DNA of 60,853 bases, counting the filler, from Sphacelaria rigidula (taxonomy: Eukaryota), in the NCBI GenBank assembly GCA_964200075.2. It is 8 parts of 8 records of this genome, joined end to end, with 100 filler letters (N's around TTAATTAATTAA, not from the genome) between each part and the next. Parts side by side here need not be neighbours in the genome. Positions count along the whole stretch, not along the records: positions 30,479 to 37,997 come from CAXNAA020014539.1; 7 more parts are not named here. One strand, 5' to 3'. Shown here one piece after another: positions 1-60,853 of the stretch. The notes beneath the pieces were generated by a model. The model ran no database searches and was not told where the DNA came from. It saw only the letters and a program-made list of their open reading frames with translations. Position numbers and translations under genes: made by a program. The first letter of the stretch is position 1, and each line of letters starts with the position of its first letter.

Positions 1-40
1 GGGCGGGCGGCGCGCTTGGGCTGTTGGGGTTGGTGGCGCG

Positions 41-73
<33 letters not shown>

Positions 74-1322
74 CGGGGGGGGGGTATACGCCTCCCCGAG
101 ACCTGACATCTATTACTGCTGTTATTTCCATATGCGTGCAGTTCGCTATTATTGCTGCTGTTGTCATCAAAGGCTGCACGCGCGGTTTGACCGGTGGCAG
201 TTTTCGGTAATGCATTTATATAACGAATGAAAGGTTAGTCTCCATACTACACCACACGTTCATGATGAGGATTCCCCGAAGTCGGCCAAGGTCTTGATGC
301 CGTATCGCATGTGGATTTTTCCAAATAAACATTCGATGTACGATAGAGTGCAGACGTATCCTAGAGACGTCAATCTAAGGACTGCACAAAACCGGTGGTA
401 ACTTGGCCAGTCGCTTTACTTTGAAATACATGCCGAGGAGAATACCCAACACGACATATCCTGCAGCGATGCGCTGTGCAAGTCTTGATCCTGTCATGAC
501 CGAACAGCCACTCACAAGGAATGTTTGACTAGAATATATATCATCATAATTTTTTCCTCGTCTTCGTGCACGTCTGTCTCCTCAGACGACCGACGAAAAG
601 AGCCGATGATACGCAGCACGATACAGGCTCAACACATATTCTTGCGTATTGACGGCGAGCGATACACGTGTTTCCCCACCAACGAATAAATTGTGCAGCG
701 TCAACCACAAAAGTCTATCTAAATCTAGTGAGGATCACCAGAGATGCACACCACGGCACCCAACCCGGCGAATTTCGACAAATACATCATAGACACTCAT
801 CACACCTCAGCCGCCCTTACCAAGGAGTGATTCCACAGTAGAGGTGCACTCTTTGGTCCGAACGTTTCCTGAGGCTGCATACCAATGCCCAGATGTTCGT
901 CATCAAGAGGCTCCAAAAGTGAAGAGCCCCCGAAAACAATTGTGCGCCCCTACTGTAGGACCACTCCACGTGTAATTCATACAGCAGCCATACAGGTTGA
1001 ACTCTTCTACCCTAGGCACAATCACTGCACAACGACTCCGGAACTCGCACTACCAGTTATATGAATAAATATGGCCCCGAGTGGCAGGGTGTGTTACAAA
1101 TTGCAGTAGGCACCGATTGGTGGTGACGTTATCGCCGGCCAAACGCCTTCCTACTCGACAAACGTGAAGCACACGATACCTTTTCAAGTGGCATCACTTT
1201 TTTCGTCGTCTCATTGGCTAGAGACCTCGCACGCTGTGAGCTTTCCTCGTGGGAAATTCATCCACGATTCTTTTCTCGCCAATGATACGTTGGTTATGGG
1301 AGATCAACATCGTGCTCTTTCT

Positions 1323-1397
1323 TCACACTTTGACCCAACAGTTGCCCTCGATGGTCACTTCATCGTCAGCAACAGACACCACGCTTGGGTCTTCCAT
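1323..1397 (-). CDS. Beta-helix protein terminal exon
   Basis: ctacag acceptor; MEDPSVVSVADDEVTIEGNCWVKV followed by TGA. Confidence 0.72.
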   Translation of the reverse strand: MEDPSVVSVADDEVTIEGNCWVKV

Positions 1398-1868
1398 CTG
1401 TAGCGGGTCACGAAAACGACCAATAGACAAGACAAGGACAGCGCAGACACGAATGGAAACACAAGTTAGTAATCATAACCTCGAAGTGAAGTGCAACTCT
1501 TCGACTGCGAGACATCACTGAAAATGTCCTGCGCAAGAATTGCTACACAAAACTGATTATCTCACAAAAGCCTACGAGTAGCATGCCTCTACACTCGTCA
1601 AATTGGACACGCTCGCGACCAACAGGTTATGCAAAGGAAACTAGGAGGAGAACCCGATTGACGACACCCATGCTGGGCTTTTCTCACAAGACTCTCGAGA
1701 GTACCACAGCGCGACGACAAAACACCGAAATGGCACCGGCGACGACACCGGAAAAGTACGCAATAATATTTGTTGTAATTCCACGCATCGCACAGGATAC
1801 CAACGTTAAAATGCGGCGCTCATTGGCAAGCCGTTCTTTATTTTACCCGTCAAGGAGCACTTCCACAC

Positions 1869-1960
1869 CTGAATGACGCAGACCCCGGCTTCAACAGCCG
1901 ATAGCCCTAGGCCCGTGAAAAACACGTCAGTGCTGTCAGCGGAAACCGTCATCACCGGGT
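1869..1960 (-). CDS. Beta-helix protein penultimate exon
   Basis: AAG acceptor, CAG|GTGTGG donor; (D)PVMTVSADSTDVFFTGLGLSAVEAGVCVIQ; enters in phase 1 and exits in phase 0 as required. Confidence 0.72.
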
Positions 1961-2646
1961 CTTGGACACCGAACCGACAAAACCGGCCAGATACAACAGC
2001 GACGAAACAACCAGGGCGGGTAGTGCGGTGAGTCATTGAGGAGCAGGGAACCTGTTTAAATTAAGAGTACTAGATGCAATACTTGGCAACTTTTATGCCC
2101 CCCCGCTGATATTTGCTTTTCCTCTTGTTTTGGTATTTAAATATTCGATGAAGCATCCCATATGATATCCTTGTGGGGGAGATTGCGGGCAAGGAGGAGG
2201 TCTAAGGTGTCGTCTGTCCAATTTCAAGGCTACGCTGAAACGAGGGAGGTGATCAGCGGTCAACTGAAGCTTCCAGCTTCAGCCCTCTATCTTGAACGCA
2301 CTTAACTCGAGCGTGAAACTGAAAGGTGATTTTCCGAGGCACAGTCTACTACGCGGCAGAGCAGACGCGTTTGCTCGCTGTATCTATTGCCGGGCTTCCG
2401 CAGGAATAGCACGCACGACAACGCTAAGCCAATCGCATACGCAATAGGACAACAAACAATCCGGTCGGCAGCCCAAGGGAAATGAGCATAAAAGGATACA
2501 CGCCAACCCGCACCCTCGAAATCAGTCGTGAGCTCTTTCCCGAGGCCAACAACAACACGTACAAAATAAACGACATCGTTAGTGAGGAAAAAATGGTACG
2601 CCTGCACATACTGCACGGACGAAATGAGGAAGCGAATAACCCTCAC

Positions 2647-2836
2647 CATTGGAGGACTGAACCCGAAGATCCGTAAATGAGACAAGGCTGGTGCTTTCGA
2701 TAATGACATCGATCGGCTGCTGACCGTCCACACTGCCAACGTTGCCCTTTCCCTCCGCGGACTCGCCGATGGTAGCTTCAAACGTGAAGTTGTGAGAGTC
2801 AATGAGATGAATTCCTGCCACCCCGTTGTCCTTCAT
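2647..2836 (-). CDS. Beta-helix protein exon
   Basis: ttccag acceptor, G|GTGAGG donor; MKDNGVAGIHLIDSHNFTFEAT...IDVIIESTSLVSFTDLRVQSSN. Confidence 0.82.
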
Positions 2837-3824
2837 CTGGAATTATGCAACAGCATGCAAATATGGAGGTTCCAGCGTTGCTGTCCGTGCATCAATTTAG
2901 AAACTATCGGGTCGCTCCACCTATAAAGGTAGAACGACTGAGCCGTGTGATTGTCTTCGTGTGATTCCCTTCACTTTCTCCCAACAACAACCAAAATCGG
3001 AAACGTCGTGGAGTTTTTGGCGATCGTCTTCTTTCAAGCGGCATATTCGACCAAAATCGTATCAAACCCATAGAGTATACGATTCGCGTTGTGTGTTTGC
3101 CTCTTATGTCCCGATCTGCTTCTTCGTGGCCAAGGTTTGTCAGGTCAAGAACAGTCATCGCAGGCGTGTCAACCCTGGGACGATCATCCTCCAGTCTCCA
3201 GTCGGGGCTATGGTCATACTCACCCCTCTAAGCTGCGGCCGCATCGCTCCCCTGTCTGTCGCAACAAATTCACTGTCTCAAGGGGCAATCTCCGACAAGG
3301 TCTACCAACACCAAATTCACCTCGCATACAATATGTTCCGCACGCCCTTACTGAGTGAGCAGCTGTTACCTGTGTTACAATAGTCCCGGGGAAGATGGAT
3401 CATCCCCGACGACATCGCGTACTACGCATAGTGATGACGTTACATTGTTAAGGATTAGATCAAACGACAACCCGATCAATATTCCAACAGCTGCTGCGAT
3501 CAGCCGCACAAATACGCAAAATAGACACACACACAGACACACATGATGAGACTTGAGGCTCAATGTTATCAAGTGCGAAGCCGAACAGGCAGTACCAACA
3601 AAGACCTATTCAGCTACAAGGACCAGCGACACCAAACTTTCTCGCTCCCACGTTGGTCCATCAAGACGACAGACCAGTTGGAGCATTTTCGCTTTTTGGC
3701 CGTAACGCCGGACTGTATTTAGGCAGTTCGAGTCCGGCACGGTTCGATAATGACGTTCTTGTAGGGTAGGTTAACGGCGGCGAACTTCGCCTACGACCAC
3801 ACCTGGTATCAACCCTTCCCTCAC

Positions 3825-3912
3825 CGTGTGACGCCGCACCCAAACAGAATCGGAAGCGTCCACCACTAGCCCCGTCCCGCGACTTTCTCCGATGGACCAC
3901 GGCGCGTATATG
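3825..3912 (-). CDS. Beta-helix protein exon
   Basis: tccag acceptor, ACG|GTGAGG donor; (D)IYAPWSIGESRGTGLVVDASDSVWVRRHT; phases match both neighbours. Confidence 0.8.
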
Positions 3913-4602
3913 CTGGATTGACACGGGTACGGGAAACGCCGCGAAGGAGGGGGAACAGGGAGAGGAGAGAGGAATAGAGAAAGGACCGGGGTGACGCAGG
4001 GTTGGTCGTGATTCGGAGGCTGTCGATCGTTGACCATTCGACATGCATCCCCGAGAGGATGGAGTGGTGTTTGTAAGCCATGCAATCGATAGTGTTTAAC
4101 TGCTTATCCTTGTATTTGCGACGTCGCCACCATCAAGTGCCTTCAAGCAGAGCAAACTTCAAACTTTCGATCGTCAGGTATAAGTTGAGGGCATGAGCAA
4201 TCTCAGAAATGCTGCATCGGGTGTTGAAAGAAACGACGTCCATACAACCTGTGTCCTGCCTTCGCCACGACCACCCCTGTCCTCTGCCCACGATCACGAG
4301 CTCATATTGTGTTGTGGTTATTTACATACGACGTATGGCGATGTATCATTCGCTTTCGTACACAAATCACCACCGACTTCATTCCTGAATCTACAAAATG
4401 GAAAACGTCGTCACTGAACTTAGAGAGGCACGCCCACCGCCGCGCTTGTCACACATACTATCATACCCCTATACTCGGTAGGTGTCGTTGAGATCTGCTC
4501 ACAACACGAATAGAAAACACAAACAGAACACGCATTTTTGAATCCCAATTCATTTTCGACGCGAAAATGCCAGGCAAAACTGAAATCGGGCGTAGTGCGT
4601 AC

Positions 4603-4703
4603 TCTTCATATCTCCCGGCATCAATGTTGATGGCGCTCGAGCTTGATACCACAACAGCGTCGCCGTCGCAGTAGCGGACTTCTGTGTCCAGCAGCGTCAG
4701 GTT
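4603..4703 (-). CDS. Beta-helix protein exon
   Basis: Pyrimidine tract plus aacag acceptor, GA|GTACGC donor; NLTLLDTEVRYCDGDAVVVSSSSAINIDAGRYE, a PbH1-like pattern. Confidence 0.8.
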
Positions 4704-5374
4704 CTGTTCAGCAAAACCGGCAAAAAAGAACGCAGGTGGATGCGGAGAAGATACTTCTTTGATAACAAATCTAGGGAAATGCGACTGAATATTTCATAAG
4801 CTTGAAAAGGAAAGGAAAAACAAGAACATACTGAGTAGTGAGTAGTTGAGGGCACCACTCAAGGGAAACAGTTGACGGTTAGGACGAATCATCACGACTA
4901 CGAATCGGCAAATCCACGATTTCTTCGGCCTGATTGCCCGAAAGGGAGAAAAACATTGACCGCTGGTCCAAGGGGTATCCACGCAACGTTCGCGCCATTC
5001 CGCGTGTCTGGGCTGCGTGTACACGGGTTGCAACGCTGAAAACAAAGCCTTGAGATTGATTAGTACGGTTCGAATCTATTACACCAAAACCAAGTAATTT
5101 CCAGACGAAGCATTATTTGTCCAACCCTTGAAACAGTTACCGATGCACACGTGCAAGAACTCGTCAGGAGAGTCAGCTGGCATGTGGGCCACTCGCCACC
5201 GGACGTTCAAGATACATCCCATGCCTGGAGTATGCACAGATCGGAGATGATGAGCACACACGGAATGAGTTCCCTACACTGTATCTCCCCGCATTCCTGT
5301 CGAACATTTGAAACTCGTCATTTTGAGAAGAAATCGTCTGTCAACCACGCTGGATCAAATGTGTCGGAGCTTGC

Positions 5375-5479
5375 CTGTGAGTCGAAGACCTCTATGCATC
5401 TAGATCCCAGGCCCGGCACAGCGGTTCCAGCAGTACCACTTTCGGGGTCATAGTGCCCACGAATCCACAAGTCGTCAGT
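5375..5479 (-). CDS. Beta-helix protein exon with GC splice donor
   Basis: tccag acceptor; 105 nt, TDDLWIRGHYDPESGTAGTAVPGLGSRCIEVFDSQ; donor CAG|GCAAGC; joins in phase 0 to give CIEVFDSQNLTLLD. Confidence 0.7.
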
Positions 5480-5650
5480 CTGGATCATGACGATACAATC
5501 AACAGAGCGGAAACGGTATCGTTTACATCTCATAGGAGGTGACGACGATGGATCTTGAGAGCCAGTGCTTGGGAACCCACTCACGACTGGGGAAAAATCG
5601 AATGCGACTTCATTCCTTTCAGTAGACCCTGAGCGTGCGGCAGCTGTTTC

Positions 5651-5652
5651 GT

Positions 5653-5728
<76 letters not shown>

Positions 5729-5750
5729 CATTTGTGTGTGTGGCGTGTGT
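5651..5750. repeat. (TG)n microsatellite inside an intron
   Basis: About 90 nt TG run; other (CA)n runs at about 30282-30329 and 53122-53165. Confidence 0.95.
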
Positions 5751-5873
5751 TGCGATCGCCACGGACTTGCGCTGTACACGCCTACCCCGAGCACGTGGTG
5801 AAAACTCCCGTCTTTGAGCTGATGAATTTCGTCCTTATAAACACCATCGGATGCCTCTGTAAGCCTTACTCAC

Positions 5874-5982
5874 CCTCGCGTCTCTTATTCCGTCGAACAC
5901 TACCATAGCAGCGATATCCGTGTTTCCGGCGGCGCCCTCCTCCAGTATGATCCCCGTGTAGTACGGGGAATCGTCGGAGAAT
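5874..5982 (-). CDS. Beta-helix (pectin lyase fold) protein, first visible internal exon (gene 5'-partial)
   Basis: ttgtag acceptor and AGG|GTGAGT donor; 109 nt starting in phase 2; reads xFSDDSPYYTGIILEEGAAGNTDIAAMVVFDGIRDAR; in phase with the next exon. Confidence 0.75.
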
Positions 5983-7520
5983 CTACAACCATAGAAGGAC
6001 AGGTGGGGGAGGAAAACAAGGGAAATGATGGCAGCTATTCCGGCGGGGTGGCGGGTCCGTAATACTGAACCACGTGAAGTAAGGACGGAGGGGTAGGCAC
6101 AATGATGAAAAGACGAAACATAACATATTTTCTTACCTTAATTCCCACTATACTGGCCCTCTGGTCCTTAAGTACGGTCGTTTCGTTTGTCGTCTCCTCT
6201 GTCCATTCCTCCCCTCGCCCTTACTTCGTGCTTCTTGATTGTTTTGAGTGATAGAAGGGAAGTCGCTGTTCGATTCCGTCCACATTACTGTACTACTATC
6301 AATAAAAGGCTCCATCCATCTACTCGTGCCAACATGTTATTGCATGCAAGATAACCGCACCCAGAATATGGCAAAACTGCAGGCCTTTTTTTTTTGTCTG
6401 AAACGCATTGAGCGAAAGTGCTTTCCCCTTATTTTTCGGTAGCGCCAACGTGAAATCACAGACCATTCACCGAGGCCTCGACGATAAGACAAACATTACA
6501 CACAAACATGCACACAACACGCTGCACCAATGATCGCGGACACGCAAAAGCTGGGGTTTGGGCAATGATTCCCTTCCTCCGGTCTGTCGAAGGAGCCGGG
6601 GGAGATCTTTTGGCAACACCTCGTGCGCAACATGGACTCGAAGATGCAACAAACAGTGCAGTACACTGCTCGTAGTTACAGGTAGTTTGAGACCCCATAG
6701 TCGGTCTTCGTGGCCGGAAGATAGCAGTACCGTCTGTAGTAGTGTTAGCGCCGATATGTCTTTCCTAGCTCCTCAAGTGGCGGATATATTCTGGTCAACA
6801 AAAGCCTCGCGCGCATTCAGCTGAGCGGACAAGGCTCGGAGTTAGTATTGCGCATACGCTGGAACTCTCTGTGCGTGTTGTTAGGCGGCGCAGTTACCAC
6901 GTGGGCCACGAATAGGTTCACGGTTCTTGTTCTTCCGCACTCCAATCAAGCACCACTTCCTTTTTTCATATGACATCTGTTCTGCCCTCTATAAATACAC
7001 AAAATCCTCCGTTGCTGTGACTCATTATTTGGATACGCCACTGAAAAACGTTCCGCGTGTACGATTGGCTGCTACACTTAGCCCGTTCCAGAAACGCTAG
7101 CCTTGACCGCGTAGGGGCGATCTTGGCTGGGTAGCTGTCGAGCCCTTGTCCACAGGTACTGTACACGTTTTCTACTGTCCGGTACAACCTGTTCTTGTGA
7201 GGACGTATACAATTCCACCGCTGAGTTGGAACGCCCCCCTTCCACCCTCGCCCTGCCCCGCGAAACAGGACGCGGAAAAGATATGTAAAACGGTTTTTGT
7301 GTGATGTATGGAAGAAACGTAATGAATGCCGGAATGTTGGAGGTGGCTCTATTAGGAGTAGGAACGGTGTTCCGTATCGAAAGGGATGCGTGATCAATGA
7401 TCAAACAACTAAGGCAAGCAACAAATAAGTACGTCCCCCTCCCGCCCTCGCCAGGGATCGAAGGGGCGGCGTGTAGGGAGAGGGCGTCGATCCAGGTGGC
7501 GGTCCTAGCGTTAAAAACAA

Positions 7521-7620
7521 NNNNNNNNNNNNNNNNNNNNNNNNNNNNNNNNNNNNNNNNNNNNTTAATTAATTAANNNNNNNNNNNNNNNNNNNNNNNN
7601 NNNNNNNNNNNNNNNNNNNN
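7521..7620. other. Artificial contig-joining linker N44-TTAATTAATTAA-N44 (also 15141-15240, 22760-22859, 30379-30478, 37998-38097, 45617-45716, 53236-53335)
   Basis: Seven identical 100-nt spacers carrying stop codons in all six frames, separating contigs of 7518-7520 bp. Confidence 0.97.
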
Positions 7621-8737
7621 CTATCATGTAGGATGCTGGATGATGATTATGTGATAGGATACCCTGTGGATGATGGCCCTCACCGTGTAGCCTTTGATGT
7701 GGAGCCGGTCGGCTTCTGTTGTTTACTTCATGAATGGATGCTCTACGAGAAATTATTATCGAGCGTGAGGCCAGTGGATTCTGGAGAAGTCCCTCACTGA
7801 ATAGCCCTCTTGTCAGGATCGTCTGACAGAGGGTATAGCTATTGAATTCATGTCGCCAGGGATAGATGGCAGAGCAACAGCTACAGACGGCTAGACGATG
7901 AACAAACAAAAGAGACGCGCATGCAAAGCACACAGTGTTGGTGTAGCATACACGGCAGCTCGGCAGTCCGAACACAACGCAACTCAAAAAAACGTACAGC
8001 AGAGGCAGTGCGGGAGCTCCAACTGTGATGTGATAGGGGTGAGGCACCTTGAGAAGGGTGTAATGGTGTTCACCACGATTGTTCGAGGTTCAGACCTCAG
8101 TGTACGTTGTTTGTTTACTCAGCTCAGCAGCGCGGGCTGACCACAGTCGCTCTCATGTTTTTCACACAAGGAGACAACAAGCAAATACAGACCAGAATAG
8201 CACCGTCTTATCACGCAATTGATTGCATCCAACTTAATCTACAGAACAGGGAGATACAACACAAACACAAACAAGCCAAACCTCAATCAATAAAACACAC
8301 CAGACAAAACAGCAGCCCGACTACTGCTCTTATCTCTGAGACTCACTTTCTCGCGGTTTGTAGATACTCCAATGGGGAACTGTTGAATCGCAGCCAAGAA
8401 CCGGGAATGAAAAGGGAGTAAGCTCGTTGGAACTGCTTACAGCTTCAAACGTGTGTCGCTGCCCCATATTCATCACAAACTGTGGTCATACCATAAAATC
8501 CAAGAGCCGAGCTCCACAATACATGCCATGGTTGAGTCACTACTTTTTTTTTTTCGAATTCAAATACATACTCTCCGTAGAACGTCAACCCAACGGGTAG
8601 CCAATTTCCCGCTATTTGAATATGAAAATGTCAATCATTCAATGTCACTTTTACCCAAGATCATGGCGACGTCCTGCAGTCACATCATATCACACCCGCT
8701 CATGAGTCAATGCTTCCTTACCAGGCTAAGTGCTAGC

Positions 8738-9390
8738 AGATATAGCGGTGCGCATCTCTCTGTGCGAGTTGTGCACATCGGGTGTGTCTCGCAAGCGTGG
8801 CTACTGCTGGTGATGGCGTTGGAAGAATAAAACCAGCGTCCAATACGGGGGAACACAAGTGATACGTACTCGTACTGAAATGCTGCAGTATACTGATACA
8901 ATATGAGGGTAAACTGATACAATATGAGGGTAACATCACGCGAATAGATCATGATCGATTCAGAGTGGGGAGGAGGAAATAACACACCAGGTGCATGTGA
9001 ATTGTCGCACGTCGAAACGCGGACCGTCTCCCGCACGAGAAGAAGAAGCAGCAGCAGTAGCAGCAGCATTTTTATTGCCAGTAAATGTGTACAGTTGGGG
9101 ATGGTTCTGAATCAGCCGGTGCTGATGCTGCTGCGGCTCTTGATCGTAAACGGTCCGCGTTTCGACCGTGCGACAACACCCACGCACCCCACGAGTGACG
9201 GCGACCGTGCTGGACAGCGCTGGCACGTACTACCCGCCGATGGGTCCATGCTTGCTTACTCGGCGAGGTTCTGACAGACATAGCTGTGCGCATCTCTCTG
9301 TGGGAGCTGTGCACGTGGAGTGTGTCTCCCACGCATGGGTACTGCTGGTGATGGCGTTGAACCCAGCGTGGTTACTGCTAGTGATGGGAT
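8738..9390 (+). repeat. Diverged direct repeat of about 100 bp (8738-8840 and 9277-9390)
   Basis: Both copies read ..tagc(g/t)gtgcgcatctctctgtg(c/g)gag..gtgcac..gtgtgtctc..tgg(c/g)tactgctggtgatggcgttg. Confidence 0.75.
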
Positions 9391-10444
9391 CCCAACTGTC
9401 GTCCTATGAACAGCCCAACAGCCCACGCTTTGCAACCATGCGTGCTTCTAGGTTGAAAAAACCCTTCATATTTAAAATTTGGAAAGTGAAACTCGTTTGG
9501 GACCTGATGTCCCTGGCGGTCGTTCTAACTCAAGCAGTAGACTTCACCACTTCGAAGTTCAAAATAGTTCTCGGAAATGTACGGCTTGTGGACAGGTGCG
9601 GCATTGGGTTTTAGTCTAGACACCGAAATCCGGATCTTTGACTCTTTACCGCGAGGGTAGGTCACCTGCTGAATCGGCATCAATATTCACTTGAAAAACG
9701 TGTGCGTGATGCAGGTGGACTCCCCTGCTCCTGGCGCGTGCTTTCAGCGTGCGCAGGACGCGTTGCGCCTGGAGCGTCATTTCGAGGTCTGGCAACGCAT
9801 ACTTCGCCTGGGGAACACGCCGCACCCCCCGTGCCCGAGGGTTCTTGGTACGTCTTCGTTGGGGTTGGGGTTAGAGTTGGTGTTCTTCGAAATGCATCAG
9901 CACCTGCGCAAACCATAAATTTCCGAGAATTATCTGTCAACTACCGAGTGATGAAGTCACCTAGATTTTGAATATGGTGTACCGTACATCCTCCTTGTAC
10001 ATGAGCACCAAACGCTGGGTCGTGGCTGGGCTTCTCACTCCAGACTTCGATTTGGAGGATCATACTAGGTAGGCAGCGGCAACTTGTGTGTGTCCAGGCG
10101 CCCCTTGGAGCAGGATGCGTTTGGTGTCCGTTTGATGAAAATATCCCCAGAAAACTGAAATCGATAAGGGTTTTAGACTGGAAAAATCTAGCAAAAAAAC
10201 TATCGCAAGGATTCGATCGCAAGAATCACGACGCAAAAAACCTTGGTCGATTTTTTACCCGCAGCAGAAACCAATTTCACTTTGTGAAATTGGAACGAAG
10301 GTCGCATTTCATGGGCGCTTGATACCGCCGATTCCTCACTGAAGGGCCTCTGATTGGTTGGATTTCACATTCCAACACAAACGTTTATCCCCATGTATGG
10401 GCGTTGTGCCCAATTTGCGGCATTATTTCCCATGTCCCCCCTCC

Positions 10445-11183
10445 TGGGGAGCCTGGCCCGGCGAAAACCCGGCGTGCTTCGTCCCGGCTTTGTAGGGATG
10501 CGAGGTCAATGGTCTCATGACTATGGCAAGCATGATCATGAGTACACCCCCCTCCCCCCCAGGACCCCCTATGGGGCTGGCGTCCGTTGGCAACAACACT
10601 GTCAAACACATCACGCACTGCGTACGTTAGGCAACCAAGTTAACGATTTTTTTGTGCGCTTGGGTTTTTTTGCGGTGACCATGATGGTGGTCGAACTAGA
10701 GCATGTCGTGCAGGGTGGGAGAATCTCGATTCCGCGCAAAGGGGATCATCATACCAAGTAGGGTCAAAATGATGAGACACCCATGAGGCAGTGCATAAGC
10801 CGTGGCTGTCTCTGGAAATGTCGATACCAGGAAATGTTTCCATTCACTGGAGGCTTTCATCCAAATGTAAGATAATCAGTACGCGACCCGCACAATGCTT
10901 GCAGGATAAAGTTCACCCTTCATGCGACTCGCCGAAGACATCACGGTGCTTCGCGCTTGGTGATTGATCGCGAGCCTGGTTCGGCGAAAACCCTGCGTGC
11001 TCCATCCCGACTTTGTAGGAATGCGTGGTCAATGGCCGTATGACCGTTGCAATCAAGATCATGAGCAGCCCCTCCCCCGGTAATGAGCACCGAAATGTTG
11101 GAGGTATCTCTATATTAGGAGTATGGCTGTCTCGAAAGGATTTCGTGGTCAATGATCAAACGACTAGACAAGCAAAAGTGAGC

Positions 11184-11235
<52 letters not shown>

Positions 11236-11830
11236 CCCTTCCTTCTTTCCGTCCGTCTGTTTGTCCCCCTCCTTCCCCCTCCCTCCNNNNNNNNNNCAAA
11301 CGGGCCCCCGCCCCCCCCCCCCCCCCCCCCGAGTCCGCCCCTAACCCTCTTGGCGGTTGGCGTCGGTTGGCAACGACGCTGTACAACACGCCCCTCACTG
11401 CGTAAGGTAGGCAACGAGGTGATCGTTTTCTTTCCGGTTGCGCTTTATTGTGCTGACCATGACGGTCGAGTGGGATCATATTGTGCCGGGTGGGGGAACC
11501 TCAACTTTGCGGAAAGGAAAAGATCGTTGGCATGGTGAGACAGCCATGAAGTAGGGTAAGCCGTGGCTGTCTCTGGAGATGGCGATACCAAAAAATGAAG
11601 CAACTCATTGGAGGCTGCCATCCATATGCAAGATGATCAGTGCGCTCCGGGCGGAACAATCGTATCAAGATGCAGACCACCCCACATGCTACTCGCCGAA
11701 CACACCACGGCGCTTCGCGGTTGGTGATCGCGAGCCTGGTACGGCGAAAACCCGGCGTGCTCCGTCCCGGCTTTGTAGGGGTGCGAGGTCAATGGTTTTA
11801 TGACTACGGCATGCATGATCATGAGAATCC
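10445..11830. repeat. Cluster of copies of an unclassified dispersed repeat family
   Basis: Recurrent gagcctggtncggcgaaaacccggcgtgct..ggctttgtagggatgcgaggtcaatgg..catgatcatgagtac and cgaaagggatgcgtggtcaatg..aggcaagcaacaaatgagtac; further copies near 7370-7500, 15490-15790, 19985-20100, 53340-53545 (inverted) and 60790-60853. Confidence 0.8.
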
Positions 11831-11981
11831 CCCACCGGCGCGCCGCCGAAAAAACTTGAAATAACAAAAAACGTGCACACTCATTATCCACATAATCGAA
11901 TGAAGCAAAGGCAATTAAATCCTAGTCTTCGAATGGGACAGCGACCACGTTAAACTAAGCCAGCCAGCCAGCTGGCGTACA

Positions 11982-12059
11982 TCACGCGGTTCCTTTTCGA
12001 CACTTCTCCAAGAGGCCTTGGCAAGCATCATCGAGCAGATCCAGCACCAGCTCGAAGCC
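11982..12059 (-). CDS. Low-molecular-weight protein tyrosine phosphatase, terminal exon
   Basis: gccag acceptor; GFELVLDLLDDACQGLLEKCRKGTA then TGA, the typical LMW-PTP C-terminal helix; phase 0 join. Confidence 0.9.
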   Translation of the reverse strand, partial: GFELVLDLLDDACQGLLEKCRKGTA

Positions 12060-12919
12060 CTGGCGATAGTTCAAACAAAAAATGTGCGGCGCAGGCGGGG
12101 AAAAGGGCGACGAATATCCGAACAACATGTAGATTTCCACGAGTGGATAAACGGACCGTTCGTCGGGGTCCGCAAACCACAAAGAGGGCACGGGGAATAT
12201 GGGGGGGGAGGAGGGGGGCAGATGTGGAAGCGCGGCTGGTATTGATCGTTCACCATCCAAACATACATACATCACACAGAACATAGAGTTGTCCTTCATG
12301 AAACTGCCAAGTGCGCAGCTCGCTATGTAGCTAATATACACCGCCATCGCAGAAGAAAAATGAAGAAAAAAAAAACGAGAGAGAGGAATGGTAGAGACCA
12401 TCAGAGTAGACAAAAAAAAAAGGAAGACAAGAGAAGGAAGAAGAAAGCAAGAAAGAAAACAGACAAGAATAGAAATGGCCAGCCTCTGCCACATGGCTGC
12501 ATGTTTCTGCAAAAAACAAATTTCGTGCAAGGAAAAGCTTCAACATGGCCATAATTTTAGACTGGGGCGCAACTCCCCCATGAGCGTACTCGAACCGGGC
12601 GGCAAAAGTTGAAAACCTTGCATGACTGTCTTCGAACCTGACGGCATGAATTGATACAAAAATAACAAAAAACGTGAGGACGGCATCCTCGTACAACTGG
12701 TTGAGGAAGCATCATGGACATTTGAAAGAAGACGCGTGTGACGTCGGCCATATGAAACGCCTTGGGCCATTGTGCTCTTTGTTATCGAAGAACCAACAGC
12801 TGGTGACAGGCTAGCCCAGAACATACGTCAGCACTGTAGCGCACTTGCAGTGTAAGGCTGCCGCATTCGATTTGCTAGCCCGAAAATACAGTAAAGCGTC
12901 CTACAGTGGCATCCGTCAC

Positions 12920-13240
12920 GCCGCAGCGGTTAAATTGGTACGGCTGACACTAGCTGGGCGGGAAAAACGTAGGTTTAAATCTCCCGCACACATATTGTTT
13001 TTTTCGTTTTTTTTTCCGAGAATTTTCTTATATTCGTCGTTGGAAACGTGAGAACGAGTATACGAAGTATATACTGTAGTAGAAAAAAAAAAACGACGAG
13101 AGGCGAAGCGGTGGGGGAGTGCTGGTCCAATCTGCGACATTTACCAGAATGCAAGGCGTCTACTGGGGGAGAAAAAAATGGGTGAATCCCTCGGGACCAC
13201 AAGATCGTCTCAAGCGGGCGGGACTAGTCCGAAGTGTGAT
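12920..13240 (+). mobile_element. tRNA-derived SINE family B copy in the PTP intron
   Basis: Degenerate A box and B box (aggtttaaatctccc); body tggaaacgtgagaac..gagtgctggtccaatc..aatgcaaggcgtctactggggga shared with 19490-19770. Confidence 0.6.
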
Positions 13241-13649
13241 GACAAAGAAACAGTAAGGAGGAACCCCATGCCTCCCTGAGCAGCCTCGACACAAATCACC
13301 TACTGACAGTCGACGGCCTCGACAAACTTGTTTTTTGTCAACGATCCGGACTCTGGTTCCCAAGTACTTACACAAACACCAGCACGTGGTAGGTGATACC
13401 CTACCAGTACATCGTCACAGTATTGATAACAGCTAGCGCCTAACGGGCACACACCGATTCTTGTGCCGTACTTGTCCTTCTCGAAAAGAGGACGGTGAAA
13501 AAATGCGAGAGAGTATCACCGACGACAAGGAATATCTTCCTGCAGAGAAAAAAACGTCAAAAAAATAAGCAGACGGAACCAAAGGAGCCAACATACGAGG
13601 CCCACTAAACATCGCGCCAAGACGTACACATGTACACGAGCATACATAC

Positions 13650-13799
13650 CTCCGGACCTCCATAGTAGGGATCCGGCACACTCTTGACATCCCCGCTGTT
13701 GCGGCAGTATGACGTCATTGTACGCATCTTTGAAGCCGCCAGATCTTCCTTGCCCCAGAATGATGCTGCCGTGGATATTGCCCTAGTATTTGCCGCATC
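13650..13799 (-). CDS. Low-molecular-weight protein tyrosine phosphatase, penultimate exon (gene 5'-partial)
   Basis: ctaacaag acceptor, GAG|GTATGT donor; 150 nt, DAANTRAI...MTSYCRNSGDVKSVPDPYYGGPE with the LMW-PTP DPYY general-acid loop. Confidence 0.9.
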
Positions 13800-15844
13800 C
13801 TTGTTAGGGACAAGGGATACACGTAGAACCGGGGGTCGGAGGGGCGGAGATACGAGGGAAACTATCGCTCGCTCGCTAGATGAACATTGCCAGCCTCAAG
13901 AGCCTTATTTATGGGCGGAAAACGACCAAGAAAAGCACAAAAAAAAGAGAAGCGGAAGCGCAACCATCGCATAAGAAATACAACAGATTCCAGTTCCTTG
14001 TTTTTGAAAGGAAGTACACAGCACCATGTATCAAGCTATGAATGGCAGAATCAATCGGACGCTATTGAAGCGAGACTGAAGGAGTTTCGTCCGGTTTTTC
14101 TCCAACATAATGACACCCATGCCGAGAAAAACAATCTAGAGCGAACATAAACGGTGGGGACGAACCGGATTCGCGTTACACCTCAGTATCTAAAATTCAT
14201 GTCCTGCCATCGAGTCATGTCTGAGTCATCATGATTCCTGTCTTGCTGTCTGATGACTGACTGACCGATTGGTTGATTGGTCGGTTGATTGACGCACGTT
14301 CAACAGATGCGTTACGAATGCAGTCACGGTTGCAAGATAGACTTGAGCAAAAGTGAATCGACGGAAACACCCGTAAAAAGTAGACTCGGGAAGAGCAAAA
14401 AAAAACACACATGGCGACGAGAAGAGAAGGAAAGAGTGACCTGAAAACCAACAAGGAGAAGGGAAAAAAAGAGAGGTTCGTGCGAGTACAGTAGGAGGTG
14501 TCGAAGCATTCTCAGAACAGCTTCCTCGCCCACTATCATGACCACTGAAATAAAACAAAATCTGTCCTATAGTAACGGTTGAGGTGAGCCGGATGCGGAT
14601 GAAAAAAATCGTGTACAACAGTAGTGCTCCGGCGTCCGAATAACAGCTACTCGCTCACCATTTTACTGTCCGAGACAGGTATTTTTTTAGCCCTTTCGGA
14701 GCAGTTTCTCCAATTGTTTATGGGGGGACATACCGTGACGTCTTGTAAGTTATACAGGTTTTTAGGCAAGCGATGCCTCCGACGACTTGCGTGGCCGCAG
14801 ATGGCATACAGATGCATCTAAAAATCAAAACAAAGTAGTCCATCTCCCGAAAATGTTCGACCATCGAACAGATCAGAATGTTGTCGCAGCAGCCAATTTT
14901 CACACAGACATGACCGTGAAACGTCTAGGCTCATGAACGGGTGTGCGCTAGAAAAAAACACGGGGGCACAGATGTGCCATCATGCCCAGAATTCTCAACA
15001 GCACTGGTTCTGCGCGTTGGTTCCCAGTCTCGGGTCTCAAACTAATCTCAACTGCGGATACCCGTTTTCGAGTATAGTAGTCAGCGTCAGAAGTTTTCAG
15101 AATTCGTAGTCGTCTTTTTTTCTGAGTTTTTCTGGAGTACNNNNNNNNNNNNNNNNNNNNNNNNNNNNNNNNNNNNNNNNNNNNTTAATTAATTAANNNN
15201 NNNNNNNNNNNNNNNNNNNNNNNNNNNNNNNNNNNNNNNNAGCAAGGCAGCTGACTCAATCCCAGCGGGGACCAAACCGTCTTCGGGAAGATCCGAACAC
15301 ACCACAGCGCAGTGACAGCTACAGCACATGAGAGGGGGCGTGAGCGTGTTTGTGCTGCAGCACGGTGAAACAGCACATGTCCCATGTCATAGTTCTTCCT
15401 CAATTTTTGCCAAGTGCCGCTTTTAAACACTCGACCGTGATCGCGCTTCGCACGAAAATATCTTAATTCATTTCAAGTTACCCCCATCTGTGGAAGGTGA
15501 GCCGTGTATAAGCCGTCGCTGTCTCAGGAAGTCGCGATACCAAACAATCGAGCAACTCATTGTAGGCTGTCATCCATTTCCAAGATAATCAGTAGGCTTC
15601 GGGCCGAAGAATCTTAGCAGTATGCAGCTCACCCTTCATGCTACTCGCCGCACACATCACGGCGCTTAGCGCTTGGTGATTTGAGTGCGAGCCTGGTCCG
15701 GCGAAAACCCATCATAATCCGTGTCGGCTTTGTAGGGATGCGAGGTCGATGGTTTTATGCCTATGGCATGCATGACTATGAGTACCCTCTCCCTCTCTCC
15801 CGGCCGCCGATGTCTCCCGTGTTTCTTCGTGCCATGGTAATCAG

Positions 15845-15943
15845 GCCGTTGCCGAAGTGAGGGCTGGAGATAAAACCCCGCTTTTGGATGCAGCAGGTTC
15901 AGCCGGATACTTCTTGTGGCGGTCTACTTACTTCGTGAAACAG
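15845..15943 (+). CDS. Type II (alternative) NADH dehydrogenase, penultimate exon (gene 5'-partial)
   Basis: aatcag acceptor, CAG|GTAAAT donor; 99 nt, AVAEVRAGDKTPLLDAAGSAGYFLWRSTYFVKQ with the NDH-2 LWRSxY motif. Confidence 0.9.
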
Positions 15944-17763
15944 GTAAATCATGGCCATTTTTGAGAGCATGCGGCTTGCAATGCCGCCTGAGCCCAGGTG
16001 TCATCCTTTTCTTGACAAGATTGGATATATATATGTGTGTTAGATTTGTGTGTTGATATGTAGTGGCGCAGTGATTACCATCGACTCAACAGTGTCAAGG
16101 TTGCAACATTAGCACGTTGTGTGTAGGTACCGCACCGGGGCTGATAAATTTTGAAGAAAAAAAATATAACTTTCACAGTATGGAGTATTTTGTCCGTTGC
16201 AATATACGCAATAGTCGATACTGTGCCCAGTACACTTTTTTGGCCTTGGAATGTATTGTCCAGGATGTGGTAGGTACCGGTATTTTTGTCGATATCCCTC
16301 GACCTGATACGATGGATGGTGCCTTGTTGGCTGCACCAGCACCGCAAGTTTGACGTTATCGGCTATAAAACACGATTCATAGGTCATCGTCCAAACGATA
16401 AGTGCCAAAGTACAATCAGGCGCCCGAACTACGCGATGAAGAGTATTCTCGCGAGGCCGGCGTAGCTCGATGACACCGTCGAAACCTACTGATATATCAC
16501 CCTAGATGCTCAATCTTTTGGCTTCCAGGGGGGTTTATCCGTTGAAGCGGCATCAATTTCACTTGAAATGATACCCAGATCGCCCCCCGTGGCGGTCAAA
16601 GGATCAAGAATGTCTCATCGGGGTTTTACTGTGCAGCTACTACGCCGGAGACGTTCTGAACCGTTCGACCGCAAAGGACTCTTGGCTTGTCCAATCGATA
16701 TGTCAATGAGAGTTGCCTTACGCTATTCCGTACGCAACGTTTCTCACGAAACAATGATCGCAGTGGTTCTAGTAGATATTTCTCGAGCGACCGACTGTGG
16801 CCGCTGGAGCAACAGCGCGGGTGGGTGCGAGGTCAAAGGATTCCGAGTATACCACCGTGGGGTGTTGGTCAAAATCGTCGGTACGATGTTCACCACCCCC
16901 CGGTGCGAAGAAAAATCTCGGGTGATGAGATTTTGACCATGTTCGGAAACACAGTTGTTTTCCCAAAGATATTGCATGTAGTCATACAAGGGCTATGTGT
17001 CACCCAAAATAATAACACTTGAGGGTGATGAAGTTCTTGAATTCTAAGACTCGGACCGTGCCTCTCACGGAACCTGCAAAAAAACAACATGGTGTGAAAA
17101 AATCATGTTGACCTCGCCCTGCCGCGAGGGTATTGCGGCATAGTCTCGCTAGAACGTAACGCCGCAACATTGAACCGGAGTGTGCTAAAGTAGTGTTCTC
17201 GTGCACGGTAGAGGTAGCATTTGCGAATAGTTTTCCGGGCAGCACCGTGCAATACAGCGTATCTCGCCGAAATTACGCGCGCCCTCCGGGGGCGTCAGGC
17301 GCACCGCAGGAAGCGATTGTACATCAACTTTTGTCAATATGGTGGAAGTGATGATATGACGATGCGCCGCTCGCTCATGTTTCTGTTCAAGCAGAGTTCG
17401 TTTCGATTACTGCAACCCAAATCCGTGAATGAATTTGCAAAAATTGTGTTTGCAAATTAGCTTTGTTTTTCGTTGTTGTTTTGTTTGGGGGTGGTGAAAT
17501 CGCAGCTACCAGTCTCAGGGTGTAAATCGCCAAACTGATTTTTTTTTTTCACAAGTGTCTTTTCGGAACCCCTCAGGGCAGGGTCTTACTCCCACCTGAA
17601 GGTCGAATAAACCGTCATGTCAAGTCCACGACGTGCGGTTAGGATACTCCGGGACATTTTTTTTTCAGCGGTCTGTACTTCTCGTGGTACGTCAGGGCTT
17701 CAGAACGTGTAATATTTCGTGCTCCCCAATGCGCTATCCCTCTCCTTCATTTTTGCTCTATAG

Positions 17764-17844
17764 GTCAGTCCCCGCAATCGCATCAATGTAGCGGTGGACT
17801 GGCTTAAGGTCAGAGTGTTCGGGCGGGATATCACGAGACTCTAA
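17764..17844 (+). CDS. Type II NADH dehydrogenase, terminal exon
   Basis: Pyrimidine tract plus ctatag acceptor; VSPRNRINVAVDWLKVRVFGRDITRL then TAA, matching the NDH-2 C-terminus SxRNRxxVxxDWxxxxxFGRD. Confidence 0.92.
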   Translation, partial: VSPRNRINVAVDWLKVRVFGRDITRL

Positions 17845-18764
17845 GCCGGATTACTGCGGCGTGGCATCCAGGATGGAGGGCGTACTCCTCCAGCAGCTGG
17901 AAGGCGTTTTCCCACCTTCGCACTGGTCAACTTGATATTGCTCAACTCCCCCCCCCCCCTCCCCCGGCGTCGACCATTCGCTTGTAGTTTGTTGCGTTAA
18001 CAAGTGGACAACGAAACAAGCAGACGGATCACACAACAGCAGTTGAGTGGATGCGTGGTCATCGGTTAGCCAAGCTGGGTGGCAGATGAACAGGGATAGT
18101 CCAACACAGTGGAAGATATAGAGCCTTTTTCTTCGATTACGTAGAAGATCGATCGACCGGATGCCCCCCGCTCTACCCCCTCCCGTAGTCAACCGGTGTC
18201 GTGTGTTTCCGAGTGAAGTCGTGTAATAGATTGGGGATATGACAAACGTCGGGGGGAGGGGGGGAGATCGCCGGTTGGCCCCGTCTAGATTCACGTGTGC
18301 GATAAGTTTCCCCGAGTTGCAGTGTCTTCGCGGTTTGTTGTCTCGTCGCAAAATGGAGGATATGCTGATATTGAAACGCTCTTGAGTATACCGCAGCTTG
18401 CAGGTGACCCGGGTTCAAGATTTGTTTTACATCATGTTGAGCTTGAGACTGGTGGTGAGCTGTTGTGAAATCAGGATGATCGAGTCACTGTACCCCTGCG
18501 ATTTCAGCAAGTTTATTCATGAGTAATGAGAGGTGTAGATGTGCAGACTCGCATATGCTCTGGTGTGAGCCAGGTGAGCTAAGCCATTCCTTTTGTGGAT
18601 CAACGTGCAACTCAGCAGAGTCGCTGCCTGTTAATATTCGAGCTTGTTTTGTCTCTTGCTTTTATTTTTATTTTACGTCTTGGTCTACTATGTCATTCTC
18701 TTCGACTTTTCCCTGCTCCTTCGTTTTCTTGAACGAGTGTTTTTGTTTGGCTGTTCTTGGGTAC

Positions 18765-18848
18765 GTCTATCTTGCGACCACGGCTGGACCCATGGGTGGT
18801 CAGTTCAAGTGCGACAATCAAATCAAATCAAATCAAATCAAATCAAGT
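18765..18848 (+). repeat. Retroposon-like 3' end with (CAAAT/CAAT)n tail
   Basis: accacggctggacccatgggtggtcagttcaagtgcgacaatcaaatc; related copies at about 35817-35875, 58150-58212, 53783-53810 and inverted at 30245-30280. Confidence 0.6.
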
Positions 18849-19489
18849 CCAATAAAAAAAATCGTGACGGTTGTGCTCTGGGTGTGTTCACAGCTTGTGC
18901 GTTCTTCGTGTTTTCACTTGTGTATAGAACCCCCCCCCCCCCGTTTCTTTTTCCAGAAGAGGTTTTGCTAAATGCAGTCAGTCCCCAAGAGCTCAATTCC
19001 CTGAGCATACCCCTCCTCCCCCTGACAAAGAGTCAAACGAGACAATCACAAAACACACACGTAGACCTTGCTTGCTCTTGTTTGGCCATGGTATGACCTT
19101 AACACCCAGAAGTCTTCGGCTCGAGTGCCTCGCGGACTTTACTTTCCTTGATATCATGTGTGTTCGGGCCAACTTGCATCGGTACGCAAACGCCCTCTTC
19201 ATGTCCACCCCACGCCTACCTAGGACGTACGTCTTGTTTTGAAGACGTCAATATATGTATCACAAATCAGAATATGTGTTGGTGCCTACACGGGGTGCGA
19301 AGGTGCGTGTGTTTTGCGGTAGTGCGCCGGCACTTCCCCAAGTCCTGGTGGTCTTACGCTGATTTACGTCGTTGCGGCAAGGAGAGTTGCGGCGCTGTCG
19401 TTAGAAAAAGAGAAGTTTTCAGACATCAACCTATCCATTTCATTGGCCAACTAACGCTTGCTATTCTCGCCAGCGTGCGGTCAAAGGAC

Positions 19490-19770
19490 GATTATTCTTT
19501 CCTGGGTCGATCTGGTGGGCTCATGTGCAGGAGAAAACGAGGGTTCGACTCCCGATGCGTTGAGTTTGTATCTCCGTGATATCTGATTTCTACCGTGGAA
19601 AGCGTGAGAACGTGAGTAAACAAAGTAGTCGACTGAGTTTGTTTGACGAGAGTTAACGCGGTGCGGGAGTGCTGACCCAATCCGCGAGATCAAAATGCAA
19701 GGCGTGTACCGGGGGAGAGATGGGCTGATCCCTTGAGACTGTTAGACCATGGACTCGTTCCGAGGAAGGG
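19490..19770 (+). mobile_element. tRNA-derived SINE family B
   Basis: A-box-like ggtcgatctggtgg and B box gggttcgactccc, followed by a body shared with 12920-13240. Confidence 0.65.
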
Positions 19771-20991
19771 GAGGGGTTCAAAGTGCGACAAAAATAATAA
19801 ATATAATAAATAGTACACATGGACACGACCCGCGGGTGATATATGCCCGTTCTCAATAGTTGGCCGGGATGGTAAGGGAACGCTTCTGCTAGGTCCGTGG
19901 TAGGCTGCGCGTGCCGAGTGAGAGTGGGTAAGATGGGGTCATTATTTTTGTGTCTAGTTGTCAGTAAGTGTCCCCGCCCCCCCGGTGCTCCGTCTCGAAA
20001 GGGATGCGTGGTCAATGGTCGAATGACTAAGGCAAGCAACAAATGAGTACGCCCTGTGTGTGCGGTGAGGGGTGGGAGACAGAGAGAGGGGGGGGGCAAG
20101 GGTTCTCTTGCGTGTTGTGTAATGCGCTCATTCCGTTGTGATGAGTGTAGTAGGTGCATTTCGTGTGTAGTTGCTCGGCGTTGGTGTTCGGTACCTGCCT
20201 TCGTCTGCAGAGCTTGATCGAGTACTATTGCGTGACGATGGTTGAACGTGAAGTTTCAGTGTTTGGTTTTGGTAACATGGTTGTCGCGCAACTTGAACCG
20301 GTGTGGCGAAGAGGAATTGGAACAGAGGGTGGATGTAGGCAGCAATATTCCAGAGGCAAAAAAACGGAAAACACGATCCATTCGAGTGTATGTGAAATAT
20401 GTCTCGCTCGTCAACAGGACGCGGTCTAGTGATTGTAGGGACGCCAGAAGACGAGGAAAGGGACGGGTAACCAGCGCATGTATGCCGTAACGCGCAGCCC
20501 GCGGCAAAACGGGCATTTTCATTTGTCAAGAGGGTGTATGTCGAAACCACACACCCCGCGAAGCCTTCCAAGTCTACATTTGTGAACAACAGACTGAACT
20601 ACACGCTGCCGCGGGTAGCGGTATTCGAGGATACACGTCGCTGTATTAGAGAGGATAGACGGTGGCTTCAGAAGGCGAGGGGTGCTGCAGACTGGAGGGG
20701 AAAATCCTCCTGAGTGATTTATTACACCTTGTCATGGTAGTGTACGAAGTTGTGGGTCTTGGAATGTATCGTTTTGGTGACAACACTTGGTCTTCGACAA
20801 TACGGTAGTACTCATGAATCGATCTACTAGCCAAACATGCAAAGAAGCAATCGAGCACACACCCGAATCATCCATGGCACCATGTCGACTCTTGGGTGTG
20901 AAAATTAGCTTATGGTATTTGCGTTCATGGCACCGTACCTCGACACGTGTGTACATCGCATTAGTTGGGTGCTCCTAGCCACACCTGCTTA

Positions 20992-21468
20992 GGCCGGATG
21001 TTATGGCACACAGGTTTTTGGCACACAAATTGTTTACGTTTGGGACATTTGAGCCACTTTTTGACCCCCAAATGAGGAAAATCGCCAACGCACGTCTTGG
21101 ACACTTTACATCACCCCACAGATAGGAGCCTAGTATGCTTTTCAGATTCACTTGGCTCCAAGGTTTCGAGAGTGGCCGCTGAAGAAAAAATATTGTGCAA
21201 TAAAATTTAACGTGACCTCTACAGATTATTATTGGGCAAACTAGCGGGGGTCGGCAAGCACAGATTCTTGCGCACGAATTTTTGTTCAGCGGCCAATCTC
21301 GAAATCTCGGAATCAAGCGATCCTGAAAAGCAGACTAGGCTCCTCTCTGTGGGGTGTGTCCGAGACGTGAGTTGGCGATTTTCCGTGTTTGGGGGTCAAA
21401 AAGTGCGTCAAACGTCCCAAACATGAACAATCCGTGGGCCAAAAATCTGTTTGCCACAACATCCGGTC
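20992..21468. mobile_element. MITE with long TIRs (PIF/Harbinger-like)
   Basis: tta|GGCCGGATGTTATGGCAC ... GCCACAACATCCGGTC; inverted arms of about 190 bp; same family as 31264-31739. Confidence 0.8.
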
Positions 21469-22399
21469 TTCGTAACGGAAACAAATTACCCAAAATTGCG
21501 TTTGTTTTCCGAACTATTTCGGCACAAACATCGAAACTCCAAATAAAGGCAAATTGAACCCCATCGCGATGTTGAACCCAAAAATCGAAGAGGCCTTATT
21601 CCGTCGACATTTCAAAGTGGTATTCATCTTATCAGCGATATTTACAGAAACAGATACATGTATTCAAATACAGTGCCCAAGAGTTGATGTATCGATCTAT
21701 CGATACCCACCGACCAGAGAAATCAATCGGTCGTGCTCATGTATGTGATGATACATCACCTGGTAGTGTTCTGTCATCACCCCCCATCCCATTTACTGTG
21801 AATTTCAGAGGGGGGCGAACCGAAAAGTTCCCGAACTCTGCCCTGGTGTACGAGCTGGGTCAGCCTAAAAACGGATTTAAGCTCTAAAAGCAATAATATC
21901 TCTTCGACGCAGACGAGTTGGGCCGTGATCCGCATATCGTATTAATCGTCTAATCAAGGGGAAGGTGCGCATCTGCTCAATAGTTTGGGAACATATTTTC
22001 TCATTGATTAAACCCCATGTCTAGTAGTTCCTATACCTAAGGGAGATAGCGCCAATACCTTGCCAATACTAAAATCTTCATGAAGCTCCCGATCGATGCA
22101 TTTAGCGGATGGCGACGAATTTTGGTGTGGAGAACCACAAAAGAGTGCGGAATAAGAAAGAAAAATGGGCCTTCATTTTTTTTTAGTAGTTTTTTAGAGG
22201 TTAGTTAGGGCGTTTTTTGTGAAAAAATGGTCTTCACCATACATAGTAGAACGCCCTAAACCAGTGAAAAAAAATGAAAAAAATCAACCTGACCAATTTT
22301 CGCTCGTTGAATATGCCTTAGAGAGCGCCCATACCAAACTTCAATACGCGAAAAGTAAACGTGGGCCGGTGAGTGGCCTGCAAAATACTGCTCCGAATT

Positions 22400-23700
22400 T
22401 CTACCGACCCGGTGTTTGATAGGCCCATGCTCTTTTATACATGACACTTTCTACGATAGCCCCCCCCAAAAGAAATGCATGGTTTTGGGAGGCAAAATCT
22501 TCACGTAAATCGAAATAGGAAAAGCCGATCACAACGAGAGTCTGAAAAATTCCCACGCTTAGGCTCTTTCTAGCCAATGTCGCCAGTATGAGGCGCTTCA
22601 TGCAGCCTGAATCCGAACACCAGGCGCTGTATGGCCGTTTTTTTGGTGTCACTTTTAGCTGGTGTTGGGGGGGGGGGGGGGGGGGGACTATTTTTTTTCT
22701 TTCTTTTTTCTTTTTGCCATTTGCCCCCCACCCCTCTTGGGAGGGGACAAGGGGGGGGGNNNNNNNNNNNNNNNNNNNNNNNNNNNNNNNNNNNNNNNNN
22801 NNNTTAATTAATTAANNNNNNNNNNNNNNNNNNNNNNNNNNNNNNNNNNNNNNNNNNNNCAGTCAATGTAACGAAACCTGCATGTCTCTCCGGTACCAGT
22901 GACGCTCTCAGCGGTTTGACCCCCCTTTGGTGCCAGTGACTACCACTCTTTATTTTCACTTGAAAGAGACCTGAAAATGATTCCAATTCAACAAGAGGAG
23001 GCCAACCCAATCTTTGATAGATCCAACCCCAACCGTAGCCCGCCGATGAAGGCAGATGGTGAACACTCGGGCACCGAACACTTTCTACAATAGCTTTCCC
23101 CCCCTCCCCCAAACCAGCCTAAACCTTTCACGAAAAAAAGGGTCATACAGCGCCTGATGCTTAGTTTAAGGCTGCATGAAGCGCTTTATATGGGCGGCAT
23201 TGGCGAAAACGAACCCAAGAGTGACATTTCCCAGCCGCTCGTTGTGCTCTGCTCATCGAATTTTCAAGTGAAAATGATGCCGGTTACACAAATCAGCTGC
23301 TCGTTGTGCTCGGCTTCTTTCATTTCAATCCACGTGTAGATTTTACCCCTCCAAACCAGCCACTTTGGCGGGGGGGAGCTATCGCAGAAAGTGTCACGGA
23401 GACTATTCTATGGCTCTCGTAGTCACAGGGTGCTTGGTCCTACTTATTAGCCAATCCCAACCCTTCAATCGCCGGAGGTCTTCATTTATGGAATCGGCCT
23501 GATTCTCATACATTTTTCACGTCAAAATGATGCCGATTCCACGAATCAGCTGCTCGAGGTGCTCGGCTTCTTTCATCTCGATTTACGTGTAGATTTTGCC
23601 TGTCCAAACCAGCCACTTTTCGGGAGGGGGACTATCGCAGCAAACGTCACTCGGGGAGCCCCATCATTGAACAAACTTGTGGAATTGGCATCATTTTCAG
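22400..23700. repeat. Dispersed repeat family with internal partial duplications (copies on both sides of a linker)
   Basis: ggtcatacagcgc.tgatg..aggctgcatgaagcgc..cagctgctcg.tgtgctcggcttcttt..cacgtgtagatttt; further copies at about 30565-30790 and 47210-47320. Confidence 0.65.
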
Positions 23701-24049
23701 GCCCTCTACACACGAAACAACCCATTAGGGGTAGTGATTAACCCTTGGACAGCAGGAGTAGGTCATTTGTTGACTCGGCATCAACTTTAACTGGGAGAAG
23801 AATACATGATCCATTGCCTATAATCTCACGTGTGAAACTTCCGAAACACACATAGTCGACTTTGTGAGCTTTTCGGCTCTTTATTACGCGAGTAGTCCCC
23901 CACCATCTGTCCAACCCCCTCCCCCGCCATCGCCGCCGCCCTGACGCCACCCTCGGATGTCCCTGCACTGTGAGCTTGCGAAATTGTTTCGAGGCGACGC
24001 TCGCTGTCGTAGGGTTGAGACCACCGTTTATGGCAGTCACCGATCTCGA

Positions 24050-24830
24050 TATTTACGCAGATCGGGGGGAAAATTCGGAGGACGCATTTTGCAAACCTCG
24101 ATTTGGGAAGAAAAAATCATGGTGTCACGATTTCAGAACCATTTCCTCCGATTATCATCGGGGGAAATCTGAGGTCCACTCCATTTCGAGGAGGTGAAGT
24201 ACGTGCACTGACCTATAGCGGTAGAATGCGGGGCGTTTGATATATTTGCAATCGCAGCAGAAAATAGTTTCGTGACAGGGCGTGCCTGCCCGCGCCAGCT
24301 GCTGCAGCAGCTTCACGGGGTTTGACGAGTGAAAAATAAGTATTGGCGCCGCACCCTGTGACGATGGCAATATCTTATGCTGCACGGCGCTGCCACATGT
24401 ATCACTATATACCGAACGGTGCTGTACTCTCCTAGTCTGTTGTCGCTGTAGTTGCAGGGTGATGTTTCGCACTGAACTACTGAACTTTACTCGCGCACTG
24501 ATTGTTCACTGTTTTCGCAACACGGACTGTACCATTACGGACTACCACACGGCATTATCATGTACTGTAATAATGGAGTGTCCTGCACTGTATTACCCTA
24601 GGCTACCATGGTACGACACTGTACTTGGAAGGGTACTCACGCGCCTGCCTGCTGTTCGGCTTCATGCACTAGTACGCAAACCACTCTCGTGTAGAAAATG
24701 ATTGTCTGTGTACAAAACCTATTTCACAAATCTGTGATACCATGAAGCGGTCCCCCCGAATTTGAGTTGGCGAATTCGAGTCCCTGTCTCACAAAACCGA
24801 GATTCGTTGCCACAAAAGATGGTCAATGAG
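24050..24830 (+). mobile_element. Non-autonomous element of about 780 bp, copy 1
   Basis: Colinear with 25570-26340 (gccagctgctgcagcagcttc..tcactataccgaacggtgctgtactctcctagtc..gattcgttgcca); partial third copy at about 38740-39120. Confidence 0.8.
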
Positions 24831-25569
24831 CCCAAATATTGATAGATGGCGCATCATGGAATATATGCAACATCGGTAGAGTCCGATATGGGCAGGGGGT
24901 GCATGGTAACGCAGCGGACGAGAAAATAGCCGTCCCCGGGAGTGGCTACTACCGTGAATTTTGGGGTGATATTCGCATTTTTCGCCTATATAGCATATGG
25001 CAATTCTTCTGCATGATGCCTACAGATTTTTTATACACTCGACATGTAAAAAGGTGAAGAAAAAACACCTGACGGGGTTAAATGCGCGCATCTCCTCCCC
25101 CCCCCGAATATGATCACGCGGGCACTCGTGCGTATATCTACCGTTTTGACCTGTTACACACGAACTGCGACGCGACTGAACACACGAGCGCATCGATCAA
25201 ACACGGGAACAATAAAGTGCTTATTCACGATCGATCGTCGTTTCTCCCTCCCCGAGGATGAAACCGTTTTTGAATCCCACCCCAAGCATGATTGGGGGTG
25301 GTACCTACCGTTTCGGCTAGTTACGTACGAGCTGGGCCAGCTGAAACGTACAAACGCACATCACACAACAACTTCCCAGGTTTCCTTAATCAGCCTGATT
25401 TGAGAGTATCGCTGTGAGCTGCAGACCAAGACAAAGGCTGGGCTGAGGCGACAGGATTACCTTAGTTTAGCCCATTGCTTCGCTAGTTCTTTTTTATACG
25501 AAATTCCTTTTTTTGCTTCACTACTTTTTTACAGGGTGTTATGATAGACCATCTATCTATTATGCCAAT

Positions 25570-26340
25570 CATCGGTCTCGATTTTTTTCAACATCGAGAA
25601 AGAAAAAGTCGGGGTGTTGCGATCTCAGAACCATTTCCCCCCATTTTTCGAAACAATCGGAGAAAATCATTCCGAGATCGCGATTCCCCCCGATTTTGAG
25701 GAGGTGACGTATGTGCATTGACGTACAAAGGAAGGGGACGAGGCCTTCGATATTTCTGCAACCGCAGCAGAAGACAGTCTCGTGACAACGCAGTGTGTGC
25801 CTGCCCGCGCCAGCTGCTGCAGCAGCTTCGCACGGGGTTTGGCAATTGGATAATGAGTATTGACGCCGTATACCCTGTGGCGACGGTAATATCTCATGCT
25901 GCACTGCGCTGCCAAATTCATCACTATACCGAACGGTGCTGTACTCTCCTAGTCTTTTGTCGCTGTAGTTGCCGGGTGATGTTTTGCACTGGACTACTGA
26001 ACTCTCCTCACGCACTGATTGCTCACTGTTCTCGCAATACCGACTGTGCCATCATCATGTACTCCCACACGGCATTCTCATGCACTGTAATAATGGAGTG
26101 TCCTGTACTGTATTACCCTAGGGTACCATAGTACGACACTGTACTCGAAGGATTATTCACCGTCTGCCTGCTCTTCGGCTTCATGCACAAGTACGCACTA
26201 CCACATTGGTGCGGAAAATATTCGTCAGTGTACAGAACTATTTTAAAAAACTATGATACCATGAAACGGTCCTCCCGATTTTGAGTTCGCGAATTTGGGT
26301 CCCCGTCAAAAGAAATCAAGATTCGTTGCCATAAAAGATG
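25570..26340 (+). mobile_element. Non-autonomous element of about 780 bp, copy 2
   Basis: Diverged direct copy of 24050-24830. Confidence 0.8.
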
Positions 26341-26804
26341 ATATTATACACATCGCCTCATCGACGGGCAACAGTGAATTCCTTCATATTGTCGATGCTG
26401 TCATACTCCTTCATAGGTAGTTCTTGGTTCTTCAGTGTCTTCTGCGTTGCTAAGAGTCTTTATTTTCGGTCTAGTTTTGTCCATGTTTGAAGGTTGAAAT
26501 GGGTTCATTTTGGGCACATATCTCGGACGGAGCATGGGCGGAGATCGACGGTTATTCTTTGGTTCTGTACGATCAGTGTCTTCTGCCTCGTTTCAATTCT
26601 TCGTTTTCGTTCGGGGTTTGTCGTTTTTTCAGCGTTAAATACGTTCATTTCGCGTAGATTTCTCGGACGGACAATGGGTAGAACTTCACGGTCATCTTTT
26701 TCTTTGTGCAGGGCCGGTGTCTTCTGCCCGTTTCGATTCTTTTTCGGTCGGGTTTTATCGTCGTCGACGATGTTTGAAAGTCCAAAGAGGCAAAAAAAGG
26801 AGAA

Positions 26805-26905
26805 TGTGTTATCGTTGAATAATCTTCGCGTGTCACAAGAGTTATCTCTGAATAATACCTTCGTGTCACAAGATGTATCTCTGAATCATATCTTCGCCTC
26901 TCAGC
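26805..26905. repeat. Three diverged tandem units of about 30-33 bp
   Basis: ttatcgttgaataatcttcgcgtgtcacaagag / ttatctctgaataataccttcgtgtcacaagatg / tatctctgaatcatatcttcgcctctcag. Confidence 0.7.
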
Positions 26906-27644
26906 ATTCCTTCATGTGGGCAACGGCAGATGCCGGTAGCAACAGTCCTTATTACCCTTTGCCATGGAAAACGCTCCACTGAGCGGTGGCGCGAAGCGCC
27001 AAAAACCTTGTAGAGTATGTACAGGTTACGTTTCGGCTTATTCGCGAGCCCTGCAGACAGGTGCACCTTTGTTATATTTCTAAATTGATTCTAGAGTACA
27101 TTTGTTTCGGGGGTCATTTCGTTCTCTGAAGTTCTGAGAAGCCAGCATTCCTTCTTACTTGATTTTAGAGAAGAGGTTTTCGCTCACTATACGTATCATC
27201 CTCTTCGGTTGCTTTTCGCTGGGTGTTGGGGAGCGTTCTTGTCCTGCTTAGTTTTGGGGCGCATGCCCTTTCCGCGCTGTGTTCTCCACGGCATTTTGAC
27301 GTTTGATGCATTTCCTCGTTGGACGAGGGACCCTTTGACCGTCGGAGATGTCACCTCTTACCGTACACAGGCTCCACATCTATTCGTGGAACGGTATCGT
27401 TCTCACTTGAAAATTGAATCGGCATCACGCTCAGTTCGATGGGCTGTACGGAACGACTCTCCGTTCAATCTCGAAGCACACCGGTAGCATGTTATGATCT
27501 TGCCCGCATGTCGCATCTTCTCGACTGTACTTCCCTTTTGCTGTCTCTGGACTGCTGTTGTTGTTGCTGCTACTGCTACTCTGCCGTACCTGCGTTTTTT
27601 TCGTCATGAGGCGCCGGCTTCTATTTTTCATCTTCAAGTCGGCA

Positions 27645-27892
27645 GATCCCAGTGGCTCAGTTGTTAACCCCGAAACCTTTTGACTGTTGAGTCGTGGGTT
27701 CGAACCTCAGTGCAGTCACAGGAGCGGGAATTTTATCTCACACCATGTCCAACAGTGGACGGTGACTATGTCATGGATAGACTCAATTCGATTTCAAGGT
27801 CGACGAGGGAAGGGGACCGCTGAACCTCTCTCGCGACAAACAAATAAGGCGATCACCACAGAATTTCCTATGTTGGCCTCCTTCTGTGTGAC
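27645..27892 (+). mobile_element. tRNA-derived SINE family A, 3'-truncated
   Basis: A box tggctcagttg, B box gggttcgaacc; body colinear with 52782-53170. Confidence 0.75.
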
Positions 27893-30278
27893 ACGTAACG
27901 CACACAACCACCATGCATGCATATCGCACGGTCTCGATATTACTTTATTCTCATTGCTTTAATCCTTTGACCGGTAGGGTACGTCATGCGGGCCACGTAG
28001 TAGTTTGTCAAGTCCAAGTAACTGATGCCGATTCAACAAGAGATACTTTATCATGGCGGCCAAATGGTCAAATTCGTTGCCACAAAATATATTTTTTGAT
28101 TGGTGGTCAATTCGTTTCTTGGTACGCGATCAAATGGTCGAAATCGTTGCTACTACATGTGTGATCGGTTTACGGGGGCAATCAATTCCTCAGGTTCACC
28201 TTTGATTGTGATGGGTTGTGTTGAGCCTTCGTACGTACTCATCATCCATGTTGCTCTTCTGGCTGAAAACAAAACAAAGAAGTATTTTGTGGAATCGGCA
28301 TCGATTTCACATCAAAATCGAACCGACATCATGCTCATGAAACAATCAGAAGACACGACAAAATTTTACCGCCGCTCTCCATCAACTCTTTAAACGGCGA
28401 GAAAAGTAGGCCACCTGTTGAAGTGGAATACATTTCAATCAATAAAATTATCCTTGATCCAGATTGGCTGCAGTGCTCAGCCCATGAGCTGCTGCGGCTT
28501 CTTCTCCATACTATACTACGACCAATGTCACTACGCAACGCACACAGCTGTCAAAGTGCTAATGATGTACCTTGGCTGTCGATACACTTATCGTGGCGGC
28601 GACGCCGCAGAAACTTTTGTATGTGTGTATATATATATATATATATTACGCCTTGGGTGTGTGTGCATATTAATTTGCAAAAAGTGCAACCTAGTGCCCA
28701 TCGTTCAGTCAAAATCTACAGATAAATACTGTATTATAGTAGTAGTTGCATGACAGGTTTTATAGAAGAAGTTGGGTCATCAGTGTTTGTTCTGGGTAAC
28801 GTGTATCTTGAATTTTCTTGCTCCTTCGTGCCTATATGCACAACAGTTCACAGATATGTGATACCATTCGAATGAGTTGTTCTAAAGAGTTGTGCGCCAA
28901 AATGAAAAACGAGAACAAAAATCCATCAGAACACCAGCCCTATATTTGTGAATGCCCCGCTTGGCCCGCATACATAAGTCATTGCACTTTTGAACAGAAA
29001 CTTTACGTATTAATTTCTTGACCCTGGGTGTAGTCACCATCGTGATACTTGGCGCACTAGTCGGTCACAAGAGAGACAGCATGCGCATGAGTCGGCGGCA
29101 CGTTCGAGCGAGCATGCAAGTCAAGCAAAGCGATTATTCGGATTTTTGGAAACACCGGCGATACGCCCTCAAATCGGCTCTCTCGCAGCCCAGAACTCGT
29201 CGTACACCGTGAGTGAATGCATATCTGGAAACACCGGTGCACTGACTTCCATATCATGAGCATCTGCGGGATTGCTGTGCTCGCAAACGATTACAGATCT
29301 GTACTGGGATTCCCTCTGGAAAATGACAACCTATACAAAGTCATTCTGACATCGCCTGTAGAGGTGCTCGGTGTGGGAGGCACCTTCGCACGCACGCTGT
29401 CGCCGTTGCAACGTGCTGAAACTTGGGGCACATGTCATGAAAACCATAGCCAACAAGCCCACATGCCTCGATCTGGGGTTGCACATTGCAGCAGTGCGCG
29501 ACGAGGTGAAAAGAGGTCACGTTCTGTTCCGAAATAGTGTGTTTCTTATTTTGGCACAGGACTGTTAACTCAAATATAATCTGACAGCGTTCGAGAACGT
29601 TATTCTTCACGAACAAAAATCCTAGAATATTCCGAGAAGTTGTTCCGAAACAAGCACATCCTGGATAATGAATTGCACTGTTGAAAAGTGTACTGCGTAC
29701 AGTATCGGCTATTTAGTCTATTGCAATATACACTAGATTTCATACTGTACACAGTACACTTTTTGACAATGTATTCCACCGTCCAGGGTGTGGAAACGAG
29801 ACAACATCTACATCCGTTCTAGCTAGGCATTTCACGATGCCACTGACATGTGCTCCCGCTGGAAACGAAGGAAGTACAATACCACCCCGTGCCGTGACAC
29901 ACATCGCCAGTACTGCGCACCGTACGAACCGCAGTGACACCGCTGACGGAAGTTAAACTGAGAACTGTGCAACCATTGTCCGACGCGCGGAACCGAGGAC
30001 GGCCCTGGAGTTTGGGGGCGTATGGATCATACAGCATAGAACTCGCAGTTGAGTTTGCCTAGAGCCCCGTAAGAACAATTGTCCCACCCGTGGGCCAGGG
30101 CTTGTAAATTCCTGGTACATGACATACCACTTGCGGTGGTGGCACGGTCACCGCTTATGGTGGTCTCCATCTCACCCAATATGATCGCACGATATTGATG
30201 ATGGTGAGGATGACGATGATGATTATCGCACGTTGACTGATGCTTCAGAGATCCAGCCGTGGTCACATGATAGACATG

Positions 30279-30331
<53 letters not shown>

Positions 30332-30879
30332 GAAGGTTCGATGGTGGGTAGGCGTGGGAATCGAAAGCAGGTCGTGTTNNNNNNNNNNNNNNNNNNNNNN
30401 NNNNNNNNNNNNNNNNNNNNNNTTAATTAATTAANNNNNNNNNNNNNNNNNNNNNNNNNNNNNNNNNNNNNNNNNNNNGGTGTCCAAGAAAACCGGCCCC
30501 CCCCACCCGCCCCCCCACCCCCCCCCCACCCCCCCCCCCCCCACACCCCACACACACACAGTAGCCCCGAACCTGTCACGAAGGTAATGGCCATATAGCG
30601 CATGATAGCTGGTTTCAGACTGCATAAAGTGCCTCATATCGGCGACATTGGCGAAGATGATCCCAAACGCGGGAGTTCCCAGCTGCTCGGTGTGCTCGGC
30701 TTCTTTCGTCTTGATTCACATGTAGAGCTTGCCTCCCCAAGCCTGCCCCTTTGGGGGGTGGCCATCGCGGCATCACTCTTGACACTTGCGATTTTTGTAA
30801 CGTTGACGCAAACATTTGGGTTGTAATGCATATTTTCAGAACACACAAAAGTCCAACCCTTTCCTGACATTCATCACAG

Positions 30880-31108
30880 AAGCGGACAAGATCGGGTTAG
30901 CATCGAAGAAGAACTTCCTGGAGTTGAACGTTTTCGTTCCATTGGATTCACATGTGTCTCTCTTCGATCTCGTTGTCCCCGGCTGGGGGATCTATTACGC
31001 CCAGATGTAGAAGTGTATCCTTGTCGTAACTTGCATTTTAATGGAATACCAACGGTATCACCTTCTGTGCTTTCTGCTCCAAAAGTATTTCCAACACCGA
31101 AGTTGCAG
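30880..31108 (+). CDS. Candidate upstream exon of the repeat-WWE-PARP gene
   Basis: catcacag acceptor, open frame of 229 nt to CAG|GTGGGG, phase 0 join to 31838; no recognisable motif. Confidence 0.35.
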
Positions 31109-31263
31109 GTGGGGTGGCGGGTCACAGACGACGGTACCCCTCTGTATTGCGATTTTATCTTGACCGATCGTTGAGTCTAAAGATGTTGGCAGGTCGTATG
31201 GGTAGTACACGGTTAGCTTGGGGGAATTCTTGAATTAGTGAAATTATGGGGAAAACCGACCAA

Positions 31264-31739
31264 GGCCGGATGTTATGGCAAACGGATTTTTGGCCCACGG
31301 ATTGCTCACTTTTGGGACATTTGACCCACCTTTTGAACCCAAACAGGGAGAACCGACACACGATTCGGACACTTTGCATCACCCCACAGAGAGGAGCCTA
31401 GTCTGCTCTTCAGATTCGCTTGGCTCCGAGGTTTCGAGGTTGGCCGCTAAACAAAAGTTTGTGTACAAAACTCTGTGCTTGCCGACCCCCGCCAGTTTGC
31501 CCAGTAATCTGTAGAGATCGCCGCAGATTTTGTTGCACACGGATTATTGTTCAGCGGCCGCTCTCGAAACCTTGGAGCCAAGCGAATCTGACAAGTGGGC
31601 TAGGCTCCTCTCTGTGGGGTGATGCAAAGTGTCCGAGACGTGCGTTGGCGGTTTTTCCTGTTTGGGGGTCAAACGGTGGGTCAAACGTCCCAAAGTGAAC
31701 AAGCCGTGGGCCAAAATCTGTGTGCCATAACATCCGGCC
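31264..31739. mobile_element. MITE with long TIRs (PIF/Harbinger-like)
   Basis: GGCCGGATGTTATGGCA ... TGCCATAACATCCGGCC termini with inverted arms of about 190 bp; third, partial copy at 49459-49700. Confidence 0.85.
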
Positions 31740-31837
31740 TGAACAGATGAAAAGTTTGTGCATGCCAGATGTACGCAACACAACGGTGTCCAGTCGATCC
31801 TCTTTTGACAGTGTATTTTTGCCTGTGGTGTATACAG

Positions 31838-32980
31838 GCACAAGGTGAACATGACCTGCCGGTACAGTGGGGGCCACATCCGGTGACGTACACGGCACAT
31901 GACCAATCGTGGCCGGTACGCGAGCTGGAGCATCGCGGAACCCATTATCAAGTACCACCACACGAGACCCTTGCACAACATCCGCAACAGACCCTAGTGG
32001 AGACTACAGCGGAGTGGCAACAGCTACGCATGGTCGAGGCACAGCATCAGCAGGTAGCCCAAAAGCTACGGGCGGTCAAGAAACAGCATAGGCAGGTAGC
32101 CCAACAGCTAGGTGTGGTCCAGGCGCAGCACCAGCAGGAAACCCAACAGCTACGTGCGGTCCAGGCACAGCGCCAGCAGGAGGCCCAACAGCTACGTGCG
32201 GTCCAGGCACAGCGCCAGGAGGAGGCCCAACAGCTAGGCGTGGTCCAGGTGCAGCACCAGCAGGAAACCCAACAGCTAAGCGCGGTCCAGGCACAGCGCC
32301 AGCAGGAGGCCCAACAGCTAAGTGTGGTCCAGGCACAGCGCCAGCAGGAGGCCCAACAGCTAAGTGTGGTCCAGGCACAGCGCCAGCAGGAGGCCCAACA
32401 GCTAAGCGTGGTCCAGGCACAGCGCCAGCAGGAGGCCCAACAGCTAAGTGTGGTCCAGGCACAGCGCCAGCAGGAGGCCCAACAGCTAGGCGTGGTCCAG
32501 GCACAGCGCCAGCAGGAGGCCCAACAGCTAGGCGTGGTCCAGGCACAGCGCCAGCAGGAGGCCCAACAGCTACGCGTGGTCCAGAAAAAGCATCAGCAGG
32601 AATCCCAACAGCTAGGCGTGATCCAGGAACAGCGCCAGCGAGAAGAAAAGGAGCTACATGCCCTCGAGGCCCGATGTACGGGTGAACGCCATCATCTCAT
32701 GTGGGTCAAACCACGATGTCAACGGACACTTGCACACCCTAGTGACTGCCACGCTCAAATTGAGCAAGACGCTCGAAAAAGGTCGCCTGTTCAATGGTGC
32801 GGACGAAATTACCCGATAGTTACGGGTGATACAGTATCGTTCAGCTGGGAGCGTTTTGATCTCTACACGAGCGCTCTGTTGGAGAGCGCATACAAGGTCT
32901 GGCGAGAAGGTGGGCCTGGAAAAGTGTCGTGGAACATCGGCTTCAATATCCACGAGTACGACTTCGTTACCATGCTTCAG
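31838..32980 (+). CDS. Large exon encoding a Gln-rich 14-aa tandem coiled-coil repeat and a WWE domain
   Basis: Lies within the 426-aa ORF 31769-33049; tatacag acceptor; WERFDLYTSALLESAYKVW..KVSWNIGFNIHEYDFVTMLQ fits the WWE pattern; candidate donor CAG|GCAAGG. Confidence 0.7.
32024..32653 (+). repeat. Coding minisatellite, 15 x 42 bp
   Basis: Unit cta(a/g/c)g(c/t)gtggtccaggcacagcgccagcaggaggcccaacag encoding L(S/G/R)VVQAQRQQEAQQ; no spacers between units. Confidence 0.97.
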
Positions 32981-33482
32981 GCAAGGGGATTGCATTCGGG
33001 GGTTTCGGCTGGTGGGTTTACAGTATCCGAGATGTCACTTGGCGAATAGCGCAAACAGTCACGGACGGAACGTTTTGTCCTTCAATGCATGCCACACTCC
33101 CGTGATAACTTCTTGTCTTGACATTCCCTGAGTTCATGTGTGTTGGAGTGTGGAGAGTTGCTTGTTCCCGCCATAATTTTAACCCGTTTCCTTCCTCCGG
33201 GCTAGTTAGTAGTAACAAAGGATCGACTCCTTTCTCCTCCCGTACGAGCTGGGCCATCCAAGGGTCTATCGAAGGCGGATCCGCACACAGGGGTGCATAC
33301 ATAGGGTTGTTCCGTAGAGTGCTGTACGGTGCTGTGCTTTACCGTGCTGCGCGTTTCTGTACCACTATACTGTACTGTGCTCGATCCGGGATACAGGGTG
33401 CAGTTGACGGCTACAGGATAATATTCTTGAGCGTGGTGGAGTAGAATGATGTGCCCTGCTCCCCTCACTATCGACCACCCAG

Positions 33483-36400
33483 CAATCGCGCTGTTGGTCG
33501 TTCATGCGCCCCATGTACTCGAGGGTTTGTGATGCCGTGAACAAACTCATGAGAAGATGCACCGAATGTGTTCATCTCTCGGATATTTTCCGTCCTGAAG
33601 CATGTCGCTACAAATGTGAGCTACGAAACACACGCCACGTAAACCCTTGAGGTAGAACTCACATCGTTCCCCACCCGCTTGATTACCAATCGAATCATTC
33701 CTATTTCGTCTCTTGGATTCCTCACTTGCTCTGCAGTGTACCGCCCCTAGTGAATCCCTTTTGTCATCCAACACTACAAGGCGATCGCTACTATCCTTCC
33801 ACCGGGGATACCTTGTCCAGGTTGAATGCCCTCTGCAACCGCATCATCTGTTTTCGCCTGCCAAACCGCCCCTGAATCTTTTTGTCTGAACGTATTGCGT
33901 GAAAGTTCATCTACACCAACGGTTTTCTCGTTGAATTACCGCCGGTTGAATGCCAGCCGGAGCAAGGTGGGTAGCGTCTCGGTTGGGTCCTGAGTGGAAC
34001 GTGTACTCTGAGGGTCAAGCCCAGGTTCCCTGATCGTGATCTAAGTTGCGATGCGGATGTAGCAGGCGGGGAGCTGGCGTTTCATTCGGGGTGCACTAAT
34101 ATCAAACGAAGTAGAATAGCTCACCGCAGCGTGCACCCAATCCCTGGCCGCTATCTGCGATGTTCGTCAACTACTGGCAGAAGGCGATGCCTAGACAGCG
34201 CTGCTGTTAATCGCTAGTGGCCTGCCTTGTGCGCCTAAAGTCACAGTTCGACCCTGTCTGCTGCGTGCCATTTTCAGTAATTGCGCAAATGATCGACATT
34301 CCTCTTGACTAGTACGACCCCGCGTAAGTCTGAAATCTTCATGGATCTTGCCGTTTTTTACTGTATGCGAGTAATCCCGATTCCCTGCAAATGGAGAAAC
34401 GCGAGGCACCCGCACTATTTTGCAATTTTTGTGTTGCCCGAAAATTAAACATTCACCTCAAGGGGGTGGTGGTGGGGTCGCGTTTTTTCGGAGTTACAAT
34501 ATATCAAGCGGCTTGGGTCGAATGTCCCTAAGCTCAATTCCAACCGAAACGATTGAATCCCCATGAAAGATGGCACAAGCTTTGAGCGTCAGGGGGATCA
34601 TCTGCTGAATATCACCTCACTTGAAACTGAGTACAAGACCCTTGTGGCCCGAGTCTGGCTGTCCAAACCTGAGAAACTGAGCCCCTTTAATTCAGTAAGC
34701 GCCAACGTTTGGTTTTGGCAAGCGTGAGCCACCCAAACTGAGACGCTACATTATGTTTTCGCCATGTCGGATATGGTGAGTCGAGGCAGAAATCGCGCCT
34801 CTTCTGTGCCAATTCGATGTTGCTTCAACCATACGTAGTGCATTAACCTGCGGGGTGGTGTCTAGTTTGCCTTGTATCAGTAAGCCTCGCAGATTATACA
34901 AAAGCTGTGCGTGACGCAGTGAATCTAGCTGTCCTACATAGCTCGAATCCCACCGCCCATGCAGTCCACACTGGACCATGTCTTCGTGTTCTGTGTCCAT
35001 GCTTTTGCCGGCATCGCTACGGTCTAAATTAGTACTACTCGTCGTGCACGCTGCACGCTGGTGCCTAAGTGCAGGGTATATTAACACATTCCCGTACAAC
35101 ATTCGTACGACGTTGACGTGTAGAGTAGCGTGGAATGTCGGCAGGCGACCTGCTTGTCTGCCCTCAGTGTTGTTCTCCAGGTTTTCAGACGTATTTATAA
35201 CCTTTCCCCTTCCTAGTGACGAGCCTGTAGCCTCACGGATGATACCATATCTCACCCGGTGCATCCCTGGCATCATCATGTCGCAGATTTGATCAGAAAT
35301 CTCAATTCGTCGACTCTCCTCACATATTATGCCATTTACATCTTCACGTTCACAGCGACGGAATCAAGACCTTGTCAGGAAAATGCGCACTTGGCGGGAT
35401 TCGATTCCTCAACCTTCCGCCCTGGAAGGTTTTCATGGTAACACTTAAAACACGGGGGCACCGCGGCCTGTGTTGGACAACGCTAGACCGTAAGGTAATA
35501 ACTGGAAAGCATCCCAACAGCAACAGCGCTTGACCAGGCTGACAACCCCAGCAATCATTGAGATGCATCTTGAACACGAATCCAATCCTGCTTTTTTGTA
35601 GTTAGACTGCTGAGGTCCCGCGGCTTATCATTTTGGCTTCACGTTGACTCGAAAGTTGACGATATTCGCCGCACACAGCGCATATCGCTTGTGCTGTCTC
35701 AGTGCACATTTTTTGCTGTGCTGCACTAGTCTACTGTTCACTTGACACCGTCGTCTCTACCCATGTGTTTGGCACTGACTTGATGCGTATATTCGACTGT
35801 ACAGTCACCTCAACCATGAGACCACGGCTGGACCCCTGGGGGGTCAGTTAAAGCGCGACAGTCAATCAGATCATTCAAACTTGGAAAAAAAAGTGCGTTC
35901 GAGTACGCTCCTTCCTGTGTGCGCTGCGCTTGTACCAACGGCTTCACCAATATGAACACAGGTCAAGACGTGACCCTAGAGTCATGGCAGGACGGTCTCT
36001 TGCCGGAGATCACTGCATTACGCTAGTTTTCAATGCGTTTTGATGCCGAATCCCCGAGTAGGGTAGTACTATCGTCTACTCTTCTTGTACATCAGATGGG
36101 TGAGTAGAAATAATGGGTCTCAGCCACTACCCTACCGTCAAGTCTCCCATCCTACAACAGGAACATCTCGGTGAAGATACCAGACTGCTACTTCTCTGAG
36201 TTGCTCCGTTTTGGTCCGATGGGTTTCCAGGACCATGTCTCGTCCTCAAGAGCAGAGAACCGCGCGCATGTAGCGAACAGGTGACTATTCTTCTCCCGGC
36301 CCGAATTGGTTTTGGCCCCTACCCGTACTCAAACTCCTCCAGCTACCCGGAAAAAGAGAACTGACGCTCCGATGGTATTGCCAAGATGAGTTTCCGTCAT

Positions 36401-36650
36401 GGCGTTCGATGCCCCAAGGTCCTTGTCGCAGGTAGTGCGGCGTGTGGTGGGCGATGTGTGCTGTTGACTACGGGTTTATTGATGTGTGTTGGTTGCCGGG
36501 TGTGCAATATTTGAGCCCTCCTTGCGCAAACATGCAGAGATGGCAACCTGATGCAAACGATCCGCTACAACCAACACCGAAACATCGACCTTGAAGTACG
36601 AAATCTCGAGTGCCGCCTGTCATGCATCCGGAGTATTCGGTAAGTTTCTG
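33483..36650 (+). pseudogene. Disrupted PARP-like catalytic region following the WWE exon
   Basis: Candidate exons: 33483-33524 (QSRCWSFMRPMYSR, completes WWE); 34509-34694 (ND*IPMKDG..LETEYKTLVARVWLS, TGA at 34554-34556); 35356-35494 (RRNQDLVRK..LEGFHG, frameshift, TLKTRGHRGLCWTTLDRK); MHPEYSVSF at 36622-36648. Confidence 0.55.
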
Positions 36651-36797
36651 CTGTAGTCGAGGAAGATTTGTTCCGTGTATTTCACACGTCGGACGGATCA
36701 GCTGGTGACAGATCTGGGTCAGCTCATTTGGGGCATAGATCATGATCCGTCTGAGGTGAGCTGTCACCCGTATACGTTTGTCCGATGCTGATCCGTA

Positions 36798-37698
36798 TAA
36801 TAGTCAGCATCAGAAGTTTTCAGAATTCGTAGTTGTTGTAGTTCTTGAGTTTTTCTCGAGTCATTCTTCATTACTACTTGAAAGTTCTAGCGCCGGTCGA
36901 TTCAGGGGAAAGCGTAAGCCGCGCTCAAACTGCAGTGCCCAAGTTGGTGTTTTGGGGCGATACGGACCAGATACCCCGTTTATCAGGAGGGTGTTATCGA
37001 CCGTTTTTGGTCCTTTAAAAACAGTTTTCCGGCTCTCCCGCAACGAAGCGGTAAATGTTTATATAAATGAATACGTCTACAATTCTTCACGATAACGATC
37101 GAGATCGTGTTTCCCTCCCATACTGCACAGACCTCAGTCTAGCATTTTCTGCGGGTGGCCTCTTTTCGTTATCTTTCGCATAACATTTTCCATGAGCACT
37201 CGAAAGTGCTGGCGTCGATAGTCTCGTCAAAATGAGCAGACCGTGCTCAAATCACAATGCCCAAGTTGGTGTTGTGGGGGCGATACGAAGTAAAGACTCC
37301 GTTTATCAGGAGAGTGTTTTTGACTGTGAATGATCCAAGAAACATAATTTTCCGCCTTTAGCGCAGTAAATAGGTGAAATTAAAAAAAAATCATCTTTTT
37401 TGAGTCTTCACTTCTATGATCGGGATCGAGTCGGTGCACCGAAAATACCGAAAAGCTAGAACCTGGGGTTGCACTTCCGCAGGACCCCCGAAGATCGGTC
37501 AAGCCCCATAGGTCACTCAATATTGATCGCAGATATTGTTTCTTTCAATATTTGTCAAGAGGATGAAAATATCGCCTGGTGACCGTTTTTTAGCGTCCAA
37601 CAACCACCGTGATGAGCAGTGGCAAGTGACACAAATTTGGAAAATCTTTGAGAAACTGAGAAACTACGGATTCTGCATACTTTTGACGCTGACTACTG
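36798..37698. mobile_element. Tc1/mariner-like non-autonomous element with TA TSD
   Basis: ta|taatagtcagcatcagaagttttcagaattcgtagtt ... aactacggattctgcatactttttgacgctgactactg|ta; the same left end recurs at about 15075-15140. Confidence 0.65.
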
Positions 37699-39770
37699 TA
37701 GGACCCGCATGACCCGTACATGTTTGCCGAGCGACGAGCTGTACGACTCGCTTCACGCACACACTTTCGTGTACAACTGATCTGAAGACCCGTGTCATCT
37801 ATCCAACATCACATACTTTTCATTTATATCAGTGTTGCATATCGGACCGAGAATAAAGTTCGATATATATTTTTAGAATATCGAACCACATCCGCCGATA
37901 TCGACATTTTTGTCGATATTCCGAAAATGACACGATACGTATCGAATATCGATATTCGCTACGATATGACTGTTTTGGTATGGCGGCTGTGTACAAGNNN
38001 NNNNNNNNNNNNNNNNNNNNNNNNNNNNNNNNNNNNNNNNNTTAATTAATTAANNNNNNNNNNNNNNNNNNNNNNNNNNNNNNNNNNNNNNNNNNNNCGA
38101 AGATTTTAATCCTCCGGGTTCTCATCCTCAATGAAAAGCACCATCCTCAACATAGATGATCGGCTGTTAGAACAGCCGATGAGGCTTATTAGGAAAGGCG
38201 TGTCTGGCGTATGCACTATTTCCAGGTGCAGGTACAAACTGTAGTTGGGGTGTTGTGCGCATCAGGTAGTGCACAGATTCATCAAGCAGTATGAGTCGCC
38301 GTCGAGAGATGTTAAAAGGACGTGGCGACCGCCGCCAGCCACTTGTGGCTTTTGATTATATGATTGTCCCCATCACCATGCCAGACATCCCTTTGTGAAA
38401 GGGGTGGTTCGCGATTCCCCTCTTTGTTACAAGCGGAAAATTTTCTTCGAAGGGCATGAGCGTTGTGCCGCACCCACAGTACAGTACGCCCCTCCGACTG
38501 AAGCAGCGGCTGCCGCTACATACTCCTTTACACGTTTTGGGCAGTTCTCCACGACGGAGATAAGCTACCCATACACAGCTTGCTCGTTCCCGTCGATTGC
38601 ATACGACCCCACTGCATTCTGTACCGCCTTCACAGAGGGATACGCAGAACTCACGCCTCTAGCTTCGTCGCTCGTTCTACTGCGTTGCTAGATTCAGCCG
38701 GCATGTGAACATGGGCACAATAACGAACAATATCCTACTCTGTTGTCGCTGACTTGCAGCGTGATGTTCGGCGTACTGAACTCTTCTCTCACACTTTCAC
38801 GATTCTCGCAATACCGGCTGTGCAATCATTACCACATGGTATTGCTGCGCACTGGGGTGATGAGAGTGTCCCGCACTGTATTACCCTGGGGTACCACGAT
38901 ACAAACACTGTACTGTACTCGAAGAATTATTCGCCGCCTGCCTGCTCTTCGGCTTTCATTAGTCCGCGATGCCGCACTCGTGCAAAAAATAATCGTCCGT
39001 TTACAGAACTACTTCACAAATCTGTGAATCTAAAAAACGGTCCCCATGGATTTGACTTCTTCAGCAAAGTTGTGTCCCATTTGCACAGATCAGGATATCC
39101 ACGTTGTCGAGATTCGTTCCCATACAAGGATAATAAGGGTTACAGAGTCATTCTATAAAATGATAATATCCACTGAAATAATGGGTACGGTTGAAACTGT
39201 TCGCCGTATTTTCTACGGTGCGGGTGGTACGATCACCACTTCACAAAAAAGGGCACGCACATGAGCATACAAGGGTACATACGTGACTGCAGAAGGGTAT
39301 GATACACTTTTAGCAGAGAGTCGGGTGTACCTTCCTTGTTTTTCGACAGATGAGGGTGCTTTAACAGGCTCTCCCTTCCCCCTCGTGGTGAAGCCTAATG
39401 CCATGAGTCAAAGAAAATATAGTCGGGCATGCTGCCAAGGCACCTTGGGCGTGGGGCTGAGGCGCTGGAACGTGTTTTTCGACCTGCTCTGTCCACGTTC
39501 AGCGCCACGCCCCACACGGATAAGTGCGGTACTCTTTTCGCTCCACAAACGACAAAAGTATTTCCTTCAATGAAAAGAGGGAAGTTTTTGTTGGAAGGTC
39601 GAACACCGTGCAGTGATGCCGCTCTTGTGAGCCTACACCCGCGCCTTTGTACTCCACGATGCAACTAGTAAACTACGGAAGCGTGATCATATGTAGGCTG
39701 CTGTTCGCCAGTCAAAAGTTTCCTTGTACAGGTCACTGTAGATGTCATGGGTATAGCTTGAAAATATTTG

Positions 39771-40325
39771 CAGATACCGCACTTTATTTCCAGCTGTATG
39801 TTTTAAGGTCGCTTCTTAGAGACTGAAGAAAATCTGTCTGAGAAGTGCCCTTTTGAACCTTTCACCTCGGATTATTGGCGGAAAACGGGCCTTGGCGGGT
39901 TTGGCCCCCTCGGGAAGATTTGCTCCATTTTTCACGAGGATTCCAGCGCGCTTGTCCGATCTTTCGTACTCCCAGTTTTACTCTTGGCCGGATTCTGGAT
40001 TCTCTGGATTTTTTCAGTCGCCGCGAAAATCGTCCAGTTGTCGGGAAAAATACGTACTTTTTGCCGACAACTCGAAGTTTTTTCAGGTGACTGAAAACAT
40101 CCAGAATCTGGCCAAGAGTAAAACTGGGAGTACGGAAGGTCGGACAAGCGTGCTGGAATCCTCGTGAAAACTACAGCAAATCTTTCCGAGTTGGCGGACT
40201 TGGCCCGTATTCCGCCAATAATGCGTGATGGAAGGTTCAAAACGGCAGTTGTCAGAGAGATTTGGTTTCAGTCTAAAATAAGAAGCGACCTGAAACCGTT
40301 TCAAATGTCTCAAAAGTGGATACTG
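39771..40325. repeat. Fold-back inverted repeat of about 550 bp
   Basis: Arms such as cacgaggattccagcgcgcttgtccgatctttcgtactcccagttttactcttggcc and ggccaagagtaaaactgggagtacggaaggtcggacaagcgtgctggaatcctcgtg; centre near 40053. Confidence 0.9.
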
Positions 40326-40542
40326 TAATACGAGCCAAAACAAGAACAAACCGTAGGAAATGGCCTAAGGTGAGGAAAACTTCCATGCTGAGGTATTCGA
40401 GTTTCTTTACCAAATTTCGTACGCATATTTCGTCGATTACCCTCGGACGCATCTTTCATTTTTTATTTTGACGCGTTATGTACCAGATTTCCAGATTCTT
40501 CGCAGTGGGACCCCCGGCAGCCGGGACAGAACGGATAAATTT

Positions 40543-41784
40543 CAGGGATGTGCACGGATTGAGAATAATTCCGCGGAGCATACTATTACGGTGCGGTTTG
40601 TCAATCCGCACCGCTCCGTGGCATTTGTAGGGGGCGGATATCCGCTCTGCTCCCCTCCGTACTATATTCGAAGAATCCGCTCCGCACCGCGACATTTTCG
40701 TTAGCGGATATCCGCTCCACAATAATCCGTGAATTTTCCGATGTACGGATATCCGCTCTGCTCCGTTACAATAAAAAAAAACGCTCCGCTCCGTACAGAT
40801 TACAGCTGCGCGGTTGGAACCGTGAAACACGGTTTTCTACGGTGCGGTTTTGTCCACTCCGTAGGTAGTCCGTTCGTCCTCCGTGGCATAACTTTCGGAT
40901 GGAACCGCTAAAGAGACACGGATTTCCACGGACGAATTTGCTCTGAATGCCGGATAACTAAGAATTCGAAGTATATAAATATCGTTCTGGATAAGCAATT
41001 CGCCGATACGGTTCTGAAAGTCTGCATTCCGTACTCCATCCGTGCGTTCTCCGTAGCATACCTCAGATCAAAGCGCTGAAAAGCCACGGATTTCCACGGA
41101 CAAAATTGTCCTGAATGCCGGATAACTTGGAATTCGAAGTTTAAAAAATATCTTATTCTCGAGGAATGTATTCCATGCTTTTTCTTGTGGTGGATAGCCG
41201 TAATCCTGGGTCTAGTTCTGCTGCTGCTGTTGCGCGTCTGCCACCCCGCCCCCCGTCACCCTGTCATGTAGGGTGACATTCAAAATTCAATCATGTGCTG
41301 TTCATTATTCTCGATTGATTTTGTTTTTTCCTCCAGGGATTCGACCTTACATGTGCGCTATTTAATCCGCCGTCCCCCCTGTCTAGCAGCTGGAAGTCAA
41401 AGCAAAACAACTCATTTAGTACTTTTTGGTATTAATCCGCGGATATCGATACATTTTTCGCGGATGACCGTATCGGTTTCACGGATTACTGCGACGGTGC
41501 ACCGCGGGTAATCGCCGCGGGTTGCGCGGTTCGTTCCACGGAGGGGGGCAATCCGCTCCGTGAAAAAATCCATGCCACGGATATCCGCTCCACAGTAATC
41601 CGTGACATTTTCATCGGCGAATATCCGCTCCGCGATAATCCGTGAGTTTTCCCGCTGACGGATATCCGCTCCGTCAATATCCGTAATTTTCCACACATAC
41701 GGATATCCTCTCCGCTCCGCTCCGTGAGGTTTCGAAAAACCAAATCCGCACCGCGGAGCGGATTGTCCATCGTACACATCCCTG
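40543..41784. mobile_element. Non-autonomous hAT element with 8-bp TSD
   Basis: ATAAATTT|CAGGGATGTG...CACATCCCTG|ATAAATTT; arrays of ggatatccgctc subterminal repeats at both ends. Confidence 0.9.
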
Positions 41785-43124
41785 ATAAATTTGAATTATT
41801 GTCAATAATACAACTCTCATTTGAAGCATCAATGCCAACGGCACGGCCAAGTTTGAGGCCGGTCGGAGCTTTTCGACGACATATATATCGGTAGGGAAAA
41901 TGTCACGAGGCTACCTAGGTCTTCCATGCGTATCATGAGTGGAAATTACACGTTGCCAACTCCCCACATCCCCGAAACTGTATAATTTCGATCCCACAGT
42001 AACCGTTTTCAAATACATATATTCCGTTAGATTCCCGAGCTGATGGCGGCTACTGCGATTCGAAGCATGCGGAGGTTGGGTGAAACTTGGGCTTGGCTTC
42101 GTATCTCCGCTTTTGAATAATTCGAAGGGAGCTGGTTGATCGAGGTATTTTTCGCCCTCATCGCCACCATTCTGGTCTCGAACACAATTCGGCAATGTCA
42201 CGCTCTTCAGCTGTCGATTGCGGTCAGTATGATACGATGTATGTGACTATTGGGTAGGTATTGCGAAAGGCATTTGCTCATGACACAGTTTTGGGTATGA
42301 GAATGAACCAGCCTGTGTGTTGTGTGCGTGTTCTCTTCCCATCTATTCTGGGCGCCGGTCGACACGTTCCGGTATGTGTGGGCGCACCAGCCAGGATTCA
42401 CACAGGAGGTACGCCAACGCGGGAGCTTTTTATTTTTCGTTTATTCTACAAAAATTCCTCCGTGTCATTTTGCGGTGCTTGGTGCTTGCCTTATTTCTCC
42501 ACCTTTCTTCTTTATTTTCATGGACTTATGAAACTCTCCAGTCATTGCTGAAATTTCTAATTGCTGTAAGATTCGTTTTTTTTCTTTCGTAGAAATGTGT
42601 CAAATTTTCAGCGCCTAGCTCCTCAAATTTAGCACCACGTATGACCTGAAAACATTAAACAATCATTGTCAGCTGGCCCAGGTCGTATCCGATTATTATT
42701 ATGAGTCCGACTCTCGACTTACAACAATCCGTTCGCTGAACCAGCTTTATTTTGTAACGATCGTCCTGGTCCACAGCTGTTGTAACGGTTCTCAGATTTC
42801 GTCTATACGCTCTGATCCACTTGAAAGTTGCCGCATGCAGGCATACACCGAGGTGTGGCATGAAAAGCAGCAGGCTGCAGCACACGCGTGCATGAGTGCT
42901 CCGTCATTGTCGCATCATGAAAAGTCACCGCGTTGAAACAAAACATGTGACTGCCTCATAATACCCCACCTAAACCTCGTTTCACTGGTGTAAAAAGCAG
43001 CAGACGCAAGACGGCAGCACACACGAGTGTGTGTGCTTCTCACTGTCGTAAGATGACGATGAGGAGTCAGCAAGCTTCTCAGAGGACACATGAACGGCCT
43101 GTGTGTTGATACATGAGGTCTCAC

Positions 43125-43250
43125 CATGACGGTCATTTCATCGCTTGAAATTGGATGATCGGGCAGTACCCTGTATTCTTCGTCGTCATTGAAGCACCCC
43201 CTATAGATATAGGGATCATCCGCCAGTTCGCGAGACAGGGGCACAGCGGC
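43125..43250 (-). CDS. Secreted WSC-domain protein, exon with the N-terminal half of WSC
   Basis: tcgcag acceptor, ATG|GTGAGA donor; 126 nt, AAVPLSRELADDPYIYRGCFNDDEEYRVLPDHPISSDEMTVM, matching WSC YxGCFxD...RxL...MT. Confidence 0.82.
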
Positions 43251-44063
43251 CTGCGAATTCATACAAGAGGTAGTTGCAGTATGTAATGCGCGCGCAAGAC
43301 GTGGGCAGGGCACATTTGTAGTTCGTGACAATCGAGTGATGCTGCGGTAGGGGTGCACACATATTTTTTTTACGTTGGGATTTTGGAGTCCTTTATCTCA
43401 TCAAAAACACAAGTTTATGAAATATGCGGGAGTACACCAGGATTACTATTTCAATGTGCTATGGGTATCCCGAATGAATTTGCAAACGGGGATGCCCTGA
43501 CCCATGTTCTTGTGCATCTAGAATCCTTAGGAGCCCCTGGACCAGGCAACATTTTGCGCAAGAAGTGCACCCCTACCGTAGCACTGTTCAATCGATCATA
43601 TAGATTCATTGTACACACCCGGGCGGGATATAGACATGCAACGGGCGAAACATGCAAGGCACGCAGTTCGTTGGTGTTGAATAAATTTTACAAGCGATAT
43701 CGTGGCTGTAGACGTGAATCATCTCATGTTGTACCCTTTGGCCTCCTGCCAAATACTACAGACACATGAGCGTTCCTGACAGAAGTTCACAGCTATAATT
43801 TTGTACTGTGTGATGTACTGTATCCGGACAACAGTGGCAGATTACCCTATATAAGGTTCCCACAAGAAGTAAGGTTTGTACACCGTCACCTATAATGTCC
43901 CCCGGAAGACGACACGTACAGCGAAGACGGCACAATCACAATGGAACGTACAGCGTTCTACTATCACCCGTATATTACTGAGTATTACATACGCGTCGAA
44001 ATACCTTTTCACACTACTCTCGTCGGCACGTGACACGCATAAACACACGGAAGGCAAACTCAC

Positions 44064-44168
44064 CTTGCTCTGCGGGCCTCGCAAAGAAGCGACAGTACCC
44101 TCGAGAGCAAAGGTGGCTGGAATGGCCGTAGCCAGCCATAATGGTGCAAGTATGCACGATCCCAGCAT
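44064..44168 (-). CDS. Secreted WSC-domain protein, first coding exon (signal peptide)
   Basis: MLGSCILAPLWLATAIPATFALEGTVASLRGPQSK; AAG|GTGAGT donor; an acceptor just upstream (44176) suggests a further 5' exon. Confidence 0.7.
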
Positions 44169-46367
44169 GATTATCCTGGGATGAAAAAATGTCGAGACAC
44201 AGGAATGATGGCATACGGGCACAAACAGGACAGAACAGCGAAGCACATGCAGCCGAGGACAGCAATGAGGCGATGCGATAAATTAGACAGGTGCCCCTGT
44301 ACTTCAGGCAGAAGGGAGGGGTGCTCAGCTCGAGCCTTCAAGATATTGGCGAAGCTTCGAATTGGTCGTGATTCGAAACATAATCCAACGGGCATACTGT
44401 AGCAGCTGCGAAAGCCCTAACCCATGCCAACCTTGAACACATAGAACGTGCATGTATAGGATTCCAAAATCCGTCAACGGCGTACAGGACATCCTGAAAG
44501 ATAAATGTTGGCTGAACCGGCGCTACAGGCAACGCCAGCGTGTGTACATACGATACATGATACAGAACCGGGACGTGCTTTGGACGGAAGAAGCAGTCCG
44601 CCGTGGCCTGTTGTGAGAAATTTTTTTGCGGGCAAAATTCTATATGATAAGACATCGAACATCGACCTAACCAAAAGAGACAGCTTCAAGTTAAAAAATT
44701 CGCGACACAGACGTTTTGGTCACAACTCGTGCGAGGTAAGAACCAGGTGAGCAAACATGAACACAATGAGGTGTCTAGTGGACGGGCAAATCGCACTCGC
44801 CTCTGTTATCCTCCCAGCAGTCGAAGGATGGCTGATGAATTCGTACGCTGTTGCAAGATCGTTAGCGCTGCGGTGCACAGATACCACTGATGTGGGCGGT
44901 GGGTGGGCACTCTGGTGTATTCGGCCTTCTTCCGAGTTACATGTAGCTATTTCTCAGCAAAGTTTGTGTACTACAGAGAAAACTTCCCCTGACATTCCAC
45001 TCACTAGAACCTTGTTCTCGGGTTTCATATCTACCGTACAGTATTTTCTGACCCCTTGGTCAGTCCGACCGGAACTCCTTCCAGCCACCCATCTATCAAC
45101 ATGAAGATTCAGCCGTTGGACGTGAGATTTCAGACTTTATGATCGTTGAAATAAAATAAAAAAACAGTCACTTGAGCGATAGTGTAGCCGGTTACAAAGA
45201 GGGCTCTCAACTTGCACGTATTGTATGCGCCTTGACTTTTATTGTCGGATGATTTGACATCGAATGATTTGGATGAAGGTGGATTTTCCAAGAGCATAAT
45301 CCAAACATGGAAGCCAACGTGATTCTGATGTCATGCATGGCTCTGTGGTTGATTGAAGGGGACCTTAGATATGTTGGTATTACACAATGGTTGGTACTAC
45401 GGAGGTGATGCCAAACCGAGCGGTAAGGTAGAATTTCGTCTACCCATAACATGGTCCCTCTCCAGTGTCGGACACTGTTGAAAAAAAAAATCCCAGACCG
45501 CTCCGAGATTCGAATCCATACTCCGGAGATTTTCGGCATGTGTGTGTGTGTGTGTTGTCGTCCCATTTATTCTGGGCAGCAGTCTACACCTTTCGGTATG
45601 TGTGGGCGCATCAGCCNNNNNNNNNNNNNNNNNNNNNNNNNNNNNNNNNNNNNNNNNNNNTTAATTAATTAANNNNNNNNNNNNNNNNNNNNNNNNNNNN
45701 NNNNNNNNNNNNNNNNGCGGTCTGGTACCCTACCTTTTTCGTCCTGAGAGGTGCAAAATAAATAATGGGCACATCGGTGTTACTCGAAATTTGTTCTTCG
45801 TGTACCCCTGGTGTGGTGAAAAAAAATAACGAGCCTACGTACTTGGACTTGAATCCTCAGCAGGCTTTGTAACAGCAGTCAAAAAGCGATATACCGAACA
45901 TTGATCCACAATCGTCAAACAAAATGGAGCCTGGTCTAACCGTTGGTATGGCACAGGACGCATAGATGAGGATAATTTTGTATTGACTTGAATTATTTGC
46001 GCGAAGCGCGATTATGGCCGAACGTTCAAGATCGGCACCCGGCAAACGCTGAGGACCCGTTTCAAATCAGCCAAGGAACAAAAACATGGCACATGTCCTG
46101 TTTCAATGTACTGCGGCACAAGCACACTCACATCCGCTCTCATGTGCTGGCTGATTCACTGTTCTGTGATGCGTTTAGACCTTGTGAAGAGGGTTTGGTC
46201 TCCGCTGAGATTGCGTGAGGTGCTGTTTTGTTGTGTTTATCTCTGTGTAGAATATAGTCAGTCTGGACGCGGTGCTGTCTTCACAATCGACATTTGACGG
46301 TTGAAAATTTCATGTTACCCACACCCATCATTTGCGCGATACGAAACATGGTTGGGTGAAGACTCAC

Positions 46368-46511
46368 AACCAGTGCTTGTACACACTGCTCGGTCGGCTG
46401 GGCCAGACCCCGTGCTCCGGTGAAAGGAGCAACCCGCAGCAAAGTGCGGGTAAATTTCACCGCCAGGGTACCGCTTGCACCCGTTAGCATGGCGGCTGCT
46501 GCCGCTGGCAT
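46368..46511 (-). CDS. Candidate first exon with mitochondrial transit-peptide-like sequence
   Basis: MPAAAAAMLTGASGTLAVKFTRTLLRVAPFTGARGLAQPTEQCVQALV then GTGAGT; no downstream exon identified. Confidence 0.25.
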
Positions 46512-48122
46512 CGGCGCCAGCGCTCGCGGCCCCGGACACACAGCCAACCATACTAGAATAGAGATATACCGATACACGAGCATCGCAATGACCCCCTGCG
46601 GCGGCAATATTTCACTCGCTGTCTGCTTGTCTGCTTGCAACTTCGTTTATCTGCTGCTGCTGTTTTATTCATCCCGGCGCTACAATTCATGATTCTGTCG
46701 AATCATCGCCGGTTCAAATCACCAAATCCACGAATTTTCAGGCCTGATCGCTCCAAAGAAAAAAAAAGTTTATCGCTGGTCAAAAAGGACTCCACGCAAT
46801 TTTGCCCCCTTTCAGTGCCTCGGCTGCGCAAACCTGGGTTGCAACGCTGGAAACGAATCATGGGGATTGGCTCATAAACTACGAATCGAACACTCTAAAA
46901 TCAAGTAATTTCCAGAAGAATCATCATTTCTTCCGGCCCTTCCTACTATTACCGTTCACTCTTGTACTGTAGTACGTACACTGCAGGAGGTGTGACTCGA
47001 GTGTTCGAGCCAATCACAAGTATTTTCCACTGCACAATTTGAAACGAAGATGGCACTTCATTGGCGCTAAATTCCGCCGATCCCTGACTGGAAGGCCGCT
47101 GATTGGTTGAATTTCACATTCCACTACAAAAATCCACCCCCGCCCGAGTCATTCTACAACTGCTTTCCCCCCCCAAAACGGGTAGCCCAAACTTTTGTGG
47201 GTCATTGAACGCTTGATCTTTGATTTCATGCATGAAGCGCCTCATCTGGGCGACAAATGGCGTACATTTTGTCTCCTCAACCAGCCACTTTTTTTTGGGG
47301 GGGGGGGGTCGTAGAAAGTGTCCTTCATGTATGGGTGTTGTGCTGTCGGATTTTTTCTTGGTAAAAGGTGATGCGCGACGTCTTCTCGCCTAGCGCTCTT
47401 GTACCATCATTGTGTAATCGTTCATTCTGAAGCGCGAACTCGCCCAGAGAGGAGGCGCGATCGCGTGGTTCGCAGCGTCTAGTGTGGGTTCTCCGTTGTG
47501 TTTCGTTGTGTTCGGACACGGAGGCTTTACAGTTTCCCCATGAAACGTTGAGGGAGAGCATCACCCCTGCTCCTCCCTCCTAGTTGTGGTCATTGGGTCG
47601 CTGGGGCGGGCAGGGTGTAGGGTGCGTAGTTTTCCTTCTCAGCACGCTATGGTGGCTTGCACGTTATTGCTCACGCCCGACATGCTTCACGTGGACATAG
47701 TCTTCCGTGCGTCTGTCTGTCTCGTCAATTTGTCCATGGCAATTTCTAGTTTCGAACAGCAGCTGTTCAAGTTATCACCAACACCATTTCCTATTTGAGA
47801 TGTGGTCCGTTTGAATCTTTCAAACGGAGTGAATTCCGGATTTCCGGCAGCCTTATTCGAGTCGATCCGCGGATTAAAAAAAAAGTGGCGGATATCCGAA
47901 TATCCGGATGCCCAATTTGCAGACAGATTCCGAGGAAAACGAACGATAGATAACCCTCAACTCTCCCCACATGCATGTCGCGCATGTCTGGAAGGGATAG
48001 TGTAGCCTGGAATCACGTATTACGAGCCAGTATTACCGCATTGTGCCAGCGATGTGAAGGAATGAACGCCTTTTCCGTGGCAAACCGGAAAAACAAGTCC
48101 GACCACGACATCCAACTTTTAA

Positions 48123-48220
48123 CCCTTAGACCGCGAGATTAGTCTTTCTGGAACATCAATACTTTGTTTCACTTGAAATCGATGCCGATTCAACAGAAGA
48201 CTAACCTCGCGGTCTAAGGG
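48123..48220. mobile_element. 98-bp piggyBac-type MITE with TTAA TSD
   Basis: TTAA|CCCTTAGACCGCGAG...CTCGCGGTCTAAGGG|TTAA. Confidence 0.88.
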
Positions 48221-50559
48221 TTAACGTCCGCAAGGCCACCATAAACCACAGCACGCGTGTGATGTGTTTCATGACCAGTGGCATCGGCTGCCCCATCTCT
48301 TGCCGCGAGGACATAATTTATGATCTCACGACCATCTACTGGTGGCAACGATTCTGTCGGATCCTCTTCAATTGAGGGCTGATCGAGTAAACTTCTCGGC
48401 CGCCTCCCAAGAACCCTTTGGAAATATTGACGTCTCGAGCTGGTTTTGTTTACTTGGCTACCGGTGCCCACCTCTAGAACTTGTTCCCCAGGTGAGTGGT
48501 GCTACGGTGGGGATGCAAACATTTTTCTGAGGTTCGGATTGCTAGGAGCCCTCCATCTCCTGCAAGAAACGCAGATGAGTAGTTTTACTCGTACGGCAGG
48601 GATGGCACAAATATTTTCTGAGGTTCGAAATTGCAAAAGCCCTCCATCTCATTTTAAAAACGAGTTGACACGTATTGAACCACGTGAGGGCACGCCGCGA
48701 TGTATAGCACTCCAATGGGATAGGGCTATCTCGAATGAATTTGACAGCAGGAATGTCCTGGCTCATATTCTTGCGTAGCCCCTGAACTTGGGAGCCCCTC
48801 AATGAGAAAGATCTGCACGAAATGTGCAACCCCGAGCTTGACATGACTTGGATATGGGCTAACATTTCGTACAGATCTTACACAACTTTTATGAGGATGA
48901 ATAGCGGCCGGTTTGGGGTACAGTTGTGGACATCGACACCCATCTACCTAAAAAATCAAGTCTAAAGCAATGGGCTAATCAGTATCGATCGCGAGTACTC
49001 TACGTGTCACCTCGAAATATAGACCTGGCTCATATGAAATGCATCATACTTTGGTTTGTTGCGTGCGCTTCACACGCATCCAACCAGGGAATCATGAAAT
49101 AAATTTCCTTCACGCGTCCCACGAACGCTGCACGCTAACAAAGTATACTAGAAATACTTTTTTTGTTTCTGGGGCTCTTAAGGTCTGCTGGGGCGATCTG
49201 AGCAAAGGTGTCTGACCATTCTCTAGCTCTTGTGTGTGTACTGTGTGTGCGGCGGGCTGTAAAGCGCCACAGGTCGGCTTTCTTCCTGTGTGCCGAGACA
49301 AACGCGATGAAAGTGCTGCAGTTGTCGTATACTATAATCAACTTCGTAGGGGACGAAGCGTGTGTCCTACTCCAGACCGCTTGGAACAGCTGATGGCGTG
49401 TCCATTACTCCTCCGCGTTATTTCCATCTTTTTTCCTGACCAGTTTTTTCTATCGTTAGGCCGGATGTTAGGGCAAACAAATTTTTGACCCACAGATTGT
49501 TCACTCTTGGGACGTTTGGCCCACGTTTTGACCCCCAAACCAAGAGAACCGCCAACACACGCTCGGACACTTTGCATCACCCCACAGAGAGGAGCCTAGT
49601 CTGCTTTCAGATTCCCCTGGCTCCGAGGTTTCGAGATTGGCCGCTGAACAAAAATTCGTGGGCAAAAATCTGTGCTTGCTGACCCCCGCCCTGTCCCCTC
49701 TAGTGTACATATACAGCAGACGATCCGAGAAGCGATGACTCTAGCACTCAATGGGCAGTGCCTTGCACATACTGCACGGTATGGCAGTATTGTCTTTCAT
49801 TCCGGCCCATGTTGTATTTTACAGCAGAAAGTACCCGAGTCGGCCGCCAAATTTCATCGTGTAACACTTCTAGCCGAGCTGCATGCGGCCAACTCTCAAC
49901 CGAAAATTCGCGCAACTAGGTGTCGGTCAAAGGCCCATCGATGAAAAACCGGTATGACCTGTCGTGTATCAGCAACTACAGCCGTAGTAACAGCTCAACT
50001 AGGAAACTGATGACTGCATCGTTACTTATTATACGGATGTGAGAAAATGACGAAGGTCAAGATAACCCGCCCTGGCCGATTGAACTGCAACAACCAGGAA
50101 AACCCGCAAGGCCACACGCCGAAGAAAGCGTCAACGACCGATCACACAGGACAGCGGTGGATCAGCTTCCGTGTTAACTCGGCCTCCCCCATTTATCCCG
50201 TGTCGGGTACAAAGCAGGACCCGAGTGATGGTACGGTAGGAGTGCACAAATATTTTGTGAGGTCATAATTGTTGGAAGCCCTTTAGCTCATGCAAAACAC
50301 GACCTACGAAAATATGTGAAAGTACGCCAGGATTACTCCTCCAATGTGCTGGGGATATCTCAAATATATTTGCAAACGGGGATGCCCTGAACCATATTTT
50401 TGTCCATCTAGAATTGTTAGAAGCCCCTGAACTAGACATAACTTCGCAAAAAAAGTACGCCCCCACCGCAGCATTGCTCACTCTCTCTCCATCATTTCCA
50501 TACTCAATTGCGATGATCGGCTGTTGTATCAGCGGTGGCGGCTCTCCGATCGACGGCTC

Positions 50560-51360
50560 TCGACGCAACAGCCTCTATTTTGTGGCAAAAGTCCGATTGG
50601 CGCTTGTGTTGGCGTCGCCGTGTCTTCTCGAACGTCTCCGCCCCTGTCTTGACTTCAAGGCGCCGTTTTTGGTTTGAGCGTGTTCTTCGTTGCAGTGACC
50701 AATCTTGTGCGTCCTCACCCCGTAGACGAACCATTTTCCTCGCGCCCCTTTACGTGGAAGTGCACGTAGTTTCTCCTGGTGACGACCCCCCCCCCAATCT
50801 TTGGGGCGCCGGCTGGCTTTCTCAGATTTTTTATGCCGCTCACCGCCCGAAGATGATGCGCTTTGAACATGTCTTGTTCTGCCGCACAAGCCCCCGCGCG
50901 GACCAGAGTGGACGCCTGCGGGTGGTCGTCGCAAGACGCTCACAGTTGGCCATCTCGAGCACATGTCTGTGCGGAAGAGGATTTTCAGTAAAGCTGGTGG
51001 TGAGCAGCGCGCAGACTCGTGAAATCCTCGGGACGCAGCGTCCATGTAGCACATCCGTCGGCATAACTTCCACCACCTCTGCTTTGACGCAGCAGTCGTT
51101 TCAGAGGTGGCTGAACGTTAGGCCGATCGTAAAGTTGAGGGCTAAATGTCCGCAAGGCGTGCAGCGCTGATGCGAGGCTGATGCGGCGTACGGTTCAGGC
51201 GACGAAATGAGCAAAAACCGAGCAGTTGAAGCATGGCGCGTATGCCCAACAAACCAGTGGTATGCAGAGAACAGTACAAAAGAGACCTTCGGCCATTCTC
51301 TCGGGACGTATTTTGCAAAATTGCCCTCTGTTTCTAAGTTACAACTGAAAGGCTGAGCAT
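50560..51360 (-). mobile_element. Decayed RTE-type LINE, 3' part of the RT ORF
   Basis: Frameshifted pieces LYDRPNV..KAEVVEVM.xGCATWTLRPEDFTSLRAAHHQ..RHVLEMANCERL.TTTRRRPLW..LVRQNK..KRIIFGR..GAETF. Confidence 0.75.
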
Positions 51361-52781
51361 ATTTCGCCTTCGGCTGACACAACTATGCGAATCACGGTCC
51401 ACCCAGAGGCCCTAAAAAATATTTATATATATACATATTCTCGTTTCGAAATTCCGCACAACTACCGTAGCAGTATATGAAATACTCTCGGCCGAACAGT
51501 TCGCGCAACTAGCTACCCGACATGGACCGTCGATGGACAACTTGTGCTACTAGTTGTGTAGCGGCAACTACTGCCTTGATAATCGCTGAACTAGCCAACT
51601 GATTACATAATAGTCACTAGTTATATTCATTTATGACCAAGATGAGGATTAACTCATCCTGGTCAATCCTATTGCAACACGTGAAAACCCAGGTGACCCA
51701 CCCTGGCCACACTTTACCCAGGGTGTAAACGAATGACGTATTATCCGGTTCAAATATCGAAATCGGGAACCGAACTTAGGCCTCGATTACGTTTTCGATG
51801 TCGATCTCTATATTTTTTTCAAGACTGTCGCTGCCGGTGCTGGGCTCTTTCGCAACACCAAAAATCGATAGTTGATTCTTCTATTCCATTTCCATTTCCA
51901 TTTCCTTCATCCTTCCACCACCCCGACTGTGGTGACGCATCGTCATCTGTGGACTCGAACGTTCTGGAGTCGTTGCCGATTTGGGCTGTGCCTAAACCGG
52001 CAAGCAGGGCCATTGTAGGGTGTTCAAAATCAGGATTTGACCTTACTTCTGCTCAAACGTTGGCAACGCAGAATGCACACCGCAAGTTTTTATCGGCGAA
52101 GTGGGGGCGAAGTGTGGTCCGGGTCACCGTATGGACGATACTATCGCCGTGCGCCGCTGATTCATCACGCGGGACAAATTTTTGTCACGTTAACTTCCTT
52201 CCCCTGCTCCTGCCCGCCCCGCCCCTTCATGTCGCCCTCTTGTCCCCATCTTGTTGGTGATACATCTGCAGGACTCCCCTCCCGGATTGCTCATCAGACA
52301 GCCCCGTGGACGTCTGGTCTGACTCGGAGCGCTTATGTGAGTTGTTGAGGGCAGTACATGTCTGTCCGTGGAGCGCAAAAGCTTCTGTGGGGCCTTGCGA
52401 CGACTTGACGTTGTATGCCACACCGTACCGAACTGTACCGCTCTGGAAATAAATGTCAGTGGCTGCACCTCTGCTGGATGCTTCCGGCATGGTTTGTTCA
52501 ATGCCTCGCGCAATGCAAGCGTAATGTCAGGCTCGCCTGTGCTCGATCGCCGCACGATGAAGTTTGAGCAGGTGGTCGCATCGTGTACAATGCATGAGGT
52601 GCCTCCACACTTTTCTGTGTTGACTCCCGGACCGTCGTTTCGGCCGATAGTGACGGAACAGTAAGCTTCCCGCATTCCTCATCATATACCCCATCATGTG
52701 TTCCCCGGGCTTCCCCGCAATTTTCTTTTCCCCAGCAATGCTTGCAAGACTTGATATTTGAGAACTGCATGAAGGCCGGTC

Positions 52782-53120
52782 GCCCCGGTGGCCCAGTTGG
52801 TAACATTCAGACCTTCTGACGGTTGGGTCGTTGGTTCGAATCTCGATGCAGTCCCACGTTCTGGGAGATTTTCTCACATCATGCCTAGCAGTGGGGAGCG
52901 ACTATGACGTGGGTACACAAAATTCGACTTCGCGGTCGACGAGGGAAATGGACCGCTGAACCCCTCTCGCGATAACAAATAAGGCAAGCACCGCAGAAGG
53001 AAGGTGAGGTGCTATAACAAGAGAAGAGCTCCTGCGTTGGCCTCCCTTCTGTGTGACCCCGGCTGGTGCGCCCACATCTACCGAAAGGCGTATCCTGGCG
53101 TCAAGAATAGATGGGACGAC

Positions 53121-53167
<47 letters not shown>

Positions 53168-53170
53168 CCC
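52782..53170 (+). mobile_element. tRNA-derived SINE family A, apparently full length with (CA)n tail
   Basis: A box tggcccagttgg, B box ggttcgaatc, body, 3' module ccccggctggtgcgcccacat..gaatagatgggacgacaa(ca)n; 3' module also at 42310-42425 (-), 45540-45616 (-) and 58220-58290. Confidence 0.8.
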
Positions 53171-54071
53171 CCGCCCCCCCCCACGGGGCCATATCAAAAC
53201 CCGCTCGTGCGCGAGCGCGACAGACGCCGGCCCCCNNNNNNNNNNNNNNNNNNNNNNNNNNNNNNNNNNNNNNNNNNNNTTAATTAATTAANNNNNNNNN
53301 NNNNNNNNNNNNNNNNNNNNNNNNNNNNNNNNNNNCGCTGGACCAGGCTTGCCCTCAAACCGCCAAGCGCGAAGCACCGTGGTGTGTTTGGCGAGTCGCA
53401 TGAAGGGTGAGCTGCATCCCGCCAAGATTGTTCGGCCCGAAGCCTACTGATTATCTTGCATTTGACAGCCGACAGTGAGTTGCTTTATTCTGTGGTATCG
53501 CCACTTCCAGAGACAGCCACAGCTTTTACACTGCCTCATGGGTGTCACCGACTGAGCCATCGGGGCGACCGGCAGTAGGTGTCATGTATACCGGGCACTG
53601 TGTAGCACATTACACCAATATAGGCCGATATCTTACATGCATCGCCTGATGCAGGCACATATGTCACTCGAGATCATCTCATGTAGGCAATAAACTGTTG
53701 TATATCATGTGATATAGGCACATATATTACCTGATATACGTCGGCACACGTATCACATTATACAGGTATATATCATATATAATTAAAGTGCGACAATCAA
53801 TCAATCAAAATATATCTCATATCAGATACCCTCAAAGTCAAGTGTTGCTGAAGACCTCGGTACAGTGTACTCCGGACTATGTGATAAAAGTCATAAAAAC
53901 GTCAATATATATCATATATCCCTGCGAAAAACATGACAAAGGTATATGAAATATCATATCGTATAGGGAAGTATATATAGGGTAGGGGTATACCTATACC
54001 AAGCTCTGCCCCCTACATTAGTTTATTACGCTTTTTTGAGAGACAACAGTGATGGTGGCGCCGAAAATTTG

Positions 54072-54730
54072 CACGATTGTGTTCTGTAAGGTCCGGGTAC
54101 GTTCTGTACGGCATGAGACTCCTTACAGAACTTACAGAACTGTCGTGTACCGGTATGTAATTATTACAGGCTACAGAACCATCAGGTATCGGTATGAAAC
54201 TCGTACAGAAATTACAGAACCTGTCAGGTACGGTACGGGAGGCTTGCAGAAAACTGGTAACGGCAATCGGGTAACTCTTTTAGGGCCTACCCGCCCCTCG
54301 GGTTGGGGAAAAGGTTTTGTGCAGAACTCACAGAACTGTCGGGTACCGGTATAATACTGGATGCAAGTCTTACAGAAGTTCAAGAACTTGTCGGGTACGG
54401 TATGGGAGGCTTGCAGAAAACCGGTACCGGCAATCGGGTATTTTTCAAGAGCATACCCGCGCTCCGGGTACAGGTAAACGTTCCCTACCGAACTCACAGA
54501 ACTGTCGGGTAGGGTATGGAGGGTGCACAGAAAACCGTACCCGCAATCAGGTATCTTATCAAGAGCGTACCCGCCCCCCCGGTAACGCTACGGGAATCTT
54601 ACAGAGATTACAGAACTAACGGGTGAGGGTATGAGAGTCTTACAGAACTCACGGAACTGTCGGGTACGGCAAATACCCGGCAAAATATCCCGGGTATACA
54701 GAAAGCCATACCCTACAGAACACAACCTTG
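54072..54730. mobile_element. Non-autonomous TIR element with internal short repeats, in the CHMP1 intron
   Basis: cacgattgtgttctgta ... tacagaacacaaccttg termini; many acagaact/cgggtac repeats; no clear TSD. Confidence 0.7.
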
Positions 54731-54999
54731 CAATTCTTATCGTTGAACTATTTTTGCTCTCAAGTTGAATACGCACCGGGTGTTCTAGTTGTGCAGGATC
54801 CTTTCTATTGTTAGGATCAAGGCCGAAATCGGTACGAGTTAGGTTGCTACACCTCGTAAGACGTGGTACATGATGTAACCTGTAACCTTCGCGGGAAATA
54901 TTGCGCAGGGTGCGGCACACGCACACCCAGTGATGAAAATTCCTAGAACGACTGTTCGCATCTGCAAAATCAATACCGTACAGCAGCTGTAGCACATAC

Positions 55000-55269
55000 C
55001 TGTTTCATTCGTATCGCGGTCTCCAGCCGCGAGGCTACAGCATCTATTCGACTCCCCAGCCGCAAGCAATTCAGCGCCTGGTTCTTCTCTCGAATCGCAT
55101 TTTGCCCGTAGATACGTGCGCCCTCGATGTTGCCCGCCTTGATGGCTTCTCTTAGCTTTGCCTTCGCAGCTGCCTCGTTTTTCTGGCACTTGAGTGCGCT
55201 CCGCTGCTGCTGTTTCGAAGTAAGCCTCAGGTTGATGAGCTCATTCTCCAGCGACACTTTGTTTCCCAT
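55000..55269 (-). CDS. CHMP1: ESCRT-III subunit CHMP1/Did2/Vps46, exon 1 (gene 3'-partial)
   Basis: 270 nt from ATG to CAG|GTATGT; LINLRLTSKQ..AIKAGNIEGARIYGQNAIREKNQALNCLRLGSRIDAVASRLETAIRMKQ is the CHMP1 signature. Confidence 0.93.
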
Positions 55270-56365
55270 GGTTTTTACTGCCGTAACGTACCTCTCCCCC
55301 CTCTCTCCCCGCTATTGTTGCTTTCCCCCTTATATTTTTGATGACACGCAGTCACTGCCACCACAGTTAAAGCAGTGGCAGGGTACTGCGGGCTTTTCCT
55401 AGGTGGGCCTCGATTGGCGGTACCGTCACCGTTGTTCCCTGTGAATTCCTTGGTACCGTTCTTCCTTTTCTTCCGTACTGTCTGTAATGTTGACAGTTCG
55501 CGTTTTCTGTTGCCCACCGTGCCTGTAGAATAGTTCGATAACTGACGTTTTCAGCAGAAGCCGAAGAAATGAGAAGGCGTAAGAATACTTCGAATAGCAG
55601 GCTGCACACGCGCAGTGAGCTGGGTTGCTGTAGGTGGTTGTCGTAGATGAAGGTAATGCAACCCTCTGGAGGCACTTGCCAGCCGAGGGCACTGCTCCGA
55701 TAAAATGTACCGCATCAATAAATGTTAATATTTATCATAAAACAAGACCAAAATTAACGCGAGGTATTAGTTGGTAATGGACGCAAAATCTGCTGTCAGC
55801 CAAGCGCAGAGAAATCTGATCACCCGAACACGGAAAGGACGTGTGTAGCAAGGTAAGTCTGCAGTTCACTAGCTCACGGTATATGGCGTGCCTTCGTGTC
55901 GTGGGAGGTATGATGCATCCGATGCAGAGTGTCTGCTTAGATCGTCTCTCAGAATCATGTCGCGCAAGCTAACGCAGAAAGAGATGAGACCAAAAACTGC
56001 TTTACGGTAGTGACTGCCGTTTTGTACTGACTGTTCTTCATGTACTCTGTAGCATTCCGCACGACAACTGATGTCTGTTTAGTGTAGGTTCCTGGACTAA
56101 TGTATTTCCACCTCGGACGATGACCCACGACCTCACGAACTTCACCAAATGCATCAACACGTAAAACCGACAGCGTCTGTCGCAAGTTCTGATAACGAAC
56201 ACACCCTTTGCTCCAGTATTCAGTATCGTTCAAAGTGCACATCCTCTGCCACTACTCTCGTTTGACCGACCGATCTCGCACATCGTCCAGCAGGTAGCGC
56301 ACCACAAGCGAACCGAGGGCACTCTTCCCCTCGCGAGGATCGCGGTCACGGCCACCGCAGCGACC
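55270..56365. promoter_or_regulatory. Divergent intergenic region, possible bidirectional promoter, between CHMP1 and METH
   Basis: Start codons point away from each other about 1.1 kb apart in one contig; no recognisable repeat in the interval. Confidence 0.55.
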
Positions 56366-56581
56366 ATGGCAAAGACCGAGCAAAAGTTCAAGCCGTTCCT
56401 TGAGGAACCTACGGGCTCAGTGGCTGAATATCCTCTCTTTGATAGAGGCAAGGGCGATAGCTGCATGGCCTACATGTACCGGCTTTTTCAGGAGAGACTC
56501 GTCATGTACGATGGCGCTATGGGCACCATGATTCAGAAATACAAGCTCGGCGAGGAAGAGTACCGCGGGGAGCGCTACAAG
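56366..56581 (+). CDS. METH: Cobalamin-dependent methionine synthase, exon 1
   Basis: accATGg start; RLVMYDGAMGTMIQKYKLGEEEYRGERYK is the MetH homocysteine-binding domain start; AAG|GTACGC donor; 216 nt. Confidence 0.95.
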
Positions 56582-57451
56582 GTACGCACTAGTCCTAAAA
56601 ATAGTAATTTCTGTTTTTATTGCGAAGTTTTTTCATGTGCTGATCCATAGTAGTGTGTAAATGACATCCCCTCTAAATGAATACCGACACACGGCCTTGC
56701 TTCCGTCTGTACTATAACCATCCCGTTGCAAGCTGGTACGGACGCATGCAGCGTCTCACGGTGACTTTTCATCACGATTCAAAATTGGCCAGCCGGGACA
56801 GCCAGTTTATTGAAAATGAGAAAATCGACAGTTCAAAAATCCCCGTCCTGGGGGCGAAAGAACGGTAAATGCGTCGACGACTGACAGTACTGCGCAGACA
56901 GTACAGTAGTGACACGAGATAAGTTCAAGAGTGGCAACCGATGTGTTAGTTAAGCCCACAGATCTCATGTTCTCAAAAAGTGAGGGGTGGGGAGGGGGAG
57001 GGGGTTTCTTTTCTATAATAGCTAGTGGGGTAACTGCACTCACCGTCAACCATTGCGCGGTCTCATAGGGTAGAGGCTACAAGAACTGTTGCAGTTGCGA
57101 TCGGTCCGTCGATCACACCCTGAGACGATTAAATCTGATTTTTTCTTCCTGTGCACCACAAAACCACAAGGGTATTTTGAACGACGTACTTGAGGTACTC
57201 AAATTAGGGGAGACTGTACGAGTCGTACTCGAAAAAAGTTACGGGAAAGCGACCCCTAAAACCCTACCCCCAACTTTTGTACTTGACGACTTTCACAATA
57301 CCCCGCACTTGAGTATTCTCCACTCGACCCGCCCTTGGTATTTTGCTAGGGCGAAGAGCAACATATGTGTCGGTTGATGTCTGCTCATACCGACCACTGC
57401 CGCCTAGTGTCGTGTCATGTGGCAACCAGGAACCCACGGTTGTAGCCTCAA

Positions 57452-57670
57452 ATCAACTCTTGGGCGGCGAAAGCAGGTGATCAGTTGACTCTGCATTAAC
57501 TTCGCTTGAAAAAAGCAAGAAAAGATCCAGGTGGACCACCCTCGAGGTCAAAGGGTTAATTAACCCTTGGACCGCGGTGCGAGTAGTTCGTGTGGATCAC
57601 CCATTCTTTTTTCAAGTGATCATTGATGCCGATTTAGCAGGTGACCTACCTTCGCGGTCAAAGGGTCAAG
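57452..57670. mobile_element. Two adjacent piggyBac-type MITE copies in METH intron 1
   Basis: Junction gaggtcaaagggTTAATTAAcccttggaccgcgg; family core gatgccgattt present. Confidence 0.6.
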
Positions 57671-59273
57671 CAGACAGTTCATGCCCCTGCATTCCCCCCC
57701 TCGTATTCTCGGTCTACCCCGTACTGAAATTTGATGATGACGTACTAAGAGTAGATTCAACCGTGAATTTTCGTCCCTGGGTTCATCGGAAGTCCTCCTT
57801 GGTCGGATTTTTCACATTTCCACCCGTTCCACCGCGCGGGTAGTCACGGCTCTACCCGAAGGACGCGAACGAACGCCCAAACGTCCCATGCCCTTCACCG
57901 CATTTCTTTCTTGTTTATAAATATAAACGTGCGGTTGATATATGGACACGGTCACCATGTCGTTGGCCTACGACTACGATACTGCCAGATTTTTCTCTTT
58001 TTTTTGTCCTTCTTTGTTTTTCATGTTTTCCGCTTGACTTTTCTTGTTCTTATTTTTAGTGTGCTCTTACTGTCCTAGCTTTCTGTTTTTTTCACTTTCC
58101 TTCAGCGAGTGTTTCCGTTTCGTTTCATCTCGGGTACCTCTATCATGTGACTAATGTAACTACGGCTGAACCTCTTGGGGATCATTTAAGGTGCGACAAT
58201 AAATCCATCAATCTGAGTAACCCCGGCTGATTTGCCCACATATCCCGAAAGGTGAAGGCTGGCGTCCAGAATATACGCGATGAAAACACGCGAATACACG
58301 GTAGCACAAATGATGGTAGATTATTCCGCTTGTAAGGTACGCTTGCGGTGTCCCAAATCCACGTCAAATAAAAACAGTCGGAGGTCACCGTGTCATTCGA
58401 GGCTGGTGCATATTTCGTGTGGTGTTTTCCTCGGGGAAAAAAAAAAAAAAAACCGAGCACAAAGACACCCACACATGCATTTTTTTCGCTCTGTTTCCAC
58501 CACGTCAAGCAGGATCGTACTGTACCGTCTATACTTGTACCAAAGTCTGATGCGGTCTCCTCTCCCATTTTGTGCCGGCCACTGTATGGTCAAGGCAGGC
58601 CCGTTGCGCACATGTCTCGAAATCTCTCCACTTTTTTCCCTCACGCATTAGTCACGGGACTCCATCAGTACACCTGCGATGTATCCGATATGACGGGGTA
58701 TGACGCCCGTTCATGACATTTTTTCCTCTCGATTCTCCACGACAACTCCTCAACGAGGCCGAAATCTGCTTCGTTGCAAGGACCTCATCAATCTCTCGGG
58801 CGTCAAAGGCCACATACTGTATTCACCCCCAAACGATCACTAAAAATATGTGCAAAACAGCTACCTTGTTTGGACATTGTACATGCTTGAACAGCGGTAG
58901 GGGTAAGAATAAAGGAGGTCGCCATAGGCTGTCGTTGGGAATGGTATTCGCAAATAGACGGGAGCTTCAAAACTATACTTGTAGCGTCGTCGTCGGGGTA
59001 CAGCCTCCGCTGATGGTCGACGATTGGTCACCCTCCAAAAGGGACTCGTGTGGGCCGAGGAGTTGAACGAAATATATCGGCAATGCGAGTCCCAACAATC
59101 GGCATCGAGAAGTCTCATCGCCTACGGATGTTTGCTGTACCCTGTTCAGTTGGAACTTCGTCGTTGATGTTGCTACTGCTCATGTTGTTGGATCCCCTAT
59201 GAGGCGTAATGAGACATCCCCTGTTCCACTGTACCCCCGTTCCTTTTTGCCCCACTATACGCCGGGTCGTCAG

Positions 59274-59401
59274 GACTACCACACGTTGGTTAGGGGCAAC
59301 AACGACATGCTGACTCTGACGCAGCCCGACATCATTAAGGACATTCATGTCCAGTATTTGGAGGCGGGTGCGGACCTCATTGGCACCAACACGTTCTCTT
59401 C
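59274..59401 (+). CDS. METH: Cobalamin-dependent methionine synthase, exon 2 (gene 3'-partial)
   Basis: gtcag acceptor, TC|GTGAGT donor; [42 protein letters not shown]; phase 0 join with exon 1. Confidence 0.95.
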
Positions 59402-60853
59402 GTGAGTGCCATTTCGACCATCACACGCTTGGATTTGGTGATTGTGTGGTACCTGTACTCTGTGCAAGTCATTCTTGTTTTGCCTTTTTTTTCGCGTTGT
59501 TGTCGATACCGCCTGCGCGGACTGGGAGCTCTACCGTCGCTAGCGTTGTTTTAGATTTTTTGGTGCTTTGCATGTGTCAGGCTTGCTGGCTTGTACTCAA
59601 CGTGTAGAATGCGTTCAATTTCGACCGCCACAATGACGACCTACAGGCAAGCCCCTGCCCTCTTTAGGCCGCACTTCTTGTCAGGGCCCATACTATCGGG
59701 CTGAGAAGAAACAGCAGAAAGCAAAGTAAGCATCCAAATGCAGCATGTTGATTGGTCATCCCGTGGCGTGATGTCGCGGTGGCCAATCTCTGTGCTGCGT
59801 TTGGGCGTATGCCTCGCTCTTCGTTGTTGTTTTTTTCCAGATCGGTAAGACACGGCCTCAGTACTGTTATACATGAATATAGTGTTGACGTCGTATTTTT
59901 TCGTCTTACGACGTGCTAAACCAATCAAAGGAGCAGAGGACGGAGCCATCAAATGCCCAGCGACCAAGAGTGGGCAAAAGTTGTAATCCTTCAGGGAGGA
60001 AAAGCGTGCCCCGGGGGAAAACACACCCCGTACAATGATCAAGTAATTTTAGAGTGGCGGGTGAGCAGGACACGGATGAAGTGTGTAGTGTGTAGGTAAC
60101 ATAAGTTTTCCCGGTGTCAGAATCATCCAATACCACTACTTCTCGGAAATGTTCGCAATTTGTGGGCGGGTCATTCGCATTCATCGTTCCTGTGTAGAGT
60201 ACGGCTAACAGTGTAGAACTCCCCAGGCAAACGGCCCATCCCGTACACACGACCCGTCCAACTTCCCAACACCGAGCAGCAGCTAGGAGATGAGGTGAAC
60301 CGAGGGTACGCGACGACTATATTGAGCAGCAGTGCAGCAATGGCAGGGGCTGTCACTCCTGCTTGCCCCCCTCCAGCCACGGCTTGCAGCAGCGTGGTCG
60401 GGGGTAAGCCGCCAGCTACTGCTGCGCTCAAGCTGTTGTGTCATGGGCTAGCACATCAATCGCTCCGCATATGTGTTATGGTGTCCGGTCCTCTGCATGT
60501 GCATTCCCGGGTGCCCTTGTGAGCTCATGCGTAGCTTCATCCAGCGAAAGCCCTCTCATGGAGATCGAAGGGGGTGTGTGGATTCCACCGCCAAAGCGGG
60601 GTGGAGACGGTGAAGTGAGAAAGAACGCGGGATGGAGACCGCGGAGAAGCCCTTGGCACTAAAACCAGCTCAATACACTTTGAAATTTCGCATCAAGGGC
60701 AATCGGCACGAAGCAGCTAGCACAGAGAATTACTTGAGTCAGTAGCAGAGACGCTGTCTATGCCTGTACTCCTTCACCCCCCCCCCCTTGCTCCGTCTCG
60801 AAAGGGATGCGTGGTCAATGGTCAAACGACCAAGGCAAGCAACAAATGAGTAC

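What the first reader, a model, noticed from the sequence alone, without database searches (positions are those of the whole stretch)
30880..36650. Unusual gene architecture: tandem coiled-coil rod + WWE + decaying PARP-like domain
Seen: a 381-codon open exon with fifteen 14-aa repeats and a WWE-like segment, then phase-compatible candidate exons carrying PARP landmarks in the right order: (W)xPM..EYxxL, RNxxL..ExFHG, LCxxxLDRK and HPEYxVxF. Established: WWE-PARP fusions (PARP7/11/12/13/14 in animals, RCD1/SRO in plants) act in ADP-ribose signalling, stress and antiviral defence. Inference: a lineage-specific, fast-evolving ADP-ribosylation gene with a variable-length stalk, possibly part of an undescribed algal defence family. 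This is the best candidate for a novel system here, though the YGxGxY segment could not be identified convincingly.
Basis: partly seen in the sequence, partly recalled or inferred. Interest (0 to 1): 0.75.

Follow-up and report, generated by a model that had tools for sequence, protein, structure and literature searches.

The report
Algal rod-WWE gene; PARP part unproven
This is a spliced, expressed algal gene whose large exon encodes fifteen 14-residue repeats, predicted to form a coiled-coil rod, ending in a WWE domain that likely binds ADP-ribose poorly; the main mRNA skips the PARP-like scraps that follow, and these match PARP profiles no better than random DNA.

Summary
The exon is real. 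Window 31838-32980 (381 codons) holds fifteen 14-aa repeats and a WWE domain (Pfam E 0.005; AlphaFold model matches solved WWE domains). Four transcriptome-like runs of one study splice it exactly at both ends. The window is a string of unlinked 7.5-kb contigs. The upstream exon lies on contig C17532; the downstream exon, which completes the WWE, was found neither in the window nor in the assembly. So the PARP-like pieces (34557-36650) sit inside an intron and are skipped by the main mRNA. They give no Pfam, PDB or custom-profile hit. Only a hand-picked motif chain beats shuffles, so an old PARP relic is possible (about 35%) but unproven. A relative's exon has 5 repeat units where this gene has 15, which supports a length-variable stalk. 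Three ADP-ribose-pocket residues are changed here (W to G, Y to H, R to H). An intact WWE-PARP12-like paralogue with the same WWE intron exists elsewhere in this genome. Verdict: a divergent rod-WWE variant of a known family; catalytic domain and defence role are not shown.

The parts
31838..32980 (+). Coding exon, 381 codons, phase 0 at both ends; AG acceptor, non-canonical GC donor
   Evidence: sequence; contig depth 52-148 on the exon against 2-7 on the intron; loose ends at both borders in 4 of 4 RNA-guess runs; DNA contigs run through both borders
31838..32017 (+). N-terminal His/Pro/Gln-rich segment of the exon, no Pfam family; weakly conserved in the relative P0001
32018..32647 (+). 15 tandem 42-bp units (14 aa, QQLxVVQAQRQQEA type), predicted coiled-coil rod; copy number rests on the assembly alone
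   Evidence: no laid contig bridges the array
32648..32773 (+). Three older, degenerate 14-aa units in the same register, colinear with the relative
32774..32980 (+). WWE domain up to the conserved Gln (codon 32978-32980); Gly at the second Trp position (32801-32803), His at the phosphate-binding Tyr position (32951-32953)
32981..37997 (+). Intron of the main mRNA; it runs past the contig end. The next exon (starts MDTRTKMQHP) was not found in the window or in G000
34557..34694 (+). PARP-like scrap 1 (IPM..EYKTL), preceded by TGA, followed by a GTAAGC donor-like site; intronic, no profile support
35356..35518 (+). PARP-like scrap 2 (RNQDL..EGFHG, frameshift, LCWTTLDRKVITGKH); intronic, best-looking piece
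   Evidence: not detected
36161..36660 (+). PARP-like scraps 3 (CYFS, TGDY, HPEYSVSF) in several frames; intronic
   Evidence: not detected
33011..36231 (+). Minor splice join (alternative GT donor after 33011 to AG acceptor before 36231), one contig in 1 of 4 runs; reads out of the PARP-like frame to a stop near 36364
31259..31749 (.). High-copy palindromic (MITE-like) repeat in the intron before the exon; not part of the gene product
30479..37997 (.). Contig G000:C14539 (7519 nt); the flanking window segments are other, unlinked contigs

Best explanation
An expressed, spliced gene encodes a short N-terminus, fifteen 14-residue repeats predicted to form a coiled-coil rod, and a WWE domain that likely binds ADP-ribose poorly; it is likely a diverged offshoot of an algal WWE-PARP12-like family, and its main mRNA skips the PARP-like scraps in the following intron. 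Shown: exon borders, splicing, repeat array, WWE fold (predicted model), skipping of 32981-37997. Inferred mechanism: the rod self-associates (Leu at position 3 and Val at position 6 of each unit) and acts as a spacer of about 250 residues that presents the WWE and whatever follows it. The rod grew by about ten units through recent unequal crossover or slippage inside one exon. The WWE keeps the adenine-binding Gln and a Thr but has lost the stacking Trp and the phosphate-binding Tyr and Arg, so it would act as a protein-contact or weakened reader module rather than as a poly-ADP-ribose sensor. Any catalytic domain would be encoded by exons off this contig; that part was not seen.
For: Splice joints at both exon borders in 4 of 4 RNA-guess runs, with an upstream GT donor on G000:C17532 (exon 2385-2549, in-frame ATG at 2487). 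DNA contigs of X1 and X3 run unbranched through 32543-35840, so the exon is single copy with this intron. The downstream loose end translates in frame to the WWE's last strand, colinear with P0004 after the same Gln. WWE: Pfam PF02825 E 0.005; relative P0001 at 45% identity over 110 aa, E 2.4e-21, has WWE at 34.2 bits, over the cut-off; model pLDDT 80.8; Foldseek ranks 1-5 are HUWE1/TRIP12 WWE, E 0.49-1.0; VIA-align ranks 1-11 of 30 listed are WWE-bearing chains, best Z 5.5, rmsd 2.2 over 52 residues. Same phase-0 intron after MLQ as the WWE exon of the intact WWE-PARP paralogue. Pocket residues by alignment and spacing to HUWE1 W1619, Y1658, Q1667, R1676. Rod 15 against 5 units. Unbiased PARP tests on the intron are null.
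Against: The 3' part of the mRNA is known for only 30 bases, so the domain content after the WWE is unknown. The four runs come from one study, are contigs and are only guessed to be RNA. The WWE Pfam score is under the curated cut-off (17.6 against 21.1) and no fold match is individually significant (Foldseek none at E <= 0.001; VIA Z < 8). The Arg-to-His call assumes no gap after the splice. The coiled coil was not modelled or tested; position 10 of the expanded units is mostly Arg/His where the relative has mostly Cys/Phe, which would weaken it. A hand-picked motif chain in the intron does beat shuffles (0 of 3000).
Confidence: 0.55

Rival explanations
1. The intronic scraps are a real but old relic of a PARP7/11/12-type catalytic domain (a decayed duplicate of the gene's 3' half, or its original exons, now bypassed). 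This concerns the origin of the scraps and does not exclude the best explanation.
For: Landmarks in the right order behind a WWE exon whose paralogue is followed by a PARP. FHG plus [ILV][CLIAV]xxx[FL][DNS]x[RK] at fitting distance: 11 of 3000 dinucleotide shuffles; with PEYxVxF downstream 0 of 3000; among 130 real 5-kb tiles only this locus and the true PARP on C6451 had the first pair. By eye LCWTTLDRKVITGKH resembles ICREGFDWRVCGKHG of L117 and the PARP12 segment. Simulated decay of a true PARP gene by 30% or more falls to noise level in my aligner, so an old relic would be missed. Splice-like signals flank some scraps, and one is used at low level.
Against: The motifs were chosen after seeing the sequence; the same regex missed the true PARP exon on C17022. 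No Pfam hit with stops read as X and no PARP among PDB hits. The hand read-through with X at 8 breaks was not reported by 3 custom PARP HMMs; against 23 PARPs its best score (42) only equals the best of 100 shuffles. Splice- and frameshift-aware alignment scored at or below the null mean in 10 of 10 settings; 24 of 69 PARP fragments tested singly gave best z 1.3; objective block chains gave 8-103 of 150 shuffles at or above the observed score in 8 settings. GC3 of the scraps is 0.52, intron GC 0.50. No second copy in G000. The exon that completes the WWE lies downstream of the scraps, which needs an extra rearrangement.
Confidence: 0.35
2. The gene is an intact rod-WWE-PARP mono-ADP-ribosyltransferase whose catalytic exons lie on other contigs, for example the orphan PARP12-like gene on G000:C17022 and C2289, which has no 5' part found.
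For: The paralogue P0004 has WWE directly followed by a PARP12-like domain (Pfam PARP E 1.1e-19, WWE E 7.4e-8; PDB best PARP12, E 2.2e-27). G000 holds a second set of such PARP exons with His, Tyr and Ile at the triad positions and no upstream exons found. Run X9 has 342 further bases beyond the WWE exon in one contig.
Against: No sequence links the two: no end overlap between C14539 and C17022, and the joining exon is absent from G000. The degenerate WWE pocket and low GC3 (0.54 against 0.61-0.82 for the PARP exons) fit a gene under other constraints.
Confidence: 0.3
3. A transcribed gene under relaxed selection, on its way to becoming a pseudogene; the repeat expansion and the pocket changes are neutral decay.
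For: The upstream exon (165 nt, phase 0-0) is open except for one TAG three codons before the ATG, as a nonsense change in a coding exon would look. Three pocket changes against relatives, low GC3, core positions of the new repeat units turned polar.
Against: The 381-codon exon has no stop or frameshift, is spliced exactly at a GC donor shared with the relative (P0001 reads through the same ARGL), and its contigs are 10-30 times deeper than the intron's in 4 of 4 runs. An in-frame stop before the ATG is normal for a 5' UTR.
Confidence: 0.2

Closest known systems
WWE-PARP proteins of clade 3 (human PARP7, PARP11, PARP12, PARP13, PARP14; PMC4245714 section 3.1.5, PMC11269756 passages)
   Same: WWE fold; an intact algal paralogue (P0004; G000:C20453 + C6451) has WWE followed by a PARP12-like domain and shares the WWE intron position.
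   Different: No PARP domain shown for this gene; no CCCH finger or macrodomain seen; a 15-unit Gln-rich 14-aa rod precedes the WWE; three pocket residues are changed.
Single-WWE readers HUWE1, TRIP12, RNF146 (PMC11269756 passages)
   Same: Best structural matches; the adenine-binding Gln and the Thr five residues later are kept.
   Different: Gly for the stacking Trp, His for the phosphate-binding Tyr and, likely, for the Arg; no HECT or RING domain seen.
Plant RCD1/SRO1 (WWE-PARP-RST, catalytically inactive; PMC2964712 and PMC4245714 passages)
   Same: A possible functional analogy: WWE protein with degenerate ADP-ribose chemistry acting by protein contacts.
   Different: No RST or PARP domain shown; no sequence link tested.
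Ectocarpus ROCO-LRR and NB-ARC-TPR candidate immune receptors (PMC3341825 abstract)
   Same: Repeat number varies fast in an algal gene.
   Different: There each repeat is its own exon and the families are large; here the repeats lie inside one exon of a single-copy gene, with no LRR, TPR or NB-ARC.

Membership tests
WWE domain (PF02825) | Profile match at the curated cut-off | tested here: inconclusive
   17.6 bits, E 0.005, cut-off 21.1, on an exon that lacks the last strand; relative P0001 passes at 34.2 bits
WWE domain (PF02825) | WWE fold (half barrel covered by a helix) | tested here: met
   Model pLDDT 80.8 from a 5-row alignment; top 5 Foldseek and top 11 VIA-align matches are WWE-bearing chains; single-sequence model was unusable (pLDDT 43.5)
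ADP-ribose-binding WWE | Pocket Trp, Tyr, Gln and Arg (HUWE1 W1619, Y1658, Q1667, R1676) | tested here: not met
   Gln kept; Gly, His and His at the other three by alignment and spacing; binding itself not testable here
Clade-3 WWE-PARP (PARP7/11/12/13/14) | PARP catalytic domain (PF00644) downstream of WWE in the same mRNA | tested here: inconclusive
   Not met by the in-window scraps, which are skipped and give no hit; the real downstream exons are off the contig and were not read
Clade-3 WWE-PARP (PARP7/11/12/13/14) | H-Y-(I/L/E) triad with the G-x-Y-F-A block | tested here: not met
   Scraps have FHG and a CYFS, no YGxGxYFA and several frameshifts; met by P0004 and the two other genes in G000
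Clade-3 WWE-PARP (PARP7/11/12/13/14) | Shared ancestry with the algal WWE-PARP gene (intron position) | tested here: met
   Phase-0 intron directly after MLQ in both WWE exons; one shared intron, no tree built
Plant RCD1/SRO | WWE-PARP-RST architecture | not testable with these tools
   3' exons not available; no RST hit in the window pieces scanned
Brown-algal exon-shuffling receptors (ROCO, NB-ARC-TPR) | One repeat per exon; multi-gene family | tested here: not met
   All repeats in one exon; single copy in G000
Coiled-coil rod | Heptad pattern and self-association | tested here: inconclusive
   Leu at position 3 in 17 of 18 units and Val at position 6 in 15 of 18; position 10 mostly Arg/His; relative has weak coiled-coil-family Pfam hits; no model or complex run

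The most novel reading that the evidence does not exclude
Algae of this lineage carry a little-described PARP12-like WWE-PARP branch, and this gene is a fast-evolving decoy derived from it: it bypassed its own catalytic exons (leaving the intronic relic), blunted its ADP-ribose pocket and tripled an intra-exonic coiled-coil stalk, to act as a length-tunable bait or dominant-negative partner in an ADP-ribosylation defence circuit.
Probability: 0.12. Interest if true: 0.65.

Novelty: new variant of a known kind. Interest (0 to 1): 0.3.

Why it matters
A Gln-rich 14-aa rod fused to a WWE was found in only one other sequence among 1.84 billion representatives, and six paper searches returned no study of WWE proteins in brown algae. 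The work-up also shows intact PARP12-like genes in this genome, a lineage once listed as PARP-less and later corrected (PMC2964712, PMC4245714 passages). If the gene is a decoy or an enzyme on a variable stalk, it gives a handle on ADP-ribose signalling in algae. As it stands it is a divergent single-copy gene with a known domain and an unseen 3' end, so its interest is modest.

Tried and rejected
Homologue searches with the WWE region among longer proteins found nothing (weak evidence by the tool's own note). The ESM Atlas gave no usable hit twice; a blank shows neither novelty nor absence. P0002 and P0003 were dropped as chance: LysM and PKD repeat proteins. PDB sequence search of the WWE exon gave no WWE. 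No run was on record as RNA; X6-X9 are treated as transcriptome-like because their contigs join at splice sites. The search for related loci with P0004 or a part of it found no relatives in viral or metagenome contigs; plasmids gave one distant hit. tblastn and a spliced aligner with P0004 did not pick the scraps. Rejected: the 30880 exon as the gene's start; neighbouring window segments as genomic context (unlinked contigs); C2309's WWE half as part of this gene (it lies about 10 kb upstream of PARP exons of another type; not linked by any search). Three look-ups of earlier findings returned nothing. A search of G000 aimed at the exons between WWE and PARP of the second PARP gene was not run, so only the whole-P0004 search bears on it. 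No complex prediction, no tree and no dN/dS were run. The supplement of PMC4245714 is held as 331 characters only and its Table 1 was not readable, so its Ectocarpus PARP list, which may bear on novelty, was not seen.
Full report
Context. The window is not continuous genome. It is eight segments of about 7.5 kb joined by N runs and a TTAATTAATTAA linker. Places 1-7520 are contig C14535, and the finding lies on C14539, 7519 nt, window 30479-37997. Contig numbers follow length, so the neighbours are unlinked. The genome has 27,214 contigs and is incomplete. The organism is an intron-rich eukaryote, held also by an 'algae metagenome' run.

The exon. A 432-codon open frame at 31751-33049 contains an exon at 31838-32980 with an AG acceptor and a GC donor. 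Four runs of one study, guessed to be RNA, have contigs of depth 52-148 on the exon and 2-7 on the following intron, and all 4 of 4 have loose ends exactly at 31837 and 32980. DNA contigs of X1 and X3 run through both borders and are unbranched from 32543 to about 35840. The exon is therefore spliced and single copy. The upstream loose end maps to G000:C17532, exon 2385-2549, with AG and GT borders, an ATG at 2487 in frame with the window exon and a TAG at 2478. The downstream loose end translates in frame as MDTRTKMQHP. It was not found in the window even with 6 errors allowed, nor in G000 (absence in an incomplete assembly proves nothing). Everything from 32981 to the contig end is thus intron of the main mRNA. 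One contig in 1 of 4 runs joins 33011 to 36231; that product leaves the WWE unfinished, is out of the PARP-like frame and stops near 36364.

The rod. Tandem Repeats Finder gives 14.8 copies of 42 bp, which is 15 units of 14 aa followed by three degenerate units. The only true relative among 1.84 billion representatives, P0001 (3 hits at E <= 0.001; the other two are unrelated repeat proteins), is 45% identical over the non-repeat part. It has eight degenerate units, five of them where this gene has fifteen. The stalk length therefore differs between lineages by about ten units, made by recent duplication inside one exon. The Leu-3/Val-6 pattern suggests a coiled coil; position 10 is mostly Arg or His here and mostly Cys or Phe in P0001. 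No laid contig bridges the array, so the count of 15 rests on the assembly.

The WWE. Pfam scores it at E 0.005, 17.6 bits, under the cut-off of 21.1; P0001 passes at 34.2 bits. An AlphaFold model from a five-row alignment has pLDDT 80.8. Its first five Foldseek matches (E 0.49-1.0) and first eleven VIA-align matches (Z 5.5-3.8) are WWE-bearing chains. PMC11269756 (passages) names the pocket: a Gln that bonds the adenine, a stacking Trp, and a Tyr and an Arg for the phosphate (HUWE1 Q1667, W1619, Y1658, R1676, with Asp at 1621-1622). P0001 reads W-C-W-R-D-D and P0004 keeps Tyr nine before and Arg nine after the Gln. The window protein has Gly at the second Trp, His at the Tyr and, if there is no gap after the splice, His at the Arg. 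I infer weakened ADP-ribose binding.

The family. An intact algal protein, P0004, has a weak KH-like hit, a WWE and a PARP domain, closest to PARP12 among solved structures (E 2.2e-27). Its counterpart in G000 is split over C20453 (WWE) and C6451 (five PARP exons); a second set of such PARP exons lies on C17022 and C2289. The C20453 WWE exon ends at the same phase-0 intron after MLQ as the window exon. The second PARP gene has no 5' part found and could be this gene's 3' half; nothing links them. Clade-3 PARPs are reported from all eukaryotic supergroups (PMC4245714 section 3.1.5).

The PARP-like scraps. The landmark strings exist in order. For them: a motif chain written after seeing the sequence occurred in 0 of 3000 shuffles, and its first pair in 2 of 130 real tiles, this locus and the true PARP on C6451; the same regex missed the true exon on C17022. 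Against them: Pfam gave nothing relevant for 14 pieces or 8 read-throughs with X at stops; PF00644 did not list C14539 among 7 matches in G000; PDB searches gave no PARP. I collected 60 metagenome loci with a PARP motif; 57 had it in an open frame and 22 were long enough for a 23-sequence profile with P0004; a 96-fragment profile followed. A hand read-through with X at eight breaks was not reported by three HMMs and did no better than the best of 100 shuffles against any of 23 PARPs. A splice- and frameshift-aware aligner scored the intron 35.5 against a null mean of 45.7 (35 of 36 tiles at or above), and 18 of 36 with looser penalties; true PARP contigs scored 377 and 207. Eight further settings gave 24-33 of 36. 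Single fragments (24 of 69 tested) gave best z 1.3. Objective block chains gave 2-28 of 36 tiles and 8-103 of 150 shuffles at or above the observed score. Simulated decay shows that the aligner still sees a PARP at 10% substitution, partly at 20% and not at 30%. A recently broken ordinary PARP is thus unlikely; an old or already odd relic is not excluded. I put it at about 35%. No second copy of the scraps is in G000.

How it most likely works. Shown: a spliced mRNA for a short N-terminus, rod and WWE that skips the scraps. Inferred: the rod self-associates and spaces the WWE from the N-terminus; the WWE works by protein contact or as a weakened reader; any enzyme activity would come from unseen exons. 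Rivals, not exclusive: a real PARP relic in the intron (0.35), an intact enzyme completed on other contigs (0.3), a decaying transcribed gene (0.2). A defence role is a recalled analogy to animal PARP12/13 and to algal receptor families (PMC3341825, abstract only); the repeats here are not exon-per-repeat and the gene is single copy, so that model does not fit.

Literature seen. PMC4245714: passages, section 3.1 part 1 of 3, section 3.1.5, and one supplement held as 331 characters. PMC2964712: passages. PMC11269756: passages. PMC3341825: abstract and outline. Searches listed no paper on brown-algal WWE proteins; the library lacks most subscription journals.

Verdict. Observation partly confirmed, interpretation partly supported. 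New variant of a known kind; interest 0.3.

Noticed in passing
window 1-60853: Eight unlinked contigs of about 7.52 kb concatenated with N runs and a TTAATTAATTAA linker; adjacency in the window means nothing.
   Followed up: yes
G000:C20453:125-340 (L013) and G000:C6451:2789-8254 minus (L016): Intact-looking WWE exon and five PARP12-like exons, 58-94% identical to P0004; a clade-3 WWE-PARP gene split over two contigs.
   Followed up: yes
G000:C17022:6549-6671 minus (L020) and G000:C2289:1226-3327 minus (L076): Second PARP12-like gene without a found 5' part; the two contig ends form the arms of one inverted repeat (97% over 71 nt), so they may be adjacent. Possible 3' half of the window gene.
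   Followed up: partly
G000:C2309:154-240 and 10499-11494 (L011, L012): C-terminal half of a WWE about 10 kb upstream of PARP exons of another type (LWHGTN motif); possibly another WWE-PARP gene.
   Followed up: no
G000:C1570:7581-7718 and G000:C4171:8966-9133: Further divergent PARP-like exons.
   Followed up: no
window 56366-56581 and 59290-59400 (+): Exons with a homocysteine S-methyltransferase domain (PF02574, E 5.9e-10 for the second), likely methionine synthase.
   Followed up: partly
window 54970-55311 (-): Open frame starting MGNKVSLE that looks like an ESCRT-III CHMP1/Did2 exon (label recalled; no Pfam hit).
   Followed up: no
window 31259-31749, 20982-21473, 49446-49690, 39802-40295; short repeat 35815-35870: High-copy palindromic, MITE-like repeats; depth over 100,000 in DNA runs for the first and the last.
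   Followed up: no
window 32981-32982: GC splice donor; the relative P0001 reads through the same ARGL sequence, so the non-canonical donor looks conserved.
   Followed up: partly
G000:C17532:2385-2549 (L043): Upstream exon is a multiple of three and open except for one TAG just before the ATG; 5' UTR or a nonsense change. Run X8 has 97 more bases upstream.
   Followed up: partly
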